NCBI GenBank assembly: GCA_002245135.1
Contig: NGBS01000893.1
Span: 62,001-126,000 of the forward strand
Length of the DNA: 64,000 nt
Direction: 5' to 3'
From: Proteromonas lacertae
Lineage: Eukaryota
Numbering within the stretch: position 1 is the stretch's first letter; each line of letters opens with the position of its first letter. A model generated the notes under the pieces. It was given only the letters and a program-made list of their open reading frames with translations, made no database searches and was not told the origin of the DNA. The position numbers were made by a program, and so were the translations under genes. This document shows, piece by piece, positions 1 through 64,000 of the stretch.

Positions 1-76
1 CTAGTTAATAATAACATTCAATTTGACGTTACTAAAACATTAACAACAATAATTTTGTGTGTATACATTGAACCAT
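1..76 (-). CDS. Possible first exon and first intron of a gene running off the left edge
   Basis: ATG at 76 gives MVQCIHTKLLLLMF, followed by a 32-nt GT...TAG intron-like segment (32..1) ending at the window edge. Confidence 0.3.
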
Positions 77-340
77 AATATTATAAATTTTAGAACAATT
101 TAACACTATAAGAAAAAACTATTATTCCTAATTTATTTGTGCATTCCAACAGATACTTCTGGGATATGAATTAATTCATAATTCTGTCTAAATAAAAGTC
201 ATTACAAAAAAGTAATCCTTTCTTTTAATACTTCAATATACTTGAAATGTGATATTCTACAAAATAAAAGGAATTTTATCCTTAAAAGATCAAAATTTCA
301 CAAGAAAAAGACAAAAATTTAAAAAGTTTGGCTTGAAGAT

Positions 341-1664
341 ATGGTATAAACTTTTGTTATTTTCTCTAGGAATATGATGATTTTGACCCTGAAAAAAGGC
401 CTGGTGATGATTTAGATAGAGATGATACGAAGAGAATAAGAGGAGGTTTCTCAATAAAATTTTTAGTGTCAGATAACGAAGCAGGCAATATTATAGGAAG
501 AGGAGGTTCTAAATATCATTTTTTAAATTATTGATTCAATGTTCTTTAATATATTTAATGTTAAAGATTTTCAATCAAAAACAAACACATTTGTTCAAAT
601 ATCAACTAATAAAAACCATTTTCCAGGTACACATGACAGAATAGGAAGAATAGAAGGAGAATATGAAGATGTAAGAGATTGTTTGAGTATGATTTTTGAA
701 GCTATCAAAAAAGATACAAGAGGTCCACCGCAAATAATGGTATTAATAATACCAGAAGCAGCATGTGGTGTCATTCTAGGAAAGAAAGGTCAAAGAATTC
801 GAGATATAGTTTCAGATTCAGGTGCAAATATAAAAATCTTAACAGACGAAGCAATCCCTGGTTTACCCGAACGTAAATTATCAATACAAGGCAATTTAGT
901 GGAAAGAAACACAGCAGTAAAAATGATATTAGATTATATGTTAGAAAATCCAATCTATTATACATACGAAATTCAAGGTATAGAATATCCACCTGAACTT
1001 TACAATATACCACCAGTTGGTAGAAGAGATAGAAATAATAATAATAATAATAATAATAACTATGGCTATGATCGATATGAAGGTATGAATAATAATGGAT
1101 ATTATGATTCAAGATCACCACCACCACCTTTTGGATATGATCAATATTACAACAACAACAACAACAATAGAGGTCCACCACCACCACCACCACCTCCACC
1201 AATGGGTTATTATTCTAATCAATCGATGAATTCAACTCCTCCTCCACCACCACCTCCACTACCATTACAAATGCAACAACAACAACAACCAATTCAACAA
1301 CCTGGAATTCCTCCTGTTGTAGGAACGCCATTGACTTTGCCAAAGGAAGTAGCATTGATGTTGGATAGTAATATTACGAGTGATATTATTGATTATGTCA
1401 GAGTATATATGTGTATATAATTGAATAGAAATATAGTAATGCTGAACTCATATTTGATCCTAATGTAAATATGTCTATCCCTGATAAGTTAGTTACATTA
1501 AAAGGTAATACTTTGAGTGTAGATTTAGCATTTTCGATGTTATCCAGAAGATTAAAACCTAAACGTATATATTAGTATTTATCTATATATTAGCACAAGA
1601 ACCTAACCAGTATCCACAAGATATTCCTAGAAATACTTCTCCAATGAGGCAATATGTTAACTAA
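341..1664 (+). CDS. KH-domain RNA-binding protein (Nova/hnRNP K-like), 4 introns, Pro/Asn/Gln-rich linker
   Basis: Spliced model gives KH1 IKFLVSDNEAGNIIGRGGSNVKDFQ, KH2 LIIPEAACGVILGKKGQRIRDI and a degenerate third KH. Introns at 344-369, 513-558 (non-canonical) and two GT-AG introns after ~1403. Stop TAA at 1662-1664. Confidence 0.85.
513..558 (+). other. U12-type (minor) intron with AT-AA termini, 46 nt
   Basis: 5' ATATCATTT, branch-point-like TTCTTTAAT then 8 nt to terminal TAA. Removal restores the KH GXXG helix GRGGSNVKDFQ in frame. Confidence 0.75.
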
Positions 1665-1978
1665 CACATTTTTCGTAATTTCGTTTTTTAAAATAAGTCA
1701 ATTATTCAACAATCTTTTTTAAAAAACAATAATGAAAATCAGAACAACACAATTTATCTAAACAATAAATAATTCATATTATAAATAATCAAATTTATAT
1801 TCATTGTTGTTTCAAATGGGTTTGAAAATAAGAAAATATAGAAAATATAAGGTTTATTAGTGTTAAAATCAACAAAACAATTAAGCCTCGATTTGAAAGA
1901 TAACAGAACTTATTAAGTTATCAATTAGTCTCGGCTTTTATCAAGAGTGATAGATTTTTAAATTTTAATTTTTTGATA

Positions 1979-4262
1979 ATGGCTTCTCAGGTTTTGACAT
2001 ACGGTGAACCAATATTCTATTATCAAGCTATCTGTATTTTTTACCTATATTATACACTAGCCAAATCAATTGGTCTGCATAACACTAAATCTTGTGCTGG
2101 AGACTTCACACGTTTTATTGGTGGTGCAGAAATAGATACATTAGTGAATCTTGCAAAATTGGGTTACAAAACTAACTTTGTCAGTGTTATTCCTAATGGT
2201 ACTTTTATTTTATAATAACACATACTAGGTACTCTTGGTGATGCAATGATGGATTCACTCCAATCCTGTGAAGTTGGACTTGGTAATGTGAAAAGAGTTG
2301 AAGGAGCTGTAGGTGAAGGAACTATCTTAGAAGATGGTTCAGTCTGTTATCAAGTATATTTTTATTATTATCTATTTTTTTAGAGAGTAAATTCAGCCTT
2401 TGCAGCTCAAGATGAAGAAATCGACTGGGATCCATTATTAACTGATGATGTTTGGGTTCATTTGTATATTATTATTAATATATATATCCTATAGAACAAC
2501 TGAATGTTATATGTTAGGAGGACAAGCACAAACTAACTGGATGAATCTATTAACATTAGCAATTGCCAAAAAATTACCAATTAGTTTACATTTGACCTTC
2601 CCACCAGAAGATCCTGACCAATTAAAAGACTTCTGGAAAAAATTAGACATGTTGACTCATTACATTCAAATCCTCGTTTTAAACAAAGAATTAGTAATTC
2701 CTTTTGCTAAAATATTAAAAGTCAGTGTAGTAGATGAATTAGAACGAGAAGCACCACTACCAAAAGATCCAATATGGTATCAACAAGGAAATGCAATTAA
2801 TGATATCCTTCAAGGACCAATCATTGCTTATAACTTCCACAATTACATTGAATCACCTGATAAAGTGACAGAAACATTCAGTATGATCTGTCAAGGCGAG
2901 AAATCAGGTCAAAGTAGTCCAAGACCAGTATTCCATCAAACTATTGATACAAGAGGTGATACAACTGGATTTGTAAGTGGAATAATTGATTATATATTAC
3001 AAAATAAATTAAGCTTTACCCACAGTGATTTAGGCTATAAATTAACCTTGGATGATTTATATCCAATCTGTAGAAGAGGTGATATTATTAGCTCATTCTG
3101 TCACTTACATATTGGTCAACACTCTGCCTTTTTGAGAGATGATATTGAATATTTAGAAAGAACATTCAATGGTAAAGCTGTAGAGATTACAATTAAGAAT
3201 AATAAAATACAAACAATTGAAGAACAAAGAGCTGAAGATGAGAATGAAGTGAAATTAGAACAGATTAGAAGATTCATTTTACAAGCTCATATTAGTGCTC
3301 ATTTGAAGGTAGTAAATCGATCAATATTCTACGACAGACTACAGGAATTCAGAGATACCAATTTAAGAATGATTTCTATCAATATTGATACTGAAAACTT
3401 AGATGAAGTAATTGGTAAATGTAAAGAAATTGGAACTGACAAGATGGTAGTAGGTATTGCAGGAATATCCACAGAAGAAGAATTAAATAAAGCTTTAGAA
3501 TTAGAACCAAACTTCATCATTGCTTCTATTAAACCAACATTTAATTTCGTAGAAAAATGCCATGATCATCAATGTTTAGCTGTTATAAATGCAATGTCCC
3601 CACAAGAAATTATTTCATTATTACCATTAAAACCTGATTTCGTACAAGTATGTCCAGTATTAACTTATAATCCAGAGACATTCCAAATGATGAGAAATAC
3701 TGGAATGTGGGGTAAAATGAAGTTCTTTATAAGAGATGGACCAACTATTCAAAATACACCAGATTGGATGGATCATTTCATTGAAGTGGTTGTATTGAAT
3801 TATAACTTCATTGGTAAAGATTGTTACATTAATAAAGGTACTGAAGAATATGATAATGCTAAACAAGAATTCGCATTGAAAATAAGAGAACCAGCTCATA
3901 AATTATTGTATAATACATTAGGTAAAACTCAATTATCAACTGACATTCCAGTTACTATTCCACCAAGGACACAACATGTTCCAACACCAGTACCAGAGAA
4001 TATTGATAGATTTTTACCACAACAATTGCCAGAACATAAAATATTCAATATACCACCACCACCTGGTAGTAAAGATGAAGCTGAAGAAAAAGAAAAAGCT
4101 GCTAATGAAGCAACAAAGTATGGTTTATATCCACCTCCAGCTGCTGATGCTAATGGTAATATTCCACCACCACCAGTACTTGGCGATGCTCCACCTGCAG
4201 GATATACTGGAAATAGAAGAAGACAAGCTCCAGGAGGTAATTCTACTGTTCAACTTGGTTAA
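1979..4262 (+). CDS. PfkB-family KdgK-like kinase domain fused to KDPG/KHG aldolase (Eda)-like domain, Pro-rich tail; catalytic residues substituted
   Basis: VLTYGE...FIGGAEIDTLVNLAKLGYKTNFVSVIPNGTLGD matches the KdgK N-terminus. VVGIAGISTEEELNKALELEPNFII...AMSPQEI...FVQVCP matches Eda barrel spacing. Four short GT-AG introns at the 5' end. Confidence 0.7.
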
Positions 4263-4434
4263 TTTGGTATAATGAATTAAATAATAAAAATTTACATTAT
4301 TATATACTATAATTACTTTATGTTGCTTTTATATTATGATGAAATAATCAAATTCAAACACACATTTTTCAATAATTAGTATAATATATAGTGTTTTAGT
4401 TTTTTAGATAATAGAGTAAATATATTTAACATAT

Positions 4435-5356
4435 TTACTTGGTATATTTCTTAACTTCATACATTATTGTTGGAATTGAAATCATATCTTTAGCAAATGG
4501 ATTTCCTCTTGTGAAGATCTGTTTAATGATTTCTTGAAATCTTGAATAAATCATAATCAATTGTCCTAATACTTGTTTCACAATTTCACTAGATAGACCA
4601 CTATCTGGGAAATTATTCGAAATTTCACTACTAATTCCATCTAAGTTATCTTTCCAAGTTTTGCTGAAATCCAAAACAATATTCTTTATTTTCATCTGTA
4701 AATTAGATTGATCAGATTTGTCAACTTTATTATTATCATAATCTTTACAGAATGTAAGTAATTTATCGAAATATTCACTTAATTCAACATCCATAAATGA
4801 GTTTTTTTCACTATCTAATAAACCTTCATATTCATCACAATAATCTTTATAAACATCATTAAATTTGATATTTAATGCTTTTAAATTACTCAATATATCA
4901 TTATAGTTATTAATTAAGAAAATAGACTTGTTTTGTCTACTTGGAAATTCTTTACTTACTTTACTTAAAAAGTTCTTTACTTCTTTTGTCATTCGATTTA
5001 TTAATGGATTAATTATTCTATCATTTGTATCATTACTGAAATGAGGTTTTAATATTAATATTGAACTAAATAATGTAACGAATCTTTTTATTACATAATG
5101 TTGTAACGGATCTATTTTTTCAACTGTTTTGTAAGTATTCATACTATCAATATTTTGATCAATAACCATATTGAAACGATTCCATAATGTACGATTTAAA
5201 GAAGTGAAATAATTGGATAATATGGTGTTTAGATTATCTTTGGATATTTTTTCTTCAAATTTTGATACAACTATTATTGATAATAAAATACCTAGAATAT
5301 CATAACTTTGAGTTACATAATTATCAATATTCTCCAATAACTATATAAATATATAT

Positions 5357-5393
<37 letters not shown>

Positions 5394-6954
5394 AATCTTT
5401 GTGTTTTGTCAAATATAGTTTGAAACAAATCAGTTGTATTTGTATTAAAATAATCATTAATAAAACAATATTCAGTTACACTATTATCTATCAAGTGTTT
5501 ATGAACAGTTCGTATTATTTCTACTAATGTCAATGATGTATTTTCAGCTTCTAAAACGTGTAATAAGACTGGTGGTTCATCATAATTATCAATAATATTG
5601 ATTCTATCTCCAACATCGAATAAAGTTGGTTCTTTACCAATTTTGGTTTTACTGTTCTTCAAGGCATTTTCATCAATCTATAAAATAATATATAAATTAT
5701 ATATATATATATATATATACACTTAATAAGTCAAACTTGTTTGCTATATCATCTTTATATTTTAACAAACCATTTAAATAACTCTTAAATATTTTGTTAT
5801 ACATCTTTCCAATGATTTGACTGTATTGATTTAATATTTCATTATAAGTCTCCATTGAATTATCTTTTAAGAACTCTAAGATATATTTATTACTAATTAA
5901 CTTCTGCTGAATCATCTCACTATTTGTTTCACCATCTTTCATATCATGAAATTCACTTAACAAGAAGTTTTTACTCTTTATAATTGAACAATTAATCAAC
6001 TTTTGAAGTTCAGGTTTTAAGTCTTTGGCAGTTTGAGTTTCACATGGAATTATATCATTTAATTCTTTATCTTCTTTTATTTCATTTATATACTTCCAAC
6101 GATCGTTTAACATCTCCAAATATTCACCATAATTATCACTTACATCATCATTTGTTAGATTCAAAACCAATTCATCAGTCAAAGCAGTTTTATTTAAAAA
6201 TAATCGAATATCATCTTCTACTTCTTTACGATTCTTTAATTTTACATTCATATCATAACTATTGTTTTGTAATACTTTGATTTCTTTTGAAATACCTTGA
6301 AGATTATTCTGGAATATTCCTAGAATGCTTTGCATCTTTTCTAAAATTGAATCACATTTGTTTATATTCTCATTTAAACTTGCAAAATTATTAACTTCGT
6401 TTAAATAATCATTTACTGCTTCTTCACATACACTGTCTAGGTCTTTATTTAAACTATCACTGTATTCTTGAAGATTTACTTCTTTATATAATGCTTCTTG
6501 AACTATCTCTTCTTGTTGAAATCGCTCTAAATCATGCTCTAAATGTTCGAAATCGATTGTGTCTAATTCATTTCCACTATATTCTAACCCATCTAAACCA
6601 AGATCAAAACTTGAATCGCTGAATAAACGAGGAAACTTTTCGATTTCTACTTTTTCAGCTTCATTACTTTTATTTTCACCATTTACATTATCATCATCTG
6701 TTTTTGACTTATCACCGTCCTCTTTTGAACATCTTTCTTTTCTTTTACTTCAAGCTTTTCACCAACACCTTTTTCTACATTTTCGAATGGATTTAGATTT
6801 TCTACTCCTTCCTCTTCTTCATCAACTAGTCATTATAAAAAGTTACTTAAATACTATCATCAAATGGATTATTTCCATCGTCATCATCATCAAATGGATT
6901 ATTGCTTTCATCCATATCATCATCATCTTTATCAAATGGATTGTAAGATGACAT
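4435..6954 (-). CDS. VPS52: Vps52/Sac2 (GARP complex subunit) with N-terminal NPF repeats; one apparent 1-nt deletion near 6725
   Basis: ORF pieces MQSILGIFQNNLQGISKEIKVLQ...VKLKNRK, SYDILGILL, LWNRF, HYVIKRF, IFLINNY and IMYEVKKY are typical of Vps52. Joined by GT-AG introns. Four NPF motifs at the N-terminus. Confidence 0.9.
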
Positions 6955-7676
6955 TAATCAAATTTAATAAAAAAGAATCTAAAAAATGATCCGTTTCATA
7001 AAAATTCAATCGAAAATAATGAATGAGATGGTTAGTTATATAAGCATTAAATGAGATAAGCATCAAGTAGTCAATGTGAAAATATGATTTATGAAGTGCA
7101 TATCGATAAATGTTTTAACAATCAATAAAAAAAGTCATACAACAGTTAAGCAATGAAATATCTTTCTTATAACAATACAATGATTATACAATATTTAAAT
7201 ATTGTTTTCATAATTCTTTCATTTGTTCTTCTGAAATTCCATCAAATGTATGTATTCTAATTAAAAAATAATCTTGACTCACAAATATATAATTATTTCA
7301 TCATTTAAATTCATTTAATGAAGAAATAAATGATAAAAAAAAGATGCTTTGGAGTTACGTGGTATAAAACAAATATATTATAAGTCTAGAACAATAACTG
7401 CAATTATATATATAATTACCATCAATCAAGAGTAAATAACTAAATCACTCTCAATTCAATTTTTTACATTAACTTTATTATAATATGAAAATATATAATC
7501 ACTTAAATCAAGCTCATATTTTAAAAGATCTTTTTTCATTCTACATCACTATAAAAACGATATTGAAATTAAATTACATAAAACATTGGTTATTCGTGCA
7601 TATGTTTTTTTATCTATATCTTACTTATTAGTGGAGATAGAGTATTTATTATTATTGATTCTTATTAACTAGATAA

Positions 7677-10600
7677 ATGTATGGGTTGTACAACTTTTTG
7701 TTTAGAGGAAGTAGTAGTAATCACCTTGATTTAGCTATTAGGGAAGGTGTAAATAGACACATAAAAAATGAAGTAACAAAAGATGAATTATTAGAAGATG
7801 ATAGAAAAAAACAGCAAAAAAAAACAAAAAAACAGAAAATCAGAAGAAGATAACAATTTCATTAGAATTTTCAGCAACTTAAAGGCTGTAAAATATGCAA
7901 AACTTGATAAAGATGGTAATGTTATTGATGGTGAAAAAAAGATGTATTTAGAATATAAAGATCAAGATGTTAATATATTTCAATTCCCAAAGAAGATAAT
8001 ATACATCAAAGATTGTTATTCTTATATGTTTCAGAAAATTTGTAAGATTATGTCATCCAGACCAGATATATACAATATAATAGTAACAGGTCAGCCAGGT
8101 ATAGGTAAAACATCATTTATTTATGTTTTACTGTACTTTTTAAAGATATATTTATCTCACAATTTCGGTAGAAATTATGAAGAATTGCTAAAGAAAAAAG
8201 AGTTAATTATAGAACAAAAAAATAATGAAAGAGTGAAGAGTGAATTAATTGATGAAGAGAAAAAGAAAAAAATACTACTAAATCAGGAAATATATTATAT
8301 TGAAAAAGATATTAAAGAATATTATAATCAGCTAAGATATATTATTGGTGAAGAAGATATTGACATAACTCCTGAGGTAATCTGTGAAAAAGATGGAGAT
8401 ATTTATACATTCAAACTATTAAATGAAAAAATAAAAATGGATGTTTCAAATGAAATTAATATAAAAAATATTAAAGAACGTTGTCTTGATAATATTAAGA
8501 AGATAAAAGAATGAATAGTGAAAAGTTGTCAATGTAGATAATGAAAATAATAGGCAGTATGAAAGATATATAAATGCATATGTAGTATCATCAATTATAA
8601 GGAAAAGAATTGATGAGATTGTTAATCTAAAACATTCAATGAAATCAGAAGAACGCAGAAAGAAGAATTGTAGAAATGATATAAAAAGAATAAAAGAATT
8701 ACTAAAATTAAATTCTGATAAAAGTAGTTTAAAAACAAATAATTCAACAGATAAAGTAAAAGAAATTGATATATTATCACCACCAGATTATGATGAAATG
8801 AGAAAGTTGGGATTCAATTACTATATCTTAGATGATGAGGTGTGGAAAAGAAAAATATATATAGTTAAAGGAAAGAGATATGAAAATCTTAATGAAAGGA
8901 AAATATTTGAATTTAAAAACAATTGTCTAAGTGTAAGTCATATAAGAGAAAATGATATGAAGGATTCGATAATAATAGTTGACACTTTCAATGGTGAATT
9001 TGGTGATAATAACATAATAATTTCAATAAGTTCCCCTGATATTCATAATAATGATAAGTATAGAGATTCTAGTAATTATATAGAATTATATTTTGATTCT
9101 TTAAATGACATAGAAATATTAGAATGGTTTAAATACTGTATTGATCGTGATGATGTTGCTGATGGTAGTAATACTGCTGATGATATTTATATTGATGTTA
9201 AAAGTAATGATTTTAAAAATGTATGCAAAAAATATGGTAATATACCTCGACATATTTATTACCATTATTTATATAATAAAAACTATAAACATAGAGATTA
9301 TTGGGAATATTATAAGCAGTTGATAAACAGTGTAGTAGGAAGAATTGGTTATAGTAAATTTGTAGATAAATATATTAAGAAAGATAATTTGGCAGATAAT
9401 GATTTATCCAATATTATATTGAAATATGATTTAAAATTAGAATGGGATGATGAATTAAATGATTATTTATTAAAACCAAAAGACCATTTAAAGTTCATTT
9501 CTGATGATGTTGAAAATTTCATTGTTTTTAAATTCTATCCACCTAAAGATGAGACAGAGTATGAGGATGTAAAAGATAAGTATATATCAATTGGCGATGA
9601 TAAAAATATTAGAAAAATGGCATTAAAACAAATAATAGCATATGAATTAAGTACTGAAATTATGAAGTTGAAATATACAGATTCTGATGGTAAAGAAACA
9701 GTGATTGAAACTAATCCAAATTTCAAATTAAACAATGAAAAACAATTCTATCTTCATTATCCTCCAAATGCATTTCATTTTGTTTATTATATATTGGACG
9801 AAAATAATTTCTTTGATTTGATAATGAATGGAATATTTATAAAAATCTTATTAGATGATGAAGTGTTTGATAAGTAAGAAAGATAGAGAAAAAATGGAAG
9901 ATTGTATAAAGGTATGAATATGTAATATATTTATAATAAAATAGGAATACAGTGAGATAAAAAGTGGTGAATTTACATATTGCATAATAAGAGATAAGAG
10001 AGTGTATGATTCTGATGAAATATTTCATATCTCAACTCCGATAAATCATCAACTTGCACTAGAAGAAGAAGAAGATAGTGAAGATGAAGATAGTGAAGAA
10101 GAAGACGATGATGATGATGAAGATGATGATGACGATGATGAATTACTTCAACAACCTGAACAACAACTGCTACCTCAACAGTTAGTAGAGCAACCGCCAT
10201 TAACAACAGAAGAAGATTTTGATGTATAATACAATGGTAAAGAATTGATGTTAATGAGAAAATGTTTCGATGATATGTTGAATTTAATTTATCCTGAAGA
10301 TTTAGATATGAATTATATACATCAAAGAAATTACTTGGTATTTGGTCAACAACAAATTGGTAAATCTGAATTAGCATAAATTATTATAAACAAAATTCAT
10401 AAAAAGAATAACAATATTCGAATAGAATTTAGATATATATCTGGACAATCTGATAATGGTGAGTATAATTATTTTAAGGATGAAAAAGATTATCCATATT
10501 ATCCATATATAGTTGTTATTGATGGAGTTGTTATTAGATAAGATGATTATTCTGATGCAAAAATGATAATAGTATTAGCTAATCCATGTGATAAAAAGTG

Positions 10601-11693
10601 TAAAACATTTCAAAACAAAAGATGTCCTTTGGTGATGTATATACCTCCATTTACAATAGAGAAAGTGAAAAAAGTAATGAAATTGAAAGATCCAGCATTA
10701 ATCAAACCTGACAAAAAAGGATTTATTAAATATACATTAATAGAAAAGAAATCAAATGTTTTTGTGTGTGATAATTTAAAAAGAAGAGTAAGTTTATATC
10801 TCAAGAACTATGAATATTACAGAGGGATTATTGGAAAATATAATTATGATATGAAGAAGTGTGACAGAGAAATAAATGATATGGACAAAGAAGTGATTGA
10901 CGATATGATCCAAGGTATAAATATATCACCATTATCAAAAGCAAAATATCAAAATATACTTACATATGAGACAGATAAAAATGATGTTACTAAATCTAAT
11001 AATCTTCGATTTATTCTGACACAGTAAGAAGTATTGTATGTAATAAACTATTAACAATTAATTCATTTGATAAATGTCATGAAATGATAGATTTATTGTT
11101 TGAAAATCAAGATGAAAATTTTGCTGGAAATTTATATGAAAGAATAATAATATTTTTGATGAAAAATTCTGATGATTTTAGATAAGACAGTTGTTACAAA
11201 GCATGTAATTAGTGAGAAAAAATTGGGTAATGAAATTGATTCATTTAAAGAGAGTCATGATAATTGTGAAATCCCATTTATTGACTTCAGTTATGATATT
11301 ACTTTTCCAGATATTGATGCATTACTTGGACCTTTTGGTGTTCAAATTACAGTTGGTAAAGAACATAAATATGCACCTGAAATGACAATGATTCTACAAA
11401 ATTTGTATAGGATTTATAAAAATGGATATAACTATACAGAAAATTATTATAAGAAAACCAATTTAAAATTGAAATTTGGTTTTATTTTGATAAGTCCAAG
11501 AAAAAATGTTGAATTAATAAAAGTATCTAGAAATACAGAAGCATATCCAGATATTTTTCAGAAACTAACAAATGACAATTTAAGTGAAGATGAAAGAGAT
11601 AAATTAATGAAAAAAGCTCGTCATAAAAAACAAATAATAAAGATTGAATATGGAGAATTAAGAAAATATGCTAAATACAATACCCTTTTATAA
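7677..11693 (+). pseudogene. Disrupted Crinkler/RHS-type P-loop NTPase plus restriction-endonuclease-fold gene with two tandem NTPase modules
   Basis: Walker A IIVTGQPGIGKTS and a second YLVFGQQQIGKSE; hhhhD Walker B (IIIVD, IVVID); GNIPRH; GNLYE; REase-like TFPDIDA...VQITVGKEH. Three in-frame TAA between 10227 and ~10541, several frameshifts and one GT-AG intron near 9912-9944. Confidence 0.65.
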
Positions 11694-11794
11694 CGAGCTT
11701 TACTATTTGTTGTTGGAGTTATGTATGAAATAGTATTACGTTTTTGGTGATTTATAAACATAACAAATAACAATAACTAAAAAATAAACAATTC

Positions 11795-12731
11795 TTATTC
11801 ATAACACACAATATTATTATCTTCATTTTCATTTTCATCTCCTTCAAATTCATCTTCTCGAATAATCGGTTCTTGATCTTCTTCAAATTGAGTGCACAAG
11901 TCACATTGCAATAATATATTACCTACACTATCTTCATCATTTATATTCAATGGTAAAAATGATACTAAATCATAACTATCCAACTATTATCAATTATATA
12001 ATACATATATATATATATATACTAAATCACATAATTGAACATTTAAATTATGATATCTTTCATCCATTTTTTTATTTAACTTATCACACAAAGACAAACC
12101 ATCAGGAGTTAAAAACTCTTCATATTCTTCTTTCTTCAATAAATCACACTTTGACAGTACATTTAAATGAGGCAATTCTAATTGAATCATTGATGACATT
12201 CCCATTAATGCACCTGATATGTATTTGGTTGGATCTGTTACAAATAAACAATCCATTAAATAAACGCAACACATTCGAATATTCCAATCTTCCATATGTT
12301 TTACTATTACTTTTAACATTGGGAAATGAGTGAAAAATTCAACTTGACCTGGACAATCAATTAAGAAATACTCATCTTCACCAAATTCACTAAAACTATC
12401 ATGAAGCCAATCGATATTTTCTACTAAATATCTATTTTTGTTTAGTAATAACAATGTTATACTCCATGCAATAAACAAGTCCTCCATTAGGTCCATAATT
12501 CAGTTCATCTACTACATCATCAAGCGTGATTAAGTCTCTTATATCTAAATCACATTTATATGGTAAATTGTCCGCTGCAGGATCCAAATTAATAATCCTC
12601 ACACTTCTCTTTTGAGATACACAATACTCGTATATTGTATTACAATAAGTTGACTAATAGGATTTTAAAATGAAATAAAATACTTTACCAGTTCCGGCTG
12701 GACCTATAATTATCTGTGCTCTTTGAACCAT
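11795..12731 (-). CDS. GPN3: GPN-loop GTPase 3
   Basis: MVQRAQIIIGPAGTGK|STYC, INLDPAA, YGPNGGLVYCME|YL, DCPGQVEFFTH, LELPHLNVLSKCDL. Three GT-AG introns. Confidence 0.92.
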
Positions 12732-12798
12732 GAAAAAACAAATTACTGGCTTGACTGAAGTTTGACCATTGTAATTTGTTTATCTAAATTAGAAGTGA

Positions 12799-13443
12799 AT
12801 GGGAGATGATATTGAGTATTGTCCACCAAGTAATTTTGCACAAGTGGAAATAGGGTTGTACCGAAGTATGAATTAAATAGTTATTTTATCGTGTAGGTAG
12901 TTTTCCACAAAAGAAGAATCTACCATTCTTAAAAAAATTAGGAATAAAAACAATATTGTATTTTGATATTGTTTTTATGAAATAGGACATTAATTATGGA
13001 AGATTACCCAGAATTAAACTTGGAGTTTATGAAAGAGAATGGAATTCAATTGATTCAATGTGGTGTAACAGGAAATAATGTATGCTATATTCATTTAAGG
13101 ATAATAATAGGAACCTTTTGTTTTAATCCCTGAAGATAAAATAGTTGAAGCTTTACAGCATGTATTAAACACTGAAAATCATCCAATGTTAATTCATTGT
13201 AATAAAGGCAAACATAGGACTGGATTACTGGTTGGTTGTTTGAGAAAAGTTCAACAATGGAGTATAGTTGCAATTCAAACAGAATATCGTTTACATTCAT
13301 TTCCAAAACATCGTTTTATGGATGAACAAGTATATTATTTTTGAAATGTGTATTATATTATGTAGTTTATTGAATTATTTAACACATCTTTAGTAAAAGT
13401 AGTTAAAAATAAACCTAGTTGGCCTGGTTTAGAATATTTATAA
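12799..13443 (+). CDS. SIW14: Atypical dual-specificity / inositol pyrophosphate phosphatase (SIW14/PFA-DSP family), 4 introns; absent from ORF track
   Basis: Spliced translation CPPSNFAQVEIGLYRSSFP...NHPMLIHCNKGKHRTGLLVGCLRKVQQWS...RFMDEQFIELF with an intact HCxxGxxR loop. Confidence 0.9.
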
Positions 13444-13556
13444 CTCTAGTAAATTAAACACTATTCTTTAAGCAGTAATTTATATAACTGATGTTTTTAT
13501 GATGGAAAAGAAAAACAGAATTGTTTATATGCAAGAGATTAGTGGAGAATATCAGT

Positions 13557-13628
13557 GCGGGGATAACTCAGTGGTAGAGTGTTCGATTGCAGATCGAGAT
13601 GTCCCCGGTTCAATCCCGGGTCTTCGCT
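13557..13628 (+). tRNA. trnC-GCA: tRNA-Cys (GCA)
   Basis: Cloverleaf: acceptor GCGGGGA/TCTTCGC, D arm ACTC-AGTGGTA-GAGT, anticodon arm TTCGA-TTGCAGA-TCGAG, T arm CCCGG-TTCAATC-CCGGG. U73 discriminator and a downstream poly-T Pol III terminator. Confidence 0.97.
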
Positions 13629-13754
13629 TATTTTTTTTCTTTTTTGCTTGTTTTTTATTCAATAGCAATTATTATCAATTCATTATTATCCATAAAAACA
13701 ACAAATCACTATAGTTATAATGTTTTAATAAATTAAATTAATTATAATTGGATA

Positions 13755-14910
13755 CTAAAATTGATTGAAAAATACTATAATAACACTTAAATTGTCAACA
13801 ACAGGAGTACTATGACAAATATAACATAAAATATCATACGTCGGTATAAGTCTGGTTGCATGGTTTATCAAATTCGTAGCAATTAAATCAGTATTAATAT
13901 TACCTTTCTCCAATTCTTCATATACACATTTAACAAGCTAATTCATTATATAAATACATACTTATACAAAATTAGGTTTAAATAGATCAGTCAACCCATC
14001 ACTTGTTATAATACAAAAATGAACATCATCATTCAAATCTACAATATTTACAGCAGGAACGTTACTAACAACATCATCATTAAATACTATATTACTATTA
14101 TCAGTACATTGTTGTTGATAATAATTAGAGAATTTCTTTAATCCAAAATCTCCAAAAGCTCTACTTACAGATAAGCCATTCTGAATTCGTCCATGATTTA
14201 TTTGTATTGTAGGACATGCATTTCTTATTCTGTCAATTTCTTCTTTATTGTCTTTAGTTGGACGATGAATTTCTGAAACTACCTCAGCTTCACCTTTCTT
14301 TGAGAGTTTTGAGATTATTGCAATAGAATCACCAATATTTGCGAAATACAATTTGCTATTTGATACTATTAACGTTACAGCCGTTGATCCACTTCCATCT
14401 TTGTATTGTTTCTCGAAATCTACATCTGTTTTTTGAAAACTGTTTTTTAGAGCTAATTCTATATTACTAGGAAATGATGGATCATTGAAAAAATTCTTAC
14501 TTAAATTCTCATTCACATAATCTGCAGTATCTATTCCACAATGACCATCATATCTAGTAAGAATATAATTAATAGACAATACATTCCAAAAAAATTAAAA
14601 CTCTCATCACTCTTTGTAGTTACTTTGACAGTTAAAAGATCTTCCATCTCTGGCTTGCTTCCTTGATGTAGAGCACTTCCCCAGCGTATGTGATTGATAT
14701 TATCATAGTTTTTTGACTGAGATTGGACCTGATAATTTTTAAATTCTTTTTCTTCTTTTTTCATCTGTGGAAATAGTTCGTGTAATGGTGTTCTAGCAGG
14801 CTATACGAGTGATAATTAATCATTATATATACACTAGGCACTGTAGGTGAAGCACAACTGACAGGTGTCATAGGAGGAGTTATTTCTTCAGCAGAGCACT
14901 TCGATCCCAT
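13755..14910 (-). CDS. Protein phosphatase 2C with predicted N-myristoylation (MGSKCS)
   Basis: QGSKPEMED, YDGHCG, GSGSTAV, ANIGDS, LSVSRAFGDF, TSDGLTD and VDNLSVIIV. Four GT-AG introns. Confidence 0.92.
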
Positions 14911-15100
14911 ATGTATTAATTTATAAAGTAGTATTTACAGTAAAAATAAATAAGTAAAATGCGATTTATTAGTAATAAACCAAAAAAATTCTATTGGCTC
15001 GAATTTCTAACTCGAACTTTTAAGATTTTGTCATATCATAGTAACCGAAAATAAACACAATTAATAATCCAATGCAGTTACGAACTTATATCTTTTATTT

Positions 15101-17145
15101 TTATTTGCCTAGAGATTTCAAGATAATTAGATCAAGTATAACAGGCTCTCTATAAATTTCGCTTACACACATAAACGCTGAGAACGCAGCACCTCCAACA
15201 CCAGCTGAATATATATCTTGGCCAGCCAAATATAAATTTTTAATTTGAGTTTCTATATACAATTAAAAAATATAAAGATTATGAAAATCATACTAGCATC
15301 TAAAAATAAAGCATTTTCTGGTGAGAATCTATCAGTATTATGATCCAATCCATAGATCACTCCGTTATGAGCTCTTAAAAATGATTCATTCGTCAAAGGA
15401 GTACCAACTTCATGATAAGCAACTTCTTCATCTCTTAATTGTGGATAAATCTCCAACATTTGTTCATAGGCGATTTTATAAATCACTTCTTTAATATTAT
15501 TATACTCTTCACCTCTATATCTTGGTCTATTAGCTGTATTCCACTTCTCAAACCATCTGTAAGGAATTGGTAGAACAACTTCACAGGTTGTTTTATTTGG
15601 ATATCTATTTTTCCATGTTGGATCTTTACTAGATGGGAAGGATATGAATAAAACAGGTATTCTTGATCTAATAGCATCTTCATAGGATAGATCGTACCAC
15701 TTTTCCATCTCTCGTAGATCATTTTTATGGAAATAAAATGATTGTGTTGGTGATACTCCTAACTCATTATCACTTTTACTATTTAAATAAAAATAATAAA
15801 TAAATAAATTATTTATATATATACTTATATCCAATAAATATTGTACAAAATGAGATCGCATTACTCAATAATGAAGAAGGTGTTAATGATGAATATACTG
15901 TATCACTCAATAAATGAGCATATGTGTTATATGCACCTACAGATGAAATAACAATTGGAGCTTTGATTATAATCTTCTTATTGGCCTTAGTTACTTCAAC
16001 ACCAATTGCAGTTTTACCACTTTCATCTAATACTATTCTAGTGACATCTGCTCTAACTAATACTTTGCTTCCTCTCTTTTCTAAGTTATTGATAATATTC
16101 GCTGAGATTTGGGCAGATCCACCAACTGGATAATATGCTCCATGTCTATTAAAATAAAATTAATAAAAAAATGAATATATATATTTATACAGATAATGAT
16201 CATGTAATGCTTGTGTCATAATAATCGATGCTTTGGTTGGGAAAGTTCCAAAATCAGCAAATGTATAACCTAATATTATCTGTAACTCTTTATTCTTTGT
16301 CAATTTCTCAATCATTTCCATATAAGATTGACATGAGAATTCAAAGAAACCTGTCTTTAAATGTAAATCTACTTTTATCATTAATTTCTTGATCCATTCA
16401 GGCATTGCTCTCATTATAGAGATTTTTATCTTCGCTGCTCGAATTTTGTCACAAATTTCTAAGAATTTGTCAATAGCTTCCTTCTCTTCAGGGAATAATT
16501 CGTATAAATCATTAATTTTGGTTTTTCTAATTGGATATTTTCTAATTTCATCTTCACTTTCAAATATCTCAATGTTATCGTATGGATCTGCTAAAGGAAC
16601 CCAGTCAACTTTGCCTTCAGTGATTTGATCGATGATCATCCCAACTTCTGCATCCATTTCACCTACATAGTGAAGACCAACATCGAATTCAAAACCTTCT
16701 CGATCAAAGATTTGTGTAGAACCTCCTGCTCGATCGTGTTGTTCAAGCACTAATACCTTTTTACCTGCTTGTGAAAGTAATGAAGCTGTTCCCAAGCCTC
16801 CAATACCACTTCCTATAACAATTGCATCTAAGTCTTTTGGGATCTAAAATGGAAGATAATGGGGGGGAATACTTTATTTTCAGAAAATCCATTCCTTAAA
16901 ATCAAGTCTCTTTCTTTGTTTGGAATTATGTTTCTTTGTCTCACAATCCTAGGATTAAATAAAAACGCTATAAAATATACTTCTTTTTAAATATGCTGTG
17001 TAATGATGTGTAATCAAACAAATAATATCTTATAAACTATTGAATGAGAATGTTATATCAATACAGCTCTTATTGCATAGTATAGTATAGCTACTAACGT
17101 AGAAGCCAGTGTAAAAACTGTCAACAAAAATTTGGTTATTGACAT
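15101..17145 (-). CDS. All-trans-retinol saturase / phytoene desaturase family FAD oxidoreductase with N-terminal TM segment
   Basis: DAIVIGSGIGGL, VLVLEQHDRAGG, GFEFDVGLHYVG, GAYYPVGGS, FISFPSSKDP, GTPLTN, IYGLDH and NLYLAGQDI. Six introns, including a GC-AG intron at 16968-16996. Confidence 0.88.
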
Positions 17146-17272
17146 CTAAAATTAGAGATTTATTTTTCTAAACTCCCAAACCTTTTTTAGAAAGCTTGAT
17201 TAAAGTTCTTTCGTAAAAAATAACAAAAAACAAAAATTTATCAGAAATTCTAATAGTTACAGAATATCTATT

Positions 17273-18757
17273 CTAAATATCTCTATCCCTACCAATAGCA
17301 TATACTTCAAAACCAATCTCTTTCAACTTTTCAATGTCTAAAATACCTCTTCCATCGAATATGAATGCTGGTTTAACCATAGAATCATACATTTTCTTGT
17401 AATCATATGTCTTAAATTCTTCCCATTCAGTCATTATTGCTATAGCGTGAGCTCCTTTGCATGCTTCATATGGATCAGTTTCTTTATGGAAGTATTTATT
17501 AATATAAGCATTAATACCTTCATGACCGAAGATTCTGTCCATTTCACCAATCATCTCTTCTTCATGAGCTTTTGGATCATATACGTGAATATCAGCACAT
17601 TCATCCATTAAATACTTAGTTACATAAGCAGCTGGAGTTTCACGACAATCACCAGTGTCAGCTTTGAATGCAAATCCCATCACAGCAATTCTCTTATTTG
17701 TAACATTCTGGAACATTCTCATTACCATCTCATGAACAAATCTTTTAGTTTGATATGAATTAATACTTAAAACACCTTCCCAGTATTGTGCTACTTCCTC
17801 TAAACCATGTCTTCTGCATATATATACCAAATTCTTAATATCTTTAGCGAAACAAGATCCTCCAAAACCAATTGAAGCGTGTAAGAATCTACTGACCAAT
17901 TCTGGGATCCATTGATACAGCTTTAGATACTTCATTGATATCTGCTTTCATTGTCTCACATAAGGCAGAAATTGAGTTAATGGAAGAAACTCTTTGAGCT
18001 AAGAATGCATTACTCACTAACTTAGATAATTCAGAGGACCAGATTGTCATCTTCAATATCTTCTCTCTTGGGATGAAATGAGCATAAATGGAAGCTAATA
18101 CTTCAGCAGCTTTCTCTCCTTCTGGTGTTGGCTGGCCTCCGATTAATACACGACTAGGAAATTCTAAATCGTGAATAGCTGAACCTTCTGCTAAGAATTC
18201 AGGGTTTGATAAAACATCGAAATGGAATTTTGAGTTTGATTGTAAAATTCTTTCAACTGAATGAGCAGTTTGTACAGGTACTGTTGATTTTTCTACAATG
18301 ATCTTGTTTCCATTAGCAAAATTACTAATACTTCTTGCTGCAGATTCTACATATCTTAAATCAGCAGCTGAACCAGATCCTTCTCCAATAACTTTTGTTG
18401 GGGTTTATATTGATTAAGATATAACGTCAAAATTCACAATTTCAAACAAAAAGGATATATTAACAGAAATAAATATAATATCTGCAAATTCAATACTTGA
18501 TTTAACATCTGTTGTAAAGAAAAGTTGTTTATTTCTAACTTCTTCAACAATTGGTTGTAAACCAGGTTCGTAGACTGGGAGATTGTCAGAATTCCATGCA
18601 TCAATTTTCCTTTGATCAATATCTGCAACATATACTTTAGCGCCAGGTATCTAGTTTATAATAGTTAAATAAACATTATATTACATACATGCTTGCACAA
18701 TACAGCCATGGTGGGTGTACCTACGTAACCAGCTCCAATGCAACAGATCTTATACAT
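17273..18757 (-). CDS. UGDH: UDP-glucose 6-dehydrogenase; one AT-AA intron and an apparent +1 frameshift near 17892
   Basis: [72 protein letters not shown] and [16 protein letters not shown]. Confidence 0.95.
18405..18458 (-). other. U12-type (minor) intron with AT-AA termini, 54 nt
   Basis: 5' ATATCCTTT (full U12 consensus), branch-point-like ATCTTAAT then 8 nt to terminal TAA. Contains an in-frame stop. Removal restores conserved FISVN-TPTK. Confidence 0.9.
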
Positions 18758-18912
18758 GTTATTAGAGAGTGAGAGAAAATTTAAAAAAACTTGCTGAAAT
18801 CAGTTGAGATTTGATTGGCTGATTAAAACTGAAACGAATATATTTACAGAAAGTGTTAAAAAAACACCCAACAACACAAAGAGTAATAAAACAAAGAATA
18901 ATTTTCAAACAC

Positions 18913-20139
18913 TTAGAACAAATCATCAATAAATGCTAGTTCACCTTCTATTAAAACAATAATATAAAAAAAAATCTATAAATATACTAGCTTCTTTTTC
19001 TTTTTGTTTCTTAGCTTTACTCAAATCAGAAGGAATGTCTTCAAATAATTCATCCACTTCCTCTTCCTTTGGAGCTTGAGGTGCTGGTGGTGCTTCAACA
19101 ATTCCAAATCCATTACTGCTATCTGTAAAGCCAAATGCATCTTGTTTCTTCAGTTTTTCTAACTCTAATTGTCTCTTACGTTGTGCTTCTAATTCACTAG
19201 CTTCCATATCATTAGCTGGTACTTTTTTAGCTCCTGCTTTTTTAACTGCTTTCTTAGCGACTGGTTTCTTCTTTGGCTTTTCTTCTTCCTCTTCTTCTTC
19301 TTCTTCATTATCTTCTTCATTATCTTCTTCATTATCTGATGGAACATCATCATCATCATCATCTTGATGCTTTTTAACTGTTTTCTTTGTTGCATTTGAT
19401 TTAGTTCTCTTTTTAATTCCTGCTGCTGATGTTCTTCTAATTGGTTTTGGAGTCATTCTTGTTTCATCTTCATCTTCATCAGATTCTTCGGCTAATACTT
19501 TCTCCAACTTCTTTGGATCGATCAATGAAGCTGATGAATCATCTATAATAATATATAATAAAAGTCAAACATACACATTGATAATGTCTCACCTGGTGCA
19601 AGATCATATAATGATTCGGCTGGTATTGGAATACCGTGTGTCATTTTTTTGACTTGTGCTCTATTTAAATAGGGTAATAAACCATAGAGTTGTCCATTAA
19701 TTGTTAATTCTATAAGAATTTGTATTAAAAAAATATATATACGATGAGTTACGTTCTTATCTGCATAATGACCTTCTAATAATGCTGGATATCTGCCAAC
19801 TATTAAGTGTTGTTCGAATGAGAATGATAACAACTAAAGAAATACATCGATTCTGGTATTAATACGCTTGAATCTTGGAATATAGTTCTTTTATCTAAAT
19901 ATATTTCCTTTTTACCTGAGATTAAAGACTGTTTCAAAAATAAAACGTGTTCCTATCTCATAAATATAAAGATCGATACAGCTCCATCATAGAACAAACC
20001 CCATTGAACTTTCTTCTTCGACATGTTCAAATGCTTACCAACATCTCTACTAATAAATATTCTAGTGAAAAAATTAGTGTAAATGATGGTACGTTCTATA
20101 AACTTGAGGTGGTGGTGGTGCGCTAGTCTTCTTAGGCAT
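18913..20139 (-). CDS. Uncharacterised protein with a beta-rich N-terminal domain and acidic/lysine-rich C-terminus, about 6 introns
   Basis: Continuous spliced model MPKKTSAPPPPQVYRT...QSLISGKKEIYLDK...FIDDLF* through GT-AG introns. Confidence 0.7.
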
Positions 20140-20364
20140 TATTAATCAGCAAATTAAAAAGATATAAATACAACAAGCAGAAACGAGCCGAATTAGTTTG
20201 TGTTTTTGTTTTCATGTCGATTTTCTCCTTCTATGACACTTATTAGTGCAATAGAGTGTTGTATGTTCAAAATAGATGCAAAAAACTATCAGTTTTCATA
20301 GAATTTCTGATGAACAGAAGTAGATAATTTTCAGGCTTAAAAAAATCAAATTATAATACAGCAA

Positions 20365-21927
20365 TTACAATAATCCTTGTCTACGTAAATCGTCATACAT
20401 TTTCTTAGACAAAACATTTCCCATACTATCTTCATACTCCTCCTCGTTCTCTGCAAGCGCTTCTTCCGATTTCAACTGATGCTTTATTCTCTCATACACT
20501 ATATCAAATATAATAAATACAAATATAATATACATGCAATAGCATCAGCTTTAGAAGTTATATCATGGAAGTGTTTAGAGTTAGGAATACCTAAACATTT
20601 CATACCAAAAGCATGTCTCCACTCTTGAAAATGCAAATCGAACGCTCTTCTACCCCAATAGCTGTGATTACCACAAATCTCACACTTATATTCAACACCT
20701 AAGCCATGAAGTTTCCATAACCAGTAAGGAATTGGTTTACCATCCCAACCTATAGGTAAATTCAATGGATTATAAATAACTTCTTCTTTTTCTTCTTCAT
20801 CATCTTCTTCATCATCACCATTATTATTGTTTGGTTTTTTGATTATATTTTTTTCAGATTCTTCAGCTTGTAATAGTTCTTTTTGTAACTCTTCATAACT
20901 TAATATCTGTTTACGATCTACAAATCTAATAGTTGCTTTTATTCGATCATCTACTAACTGGAAGTAATGTTCAATTAAAAATTCCATTTTTGCTATTGAT
21001 TTATACTGTTCTAAAAATCTCTCTTTTGACTCATGTTTCTTTAAGTTAAAAAATGATGGATCTAAATCAGTATATTTCTTATTTTTAGTATTAAATAATC
21101 TTTCCGCTTTCTCTTCAATTCTTCCACCACACTTTAATCCCATTTGTGTTAAGATTTCTTTCAATTTATCATTTCCTAATAACACTAATTCACCTACACT
21201 TTCATATTCCTTTAAATCTATTGGACATTGGATATTTTGCCATTCTGCAATTTCATTGGATGACCATTTTGTCTCAAACTCTTCTTCAAACTCTGTTTTT
21301 AAAGAGTCAAAATCTACCAGAGGTTGAATTCTCTTGAAATAATCAATTAAATAATCTGATAATGATTGTAAATAGTTTTTGTAAATTTGAGAGAGTTTTA
21401 TTCTTCGTGGGATTATAGATAAATCGTTTATTTTTTCTAAGTATGACAAATAATCATATTTATATATTCCTGGTAGATTTAAATATTGTTCATGCTGTTG
21501 ATGTAAATCAACATATCTTCCATTCATTTCTTCGCCTGAAAATTGGATATCTGGTCGTTCTACTGGGATCATTACTGGATCTGCTATTCTACCTTCAAAT
21601 TTCTTATGATATTCTCTTATTTCTCCTAATCTTTCATAAAACGATCCAAATATATCACCAGTGGACATTGATTTCTTTTCATCTTCTAGTTTACCATTTT
21701 TATCTTCATAAATTTCTTTTGCTCTTTCACTTGCTTCTGATGCTCTGTCAATACAAGCTTTGATGTAATGTTCCTGTAATATTTTATCTTTGGCCTATAT
21801 GATAAATTTATAAATGCAACATATATACATTTCTACCTTTATTAGCTAGTTCATTTTCAATGGTGCTTTCACATAATTCAATTTCTTCATGTGTGGCTCT
21901 AAGATATTCTAATAAAGTTGAAGACAT
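20365..21927 (-). CDS. SF3A3: Splicing factor 3A subunit 3 (Prp9)
   Basis: MSSTLLEYLRATHEEIE, FSGEEMNGRYVDL, GLKCGG, YNPLNLPIGWDGKPIPYWLWKLHGLG..YKCEICGN and HFQEWRH. Two introns. Confidence 0.96.
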
Positions 21928-22013
21928 TTTTTATATTGATTAATATGCTGTATATAAGACAAAAAAATAAAATAAATTAAAAAAAGCTTGATCAATCAAA
22001 CAGTAATTGAAAA

Positions 22014-24018
22014 ATGCCAAAACGTAAAGCAGCCAGTATAGAAAGTGTAAAACACAAAAAATCAAAAAAGAAGGTTGAACTGAAACAAAAGAATAAAAAA
22101 GTAATTGAAGAAAAAGAACCAGTAGAATTAGAACCTGAAGAAGAAGAAGTATATCAATACAAACTACGTTTTAGTTAATAGAAGACAATGAGAACGAAGA
22201 AGGATATGTTGATACATATGAACCAGTTGCTGATGAAGAAAGTATAATAGATTCAAATTTATTTAATATAAAATAGCTGATGAAGAAGTAGAAGATGATG
22301 AAGAAGAAGTGGAAGAAGAAGAGAAGAAGAAAGGAGTTGAACAGTTAGATTATCAGTCAGATCCCTATTATCAGTATTACCAATTAAACCCATTTGAAGA
22401 AGTTCCAGAAAGACCAAAACCATCTCCAAAACCACTCAAATATTTAAATAAATATTTTTTATCAATTCCATCAACAGAATCAGAAATTCCAGAAACTCAA
22501 GACATTTCAAAACTTCATATAAAGCCAAAGATATTAAATCAATATCAAGAATTATTATATAAATACAAATCAGAGAAGCAATTAATAAATAATTCCTTAT
22601 TTACACTCTATCATTCTTACAAAGATGTTATTTTTACAGATAGAAATACCAAAAATGAAAAAGTGATTACATTATCATATGTTGCTCATATATTGAATCA
22701 TGTAATGAAAAATCGTGATATTTTATCAAGTCATAATTCAGATATAAAATATAATAAATATAATAATAATAAAAATAATAATAATGAAAATGTTAATTTA
22801 GAATACAAAGATCAAGGTTTTACAAGGCCAAAAGTGTTAGTATTATGTCCATTCGCTAGTTATTTGGAAAGAATTGTAAGATATATGATCCAATTATTAC
22901 CAAAGAATATTCAAATAATGAATAAGAAGCGATTTTTCGATGAATTTGGTGATAATAACAAAGAAAAAGAAGAGAATACTCAAAAAGCACCTTGGGAAGA
23001 AATATTTAAAGGAAATAATGAAGATTGCTTTAGATTTGGATTATCTTATAATAAAAAACAATTGAAATTATACACATCATTTTATTCAAGTGATATAATA
23101 ATTGCATCTCCAATTGGATTGAGATTATGTATGGGTTTAGGAGGAGGAGGTGAAAGTAGTAAAAAAGATGTTGATTTTCTTAGTAGTGTAGAAATACTAG
23201 TTATTGATAGTATTGATATATTAAAACTACAAAATTATGAACATTTGAAAGATATAATGAATTATATGAATAATATACCAAAAGAAGATCATGGAGTTGA
23301 TTTTTCTAGATTGAGAGATATTTATTTGAATGGAAATATGAAATACAATCGACAGAATTTAATTTTTTCTGATCATTTGTTTGCTGAATTGAATAATATT
23401 TATAGTAATAATTGTAATAACGTAAGAGGTTTATATAAGTTTAAAAAGAATGAAGAAGGTGTGATTGATAATGTTACAGTTCAATGTCGTCAATTGTTTG
23501 AGAAATTAGATTGTAAAAATATAATAAACCAAAGTGAAATAAGATTCAATTATTTTGTTAATAAAATATTTCCGCAAATAAAATTAGCTGATCAAACTCA
23601 TGTATTGATATATATTCCTAGTTATTTTGATTATATAAAACTACGAAATTATTTTAATGAAAATCTGCGTGATGATTATTGTAGTTTACATGAATATTTA
23701 AAACCTGAATCAATTACAAGATCTCGAACTTGGTTTTATAATGGAGATAAAAGGATTTTATTGTATACTGGAAGATTGTACTTCTTTCGAAGATATAAAC
23801 TAAAGAAAGTTCATTACATAATATTCTATTCTCCTCCTGAACATGGTTATATATATTCTGAGATAGTGAATATGTTGGAGAGTTCTGATATTTTATCAGT
23901 TTCATCTTTGTGTTTATATACCAAATTTGATTGTTTTCAATTGGAGCAGATAACTGGAACAAGTCGACTGAGTAAGATGCTTAGTAATGATAGTCAATCA
24001 ACGTATTTGTTTTGTTAA
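22014..24018 (+). CDS. UTP25: U3 snoRNA-associated protein 25 (UTP25/DIEXF)
   Basis: DQGFTRPKVLVLCPF, FYSSDIIIASPIGLR, DFLSSVE, DFSRLR, IYIPSYFDYIKLRNY and LLYTGR.YFFRRY. Two 5' introns. Confidence 0.93.
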
Positions 24019-24223
24019 ATTTTGTTCTTTTTTTTTATTTTGTGTTTGTATTGTGTCTTTATTTAATCATATGATATTATGATATGTTATAATGATTTTT
24101 ATAATGATATATTAGTTATAATTGAGTTTTTAGAAATTGTGAAACGAATATATTTTTTATTAGAATATAAATGCTGAATATCTTTGTAGATAATGTATTA
24201 TTCCCATCAATATCATATTTATC

Positions 24224-24586
24224 ATATAATATAAATGCATGAAATCCTCTTTTATAGAGGATCCTCTTCTAAAAGAGGATTTTTAGATCCTCTCTGAAAG
24301 AGGAAAGAGGATTTTTAGATCCTCTTTAAAAGAGGAAATATAATTTTTATAAAATCCTCTTATTAAAAAAGATGACAAATGAAAAATCCTCTATCCTAAA
24401 CATAATATTATTGAAAATATTTGAAAGCTCTAATGATGAATTATAAAAAATTCTTCCTCCAATATGATAGTATCATACTAGAGGATTATAATTTTTTATG
24501 TGTCTATCTGACCAGCCCCCCTGTGGGGGGCCGATGGGGGGGATGCCGGCGGGGTGGAGGACTAGACTATAGTATAGACTAGAATA
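24224..24586 (+). repeat. Left terminal inverted repeat
   Basis: Reverse complement of 27704-28065. The only difference noticed is one base in a G run. Confidence 0.95.
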
Positions 24587-24637
24587 GACTAAAACAAAAA
24601 TAAAAATATAGAACCAGTATATAATATTAGAGGAAAT

Positions 24638-25460
24638 CTAATTATTGTATCCATAAGGAACTGTTTCATAATCATCCTCAAAGTATCTTTTATCATCAAA
24701 ATATGTAAGTCCTATCTTTTCTTCATAAGCAGTATAGATATGATGATTTCTACTTCTAATATGATTAATACCAAACTTCTGTTTAGAAACATATCCATCA
24801 ACCATTTCAGTATAATCATCTCCTGTCATCTTACTTGCTATAGCTGTTATTAATCCTTTACATCTATTGGAGGATTTGAGTGTACCATCATTAACATATT
24901 CCTTTTCATAATAATAACATTTGGATTTCAATCCTCTAAACTTAGTGATGACATAGAATTTCTTACCATCCTGTTCCTCAAACTTGAGTTTATTTAATGT
25001 TCCTGGTTTACATGATAATGAATCCCATTTGTAGTAATTACTGAAAGGAGGCATATTCAGATTACTTCCATCTATATATTTTTGAAGATGATTGAAATTC
25101 CAATAAATATCTTTAGTCTTTACAGAAAAGAGGAGACTGTCAGTATCTGTCATTAAGAGTCTAACATCTTCTGGTGAATTGTAATGTAATACTCCATCAT
25201 ACCAATACTGTTGCATTAATAATTTAGAAAGAGCAAGGATTGTCATACCTATCTGAATAGGTTTATTAATTTTGAACATCTTTTTATGATAATGTACTAA
25301 TCTCAAATCTCCTTGAATAGTATCTATCTTATCAAACCAAGGATCTCTAATAGCTTTTCTTGCCTGATTTTCTGACACTACTAATTTGATACTTCTCCTC
25401 TTATCAACTCTTTCTAAAGTTTTTCCATAAAGTAAATTAAGTAATTTCTTCATAATATTA
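24638..25460 (-). pseudogene. N-terminally truncated protein-primed family-B DNA polymerase (Polinton type)
   Basis: KKLLNLLYGKT (motif B), KPIQIGMTILALSKLLM, MTDTDSL (motif C), GLKSKCY, RCKGL and FDDKRY...TVPYGY. Exonuclease domain and motif A are missing. Confidence 0.9.
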
Positions 25461-25572
25461 GCAGTATGATCCTTTAGATGAAGATGATGATGATGATGAT
25501 GAATAAAACAATAATTAATTTCATTTTTAATATTCTTGTTGTTTTTGTATATTATACTCTCATAATTACAAA

Positions 25573-25902
25573 ATGTTATCAAAAAATAATGAGACTGTCT
25601 TAGAGACAAATGTTGAGGAAATCAAGGAAAGTATAGGAATCCTCTTAGTATATGTCATCCTTTGGGTTATAACAGAAGTCATCAAAATTGTATATTATAC
25701 TTATAAAGCATATTGTCCTCCTAAAGTAATTGAAGTTGTTGAGGAAATTCAGCATAATTTGGGAAGTACAAATAAAAAAGAGGATGATGAGGAAGAGGAT
25801 ATTATTGAAGAAAATGAGGAATTATCCTCCATAAACAGAACATATAGAACAAGTAGTGGAAGATTACACTATCCTCCGTCAAAATATTCTGATACAATTT
25901 AG
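25573..25902 (+). CDS. Element-encoded 109-aa single-TM protein with C-terminal RTSSGR..PP.KY motif
   Basis: ORF track. Hydrophobic segment IGILLVYVILWVI, acidic linker and basic tail. Confidence 0.55.
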   Translation: MLSKNNETVLETNVEEIKESIGILLVYVILWVITEVIKIVYYTYKAYCPPKVIEVVEEIQHNLGSTNKKEDDEEEDIIEENEELSSINRTYRTSSGRLHYPPSKYSDTI

Positions 25903-26117
25903 AAAATGTTATAGAGTAATTTTAAAATCCTAATTAATGATTTTTTTTCTAAGTTCCTTTTTTGGGTTTCGAAAATCCTCTTTTTTCGTAAAAAGTAACG
26001 GTTTTTGTAACGAAGGAAAATCCTCCAATCATAATCGACCGTTACTTTTGATTAAATTTGCCGTTACTTTTCATTCTGAGTTTTCCTGCCATTTTTATGG
26101 TTAGAATTTTCAAATAT

Positions 26118-27587
26118 ATGGAAATTAATACTACTGAGATATTGAAATTAACAGTTGCTACAGCAGAAGCTACTAGGTAATATTTTGTTATTAATATAAT
26201 GTAGGACTTTTACTAAGTTCTTGGGAAGTCAACCAATTTACCCCCGTGAAAAATGGAGCAAGGAGGATGATGCTGTTGTGAGAGGATTATACTCTCAACT
26301 TGGTGCATTTATTAATCAACTAAATGACAATCCTGCTGGAGTATATTTTGTATGTATTATACTTGCAATAGACTTGGAAACATTATGAAAAGGAGGAAAA
26401 GGAGGAAATGGAGGAAAAGAAGGAAATGGAGGAAAAGGAGGAAATGGAGGAAAAGGAGGAAAAGGAGGAAAAGGAGGAAAAGGAGGAAAGTGAAAAAGAG
26501 GAAAGTAAGAAAAGTCCTGAGGTATATTTGATTATTTATATATACATAGAAATGGATACTTGAAAAAGAGGAATTCCTCAAAGAACTTAAAGAAATCAGG
26601 GATAAAGATCTTGAAGAAAGTGATAAAGAGGATGAAAATAATGTAGGTCGGTATGAAGAATACATAAAGAAAAGAAAGGAAATAATATCACAAATGAATG
26701 AAAAGGAAAGAAAAGAAAGGGAGGAAAACCTAAGAAAAGTTGAACAAGCAAGGGCTAATAGGAAAGAATATCTTAAAAACCATCCATTAACTATTGAACA
26801 TGTTGAGCCTGATGATGATTTTGAAGATCCTCCACCAGAGCTTCCTCCAAAACCAAAGTCAGATCCTATTAAAGAGGTGTTACAAAAAACATCAATACTG
26901 AATAAGTTTAATGTCAAAAAGATATCTAAATCCTCTCCTGAAACAATTCCTCCAAAGGATCTTAGCAAATTGAAGAAAGTCAAAGAAGTTGTAAAAGAAA
27001 TTGAAAAGGAGGATATTCCTCAGATTATAGTATCAGAAAGTGATACAGATTCAGATGATGAAAAAGTAATTGTAGCAAAGAAGAGGCAAAGACCTCAGTC
27101 AGTAAAAAAGGAGGATGAAAAGAAAAAGCAGAGAAAGGTAGCTGAAATTCCTCCACCAGATCCTTCAAAGAGGTACACAGATTCAGAGTTGTTCGAGATG
27201 TTGTTGAACAAGAAGTGCAGTATTAATCAATGGTACGACAAAGGATCTTTAACAAAGTACATCAGCATCCTGTCCATCAACACTTGTAAGTACCTGAAGA
27301 CAGAATTAATGAAATACAAGAAAAATCAAATGAACAAGACTTACAAGAAATCAGCTCGAATGGATGAATTACTCAAAGAGATGCATAAGTATAAAGAGCA
27401 GTACAATTCTAAAGATATCCAGAACTTCCCTGACAAAGCATCTTACAAGAAACAGTTTATAGATTCAAAAAAAGCCAAAGATGATTATGAAGATGAAATT
27501 AATGCAATACAACAGGATGTTAGCAAGGTTAAAGAAGGATTGAAGCCTATTGAAGACAGAATCAAGACATTGGAAGGTGCACATTAA
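26118..27587 (+). CDS. Element-encoded ~460-aa charged coiled-coil protein with three spliceosomal introns
   Basis: GT-AG introns at 26177-26204, 26341-26371 and 26522-26549 join exons of 59, 136, 150 and 1038 nt into one stop-free frame continuous with ORF 26694-27587. Confidence 0.75.
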
Positions 27588-27703
27588 TTAGATGATAATG
27601 ATAATTCCTCTTTATGAGATGACTTTTGTTTTTCCTCTTTTGATCTAAATACATAACTATAGTGTAGTAGACACTTCAAATCCTCTTCTATAACATTTTA
27701 TAA

Positions 27704-28065
27704 TATTCTAGTCTATACTATAGTCTAGTCCTCCACCCCGCCGGCATCCCCCCCATCGGCCCCCACAGGGGGGCTGGTCAGATAGACACATAAAAAATTA
27801 TAATCCTCTAGTATGATACTATCATATTGGAGGAAGAATTTTTTATAATTCATCATTAGAGCTTTCAAATATTTTCAATAATATTATGTTTAGGATAGAG
27901 GATTTTTCATTTGTCATCTTTTTTAATAAGAGGATTTTATAAAAATTATATTTCCTCTTTTAAAGAGGATCTAAAAATCCTCTTTCCTCTTTCAGAGAGG
28001 ATCTAAAAATCCTCTTTTAGAAGAGGATCCTCTATAAAAGAGGATTTCATGCATTTATATTATAT
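27704..28065 (-). repeat. Right terminal inverted repeat
   Basis: Reverse complement of 24224-24586. Confidence 0.95.
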
Positions 28066-28550
28066 TTTATCGGAAATATTTCATTAATTTAATTATTTTA
28101 GATAAAAGATAGAGTACAAATGAGTAGTAATGAAGTAGATTAAGTAACATAAGATCACAGTGATATTAAAGAGTTGAAAATATGTTATAATAGTGAGAAT
28201 GTTGTTTATCTTTCATTTATCTATTTAATGTATACCTGTGATATAATTTGTGTTTGAATGAATTGCGAAAAGAAGAAGAAATGAGAATGTATGATATATG
28301 TTTTAAAAGTTAAGAAGAATTGAATGGTTTAGAATGTGATGAGAGAAGTGTGATTTGGTTAATTGGATGTAAATATAGTTTTGATAAGAAATGTGATAAT
28401 AGAATTATCAATAAAAATGAAAGAGTTATTAGAAGAATTATTGAATTTAGAATAATTAATTTCAATATATTATGTATTGTTTATTTAGTGAAAATAAAAA
28501 AAAGAAAATGTAAATAAAAATTTCATTAAGAATATAATAGGATGTAAAAT

Positions 28551-31500
28551 TTAAACAGTCATAAATCTCACTTGATGCATTGCCCATAAGAATGGAGGTT
28601 TTAAGATTAAGATCCAAGCAACTATTCCTAATAAATTCAACCATCTTCTATCATAATCTAAACCTCTTACATTATCAAGATAATACACTAATGGTGCCAT
28701 TAATGGCTGGGTTGGATTAGTTAGATTAGCTCCAACAACAATATTACCACAATCATCTTTACCACAATATAATTGATCAGATGCAGCTCCTATAATGTAA
28801 TATTGAACAGGATCAATCCAATAGATAATCTTAAACAATATCCATAATTTATCTAATGGCATAGCATAACCAGACATTACAGCAAATACAGCTAATATAG
28901 CAATTGCAACTAATAAACCAACTTGAAGTGTTGGAGTTGTATAAACTATTACCTGACCTAATGATGTGGCAAAACAGACGATTATTGCAAATGATATTAA
29001 GAAATAAAATACTGGACCTACTTCTTGTTTGAATCCTACCATCGGATATAAGAATGCTGAACTCAAACATGCACTGATTATAGCAAATGGAATTTCCATT
29101 ATACTATAAGCTATTACATAAGCAGAAGGTCTTACAAAATTCATATCAATTTCACGATAAACAGCAGGTCTTTCATCAAATAAACCAGGTAAAGCAGATG
29201 ATGTAGCAATAATTGCAATGAATAAACCACAAATGAAAATGGCAGAAATGACAGCTTGAATGCCAGCAATACTATCTCCTTTAGAATCCCAATACATTAC
29301 TCCCATCAATATACCAATTAAAATACAAACACCAATTCTAGGAAGTGTAATATCAGAAGATCTCCAATAGAATCTCGATACTCTACCAAATGTTCCTTTC
29401 AATTGATTCATATAAGATGCCATATATCTTTGTAATTTAGGTAATTTCTTAGCATTTGAATGTTCAATTGCATCTAATGTTTCCATATTCTTATTGTATA
29501 ATTCACTTTTTAGATAATATCCTGACATTTGTGTTCTTGCTTTCTTTACACCTCCTCCTGTTACTTCTAACATCCAAGCAGCTGGATTTGTATGTGGTGG
29601 TAGTTTTGGAACATCTGGATGACCTTCTAAGAATTCTACTAAACTCTTACTGTTTTCACCCATTGGACCTAAATAAATCATTCTTCCACCTCTTTCTAAT
29701 AATAAAATATCAGTAAACATCTTGAAAATCTCAAATGATGGTTGATGGATTGTACAAATAACACTTCGACCTGTTGCTGCTACTCTTTCTAATACTTGAA
29801 CTACTAATAAAGCACTGTTACTGTCTAATCCAGTGGTTGGTTCATCTAAGAAGATGATTGGCGGATTGGCAACTAATTCAATTCCTGTCATTACCAATTT
29901 ACGAATTGCCATTGATAAACCATTTCCTGGTTTCCCAATCATCATTCCAGCATATTTGGTCAAATCTAATAATACTAATGTTTCTTTTACTACTTTCTTT
30001 ATCATTGCTTTAGATGTTCCTGGTGGTAATCTCATTTCAGCACTGTATTCTAATGCTTCTTCAACTGTTTCTTTAGCAGGTAAATTATCAGCTTGTTCAA
30101 CATAACCTAAATAATGAGTTAATGATACTTTATCAATCTTTTGACCATTGAATAATATACTACCAGTTATCTTTCCTGTATTCTTTTTATTGGCTAATAC
30201 ATCTAATAATGTTGTTTTACCAGCACCACTTGATCCCATTAATGCAGTAAAGGTATTTGGACGAATAAAACCACTTAAGTTATCTAACAATTGTCTTTCT
30301 TCAGAATGTCTTGTTATTGGATCTCTTACATTAACATAATAACTCAAATCTCTGAATGATAATGTAACTTGTTCTACCACTAAAGATCCTCTACTACTTC
30401 TCACTTGACTTAAACTTTCTTGTCTTTGTTGTTCATTCAATTTCTTAACATCTTCATCATCAACAACATATGAAATTGGAGTAGTAATCTTTTTGTATGT
30501 TACAACAATCATTGTAAAAGCAACATATAAAACATGCATTAACAATAATGCTAAAAACCATGCATACATATCATCTTGATTCTTTGGATATTTCATTAAA
30601 TCAACAAAATGTTCGTATTGAACATCAAATGTAGGAGGTGACATAACTGTAGTACCATTTGATAATTGCATTGGATATATCTTGTCATATGATCCAGAGT
30701 AATATTCATTTGCAATTAATATCTTCATTGCATAGTTATAAGGATCAATATAATAAATCCATCTCAAAACCCAAGGAATATCAGCTACACTAACAGTTAA
30801 ACCAGCCAAATTACCAATGATGAAGATAATCAATGGAACAGCACCAGTAATAACTGATTCTGAATCAAACATCATAATAATCAATCGAATTAACGATAAT
30901 AAAACCGCACTCATTAATATACCACATAAATGGTAAATCCAAAATGGTTTTGAATGATTTTCTAAACTTAATCCTGGGAAGAAATACAATGGAATACCAA
31001 CTAAGAATGTTTCAATTATTGCTAATGGATATTGACAAACTATTGACGATAATACATACATTGAACCAGAATAATAGCTTTTCCTCAATTGTTTCTTCAT
31101 CACTTCCTTTTGTTGTATAACAGTACCAATTTGAGAGAAATGTCCAAAGGTAATAAACAATAAGAAGAAGAATAAATAAACAGTACGAGAAACTGGTTCA
31201 TCAGGTAAATCTATAAATACACAACCAAGAATAACTCCTAATAAAATATTCTCAAAAGCTCTACCAAATACATATAATTTATCACGATATAATAATTGAC
31301 ATTGTCTGTATAAAACAGTATAAAACATTTGGAATATATTTTCAGAATAACTGGAGTTATATACTTTCTTTGCATATTCAGTAGTAAATAATTCTTTTTT
31401 AGCATCTATTTGTTTTTCAACCATAGCATTCATCTGTTTACAATATTCAGATTCTTCATAGTGTTTTCTCATTTTATCTAATGTTTGAACTGGATTTCCT

Positions 31501-32861
31501 GGACTACAATCTTCTCTGAATGAATAACTACCCATTTCACTGATAAAACTACCAGCATCTTTACCTTCAGGCATTGAATAACCAAAGGATTCTAAATAGG
31601 GAATACAATCTTTAGTTGGACCAGCATATGTAACTACACCTTTCTCTAATAATACTAATTGATCATATAAATCCAACATCTCTGGATCAGGTTGTAACAT
31701 AGCAGCAACTACAATTCCATTGAATGTCTTTGCCCATTGACCTAACATTCTCACTATATCAATTGTTACTGCACTATCTAAACCAGTACTGAATTTATCC
31801 AATAATATTACTCTTTGTGGACCAACCAATATTTCACCTAATGTAACTCTTCTTCTTTCACCACCACTAACACCTCTTGTTATATTATCACCAACTATTG
31901 TTTCTGCACAAATCATTAAACCTAATGATTGAATAATCACTTCACTTTTATAATCAATATCCTTCATAAACACTTCTTCTACATCTGTACGATGATAAAA
32001 GGATTTTGGACCACTTAAACAATCTTTGGCAAATTTCATTGTTTCTCTTACAGTCATAATGGTATTATGGAAATCTAATTGTTCACAGACTATAGCTAAT
32101 CTGTTCCATTTATAATCACTTATATTCTTACCACCATATTGACATTTACCTAATATGTGACCATTATTGTTTCTACCACCTAATGCATCTAATAAGGAGG
32201 TTGTACCACATCCTGGAGTGCCTAATATGATTGTATTACTACCAGCTGGGAAACATAAGTTGATATCGTCAAGAATTATCTTCTTTCTGTATTTAACACG
32301 ACATAAAAGGTATTTGAAAAAGTTTCTTATAACTGTGATAATACCTGTTGGCTCATTCTTTTTACCAAGTGCCATATAAGCGTAATAAGTGTAATGTGAA
32401 AGAATTAAATCTAAGGCTGGTAATTCAGGCATTCCTTTTCTTACATTCTCGTAGTATACTTCAATACCTTGTTTTAATGCTGCTTCTGGTGATGAAAAAT
32501 CAGCTTCTGGAATATCAATTGTGACTTCTTTTGATGGTTTTACCATTATTGTATGAATAACAGGTTCTTTTGATTGTTCAGGTGGTATTGACACAAATTC
32601 TTCTTCTTTTGGATTTGGTGTTTCTGTTGATGGTTCTGTTTCCACAGGAGCTGCTTGCTCTGCTTCTTTTACTGGTTGTTCTGTTTCCTTAACAGGTTCT
32701 GATGTATTATCAGCAGGTTTATCACTGTTATCTTCTTTGGAAGTTGGATTTACATTTTCTTCTGTTTGTTCTTTCTTTTCTTCTGAAGCTACAGGAGGTT
32801 GATTCTGTTCTTCCTTGCTTTCAGGAGGTAATTCTATAGTTGTAGGTTGGTTTTCACTCAT
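28551..32861 (-). CDS. Full-size ABCG/PDR transporter (NBD-TMD)x2, intronless
   Basis: 1436-aa ORF. NBD1 GTPGCGTT and VSGGERRRV; NBD2 LMGSSGAGKTTLLDVL, FLDEPTTGLD and CTIHQPS; two TMDs. Confidence 0.95.
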   Translation of the reverse strand: MSENQPTTIELPPESKEEQNQPPVASEEKKEQTEENVNPTSKEDNSDKPADNTSEPVKETEQPVKEAEQAAPVETEPSTETPNPKEEEFVSIPPEQSKEPVIHTIMVKPSKEVTIDIPEADFSSPEAALKQGIEVYYENVRKGMPELPALDLILSHYTYYAYMALGKKNEPTGIITVIRNFFKYLLCRVKYRKKIILDDINLCFPAGSNTIILGTPGCGTTSLLDALGGRNNNGHILGKCQYGGKNISDYKWNRLAIVCEQLDFHNTIMTVRETMKFAKDCLSGPKSFYHRTDVEEVFMKDIDYKSEVIIQSLGLMICAETIVGDNITRGVSGGERRRVTLGEILVGPQRVILLDKFSTGLDSAVTIDIVRMLGQWAKTFNGIVVAAMLQPDPEMLDLYDQLVLLEKGVVTYAGPTKDCIPYLESFGYSMPEGKDAGSFISEMGSYSFREDCSPGNPVQTLDKMRKHYEESEYCKQMNAMVEKQIDAKKELFTTEYAKKVYNSSYSENIFQMFYTVLYRQCQLLYRDKLYVFGRAFENILLGVILGCVFIDLPDEPVSRTVYLFFFLLFITFGHFSQIGTVIQQKEVMKKQLRKSYYSGSMYVLSSIVCQYPLAIIETFLVGIPLYFFPGLSLENHSKPFWIYHLCGILMSAVLLSLIRLIIMMFDSESVITGAVPLIIFIIGNLAGLTVSVADIPWVLRWIYYIDPYNYAMKILIANEYYSGSYDKIYPMQLSNGTTVMSPPTFDVQYEHFVDLMKYPKNQDDMYAWFLALLLMHVLYVAFTMIVVTYKKITTPISYVVDDEDVKKLNEQQRQESLSQVRSSRGSLVVEQVTLSFRDLSYYVNVRDPITRHSEERQLLDNLSGFIRPNTFTALMGSSGAGKTTLLDVLANKKNTGKITGSILFNGQKIDKVSLTHYLGYVEQADNLPAKETVEEALEYSAEMRLPPGTSKAMIKKVVKETLVLLDLTKYAGMMIGKPGNGLSMAIRKLVMTGIELVANPPIIFLDEPTTGLDSNSALLVVQVLERVAATGRSVICTIHQPSFEIFKMFTDILLLERGGRMIYLGPMGENSKSLVEFLEGHPDVPKLPPHTNPAAWMLEVTGGGVKKARTQMSGYYLKSELYNKNMETLDAIEHSNAKKLPKLQRYMASYMNQLKGTFGRVSRFYWRSSDITLPRIGVCILIGILMGVMYWDSKGDSIAGIQAVISAIFICGLFIAIIATSSALPGLFDERPAVYREIDMNFVRPSAYVIAYSIMEIPFAIISACLSSAFLYPMVGFKQEVGPVFYFLISFAIIVCFATSLGQVIVYTTPTLQVGLLVAIAILAVFAVMSGYAMPLDKLWILFKIIYWIDPVQYYIIGAASDQLYCGKDDCGNIVVGANLTNPTQPLMAPLVYYLDNVRGLDYDRRWLNLLGIVAWILILKPPFLWAMHQVRFMTV

Positions 32862-33534
32862 TCTAGATTTATTCTAGAAATAATACCAAAACAAATTTCA
32901 TGTGTTTTTTGAATTTTGTCCGTTTCATTTTGAATAAACAACCTTTTTTACAAAACAGAAGAATGATTTTATAGAATTATGAGGTATTTTCATTATTTGA
33001 AATACATTGAAATATGATAATTATCACATTATTCTGTTTTGAGTGAAATCTGTTGAATATGGCAAATGTAACAGCTCAAAATCAAAGAAAAATGCTAATT
33101 ATACTAATATTATTTCTTATACTATCACAAAATTCGCTCTATCTAGAGCTTTTCGTTAAAAATACATCTACAACTTTTTTTAAAATCTATTTTGAAATGA
33201 ACATGTGTTTCATATCTATTCTGAAAAGTTGTAAATCAAAATAGATTTGAATTCTTTTTTTTCTTTTTATTACAGATAAGAAGAAGTATTTCTTTTACAA
33301 CTATTCAAAATATTTTGACTCTTGTATTGATGAGGTATATCATTTGATTATTATAGAATAGGCTAAATATTTCAATTTTTTTATTATTATATTTCAGTTC
33401 GTGTTTATGAGGATTTAGTACATCTTCTATACTAAATTCAATTATTATGACATATATATTTTATCTTCATACAGCAAATTGATCCAAATAATTGTACAAA
33501 CTATACCCCAAATACATATAAAGTATTATAATAT

Positions 33535-35301
33535 CTATAATTCGAATTCTGCATCCTCATTATAATCATCATCATCCCTTTTAGGCTTATTTTTCTTCAC
33601 CATTTCTTCTTCATCACTTTCCATATCATCTATAAACGATATAATAATAATAATATAAATATACCAGTAGTGAAATCAGATTCACTTTCTATAAACGCTT
33701 CTTCTTCTTCTTCTTCTTCCTCCATCAAATCATCATAAGTTTGAAATACTTTGGATAAATGTTTGATTCTTTCAGGTGTATCAATATTAGTGTTATTTGT
33801 ATAAGTAGATGATTCAGACGATGGACTAAATGTATTACCATTTCTATGTGATATATTTGTAGGAGTATGAAGTAAGGTTTGAATATTATCATTATTATTA
33901 TTATAAATTACATCATTTTGTAGATTTAAATTCTGTGAATTTGCTTTGGTAGTTTGGTCTATTTGTCCAAATATTGGTATATATATTGAATTTACATATT
34001 TTTCTCTTATTTTACGGTATGAAATTGCCATATCAAATGTCAATAATCTCATATATAATGAATGTTCATTACAATTCCTTAAACTGATTTCTGTTGAATA
34101 AGTATTGCTCCTCCACCATCTTTCAATCCATTCTTTCGCTACTAGGTTTTCTAATAGCAATAAACTACACATTAATTGCTTTGATGTTGTTGCGAATTTG
34201 ACATTTTTAATCCATTGTGCTCTTCGATTAGGTGTCCAAAATGATTTCATCTTTTTGACGAATAATGAATCAGGCATTATTCCTTCTATATCCAATAATA
34301 ATGCCTTACAATTCATTAATAAATCAGATATATCTATATATTGATAATTAATATAATAATATATACTATTAAAATGAACATTACAAGAATGTGTTTCTTT
34401 ATTAATCATACTACAATGACATTTCATACAGTGTAAATTATTATTCAACAAATATTCAGAACAAAATTTACATCTTTTAGTACCATCAGGAATATGGAAC
34501 ATATATTTATATAACTGAGTAGCTGGAGGTAATGTATCTAACAATAACTTAATATCATGAGATATATGACGTTTATAAAATAATATAGAAGATCTTAAAG
34601 GATTGTATCTGAGGAAATTATCATTTTCAGATACTTGAGATTGATATAGGTGCCTCCATTCAGTTTCTTCATATGTAATTGCTGGTGGTTGTGATGCAAT
34701 TAATTCAATTTGTGGATTAGTTTCTAAGGTGTTTAACCATTGTTTTGCTACAATTAGTAGTTGTTTCTGTTCAGGTATTAATTCGTTATTCATTTCTTCA
34801 TTTTCCATCTTTTCTACTATCTTTAATTGTTCTTTATAGTTGTATAAACAATAAGGTATTCTTCTATGATATTCTCCTTGCTTTAAACACGATGTAAACT
34901 CATTTAATAATACCTTTAAATTCTCTCTTAATACATGTTCACTTGGATCATTCAACCATTCAATTAGTAATTGAATTCTATCAATATCAGTGTAATAACT
35001 ATAATGATAGTCTTTATCACAGATAAATAGATATCCTGGTTCACCTCTGAATAGATAGTATTTATTATTATATCGGTCTGTTCCTATTGGTTCATTTCTG
35101 ATGGAATATTCTCGAATAAATGGATGATATTGTGCACTTATTATTTCTTTGGATAAATCTGTATTTGTCCTTCTATAAATAAATATAAATATAAAACGAA
35201 TATTTATACAATAAAACATCATGATCAGCTTTTCTTTCTTCTTTCTTTAATGCTTTTGAAATGATTTGATTACAGGCTTGATGAAGTGTAATTTGATGTG
35301 T

Positions 35302-35342
<41 letters not shown>

Positions 35343-38300
35343 CTGATTCACCAACAGGTACATTAACTGTAGTTTCAGCATATTGACCAAATTGAGTATC
35401 AATAGGCAACATACAAAACTCACATATACGATGCTTTTGTAATGATAATGGATAGTTGAAAAAGGCTGGATTAATAACAGTAGAATCACATTCATATAAT
35501 GGTTCATCTTTTGATCGAGGAGAATTGGTATGATATCCAGCAACTATTCAAATAAATAAATAAATATAAATATATACAAATTGGATTTAAGAGTGATCTA
35601 AAATATCTAATCAACATATCTCTAGTAGCTATTTTTCGACTATAAACACAATTGTTAATATTCGGTAAAGTTTCAATTATTAATAAAACTGACAATATTC
35701 CAAATCCAAATAGTATTGGTCCAGCAAGTGGTGTAACTATATTCATTCCTCTATTTCTTAATGTATTATTCAACATAACGAAAAACTCATTGGCTGCTAT
35801 TGAACTATTCGCATTTGATACTTTATATAATCCATCTTCTGAGGTTATTTGAAAGGATGGTGAATTATCACCTGCATCCACTATTTCCATATAATATTCA
35901 ATGATTTTAGTTGGATCACTGATTGATGGGTATTTTCTTCCACTTTTAAAACCTACAGGCCAAACATAATATCTACTACAAAACTTTGATCTATTATCGA
36001 TCTTTCCAAAATTATAAATTGTTATATTTTCTATTCTATAAGGCATTTCTGCTGGATATAAATCATTTGGATCATTTGTTAGACTATATCCATTCGTAGG
36101 GGTGTTATTATTAAGCGATAATATATCAGATATATCAGAATGAGGTGTAGCTGGAGTTGCACTTGCATCTTTAATAGTTTTCCATTTATCTCTAACTGTT
36201 GGTAAAGATCTTCCACCTAAATCCTTTTGATATTTTCTCATTAAAGCAGTCCATCTATTCTCACCAAATTCCTTCACTGCTTTTTGTAGTAATTTCAATT
36301 GTTTCTTTGTCCAGGATGCTGGTCCTCGTTTCCCATGAGATGCGTATTATATTCTGGAACTTCTTCTTCACCACTATCTTCTATTTCTTCTTCTTCTTCT
36401 TCCTCTTCTAATTGACAACTTCCATTATTATTAGAATCTGTTTTTGTATTATCAGGTAATGGAGTAGACTCACCATCTTCTGGATTAATCATCATATCTT
36501 CATTATTTGTAACGACTGTTGGTGTAGTTACTGTGGTTTTTCTTCGTTTAGTTTTAATCATAAATGTATTAGATCTTGGAGGTCTTTTTGATTCCTGAAG
36601 GTAATCTGATCATTGCACCATCTGTTTTGGATAATTTGTGTAATGAATCAATAGACAATCTGAATAACAATCCATTGTAGTCCTAACTAACTTTGTATTC
36701 ATACAACCTACATGACAACATTCTAATATAAGCAATCTAGTTTCTATTGGCTAAATCAAAATAATTGTATTTATATAACAAATAAGAGATTCTGTGAACT
36801 CGATCTTCTAAACCTGAATCTTCATCTACATACATTGAATTTGGATCATTTACAGCTATATATAAATAAATAATATATATAAAATATATATACATATTGA
36901 AGTATGAGCTGGTTTTGTATCTTTACAGAAAAAAACAGGTGAAATATTGGAAGAGTTGAACATTCCAGCAGTATGTTGAGTTTTATAATTGCCTCTTCCT
37001 AATATTGATTTCATTGTATAACCTAAACAACTTGGATGTACAATAGTAGAATCTATATTATTATAACTCTGACCTTCATTCTGTTGCTTTAATATTTTTA
37101 AATTACTTTCTCTACATAATGAACAGATAAATGGTTCATATTGATTGAAATTATTATTATTACTTATATTAATACACTTTATATGATATTCATTATTACA
37201 TTGATCACAAAATATAATATTTTCATCATCATCATCTTCACTATTAAAATGACGGTTATTATTGTGTTTATTATTATTATTACATAATGGACAAGGTAGA
37301 CCAGTATAATTCCATATTCCTCTTTGTCCATGACATCCTTTCACTATCCAATCATCATAACATTGATCAAAATATTCCTTCAATGTTACACTGTATTTGT
37401 AAAGTAGTGATTCATTTGAATTGTATAATTGACAATTAGTAAAGATTAAATCAACTGTATCATAGAATTGCTGTATATCGAATTTACCATCTGGTTTAAT
37501 AAACTGATTATTATTCAACATATTCTCAACGGTACTTAAATCCATGGGATTTTTTACAATTTTTGTATAATTCTTCACTTCAGATAGATTCACAGGCTCG
37601 AGGAAAGGTTTGGCATATTCATGATTTTGTAATTTATGAACTAAAGCATAACATCTATCTTGTAGATCATCATCAGTTAGAGGATTCTTATTTTGATGGT
37701 TTAATTTATCACATCTAAACAAATAACCAGCTAATCGATCAAAACCTTTCTCTATTCCTTCACTATATGCTTTTACCACTACATTTGGATCAACACCTGA
37801 ATATACAGCACCACTACAAACGAAATATAATCTGAGGAATTCAAGCCAGGTTTGAGATGTTAAAGGATGATATCTGAATGGATTCCAATCTTTTACATTC
37901 GGCTATAAATAATAATAATAATACAATAAATAAATAACTATATATACATCTTTTTCTACATACATCAAACACTGTCTGAAATTCTCAAATAAATATTTCA
38001 CAATACATAAATGAATTTCATTGGTTAGCGGTGATAGTTTGGGAAAAGACAACATAAATCCAAACTCATATAATGACATTTGAGCTATTCCTAGTGGCTG
38101 TGAAAATGTGTTGATAAAATCCCATACTTCAAGTACAATTGGCACTATTCAGATATTATAATAATAATATATATATACATAGTTTTTGTGGTATTCCAAT
38201 ATTGATTATATTTGCCTTTGGATGTAACATTAATGAAGATGAATCTGATGAATATTCACTCTTTACCATTATATTATCATCTTTATTCTTATTAATATTT

Positions 38301-40930
38301 AATTTGCTACAATTATTCAAATTTTGATTAAATAAATTATGTTTTTGAAAGTAAGGTATATGATTATGTAATTGCTGTTCATATTCTTCAATCATTGTCC
38401 TTTCTCTTTGAATAGAGTCACGAGCAATTAATATCTCTTTTCTCTTTTCATTTACATATCTTTTCGATGAATTTAAATTGGAAAAATCATCTTGTGAATC
38501 TTTTAATCCATTCTCTATACATTCTTTTGTTAGATGTTGTCTTTGTTTTCTTTTAGTTGTTTTTTCACCATTTCCTCCACTGTTATTTCCACCTTTTTCA
38601 TCATCATTTAAATAACTGTTAAATATTAGTTCAACATCTGTTCCACGCATTTCTAAAAAGTAATAATTTGAACACTTTGTAGAGTTATCTAATCCTTCAA
38701 TTAAGGCAGTTATTAGTTTGTTACCAAAACCAAAATATTCTGGTCCTCCTATAGTTCGAGGTTTTTGACCAATTCGTTTATTAGGAGGCATTTTAGATCT
38801 TCGTATATTGGAGACTGCTGTAGCTATTGCACTCCATACACCACTGGAACTACTACTTTGACATTCATACTTGATTTCAGGACACTATGTAATAAATAAA
38901 TAAATAAATAAATAATAATATACAGTTACTCTGAATAATGGACCACTTCCATTTGGACCTTCTAATATTTCAGATATATAACAAACATCGACTTGAGGAT
39001 CATTAACACTTGGATAGACTCTGGTAGAACGAAAATTGACTGGATAAATGTAATGATTGTTGTGATAACTAACTGTAGGGTTAATATAACCTAAATTCTC
39101 AATCTAATAAATAAATATATTGATATAATACAGTGACTAAACCAACTTGAAGTGGGAATTTAATAGATGCTAATTTCTCTTTAGCTCTTTCATATGATCT
39201 GATTTTAATTTCATTGGATTGTTCTGGAGTTAAAGGTATTGATGATGATGATGATATTGGATTTCTCTGTGTAGATAATGATGAAGCTAATGATATTGAT
39301 TGTGGAGGCGGTAGTAGTTGTTGTTGTTTCTGTTGTTTCTGTTGTTTTAATTTTGGCAGAAATGCTTGTGATGATGTGTCACTCATTGGTGAAGCTTCTA
39401 TTGTTGATAAAGTGGATAAAGATGAATTACTAGCCAAAAACGATGTTGGATCTATTAATATTAAATAAATATAAATATACATAAAAGAGGAGGAATAATA
39501 TCTTTAATAAACAAATTATCTGATTGATTTGGTTGTTGTCTTTGTTGTTGTTGTTGTTGCTGTTGCTGTTGTTGTAACAATATATCATCATCAGTAATAG
39601 GTGTTGTTGTTAAAGGAGAAGGCGATGGATTACTAATAAACGGCATTTCACTTGATCCATAATCAATATTATCATCTCCACATATACTAGAAGTACCTTC
39701 ATCGTAGAGATTTTGACTGTCTAAACCAAATTGTTGTTGTGATGATGATGATAGTAAATCATTCGACGAATTAATCATTATTGAAGAAGAAGAAGAAGAA
39801 GATGGTGGTGGTTGTTGGAGTATCAATTGCTGTGGATTTTGATTTTGTTCAACTGTCTTTTGTTGTATTAATTTCTGATATGTTTGCATATGATTAATTT
39901 GCTGTTCTTTCTGTAACTTTTGTGCTTGAATTTGTTCTTTGATTTGTTGTTGTTGTGCTTGAATCTGTTGCTGCGGCGTTAATATATAATAACGACCTTG
40001 TTGTTGACCTACCTTACAATCATTAGTAAATCGTGTTAAAGTTTTTCTTACTACATTTCTCAAATAATCATCTTTCACTGTTGCATCTAATTTCTTCTTT
40101 ACAAATTTTGTTATTTCGATTAATTGTGGACTATCTAATGTTTTTAAGGCTTCGATAACTGCTTCATCATATTTGGTTTTGGAACATCTTCCTGATGATT
40201 GTTTATTCGTTGAAAGTAATGATTTTTGAGTGTTTGGAGGTGAAGGTGGTGGAAGTTGATTCTGTTGCTGTTGAATTTGCTGTTGCACTTGCTGTTGCTG
40301 AATTTGTATTTTCTGTTGTTGTTGTTGTTGCTCTGATAAACTTATCATTTGTGGAGGATAAGGAAAAGGCTATAAAATAGAATTATTATTATCATACATT
40401 TACGCCAACTGATGTACCAATATGTGGAATATAATCTGAAGAATGAGAAGGTTGAATTCCACCTATTATACTCTTTGATATTGATTTTGGAGTAGCATCT
40501 ATTATATCTATTGTGTATATATAGTATAAATATACTATGAGTCTTGATATTATTGTATATTGATAAAGATTTAGAATAGTTTGTCTGTGGTAATAAATTG
40601 GGATTAGGATGGTTTATCATCATCGGATTTTGGTGTGGCACTAAATTATTGGGTAAATTAGGGTAAGGGCCTATATTAAAATAGTATAGAAGCTAAATTA
40701 ATTAGCATAATGACAGAAACGAGCTAATCGTAAGGTGTTTTGTGGATTTAATAAAGCAAAATAGTATATTATAAGCATACGTGGCCAAATTTGGATTTCT
40801 GGTTTCAGATTGTTTTCTGTTGATGTAACAGAAGGTGGGATATTTAATTTCTGTGCATCTTGATGCCTGGAAGCCTATCACAAAAGATAAAAATATAACA
40901 TACACTAGAATTCCCGTTTTGAAAATTCAT
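33535..40930 (-). CDS. Large BAZ/MBD9-like chromatin protein: H15-like winged helix, FYRN/FYRC, DDT, bromodomain, PHD, WHIM1, Myb/SANT, second FYRN/FYRC, WHIM3
   Basis: FYR (IYPVNFRSTRVY..., GPEYFGF and VWPVGFKS..., GPILFGF), DDT (VLEVWDFINTFS), bromodomain (PFLEPV..NYTKIVKNPMDL..NCQLYN), PHD (CPLC..FCDQCNNEYHIKC..CSLC), Myb (WTKKQ..GENRW..VRDKW) and WHIM3 (PIGTDRYNNKYY). More than 10 introns; frame breaks near 36345, 36610 and 36750. Confidence 0.8.
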
Positions 40931-41673
40931 CCAATATTATAAAACATAAAATAAGCTTGAGGCTTGATAACTGTTTTTACATTTTAATCAACACCACATG
41001 CATTATATTGTAAACACAATGCATAAATACCTTAAGTACGCTTTAGTAAAGGTTTCTAAAATATATTGAATAGTTTTATGAAATTTCTAAATTTGCAGAC
41101 ATTTTAGGTTGTTGGGTTAGTCCAAAGAGTATGACATGATTAAAGTAAAATATTGAAGAATTATTTTGTACAACTGGTCATAATCAATTTTAGTATTAAT
41201 GACTACAGTTGTTTGATATATGTTCTGTAATCTTGTCATTAAAGCAGATGAAATAGTCAAAATGACCATAATTAACTACATCGATGATTTTTCTATATAA
41301 TTTGATGCATATATCAACATTGGTTGAAGTTTTCATAATAACTCATATATTAAGATGTGGTTCACTAAATCTAATTTTATCATTAATATTTCGTGTTAAA
41401 CAATAAACAAATGTTAAGTGTATTTTATCTATATTTCACTCTGTATTATTATATAACCATTATTTATTGATAAAAATATTTGATTAAATACAATGTGTAA
41501 CAGTTATATTAACTCTTAGTGATAAACATATGACATAGCTCAATCACATATTTTGTGAGTTTATAACGAATGATAATATTCAAATATATGATAATGATTA
41601 ATTACAAAATATTTTAAATCATTATTTTGAACAAATCCCTATATTTTTGTTAAAGGATAAACAACTCTTTGCT

Positions 41674-42395
41674 ATGAATGAAAAGAAGCAATCAAAATCA
41701 AGTTTGATCAAACAAAGCCAAAAGAATCTTTTTAACTTTCTACAACAACAGCATTATGAAAATTTTGAATTGTTTCTCGATAACCACCGTATACTAGTTA
41801 AATAAGTAGTATAGAAGATCAAGACATTTGTACAATCCATCATACCAAAAGCGATGATCATTTTTTATCTAATTTAGACCAAGAAGTAGGAGCTGTACTA
41901 TAAAGCATATACTAATTAAAATGTTAATAGATCAGTGTAGATGATGATACTATCACTCCAACCAATCCAGATTTCGAAGTATGTGTTGATTGGCCTTCAT
42001 TTGATCAATTACTACATCATGTCACTCATCCACTCAGAAAAATCATGAAAGAAGATGTATTATATTATATATAGTTATATTTATTAATAGCTATTAGCCA
42101 TAAGAACGAGAAATGACTTAATTCAGTATTTAGATACTTTTTCAAATGTATTTAATGCAATCCCATTACCAATCGAATATTCATCCGTTGATCTTCGTCA
42201 AGCCGAAAAAGATATAACTCGAGAAAATGTGATAGTGAATGGTGTAGGATGTGAAGGTCATTTGGATTACGAATCAATTATATTGTTGTTAAAATCATCC
42301 ATTATATCATTTACTTATGATGATAATAGAGCAACAAAGAAAGTTGTTGAAACAATATTAAAAAGTGCATCTAGAACATGGACAGGAGTATAATA

Positions 42396-42430
<35 letters not shown>

Positions 42431-43209
42431 TATAGGGCGATGCTTATTTTACAGTTTCAAAGTTATTATGTAATTGTACAACAAGAGCAATAGCTGGTGT
42501 TCTTGAAGGACCTCCTATAGAAATATCGATTTATCCAAATGGAATATCAACTGTAATTAATATTTATTATTTTCTTTTGTAATATATATATATATTTAAT
42601 GTAGATTAAAACTGTTCATGTCTTTGTGATAAGATCAAATATACATACTTTATTATCAATTGAGTATATTTATCATTATCATATTTTTATTTTTATTTTA
42701 GATGTGTTATAAAAGAAACAATCAAATTCAATTCAAACGGAGATATTGAAAGGCAAAGAAGAATAGTAACTTTACAGTACAATCTTAACAAAGATATAAT
42801 TGGCAATAGTCCTGCAGAAGCAGTAGAAAAGAACTTAAGAAAAGTGAAGAGTTTAGGACAAAGAGTATTGCATAGTGTTAAAAAGTATGATTATATTCTT
42901 ATTTTTTATGTTATTAGAATGATTAATTCTCACAAAGTTTATGATATAATTATAGCCAATCCAGGTCCATTAGGAATCACATTACAATCAATGAAAGATG
43001 AGCAAAATAGAACTCAAATATACATAGAAGATGCTTCAGATTTTGTAAAGAAAAAGAAATCTGATCATAAGATAAATAAAGGTGATATTTTAATTGCTGT
43101 GAATGACATTAATTTGTATAATACAACATTGGATGATGCTGCAGATATTATTAAGAAAGCTCCATCACCCAGAAGATTGAAACTAATGAAGAATAAAATT
43201 GATGATTAA
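41674..43209 (+). CDS. Multi-intron protein with C-terminal PDZ domain
   Basis: Spliced model from ATG 41674 (..QAEKDITRENVIVNG..SASRTWTG|GDAYF..). The last exon GPLGITL...GDILIAVND..L....LDDAADIIK is PDZ-like. Confidence 0.75.
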
Positions 43210-43345
43210 TGATTTTGTGTTTTTTGTATATAAATATTTATTTATTTGTTATGATTTTTTTATTTTTTTTATTTTTATAGACAAAAGACCAATATAGAGA
43301 GAAAACAAAATAACAAGAATATAATAAATAGAGAGAAATAGGTGA

Positions 43346-44605
43346 TTAATCATTCTTCTTATCTTTTGTATCTTCATCTTCACTTTGACCATCAAATATT
43401 TGCTCTTTATCAAATACAACTTTCTTAGCAATTGAAGCAATTTCCCAAAACCAAATCAATTGTAAGATTTGGATGGATATTAACAGAATCAAAAAACACC
43501 ATTTCACATAAACTAAATCAAAGAAATTGCCAATAGAAGGATTGAATATTCTATTTTGAACATACATCTCAGCATCATGATAAACACTCCACAAATCTTT
43601 AAAGAATATTACATGTCGAGTGAAAAACCAAGTAACTATTAAAAATAGATTTATTATATATTTTATACAGAAGAAAACTGTGTAAATCCAATCAGATACT
43701 TTAAAATAACCTGTATATCTAAATATTTTAGCAAATGGAAGTAATATATCAGCAGGATCCATTGTTATAAGAATTGATATTCCAATTTCAACGAAATTCA
43801 TAAAGTAGGACAATCCAATTAATGAACTTGTTACTAAATGATGAAATATGTACATTTTATAATCTTTTCTTCTTGTTTCACTGGATACTACTATTATCAT
43901 AGCTAAATAATAAGCCATTTCTGTTAAATAATAGAGTTTTAGATTTATGGTTCTAGTTAATACAGGATAATTAGTCCAAATGTATTTTGTATTAAAATAA
44001 AAATTTGGATGATATGTTAAGCATGTATATACTCCCCATATGAAACTGCATAAATAATACAACCCAACCCATAATTGTTCATGAAATTTTCTTCTTTCAA
44101 GCTCTGATGCTTTCTCAACATGCATTATCATTCCAATAATAGGAAAAACGGTTGATCTTAGTATAAATCTGAGAGATAGTAAACATAAGATTAAAGAATA
44201 AACTGTACATATATCTAGGATTCCATAAGAATATAATCCATTTTCTAATGGATAATTCAGTTTCAAAAATGGTTGGAAGTATACCACCTTATTTTGTAGA
44301 AATTTCATTGTCATTAGAGTAAGCATAGCAAAGTAGAATAAAATTAAGGTGAAAATAATATCAATAATGGTTATTAAAGATATAAATCCGTGATATTCAA
44401 GAATAACTTCTATGACATTAATTCTTTCTTCACATCCACATGTACATACTGTTTGTTCTAAGAATTAGTGAATTTATATCAATACCATCTTGATTGTAAG
44501 GTTTTTTGTTATCTTCATTAACTGCTCTATGAGTTACACTTTGCATTATTTGAAGAAGAAAAGAAAATTTCTTATTTTTTCACCAAAGCGAAGATATTCA
44601 GCCAT
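43346..44605 (-). CDS. Ceramide synthase (LAG1/LAC1, TLC domain)
   Basis: RKFHEQLW, KLYYL, Lag1 motif RRKDYKMYIFHHLVT...MDPADILL..AK, LQLIWF and acidic C-terminus DGQSEDED. Confidence 0.92.
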
Positions 44606-44779
44606 GAAAGAATTTTTCAATGACTAACTGAATAATATACTTATTTAAAGATAAGATAATTCAATTCACTATATTTGTATGAATTTAGAAATTCTGGAAA
44701 TAATCTCTCAATATACAATATTTATTATTATAGAAATACTACACTATTCATATACACATCTTTTATTCGATATTAACAA

Positions 44780-44908
44780 CTAAAGTAAATATTCTCTATA
44801 ATCGTTTAATTCTAACAAATAATAAATATACGGATTAGTTAGCACTGTTAATCCATCGTCACTGAGAGTGATATCTTCATGATTACACCAACGATAGTGA
44901 CGATCCAT
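44780..44908 (-). other. Small spliced ORF or gene remnant (MDRHYRWCNHEDITLSDDGLTVLTNP|EYLL*)
   Basis: GC-richer 26-codon segment followed by a typical GTATAT...TAG intron. GGTGCGAAAA lies about 30 nt upstream. Confidence 0.3.
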
Positions 44909-45383
44909 TTGATTTAATAAAATCTGGGGATTTCTAACTTTTCGCACCTAATATTTTTTAAATGCTCAATATTTTATGAATGTAAAGATAAAGAAAATAA
45001 TGATGAATAAAAATGAATAGTGGTATATGTAATCTGCATTAATCTGGAATGATGATATTGTAATTGTTACTATGAAGTAATAAAGAGTGTGTGAGATATT
45101 AATAGTTAAATGAATGGAATAAAAATTGAAATGAGTGTTTTATTAATTTATTGACTGCATTATGAAGCAATATGAGGTGTGTTTGTTGTAGTTTGATTGC
45201 TTTCAATAATTATTTGATGAAGATGTTATGTCTATATAATGACATATTAATATAATGATGTGTAATGTGAATAAAACGAATATATATTTAAAAAATAGAA
45301 TTGTAAAGAATATTTCATTGGTAATTTGAATAGATATTGTAAAGTTATTTTTCCGATTAACTCATTTTGTTTGTTATTTGACT

Positions 45384-46318
45384 ATGGCTACTGCTGTTTG
45401 TCATTTGAGATGTTTTTATCCATATAATGAAGATATGAGTGATTGTATGAATGAAAATGACTGCTGTTTATTTGATGACAAGAAGATGAGTAAAGATATA
45501 AAAAGCGAATATAGTGAAAATGAAGATAAATGCATAAAGATAGTAGAATCTGATTTACCTGAAATAATAAAGAGTAAATTACAATCAATTCATGTTTCTT
45601 GTTTCTCAGAAGCAATTCTACCAACAAATGTAGGTAAATTATGTATTCGAGTATACACCTCGTTAGAATGTCGTGATTTGTATGATTTATAAATTGATAA
45701 TTTTAAAATGAATAGTTCATTTCAACCAGTTGCATTAATATCAGGTAAAATCGAAAATAGTAGTAGTGTAGCTGTTCGTGTTCATGATCAATGTTTTACA
45801 TCTGAAGTATTTGGATCAAAGAAATGTGATTGTAAAGAACAATTAGAATATGCAAAGAAATATATAAAAGAGAATGGTGGAATGATAATCTATCTTCAAC
45901 AAGAAGGTCGTGGAATAGGTTTAGCAAACAAAATAGCTGCTTATCATTTGCAAGATGATGGTAAAGATACAGTAGAAGCTAATCGATGTTTAGGTTTAGA
46001 AGATGATTATCGAACTTATGAATGTGTAAAACAGATATTGGAAGATTTACATATTTCTTCAATCCGATTAATGACAAATAATCCTTATAAGAAAATGTGG
46101 TATAAAATATAAAAATAATAATATAAATACATAGTTTGGAACAATTAGGTATAAAGATAGACAGTTTAATTCCTGTAATAATAAAACCGAATGAATATGA
46201 TATAGGTTATTTACACTGTAAAGCTGAAAGAATGGGTCATTTTTTACCTTTATATAAACTTTCAAATACTGATAATAAAACTGAAAAAGATAATGTTGAG
46301 AATGAAATAATAATGTGA
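45384..46318 (+). CDS. ribA: GTP cyclohydrolase II (riboflavin biosynthesis), 2 introns
   Basis: AILPTNVG, VRVHDQCFTSEVFGSKKCDC (Zn ligands), IYLQQEGRGIGLANKI, DTVEAN, LMTNNP and KAERMGH. Confidence 0.93.
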
Positions 46319-47061
46319 AAATAGTTGTAATTGTTATAATTTTGATTATATTTTTGTTTGGTAAATGAGTATTGAAAAAATGTAGTTGTATATTGAGCTT
46401 TTTTCTATTTTTCTCTATAAAATGTTGTATATTAACACAAATGTCTTATAGTTGTAATAATTAAGTGATTATGTTTATTTATATCAAAGAAACTATGATA
46501 TTACCAACCAGTTTTAAAAAGATTGTTAAATTGTATATACAAATATCTAGTTAGGTGATTTAATCAATAAATATATGATCTTATAATTGGTAGGTAGTTT
46601 ATTTATTCTCAAAATAATCTTAAATCAGATTAACTGAAACAAAAGAAGTCAAATATATATATTTTATATCACATGTGATAATTAGTCTCAAACATAGAAT
46701 AACTAAAGTAAAATAATATCTGTACTATCTTCTTAAACATCTCAATTAAATAGATTTGATTAATAAATATAGCCGTTTCTCAATTTCTATTTCTTTGTTT
46801 TTTTGCTAAAATAGTTAATAAAAATACTTATATTTATCAATAGTTTTATTGTAATAATCATATGTATGGGATGAAAAGCAACACTATACTCTAAATGAAG
46901 GCAATGTGTGTTGTAGGTATTTAAAAATATATATTATGTTATAAAATAAGATAAAAACATGTCTTATTTAATGATTATGTTATAAATCACTCAATGAGCT
47001 CTTGTATGTGAAATTAAAAAATAATTCAATTCTATTTTGAAAATAACCAATCAAAGCGAAA

Positions 47062-50000
47062 ATGTCTTTATTTCTTTGGTTTGCGTTTAGTTTATTATTT
47101 TATGGTGTGTCTCCAGCATCATATGATAAGGTAAAAGTGAATATAGAGGTTGACTCACAAAATACTTTCTATATTTCACTTAATGGCATCATTTATAGAA
47201 TTTTGAATTCAAACGATTTTATATTAATACAAGGGATGAGTATTAGTAGTTTTACAACTGATGAAATCGCTTACACTTCAAAGATTCTTGAATATCAACA
47301 TTTGAGAGAACCAAAGTCGCTAAAAAGCTCTATGACAAATCGTACCTATAGTGGTGAATGGAATAACCCCATATTTGGAATAACAAACGTTAGAGTAGCT
47401 TTTATAAGAACTCTGTGGTATAGAGCAAGTGATCATCCATATCTATGTCATACAAGAGAATTTATAGAAAAATCATTCATACATCTTGATCATGCTGTTA
47501 GATTATGGTCAGGAAATCAACTTGGTTTGAATGTGAGTGGTTGTTATGTATCTGAGTGTGTAGATGCTGTTTCAGATGAAGAATATGCAGATACAGAAAA
47601 TCATAGTTCCTTAGTTTCTAAATGGTATAATCGATTACTGAGTTGGTATAAATGGCCAGAAGGAATAAAAAAAGAAGATTTTTCAACAATTGCTGTTGCA
47701 TGGGGTCCATTAAGTGTTGGTTGGAGTGGTGTAGCTAATGGAGCAAATTGTGATATCTATTTTAATAATAAAGGCACATATTTTGTCTTTATGAATGCAG
47801 GATTTACTGGTGATTTTTTTTATAGAGCGTTTATTCATGAAGCTGGTCATAATATGGGATTTGGTCATGCAGGTGGTCGTCCAGTATCAGTAACAGGACA
47901 ATTACTTAATTATGTAGTTTCAGGTGATTATGTTGATATAGCTAGTTATATGGCAATTGGTAATTGGTATTGTCCAATTTCAGCAAGACAATATCATTGT
48001 ATGGTTTCTAATGGTAATCCACAGCCATGGTATTGGTTTAAATTAGAAGAAGTTGGTACTTATACTGTGAGAATATATGCATTTGATCATCCATATACAA
48101 GACATTTCTTAGGTAATACATCACCATATCATGATGAGAATGAAGAATTTGATGGTGTTAAAATGAAATATACTTGTTTAGCATTAGAAATTCCTTTTGA
48201 TAAAGAAACAATGGTAAGTGGACTTAATATGGAAAATTATCAATATATATCTACATTACTTGAGTATAGATATACAGCAGAAGGACAAATGGCATGGAAT
48301 GCTAGAAGTTTAAGATGGATATGGGGACCTGTATATCAGGCAGATGGTACTATTCATCAAGGTGGTGGTCATACTATGTTAGATATTGATATAGATGGAA
48401 TGACAGGAGGTAGAGAAAATGGTTGGGGTGATGGTCAATTACCACTTGGTGTAACTTGGACTCCAAGAGATATTGATAAAGGAATAATGCAATTTAGATT
48501 AAAGAAAATCCATCCTGGTTCTTTAGAAGCAACAACATTTGAAGTAGTTGAAGATGTAAAACAAAGAAGTTATGATGAACCAGCTTATGTTGATGTAGAA
48601 GTAACTTATAAACCTGGAGTTGCATTTGTTAAACCAACAATTCCACCAAAATTTCCATGCATACATTAAATCTCATTCAATTGTTTCATGCGAGACAGAT
48701 GAATCATCTAATACAATGACTTGTACAACCCAAAGTAGTACATTTTGGTTATTTGGTGAAAGTGAAGGTGATAATAATCTTCCAAGAGTATATAGTGATG
48801 AAGAAGCATCAATAGATGGAAGAAAAGTAATATCATCATTTGGTGGATATACATTCCCATTTTATTTCCATTGTTTTGGTGAAACAATTAATCATCGATG
48901 TGTTAAAATAACAGTAGCAACTGCTAGTGGTGGAAGTGGAGGATTTTCAAATGTAAATCTATGGTATGATTGTACTATTACTAGTGGACCAGATAAGAAT
49001 CAATTATCATTCGATTTTACTGGTAATTCAATATTTGCTGCTGTTCCAAGCGATGCATATGCAATTACAATTAGTGATATGTCTGGAAAACCGATAGATG
49101 TTCTTGGTCATATAGATGGAGGATATTTGTTTTACAGACTTCCTGATTTTACAGTAGATGGATTATTTGAAGGTGTTATTAGAGCTCATGATGATTCTAG
49201 TGCAGTATCATCATATTATAATTTCCAAATGACAAGAGCAAATAATACAGACAGAGTTGCATTTAGAAAGAAAAGAGATAATAACAAATATGAAATAAGT
49301 GCTGCTGCAATTCCACCAAATAAATTCACTGCTCCAACTATGTTATTTAGTCAAACAATAGAAGCGAATGTGAAATGGTATTATCCAATAGTTCATTTAC
49401 AAGCTTTTGATTATATTTTTATTGATATAAAAGGCAGTGTTCCTGAAGGTTTGAAGATAGAAGCAGAAGTAGAAAATGGAAAAGCTGAATTTGATTTAAG
49501 TGAATTGAATGGATATGAAGATATATCTTATAAAATCTTATGTAGAGATGTCTTAGAAATGACCAAAGGGTGGTGTGAATTCTATTCATTTACATTCAAT
49601 AAAGAAATTAGTATATTAAGTGTAAGAGAAGTCTTATCAACAAAATTTGGTAATCAAAGAGTAAATAGAAAAGCAGGTGATAGTGGATTTAATTATAAAG
49701 GTAAAAGATATGGAGTAATAATAAATCCATCTAAAGTAGAATATATTCCATTCAAAAAGACAATCAACGGAAAAGAATATGATTTTGATGAAGTTAATAG
49801 ATATTATGAATTGGGAAATAATGTAAAACCACCAACTCCAGCTCCAACTACACTTCCTCCAACTACACCTCCTCCCAAGCCAGATTTATCTACAAATGAA
49901 GAAATTGAATTTATAATAATTGGTGGTGAGAATGAATATAATAAAATTGTGTATAAACTAAAAGCTACTTTTAATAATCGTGTTGCAGAATTATTTGAAT

Positions 50001-53000
50001 ATTTAGAACCTGGTGAAAACAAAGTTCATTATTATTTAAATCATGATGATTATTATCTTGAATATGGAAATCACCAAGACAATAATGATTGGAGATATTC
50101 TCAAATAATAATCTCCATAGTAGATGGTCCAGTGTTATTTAAAGGAAGTTACGATGGTAGTTCAGTATTAAATCATAAACATTTGATAGTAAAGAATTAT
50201 ATGAAAAGTGATAAGAATTTAAAATACATTGACAAAGAACAATATGATGATAATTGGAAAGAAGGTGAATATATGAGTACTTGGAAAGATGGAAGTTCAA
50301 GATTAGATTCATTAAAAGGTGTTGATAAAAGATATTATTATAAGTCAATCGATATTAGAGAATCAATGGAAGATATAGTGTCATTCTATATGAAAATGAA
50401 GATATGTGGAAAAGCCACATTATATATGAATAAAATAAAATTCCAAATAATCGAAAGATGTAATTCAGATGATTATATAGAATTTAGCGTTCAATCTCAT
50501 ATAATGAATGTTGGTATAAACCATTTGGCTGTTGAATTTGAAAATATAAACAACATCGAAAAAGATGTATTTGAAATAAGTCAATTCTTTATGTTGACAG
50601 TTGATTCTGATCCAATTAGTTTACCAACAACACCTCCTCCAACACAAAGTCCAGCTGATTTTAATCTAATAACTGAAAATACTGAATGGGAATATAGTGA
50701 TGATAATCAGAATGATCAATTATGGACTTCATTCTATAAAAGTGAAGTTGATAATTGGAAAAAATCTTCTGAAAATCATTTTGAAACAAAATCAGCAGTA
50801 ACTCGATATTATCGAACAACCTTTACAATTGAAAGTGTTTTATCGTTAGTTGGTACACCTCAAGCTTAGAATTGAAGCTTAGTGAAGGAATAATCGTATA
50901 TGTAAATGGCTATGAAATCTATCGATACAATTTAGAATGTGGAATGATCAACTCTAATATAACATCAATAAAATCCTATGAGAATATAAGAACAAAAACA
51001 ATAATGATTCCTTTAAGTGTGATTTATCAAGGATTGAATTATATAGGTGTTGAAATTCATGAGAATAAGGAAATAGTAGATAAAATAGATTCGTTCTATT
51101 TGAGATTAGGAATAACAAATCCAATAAGTGAAACTCAATTAATGACTTCCAATGCTGATGTAAATATAAATCATTATCCAAATAAAGAAGGATTGGAATG
51201 GAGTAATAAGAATGATATTCATGATGATTATGATAATTTGAAAACTATGAACAAATTCAATTATGGAGGAGGTGAAGCTGCTGTATTACCTTGGAATACA
51301 ACAATCTCATTAAAGAGTGATGAAGCTAGATATGTGAATGTGTTTAGATTTGCTGGTTGTACAAATGATGCAAATACTCATCCCAAGAGTATAATTGTAT
51401 ATGGATCAACAGATAAAGATAATTTGGTATGGGATGAAATATATCGAAATGATAATTTAGAATTTGAATTAGCTTACAGTAATGTAATTAGTGAATGTCC
51501 TGATGAATTGATAGTATCAATTCCAATTTATAAATCTTATGAAATATTAAAAGTATCAGTGTTAAAAACAAAATATTATAGTAATTGGATTCAATTTAGA
51601 TTAATCACATTTAATCAAACAAGACCAAAAATCTGTAAAAGCTTAGGCGAATTTCCAAGTGCATTTGGTAATAGTGATGTGAAAGTTGGTTGTAGTGAAT
51701 CTGGATATAAGATTAGAAAGTGTGACAAAGATGGTTATTGGGAAGATAATATTGATGAAAGTGTATGTAAAGGTGAAGTAATAATTCCAACAACACCAGA
51801 ACCAACGACAGTTAAACCAACTACTCAAAAACCAACCACTCTTCCACCAACTCCACCTCCATTAATATCAGTTGATTTACCATCTTATCATGTTACTGTA
51901 AATGAAAAAAAGAATGAAATCATTCCTGAATCAATCTCTACAGTAGAAAATGTGAATAAAGAAGCAAAAGAATTGAATTTCAAACCATCAACAAAGAAAC
52001 ACTTAATAATTGAAAATACCATAACAAAGAATAGAAAAAATAATATAAATAATCTTCCATATGCTTCAGAATCAACAACTAAAGAATTCTTAGATTCAAT
52101 GAAAGATATAAGAAATGATATAATTTCATTTACGCAATCTTATTCAATAAAAATGGAAAAATATGAATTACCAATAATTGAAAGTGGAAAAAGAATAGAT
52201 TTTGGTAGTAATACTTTAAATTTACAGTTTTCTCTATTTGACAATAGAAGAAGATTATTAGAAGAAGAAGATAATAGTAATAATAATACAAATTCAATTA
52301 GACTTTTTGGTGATTTAAATAATGTGACGATAGAGAATGTAGAAATTAATATTTATATGAAGAAAATAACAAATGAGATAGTAATAAGAGAATGTGGAAT
52401 ATTTGGTTCATTAAATAATTCCACATTGAAGAATATAAAACTTAAATTCTTTAACAGTATTCGATTTGATTGTAGTGAAAATTCAACAACAAATGGATTA
52501 ATAAGTGGTAAAAGTGAGAATGCAATATTTGAGAATGTCCAGATAGAATTTTATAAAGATAATATCAGAACAATGGCAATAGAAAATAAAGATTCAAATA
52601 TATTTGGAATGATTGTTGGTGAAGGAAGTAATATTAGAATCATTAATTGTAATGTATTTGGTGATATAATGACAGTGATAAATAATGGAAATAATACCAA
52701 AGACAATAGCAGTATATTTGGTGGATTAATAGGAAAATGTAATGATAAATGTGAAATAAGTAAATCTTATATTCAAGTGAATAATATTCTGTTATATCAA
52801 AGTATAATATTTGGTGGATTAATTGGTTCATTGAATGATGAAAGTGAGATGAAAGTAAGTAATTCATTTGTGTATATTGAAGATGGTTTAAGAATTGGAG
52901 TAGATAAAAATCAAAATGAGTTTGTATATGGAAGTTTTATTGGTGATACAAACAGATGTAAAGAAGTGAATATTAATAATAGTTGGGACAATTTTCATAA

Positions 53001-54562
53001 CAATGGGAATAGAAATCAATACAACAACAACCAATTTTGGTGGGATGATAGGAAGAATAGGTGATATTAGTGTTGAAAATACAATAATCATAACAAATTC
53101 CTCAATGCAAATGCCAATTGGTCATAACACATTTATATTCAGAAATGAAACTGAAGATATTGATGAATCTCCAAATGTTGGTTTTATATTTGGAACAAAT
53201 TTAACCAATAATAATACTTATACATTAGATCATACAATGGCTTATGTAGAATCATGTAATCCAAATTCTCATTGTATATCACCAGAAATGTATTATCAAC
53301 CATATGGAGTATATCCAGCTAGTAAAAGTAGATTATTAGGTGTAACAGAAAATAATTATTGTAGTGGATCTGGAGCATTGAAAGATGAAGGAATATATCA
53401 AAGTTCTGAAGGATTGGGAAATGAATTTTGTAATTCTTTTGGAAGAACAACTTGTGAAGGATATAATGGAATATGCTATGATCCATTATCCTTTAGTCCA
53501 TGTAAATTACCTAAAAGTAAAGTTGAATTGAGTTTAAAAGTAGATAGAATCAAATCTGCAACAAGTAGAAAATTATGTCCAAATGATTGTAATTCTTATG
53601 GAGTTTGTATTTATGGTAAATGTTCATGTTTTCCTGGTTTTACTTCATTTGATTGTCGATTAAGAACATGTCCATTTGGAAGTCCAATTTCAAATCCATC
53701 AAATGAATATGAGAAAGATGATAGAATGAATTATGAATGTTCAAATCAAGGAAGATGTAATAGAGAGAGTGGATTATGTGAATGTTTTAATGGATTTGAA
53801 GGAAATGCATGTCAAAGAACAAAATGTCCAAATGAATGTTCAAATCATGGAATTTGTATGACAGTAAGTGAAGCTGAATTAAAGAAAGAAAAGGATAATA
53901 TAAACGATAATGATAAATACAATTATGATATAAATTATGTGAAGAAATATGAGAAATGGGATAAAGATTCAATTCAAGTATGTGTTTGTGATAAAGAATA
54001 TCGAGGAGTTGATTGTTCAATTCGAAAATGTCCATATGGATATTTAGCTGATAGTGAATGTGATTCCTTATCTCAAAGTGAAATTACAATTACATATTCA
54101 GGAACAATTTCTAGTGGTAATGATAATGATAAAATCTATGTGAAATATACAGATCCATTTGGTAGAAAATGGTTTACAAAGAGTTTTAGTATAAATAAAA
54201 GAGAAGAATGGTTAGATGTTTTAGGTTCTTTACCTCCAGGTGTTATATCAATTGAAGATATTACAGTAAGTGGTAATAATCCAATTACCATTTCCTTAAC
54301 CTTCTCAAAACATCAAACAGGAAGACAATATCCAATCGAAATAATTGGAAAGAAAGAAATGGAAAATTACAAAGAATTGAAAGATAAAAATAGTGATAGT
54401 ATTATTGAAATAAAAGATAATGAATTAACATATGAAATGGATTATACTCAAAGATCTTTAGAATGTAGTAATAATGGAATTTGTGATATAAAGAGTGGAA
54501 TATGTAATTGTTTTGATGGATTTAGAGGAATATCTTGTTCAGAAGTTGATTCTACTTTTTAA
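47062..54562 (+). CDS. Giant secreted multidomain protein: metzincin peptidase, beta-sandwich modules, Pro/Thr linkers, (I/F)GG(L/M)IG repeats and a mastigoneme-like EGF C-terminus; split into 4 ORFs by three frame breaks
   Basis: Signal peptide, HEAGHNMGFGH with downstream Met (ASYMA), YYRTTF...GIIVYVNGYEIYRYNL module, and the C-terminal series CPNDC..DCRLRTCPFG..ECSNQGRCNRESGLCEC..WD....CVCD..DCSIRKCP..ECSNNGICD. The ORFs abut or overlap on one strand. Confidence 0.7.
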
Positions 54563-54715
54563 CTGTTAATGTAACAAATTATCTAAAATTCACACTATAT
54601 TACGTATATACGATGTATTTTGTTTGTTAGCATGATATAATTCAATAGGAGGTATAATATTATTCATTTAATTATAAATAATCAACTAAAATATAAAAAC
54701 AATAGAATAGTAAAT

Positions 54716-55368
54716 TTATTTATGATGTCTTGATGATTTACAATATTCAGCATATTTAGGTTGTTTTTCAAACTTTTCCATAAATTCTTTTAATGTTGAA
54801 TTCTTCTTTATTAAACCGTTTGAATAAGCATCACAAAGATAAAATGTATCATATACTTCAATGTCAGCAATAGATAATCTCTTTCCTATAAAGAAATTAC
54901 CAGCATTCTCCTTTTTTAAATTTTCAAAATAACCAATCCATACAGGAAGTATTCTTTCAATAAATTCCTTTTTTACATCTTCTTTATCTTTATTAAATAT
55001 TGCTGAATTATAATATTTGCTTCTTAAATCTTCACTTCCATCTATAATCACATCAATTTGCCATTTTTCTTCATCATTATCTCCATATAAATTTAATCTA
55101 TATATCAACAAACAATAATATATACAATCTTCCTAAATATCTTAATATTGTCATACTTTGAACAATATTATTGCCGTTATGCTTTAATAACGGTACTTGA
55201 CCAAATGCTATCTCACCTGATTCAATCATTCTCTTTTTTACTTCTGGCCAATTCACAAGTTTCTCATATCAACTCCTCTTTGTAATCTTTGCCACTCAAA
55301 ACAAGTGCAATTCTTGCAACCTCTACACGACCTCGAACATTCAAATAAACTATAGTAAATTCATCCAT
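54716..55368 (-). CDS. Glutathione S-transferase (Pi/Sigma-like); one intron and an apparent +1 frameshift near 55265
   Basis: MDEFTIVYLNVRGRVEVARI, FGQVPLL, VQSMTILRYLGR, LYG and FFIGKRLSIAD. Confidence 0.9.
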
Positions 55369-55537
55369 ACTATATGGATAAGCTGTATGAAGAAAAAAAC
55401 AAAATTGGTATACTTGAAACGATACTATTTTGGGTTAATTTTCGCACCACATCTTTTTAAATTCTATTTATTTCATCTATTTAAAGATAAACATGTAATT
55501 AAAATATATTTATATAATCATTAAGAGTTAAAAATAT

Positions 55538-57799
55538 TTAATTTTGATGAGAAACTGATAATAATTCAAAAGAGGTATATTGTCTGTATGGTATAGCATA
55601 TGTATATAATGGAGAAGGTAAATCTTTAACAAGTAAAACAGGAGATGAATCATTATGACTTATCCAAAATTCTCTTTTATTCATATCAACTATCACTTCA
55701 TAAATTGAACCATCTCCATGATTATTGAAATTTGGATTTGAATTAACAACTCTTCCAATATGACAAAATGGAGTAATATCTTGACTTTTACCATTCCAAG
55801 CAGCAAAATTACATGTTGTTGATTGATCATCAATATTATTACCAGAATATGCATTATTAGTTGATAATCCTAACATCATTTCATTATCACTATTTGATTG
55901 ATTTTGATGAAATTGATATTTGATATGATAAACTCCATTTTCCATCTTCAAATTCAAATAACAATGATTCCAACCATTTTGAGATTTTGTTATTACTTTT
56001 CCATTATTTGAGATTGTTATATTTCCACTTTTATTTAATTCTGTGAATTTTACATCAACAAATTCTAATGAGATTTTGAATTTCTTTTCACTTCGAATAT
56101 TCTTACAGGTCATTTCATATTCTCTCTTTTCTATTACTTTATCTATCTTTCCATGAATTATTCCATTTTCTCTATCTATCATTATTCCATCAGGTAAGGA
56201 TGGATTTATTGAAAATTCACATTTTGCTCCATCAAATGTAGGAAGTATTGACATTTCTTCATTTAGAATTAAGGAATATTCTGATTGAGGATATGAAAAT
56301 GATGTGATTTCTTTTATTTTTAATTTCTCTAATAATTCTTCATCTATAATGATATTACTCATCTCTTCTTCTTCATTCTCACTCAATTTCATTTCTTGAA
56401 TATATTCGATTAACAATTCTTTGGATTTGGAATTTAAATAACATCCATTATTTAATATTCTATAAAGAATTTCTTTTCCACAAAGATTCTTGATTGTAAT
56501 AATATCATCTATCATTTCAACAAACAAACATAAACACTTCAAGGTTCGATTTCTTTTACTCACATTGTATTCTACACATATTCTTCCTAACAACTTATTC
56601 TTTATTTCAACAGGTATTATTTCACATATTTTCATTTCAATTATTATATTTAAAACTATTTCAATCATTTTTATATCTTCATTCTTTAATAATTTTATCA
56701 CTTCTTCTTTGATTTCTTCACCATTTAACTTCTCTAATACATTTTCATTCAATTCTATTTTACATTCTTCTTTCATATAATTTTCAATTATTATCTTCAT
56801 CAATTCAACATTCTTCACTTCTTCTATATTCACACAGATATGATGATTTATATAGTCATCTATACAGATTTTTAATTTAGATAATTCTAATAAATTTTCT
56901 TCACATATTTCATCTTTTTTTATTTCATTTAAATGGATTTTTCTTTTTAATAATTCAACAAAACAATACAATTCTTCTTCATTTTCTTCACACTCTTCTT
57001 TCAATACTCTCACATACCATTTCAATAAACGATTCAATAACCAACTCTCATTCTTTATTAATAATCCATCATTATTCAATAGAAACTTCATTGATTCTAA
57101 ATTCAGTTTTGATAATAATTCATCTATTCAAATATTATCACAAATTTATTTATATACCATCATTCAAGTATTTAAATACATTCATTTTTACATATTCTTC
57201 ACTCATCTCTCGCAATTCATTCAATTGATTTATCTTTAATCCATTCAACATAGAAAATATTTCAATCATTATTGAATCATTTAAATGTTTCTTTATATAG
57301 CTTTTACACATCTTCATTATTCGATTGTCATTGTAATAGATACTGAATCTCAATATATCACAAACATTATCATCATTCAATTCCATACAACCACCACTGT
57401 AGTATTTCTCTATCTCTAAAAATGACTTTATTTCACATTTTTCATATAATTCTAATACTCCATTATGCTTTTCATCAAGTCAATAACTTCTTTAATGTAT
57501 CATTCCCATTCATCAAGATACTCTTCACACATACAACTTCTTCACTTCCTATTTTCACTTTCAAATCACCATAACCATTATTCACTAGTATTCGACTTAG
57601 TCTATAAAATCAAATTTTATCATTCATACCCATTCTCACCAATTTCATTATCAATTACTTTCATTTCAGCAAAATATTGATTTTGGAATTGTTTTTGAAA
57701 TGTGATCGTTTCATTCTCATTCAAATCAGTTACACTGAATAAATCAATAATGAGGAATGATATGAATGAATGAAGAAGTGAAACAAATAAAATGAGCAT
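55538..57799 (-). CDS. BTB/BACK plus putative Ig plus SPRY-like protein; start uncertain; apparent +1 frameshift near 57477
   Basis: BTB (YGDLKVKIG...YYSGGCMELNDDNVCDIL...CKSYI), Ig-like (FSINPSLPDGIMIDRENGIIHGK) and SPRY-like C-terminus (GSIYEVIVDMNKREF). Two GT-AG introns. Confidence 0.7.
55542..55608. repeat. 67-bp inverted repeat, left copy (3' end of the BTB-SPRY gene)
   Basis: Matches the reverse complement of 58326-58392 at 65 of 67 positions. Confidence 0.9.
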
Positions 57800-57865
57800 G
57801 AATATTATTTCAAAGATTATTCAACACACAATAAAAATAATAACAAATTCATGTATATTTATCAA

Positions 57866-58304
57866 TCATTCTGTATTTGCTACTAAAGCTGCACCTTTCA
57901 ATAACCATCTACTTACATTATCATCATCAGCTGTTGGTATCGCAATATAAAACTCAAAATCACAACTTCGACGAGTTGAATATCTATAAACTGGACAATT
58001 GAATAGATTTTTAGATATTTTTTATATCTCCATCAGGTCTTCTTCCCCAATTATCATTAATAGGAATTGCACATAAACTCAACACTGGCATTCCACATAT
58101 TAAATCATTTGGACCACTATCAGCTATAAAACCACACGAAGAATGATCTGGAGGTTGATAATATTTAGCTCCATATAATGATAATCCATCGATAAATACA
58201 CCTGTTTCTGGAGTATCTTTGATTGCTTGATAACTTGCATAATTAGTTGGACATGAATCTATTACATAATCATTTATACTAGAATTTGTATCAACTATAC
58301 AAGC
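57866..58304 (-). pseudogene. Orphan last exon of a dynein heavy chain (C-terminal domain)
   Basis: PETGVFIDGLSLYGAKY...MPVL...FNCPVYRYSTRR...RWLLKGAALV fits the DHC C-terminal consensus. Preceded by an intron acceptor but no upstream dynein exons; one frameshift near 58012. Confidence 0.8.
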
Positions 58305-58325
58305 CTATTTATATTATAATAAACA

Positions 58326-58396
58326 TATATACATGTGCTATACCATACAGACAATACACCTCTTTTGAATTATTATCAGTTTCTCATCAAAAGTAA
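58326..58396 (+). repeat. Inverted copy of the BTB-SPRY gene 3' end (YTCAIPYRQYTSFELLSVSHQK*)
   Basis: 65/67 identity to 55542-55608 in opposite orientation. Confidence 0.9.
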
Positions 58397-58687
58397 AACA
58401 ATTAATTTATGTATCTCTATAACTTGATTTCATGTTATAATACATTTTTGAATAAAGAGTGGTTATAAAAATAGCAGCTGTTTACTATATTAGTACTTTT
58501 GTTATTTTTGTTTATAAATTATATCAATATATCATCATATATAGATATATCATACATTCATATCTCCTTATCTTTTTATTCTTATAAAATTTGACTTTTT
58601 ATAATCAAGCCAAACAAATCCTTTTTTTCGTTTCAAATTCTAAAATCGATATATAATAGAAATTACTACTTTTTTACCAATAGAATC

Positions 58688-61600
58688 ATGAGTACAGGTA
58701 TGAATATGTCCGTATTTTGAGTTTTATTTGTCATTTATATTCCATCTTTCACTCATTTTATACAACTATAGAGAACGAAGGAAAGAAACCTCCCTATTCT
58801 TGGAAATTATGGGAGAATGATGATTGTAAAGGTAAAGAGTTGTATTTTTATGGTCATTCTTCTTGTTTAATTGGAGATCGTGTTGTTTTATTTGGTGGTA
58901 TAATTCTCACTATTTGTAATAATATAGGCGCCTCATTTCCTGAAGGAAGTCTTGCTTTAGAAGAAGATTCCAAACCACCCCTTTCAAACGCCATAGCTAT
59001 ACTAAAAATTTTACCAAATGGAAGTTTTCAATGGTGTGGCAAAATGATAACTAATGGCAAATGCCCAGCTCCCAGAATGGGTCATACAATGTGTGCAATA
59101 GACGATAACCACATATTAATATTTGGAGGAATGGGAGAAACACAGAAATTCAATGATATGTGGTTATGTGATTTACAGAATCTAAAATGGGATCCAGTCT
59201 ATTATACAGGCACACCACCTACTCCAAGATGTGAACATAGCATGTGTGTTTATAAAGAATCTGATGATAATTTAAAACTGTTTATTTTCGGTGGAAGTGT
59301 TGGTAAAGGTTCAATTAAATATGATTCTAGTGATTTATATAGTTTTTCATTACGAGATCATTATTGGGAACAGTTGGTGTGTCCTTATCCGAAGAATTTA
59401 CCTGAACCACGATCAGGACATATAATGGTAGAAAGTGGAGGATGTTTATATATGTATATTTCATTCATTTTTATTTATTTTTTCCTATTATATTATAGAT
59501 CAGGCGGTATATCCAATCACAAAACCTATCAAGATCTTTACGAGTATAATATCCTAACCAACAATTGGAGACAATTACTCGAACCACCAAAGCCTTTATG
59601 GTTTCATTCTGCTTGTACAGCTGATAGAAAAATCATCATCTTTGGCGGACAACAACGATTGGATAAGATAATAAGTGATGAAGGATTTAATAATGATTTA
59701 TTAATGTGTGATACAACAGTAAAAGATGGTTCTTGGAAGATAGTAAGTGTATTAGGGAATCCACCACCAACACGAAGATCTTGTACTTTCCTATTTGATG
59801 AAGAAAGAAGTAGAGCAATTGTGATAGGTGGTACTGCTAATAAAGTAAGACCTGGTATTTATACATTAGAAATAACAAGACCTGAATATTTATTAACATC
59901 ATTAAACCCTCCAAAAGGTATAGTAAGTGGTGGAAGTCCATTGGAATTAGTTGGTGATAAATTTGTAAAAGATGAAGAAATATGGATAAGATTTATACAT
60001 AAGAATGGTAGATGTGAATCACCAGGTACATTTATTGATACACAACATATTATCTGTACAACTCCTGATTTTAGTGAAGTTGGTTGTGGTAAAGTAGATG
60101 TAGAATTATCAATAGGTGATTATAGAGCTGTAAATACACTAAGTTATGATATATTTGCATTAACTGATGCTTCATTATGTGTTCCATTTGGCATTTCATT
60201 GAGTGATGATAAGAAATTAGCAACTACAAAATCACATTCATTTCGAATATTTGCTATTGATGTTAGTGGAATAAGCAGAGATTCTGGTGGTGATACATTT
60301 ATAGTTGAATTAGTGAAAGATGATATGGAAATAAAATATCAAGGCAAAGTGATAGATAACAACAATGGAACTTATACTTGTAAATTTAGTTCAAATATTA
60401 CTGGTAAATTCTTTTTACATATTTCATTATTGAATGTTGCAACAAATGAAACAAAGCCATTAAGAGAATCACCGTATTTATATTGTTATATTATTTTATA
60501 TATTATAGATTTACATTATATTTTACTGATCGAGATGATGGTTGGTATAACAAAGAAAATGAAAGTGATGATTCAAAAATGTTAGCTAAAATAATCAACA
60601 ATTTATTATCTGATCAACATACAATGGATAAGTTATCACAAAGATTCAATAATATAAGCGATGTTAGTAATTTGAATGATTTAATCCACACTCAACATGA
60701 TGTGGATGATTTACAGAATAATGCTGGACAATATGCATATCAATTTAAACGATATGAAATACAATTAGATTATTTACAAAACTCAAAAGGTGCAGATCAT
60801 GGATTAACTTGGTTTAAAGAGATTGATAATCAAAAAGCAAATGTAAAGAGATTAAAAAATGCATATCAATATAATGTTGATAGAGTTCCAGATGTACAAA
60901 AAGCAATATTGGATAAAAAAGAATATTTTCTATTAGCTGTTCAAGGAGAATTATCTCAATTTGAGCAAAGAGTTCAAACATTACAACAAGAATTATCAGC
61001 TGATAAACAAAACCCGTTATTTATATGGTTAAGAGGTTCTTATTTAATAGATGTTAAAACAAAAATTACTGATGAATTACAGACATTAGATGGAATGAAA
61101 GAAGAATATAATCATTTTATGTATATGGCTAAACAATTTGACTGTCAAAAGTTACTATTTCCTGTATCAGTATTAGATTTTGAGATTCAGAAATTGAATG
61201 CATTATCAGATGTATGGGATGAGAAAGATGCTTATACAATATGGAAAGATAAATTAGACAAAAAACTGTGGTGTGAAACTACAACAGATTATATAGAAGA
61301 AAGTTTACATCCATTAAGAGCTTTAATTGAATATAAACCAGTTATTGGAAATAGTGATATATATCAATTTATGATGAGTAAATTAGATTATTTAGAAGAT
61401 CATTTGGAGTTGTTTCAATCGTTAAAACATCAAGCCATGACTCGAGAACAATGGGAATACTTATTACAGATGTTAAAGGCAAGTACAAAACTTTGTCCAA
61501 TGACAAATCCACGAGTAACAATGAAGAATATATTTGATTTGAATTTGTTACAAAACAAACAATTAGTGATGGAAATAACTCAAAAAGCAATTTGTCAAAT

Positions 61601-64000
61601 GCTAATAAGAGAAATGTTAGAGAAATTGGAGAAAAAATGGACAAGTGTTCAATTGAAAAAGAAATTCTTCATTCCAAAAACTGATAATAAAAGAGAAAGA
61701 TTAAATACATTATTAAGTGGAGCAGATAGTGATGAAATAGCTATTGATATAATAGCAGATGAAACAAAAGAAGAAAGTAAAAGTAATATAAATAGTAAAA
61801 GACAATCAAAAATGGATAATTCAACCACACCTAAAACACCAAAATCATTATCCTATCCATCAACAACAATAGCAGTAGCAACAACAACAGAAGAAGAAAA
61901 GAAATATGATGAAGAAGGAAAAATTGATTTTCAAAAGAGTGTTGATACAGTAACAACATCTGAAAGTGAAAGTAATACAGCAACACCAATGGTTAATAAT
62001 TATAATAACACATTTATGTCTGGTAATACGAAAGGATATTTAAATGGAATTCCATTATTAGATGAACCATCTGATAATGAAAATGAATCAGATGATGAAA
62101 GAGAAAAACAACTAGAAAGAGAAGCTAATAAAAATTCAAAAGGAATTAATCTATTATATCTATCTGAAGAAGATTTAGAGATAATAAACAGTAGTATGTT
62201 AACAGTTCAGGGGTTATTCTCATCCAAAGATGTTAAAGGATTACAAGAGAAATTACAAAGTGTTTATGACCATTTAAACAGTGCAATTGAGTTATATAGT
62301 ATCTTAACAAGATGTCAAAACTTATTTTGTTATTTGAATTTGATAATGTATTCTTCAGAAGATGTACAAACTGAATTGGGTAAGAATGCTGATATGTATT
62401 TTCTCTCAGAAGAAAGGTTCTTGTTATTATTACAATCAATGACAAGATTAAAATGTTATTATCAAGTAACGAATGATCAGGAGATACAAATTGGTCTAAA
62501 AGACACTTTGAGTCAGTTTGAAAGTGTATTAAAAGATATTCACGATTATTTAATGAAAAAACAACAACAATTTCCACGATTTTATTTCTTAAGTAATGAT
62601 GATTTAATTGATGTTTTATCACATCGTAATGATGCTGAGTATGTTATTAAACACCATATACAACACTTATTCCCTTCTATTTCATCTATGTCTTCAGTTG
62701 AAGGCGATAATAATAATAAAAATCCATCTCCTCCATCATCAGCACCACAGTTTTTAGTTATTAGAAAATTTACTTCACATCTACAGACAGAATCTTTGTT
62801 ATTATATAAGAATATTCCATTAGTTGGTACTCCAGATGAATATTTAAGATCATTGGATGATGCAGTAATTACAAGTTTAAAGTGTTCAATATTAAAAGCA
62901 AAAATACTATTTGAAAGAAAAGAAGGAAGAATTAAATGGTTAAATCAAAAATATGTAGATGATAGTTATGAATATAGTGAACAAATTGGACATGTTGTTT
63001 TACATGGTTATTTTTGTCAACAAGTTGAAGATCATATTAGAAAGAAGAGTTTAAATGTTTTAGCTAAAGAATTCAGCAATTTAATTACCTTAGTTTCAAA
63101 GAAATTAGAAACTTTAACAAAATATAATGATAGACGAAGAGCTGAGAATTTAGCATTAGTTTATTTAGTTGAAAGAGATTTAGTTAGATATTTACAGGAT
63201 AAGAAAGTGACTGATATATCTAATTTTGAATGGATTAGACAATTTAGATATGTAATTGAAGGAGAAGAGAATGATGAAAATGAAGAAGGAAAAGATGGAG
63301 AAGGTGGTGAAAGTCCAAAGAAAACAGATGGATCTTCACCTGAACAAAAATCAGGTAGAAAAAGTATATCTAGAAGAAATAAAAGTAAATCAGCCAAAGG
63401 AAAAGCATTAATATATGCTGAAGAACCAGCTCCAGCTGTAGGTAGTGTATCTGTATTAGTTGGAAGTCAATCTTATAATTACTGTTATGATTATTTAGGT
63501 GATATTGTTCCAATATTCTTAACACCTAACTTAAATACTTTGACATTCTCAATTTATAAAGCATTTGAGTTTTATCAAGGTAGTATGTTAATTGGTGGAA
63601 GTTGTAGTGGAAAATCTACAGTTGTACAAAGATTATCTTATATCTTTGGAAAATATATCTTTCCAGTAACTTGTTCACCTGCATTAGATGAAGTTTATAT
63701 TACCAATATCATGAATGTATTACAAGGTGCACAAATTTGGGGATATTTTGATAAAATAGACCAATTACCAGTTGAAGTATTATCAACATTGTCAAGTTTA
63801 TTAAGAGAGTTTTACCATCGATGTATCTTATTTTCCCATCAAAATATTGGTGTTATTTATCCATTAGTTTTATCTAGTGTAACTACATCAAAGAATATCA
63901 ATGAAACTCATTTATCACCAGTTTGGAGTTCATTAAAGACATTCTTCAGACCGAATACTTGTGCATTACCCAATTTAAGGCAATTAACAGAATCTCTTCT
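58688..64000 (+). CDS. Kelch-IPT-filamin dynein heavy chain (outer-arm alpha-like), divergent; runs off the right edge
   Basis: Kelch repeats (PAPRMGHT, PTPRCEHS, PEPRSGH), IPT (SLNPPKGIVSGGSPL) and filamin (RDSGGDTF..DNNNGTY). After the intron at ~60474-60508 the frame contains FPRFYFLSNDDLIDVLS, FEWIRQFRY, YCYDYLG and AAA1 GGSCSGKST...WGYFD...LKTFFRP. Confidence 0.88.

What the first reader, a model, noticed from the sequence alone, without database searches (positions are those of the whole stretch)
18405..18458. Minor-spliceosome intron ending in AA (AT-AA) inside UGDH
Seen: the conserved UGDH motif FISVN-TPTK is interrupted by 54 nt that begin ATATCCTTT and end ...ATCTTAAT-CAATATAA, with an in-frame TAA. 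The AC two bases further on gives a frameshift, and no GT-AG pair preserves the motif. Known: RTATCCTTT with a CCTTAAC-like branch point close to the 3' end defines U12 introns, whose termini are normally AT-AC or GT-AG; AT-AA is rare. Inference: both U12 introns found in this window are AT-AA, with identical TTAAT+8 nt geometry and a TAA end. This suggests a lineage whose minor spliceosome routinely uses AA acceptors chosen by distance from the branch point.
Basis: partly seen in the sequence, partly recalled or inferred. Interest (0 to 1): 0.85.

Follow-up and report, generated by a model that had tools for sequence, protein, structure and literature searches.

The report
Rare AT-AA minor intron in UGDH
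A 54-base intron that starts with AT and ends with AA interrupts a sugar-metabolism gene of an AT-rich protist; it is likely cut out by the minor spliceosome, a known rare kind of intron, and its odd last base likely reflects the genome's drift towards A and T rather than new splicing machinery.

Summary
A 54-nt AT…AA insert (minus strand, 18458–18405) splits the UGDH motif FISVN|TPTK, and no GT-AG pair rescues it. Intron-less contigs from a relative about 90% identical join at exactly this junction. Genomic ORF fragments from a more distant relative imply an AT start and an AA or AG end, not AC. A second AT-AA intron (513–558, KH-domain gene) rests on protein register alone.

AT-AA is the commonest non-canonical U12 end pair, and branch-point distance is a known factor in 3' site choice. 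In published Blastocystis ST1 introns, 60 of 150 AT-start introns read already end in something other than AC (50 AG, 6 AA, 4 AT). Reweighting those counts by this window's AT-rich composition predicts 11–28% AA with unchanged machinery. Two introns cannot show that AA is the lineage's routine acceptor. No genome, own-organism reads or snRNAs were available. The host is probably Blastocystis-like (inferred). New member of a known kind; interest modest.

The parts
18405..18458 (-). UGDH intron 2, 54 nt, AT-AA, U12-type, phase 0 between Asn and Thr of FISVN|TPTK
   Evidence: best removal; a relative's contigs skip exactly this
18450..18458 (-). U12-consensus 5' splice site ATATCCTTT
   Evidence: 0 of 29 control GT-AG introns have C at +5; a relative's read-through I-S-L is compatible
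18413..18418 (-). likely branch-point sequence CTTAAT; candidate branch A at -11 or -10 from the 3' end
   Evidence: 0 of 29 control introns have CTTAAY 5-10 nt from the end; branching not shown
18689..18757 (-). UGDH exon 1 (ATG at 18757)
18651..18688 (-). UGDH intron 1, ordinary GT-AG, 38 nt
   Evidence: joint 18650|18689
18459..18650 (-). UGDH exon 2 (PF03721 NAD-binding domain)
17273..18404 (-). UGDH exon 3 to the TAG stop (PF03721, PF00984, PF03720); carries one extra base near 17895 that shifts the frame, likely an assembly error
   Evidence: (base absent in both runs)
513..558 (+). second AT-AA intron candidate, 46 nt, donor ATATCATTT, TTTAAT+8, in the first KH domain of a KH-domain gene
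   Evidence: score 60 against 50 for the next option and 34 for the GT-AG option; no transcript support

Best explanation
A 54-nt intron with AT-AA ends interrupts UGDH and is likely removed by the minor (U12) spliceosome, which would recognise the ATATCCTTT donor and the CTTAAT branch sequence and cut after an A-N pair 8 nt past that sequence, with the last base likely only loosely checked. Shown: the insert, its motifs, the absence of a GT-AG rescue, and joining at this junction in a close relative's contigs. Inferred: the U12 spliceosome as the enzyme, the branch adenosine, and the reason for AA. The last base is probably under weak selection, as in Blastocystis ST1, and strong AT pressure (intron interiors about 94% AT) moves it to A. 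A G-to-A change from AT-AG is the simplest route. No new machinery is needed.
For: Best-scoring removal of 61; the only GT/GC-AG option destroys the motif. One contig in each of two runs (one study) joins at 18403|18458 and also lacks the GT-AG intron. That organism matches P0123 at 5 of 5 residue changes, with 31 synonymous to 5 non-synonymous codon changes among the 40 differences listed. P0001, P0121 and P0122 (Logan; P0001 is 85% identical to the first part of exon 3 and 89% to the rest) begin M-I-K|TPTK, so their intron ends AA or AG. P0281 (87%) ends AVN|ISL, so an AT donor compatible with ATATCCTT. Control GT-AG introns: 0 of 29 have C at +5, 0 of 29 have CTTAAY near the end, and 2 of 29 are 46 nt or longer. 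ST1 tally of 150 introns: AC 90, AG 50, AA 6, AT 4. Composition projection: 11-28% AA.
Against: No reads from the window's own organism were found, and the assembly has at least one indel in this gene. The transcript evidence is from a relative whose intron ends are unknown, and RNA origin is the tool's guess. No minor snRNA lies in the window and no genome was held. The 8-nt spacing is longer than the 5-6 nt of the six ST1 AT-AA introns read. The second intron's donor has A at +6, seen in 0 of 339 ST1 ATATC introns. P0001 and P0281 are not shown to come from one genome. The lineage is inferred, not placed: the 64-column tree is unresolved.
Confidence: 0.8

Rival explanations
1. Lineage-wide shift: this lineage's minor spliceosome has come to use AA as its main acceptor, beyond what base composition gives.
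For: 2 of 2 candidates in the window end TAA with identical TTAAT+8 spacing. An AC 2 nt further on in UGDH, at a human-like distance, would shift the frame with this donor. ST1 has only 6 of 150 AA.
Against: n = 2, one chosen for being odd; the lower 95% bound on the AA fraction is 0.16. Composition alone predicts 11-28% AA. The relative's end could be AG.
Confidence: 0.3
2. Assembly error: the true intron is AT-AC and the last base, or a dropped dinucleotide, is wrong in this assembly.
For: One extra base near 17895 in the same gene is absent from both runs. Other unexplained frame breaks lie near 36345, 50867 and 7833. No own reads.
Against: Three proteins from a relative imply an AA or AG end at the same intron. 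A second intron would need the same error. The error evidence found is for indels, a few in 64 kb.
Confidence: 0.07
3. Major-spliceosome intron with G-to-A changes at both ends: ordinary introns here run GTAT...TAG and these two run ATAT...TAA.
For: 26 of 29 control introns begin GTAT and 29 of 29 end TAG. The KH intron's donor departs from the U12 consensus at +6.
Against: CC at +5/+6 and CTTAAT in introns that are 3% C; 0 of 29 controls have either. The relative keeps an I-S-L read-through. Both candidates are longer than 27 of 29 controls. The controls were picked by eye, so their uniformity is partly circular.
Confidence: 0.05
4. Shifted register: a canonical AT-AC intron at 18456-18403 giving N-I-P-T-K.
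For: In frame, canonical ends, only 3.3 bits below the best removal.
Against: The relative's joint is 18403|18458, not 18402|18457. The donor would lose the consensus. None of 139 UGDH proteins reads VN|IPTK.
Confidence: 0.03
5. Decayed intron in a UGDH pseudogene.
For: Frameshift near 17895.
Against: 31 synonymous against 5 non-synonymous codon changes to the relative. The rest of the frame is intact. A non-AC end is implied in intact relatives. The KH gene's candidate is independent of this.
Confidence: 0.04

Closest known systems
A-type (AT-AN) U12 introns of animals and plants, AT-AA subtype (PMC10639083; PMC1557818; PMC8280824)
   Same: ATATCCTT donor, nearby branch sequence, AA end. AT-AA is the commonest non-canonical pair in both kingdoms and almost 75% of non-canonical ones in plants.
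   Different: There non-canonical ends are about 4% of minor introns; here 2 of 2 candidates are AT-AA. These introns are tiny (46 and 54 nt).
Blastocystis ST1 U12 introns (PMC5608401 and its supplementary file 32)
   Same: Short AT-start introns, longer than the roughly 30-nt major introns; branch motif very near the end; second-last A fixed and last base variable (90 AC, 50 AG, 6 AA, 4 AT of 150 read).
   Different: ST1 is 54.6% GC and AA is 4%. Spacing after the motif is 5-6 nt in its six AT-AA introns against 8 here. No ST1 donor reads ATATCA (0 of 339).
Physarum polycephalum non-canonical U12 introns (bioRxiv 10.1101/2020.10.12.336362)
   Same: A protist minor spliceosome tolerant of the last base: AT-AG 29% and AT-AA 27% of 1,014 non-canonical U12-type introns, with the branch A 9-12 nt from the end.
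   Different: Physarum has a changed TTTGA branch motif with matching U12 snRNA changes and a greatly expanded minor-intron set; here the motif is near canonical and only two candidates lie in 64 kb.

Membership tests
U12-type (minor) intron | Conserved 5' splice site RTATCCTT | tested here: met
   ATATCCTTT at 18458; 0 of 29 controls have C at +5. The KH candidate has one mismatch at +6.
U12-type (minor) intron | Branch-point consensus close to the 3' end | tested here: met
   CTTAAT with A at -11/-10; human optimum 11-13 nt; 0 of 29 controls.
U12-type (minor) intron | Excised from the mRNA at these borders | tested here: inconclusive
   A relative's contigs join at the same junction; no RNA from this organism; nothing for the KH intron.
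U12-type (minor) intron | U11, U12, U4atac and U6atac genes in the genome, pairing with the sites | not testable with these tools
   No genome held; none in the 64-kb window.
U12-type (minor) intron | Splicing depends on the minor spliceosome | not testable with these tools
   Needs depletion or in-vitro splicing.
Canonical AT-AC subtype | 3' end AC | tested here: not met
   AA in the window; AA or AG implied in a relative; the shifted AC register is contradicted.
U2-type (major) intron of this genome | GT...TAG ends, no C at +5, median 34 nt | tested here: not met
Blastocystis-like host lineage | Phylogenetic placement with named sequences | tested here: inconclusive
   Close hits are unnamed Logan proteins; the best named UGDH hits are diatoms and other stramenopiles at about 55-58%, mixed with Bacteroidales MAG entries. 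Tree unresolved. Intron sizes, low GC and encoded stops resemble the low-GC Blastocystis and Proteromonas figures in PMC12129017.

The most novel reading that the evidence does not exclude
A low-GC, Blastocystis-like gut protist lineage in which AT-AA has replaced AT-AC as the main minor-intron type. Its 3' site would be fixed by an A at a set distance (8 nt past the branch motif) even when an AC lies 2 nt further on, and its donor would also be relaxed at +6. It would be the first genome where the non-canonical pair is the rule.
Probability: 0.3. Interest if true: 0.62.

Novelty: new member of a known kind. Interest (0 to 1): 0.36.

Why it matters
On its own this is one more AT-AA minor intron. 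It matters for annotation, because pipelines that demand GT-AG or AT-AC would break UGDH and similar genes in this lineage. If a genome-wide tally showed AA dominance, the lineage would be a natural experiment on how the minor spliceosome checks the first and last intron bases. It would also test whether mutation pressure alone can reset a splice-site consensus. A side result points the same way: about a third of the ST1 AT-start introns read end in AG, a pair that a review (PMC3584512) calls disfavoured.

Tried and rejected
No whole genome was held, so the genome-wide tally and the snRNA search could not be run. No RNA holder of the window's own sequence was listed; this is not evidence either way. 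The KH intron has no read or contig test. A metagenome scan for the exon-donor motif gave 119 loci, none with UGDH or window similarity, so all chance matches. The KH homologue search gave one cluster of 8 proteins, all starting at the second KH domain, so uninformative about the intron. Rfam found only a tRNA. The Atlas gave no lineage clue. A scan for further U12-type introns found no convincing third case; the candidate at 2484 is the tail of a GT-AG intron. The rough gene-structure run printed no minus-strand chains below 28.5 kb and mis-set the KH acceptor by one codon, so it is not a full annotation. A tree of the exon-2 region did not unite the sequences with an intron at the N|T position (4 changes). 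ST1's UGDH was not found in the supplements searched, most of which that call could not search. Earlier scan notes held nothing relevant. Reverse-transcriptase template switching is unlikely: border similarity is 0.67 against the 0.916 cut-off of the Physarum preprint.

Full report
Observation. The window is 28% GC, eukaryotic and gene-dense. UGDH lies on the minus strand, ATG at 18757 to TAG at 17273, with Pfam PF03721, PF00984 and PF03720. Intron 1 is an ordinary 38-nt GT-AG. The 54 nt at 18458-18405 begin ATATCCTTT, carry CTTAAT followed by 8 nt and end TAA in frame. I scored 61 in-frame removals with common end pairs against a profile of 98 full-length homologues. AT-AA 18458-18405 is best (190.4 bits). 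Two shifted registers, AT-AC and AT-AT, score 187.1, and the single GT/GC-AG option scores 139.3 and deletes the motif. Of 139 UGDH proteins in hand, 129 read VN|TPTK, 8 lack the stretch, 2 differ otherwise, and none has I at that place. The consensus motif alone is not beyond chance (19 of 100 shuffles). The tighter pattern (2 hits, 0 of 100 shuffles) was built from the hits.

Evidence from relatives. No run holding the window's own DNA was listed; two runs of one study share 6% of the words. Laid on the gene, they are about 90% identical. One contig in each skips 54 nt at 18403|18458, with one base of ambiguity that includes the proposed borders, and skips the 38-nt intron. A shifted AT-AC would have given 18402|18457. 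Caveats: RNA origin is a guess, although the loss of both introns fits mRNA. The X2 contig runs on into unlike sequence before the stop codon. The relative's own intron ends cannot be seen. From the 40 differences printed (89 more were not shown), this organism matches P0123 at 5 of 5 residue changes and shows 31 synonymous to 5 non-synonymous codon changes.

A more distant relative shows the intron ends through ORFs called on unspliced DNA. P0001, P0121 and P0122 begin M-I-K before TPTK, so the last three intron bases encode Lys and the intron ends AA or AG. P0281, the top hit of a search with exon 2 plus read-through, ends AVN|I-S-L, which requires an AT start and is compatible with ATATCCTT. 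P0001 and P0281 are 85% and 87% identical to the window and probably one lineage, but this is not shown. Three more distant unnamed proteins (P0283, P0290, P0308; 50-56%) imply GT-AG introns of 31, 31 and 34 nt at the same N|T position. A 64-column tree does not unite them with the window's gene. Shared ancestry with a change of intron type is therefore a possibility only.

Second intron. Against the gene's second KH domain it is the best of 91 removals (60; next 50; GT-AG 34). It has no transcript test, and its donor has A at +6. I found no third candidate.

Controls. I took 28 of the 72 GT-AG calls, chosen by eye as lying inside clear genes, plus UGDH intron 1; the other 44 were dropped as likely noise. 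Median length is 34 nt, 26 of 29 begin GTAT, 29 of 29 end TAG, and interiors are about 94% AT. None has C at +5 or CTTAAY 5-10 nt from the end; 1 of 29 has TTAAY+8 and 2 of 29 are 46 nt or longer. The two AT-AA introns stand apart from this class, which argues against a major intron with G-to-A at both ends.

Assembly quality. The window has one extra base near 17895 that both runs lack, and further frame breaks near 36345, 50867 and 7833. An error at the acceptor cannot be excluded without own reads, but the relative's non-AC end and the second intron make it unlikely.

What is known. PMC10639083 (passages): AT-AA is the commonest non-canonical minor-intron pair in animals and plants; non-canonical ends are about 4% of minor introns; Blastocystis ST1 has 253 minor introns, 77% AT-AC, about 42 bp. 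PMC1557818 (passages with Table 2): 8 AT-AA cases. PMC8280824 (passages): defines the AT-AN class. PMC3584512 (passages): branch-to-3' distance is important, optimum 11-13 nt; AT-AG appears disfavoured. bioRxiv 10.1101/2020.10.12.336362 (passages; supplements closed): Physarum non-canonical U12 introns are 29% AT-AG and 27% AT-AA. PMC12129017 and its preprint PMC10690189 (passages; supplements not read): some Blastocystis have 21-23% GC, longer variable introns and encoded stops, and Proteromonas has 27% GC; the preprint text has no hit for U12 or minor.

PMC5608401 (passages, section 39, supplement list and file 32): ST1 has 346 U12 introns and all four snRNAs. File 32, cut when stored, holds 339 introns starting ATATC; every one I read, including the last, is in the ST1 sheet. 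I read 150 of the 339 (numbers 1-90, 151-180, 310-339) and counted by hand: AC 90, AG 50, AA 6, AT 4, with A second-last in all 150. None of the 339 starts ATATCA. Searches (listings only for papers not named above) showed no report of an AA-dominant lineage. The library lacks most subscription papers.

Mechanism. The likely reading is standard minor splicing: donor and branch sequence are read together, and the 3' cut falls after an A-N pair at a short fixed distance. In UGDH, A-N pairs end 3, 4, 6, 8, 9 and 10 nt past the motif; in the KH gene 4, 8 and 9; only 8 keeps both frames with these donors. The last base is loosely checked, as ST1 shows. Dividing the ST1 counts by ST1 genome composition and multiplying by the window's gives an expected AA share of 28% (intron interiors), 22% (intron tails) or 11% (whole window), with no change in machinery. 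This is a rough projection. That AA arises most simply from AG by a transition is inference. Two of two AA fits this model tolerably and fits an AA-dominant lineage somewhat better; I put the latter at 0.3.

Host. Unplaced. Short GTAT...TAG introns, low GC, encoded stops and stramenopile-leaning UGDH hits suggest a Blastocystis-like or related gut stramenopile. A dynein heavy chain with Kelch repeats upstream leaves a flagellate relative open.

Verdict. The lineage-wide claim is untested. New member of a known kind; interest 0.36, or about 0.62 if AA dominance is shown.

Noticed in passing
window 17895 (-): One extra base shifts the UGDH frame; both laid runs lack it and homologues read through. 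Likely an assembly error.
   Followed up: partly
window about 36345 (-), 50867 (+), 48605-48669 (+), 7833 (+): Further frame breaks inside coding regions with no clear intron; possible assembly indels.
   Followed up: partly
proteins P0283, P0290, P0297, P0308 (also P0339, P0353): Unnamed eukaryote UGDH fragments leave the frame at the same N|T position with a GT start; three imply GT-AG introns of 31-34 nt. Possible U12/U2 type change at a shared position; the tree is unresolved.
   Followed up: partly
PMC5608401 supplementary file 32, ST1 sheet: 50 of 150 ATATC-start introns read end in AG, a pair a review calls disfavoured; the passages of the paper I read describe the class only as typically AT-AC.
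   Followed up: partly
window 58684-64000 (+): Kelch repeats, IPT/TIG and filamin domains followed, across a 35-nt intron, by a dynein heavy chain (DHC_N2, AAA_6). The layout recalls a flagellar outer-arm dynein (recalled, not tested), odd if the host lacks flagella.
   Followed up: partly
window 24638-25621 (-) and neighbours to 27587: ORF with a DTDS-containing motif that recalls a family B DNA polymerase fragment of a Polinton-like element (recalled). No Pfam or convincing PDB hit.
   Followed up: partly
window 47047-54562 (+): Very long predicted surface protein in several frames, with an HExxH metallopeptidase-like stretch (weak Reprolysin/M66 hits) and teneurin-like EGF repeats.
   Followed up: no
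window 1904-4262 (+): Weak PfkB kinase start (E 0.027) joined by short introns to a 600-aa region without a Pfam hit; possibly a sugar kinase fusion.
   Followed up: no
window 7795-11693 (+): Fragmented P-loop NTPase-like gene (weak AAA hits) with several frame breaks.
   Followed up: no
window 13557-13628 (+): tRNA gene, the only Rfam hit.
   Followed up: no
window 20499-21794 (-): SF3a60 (SF3A3) gene; close relatives (90% and 70%) exist only as unnamed Logan proteins, and the best other hits are about 40-44%.
   Followed up: partly
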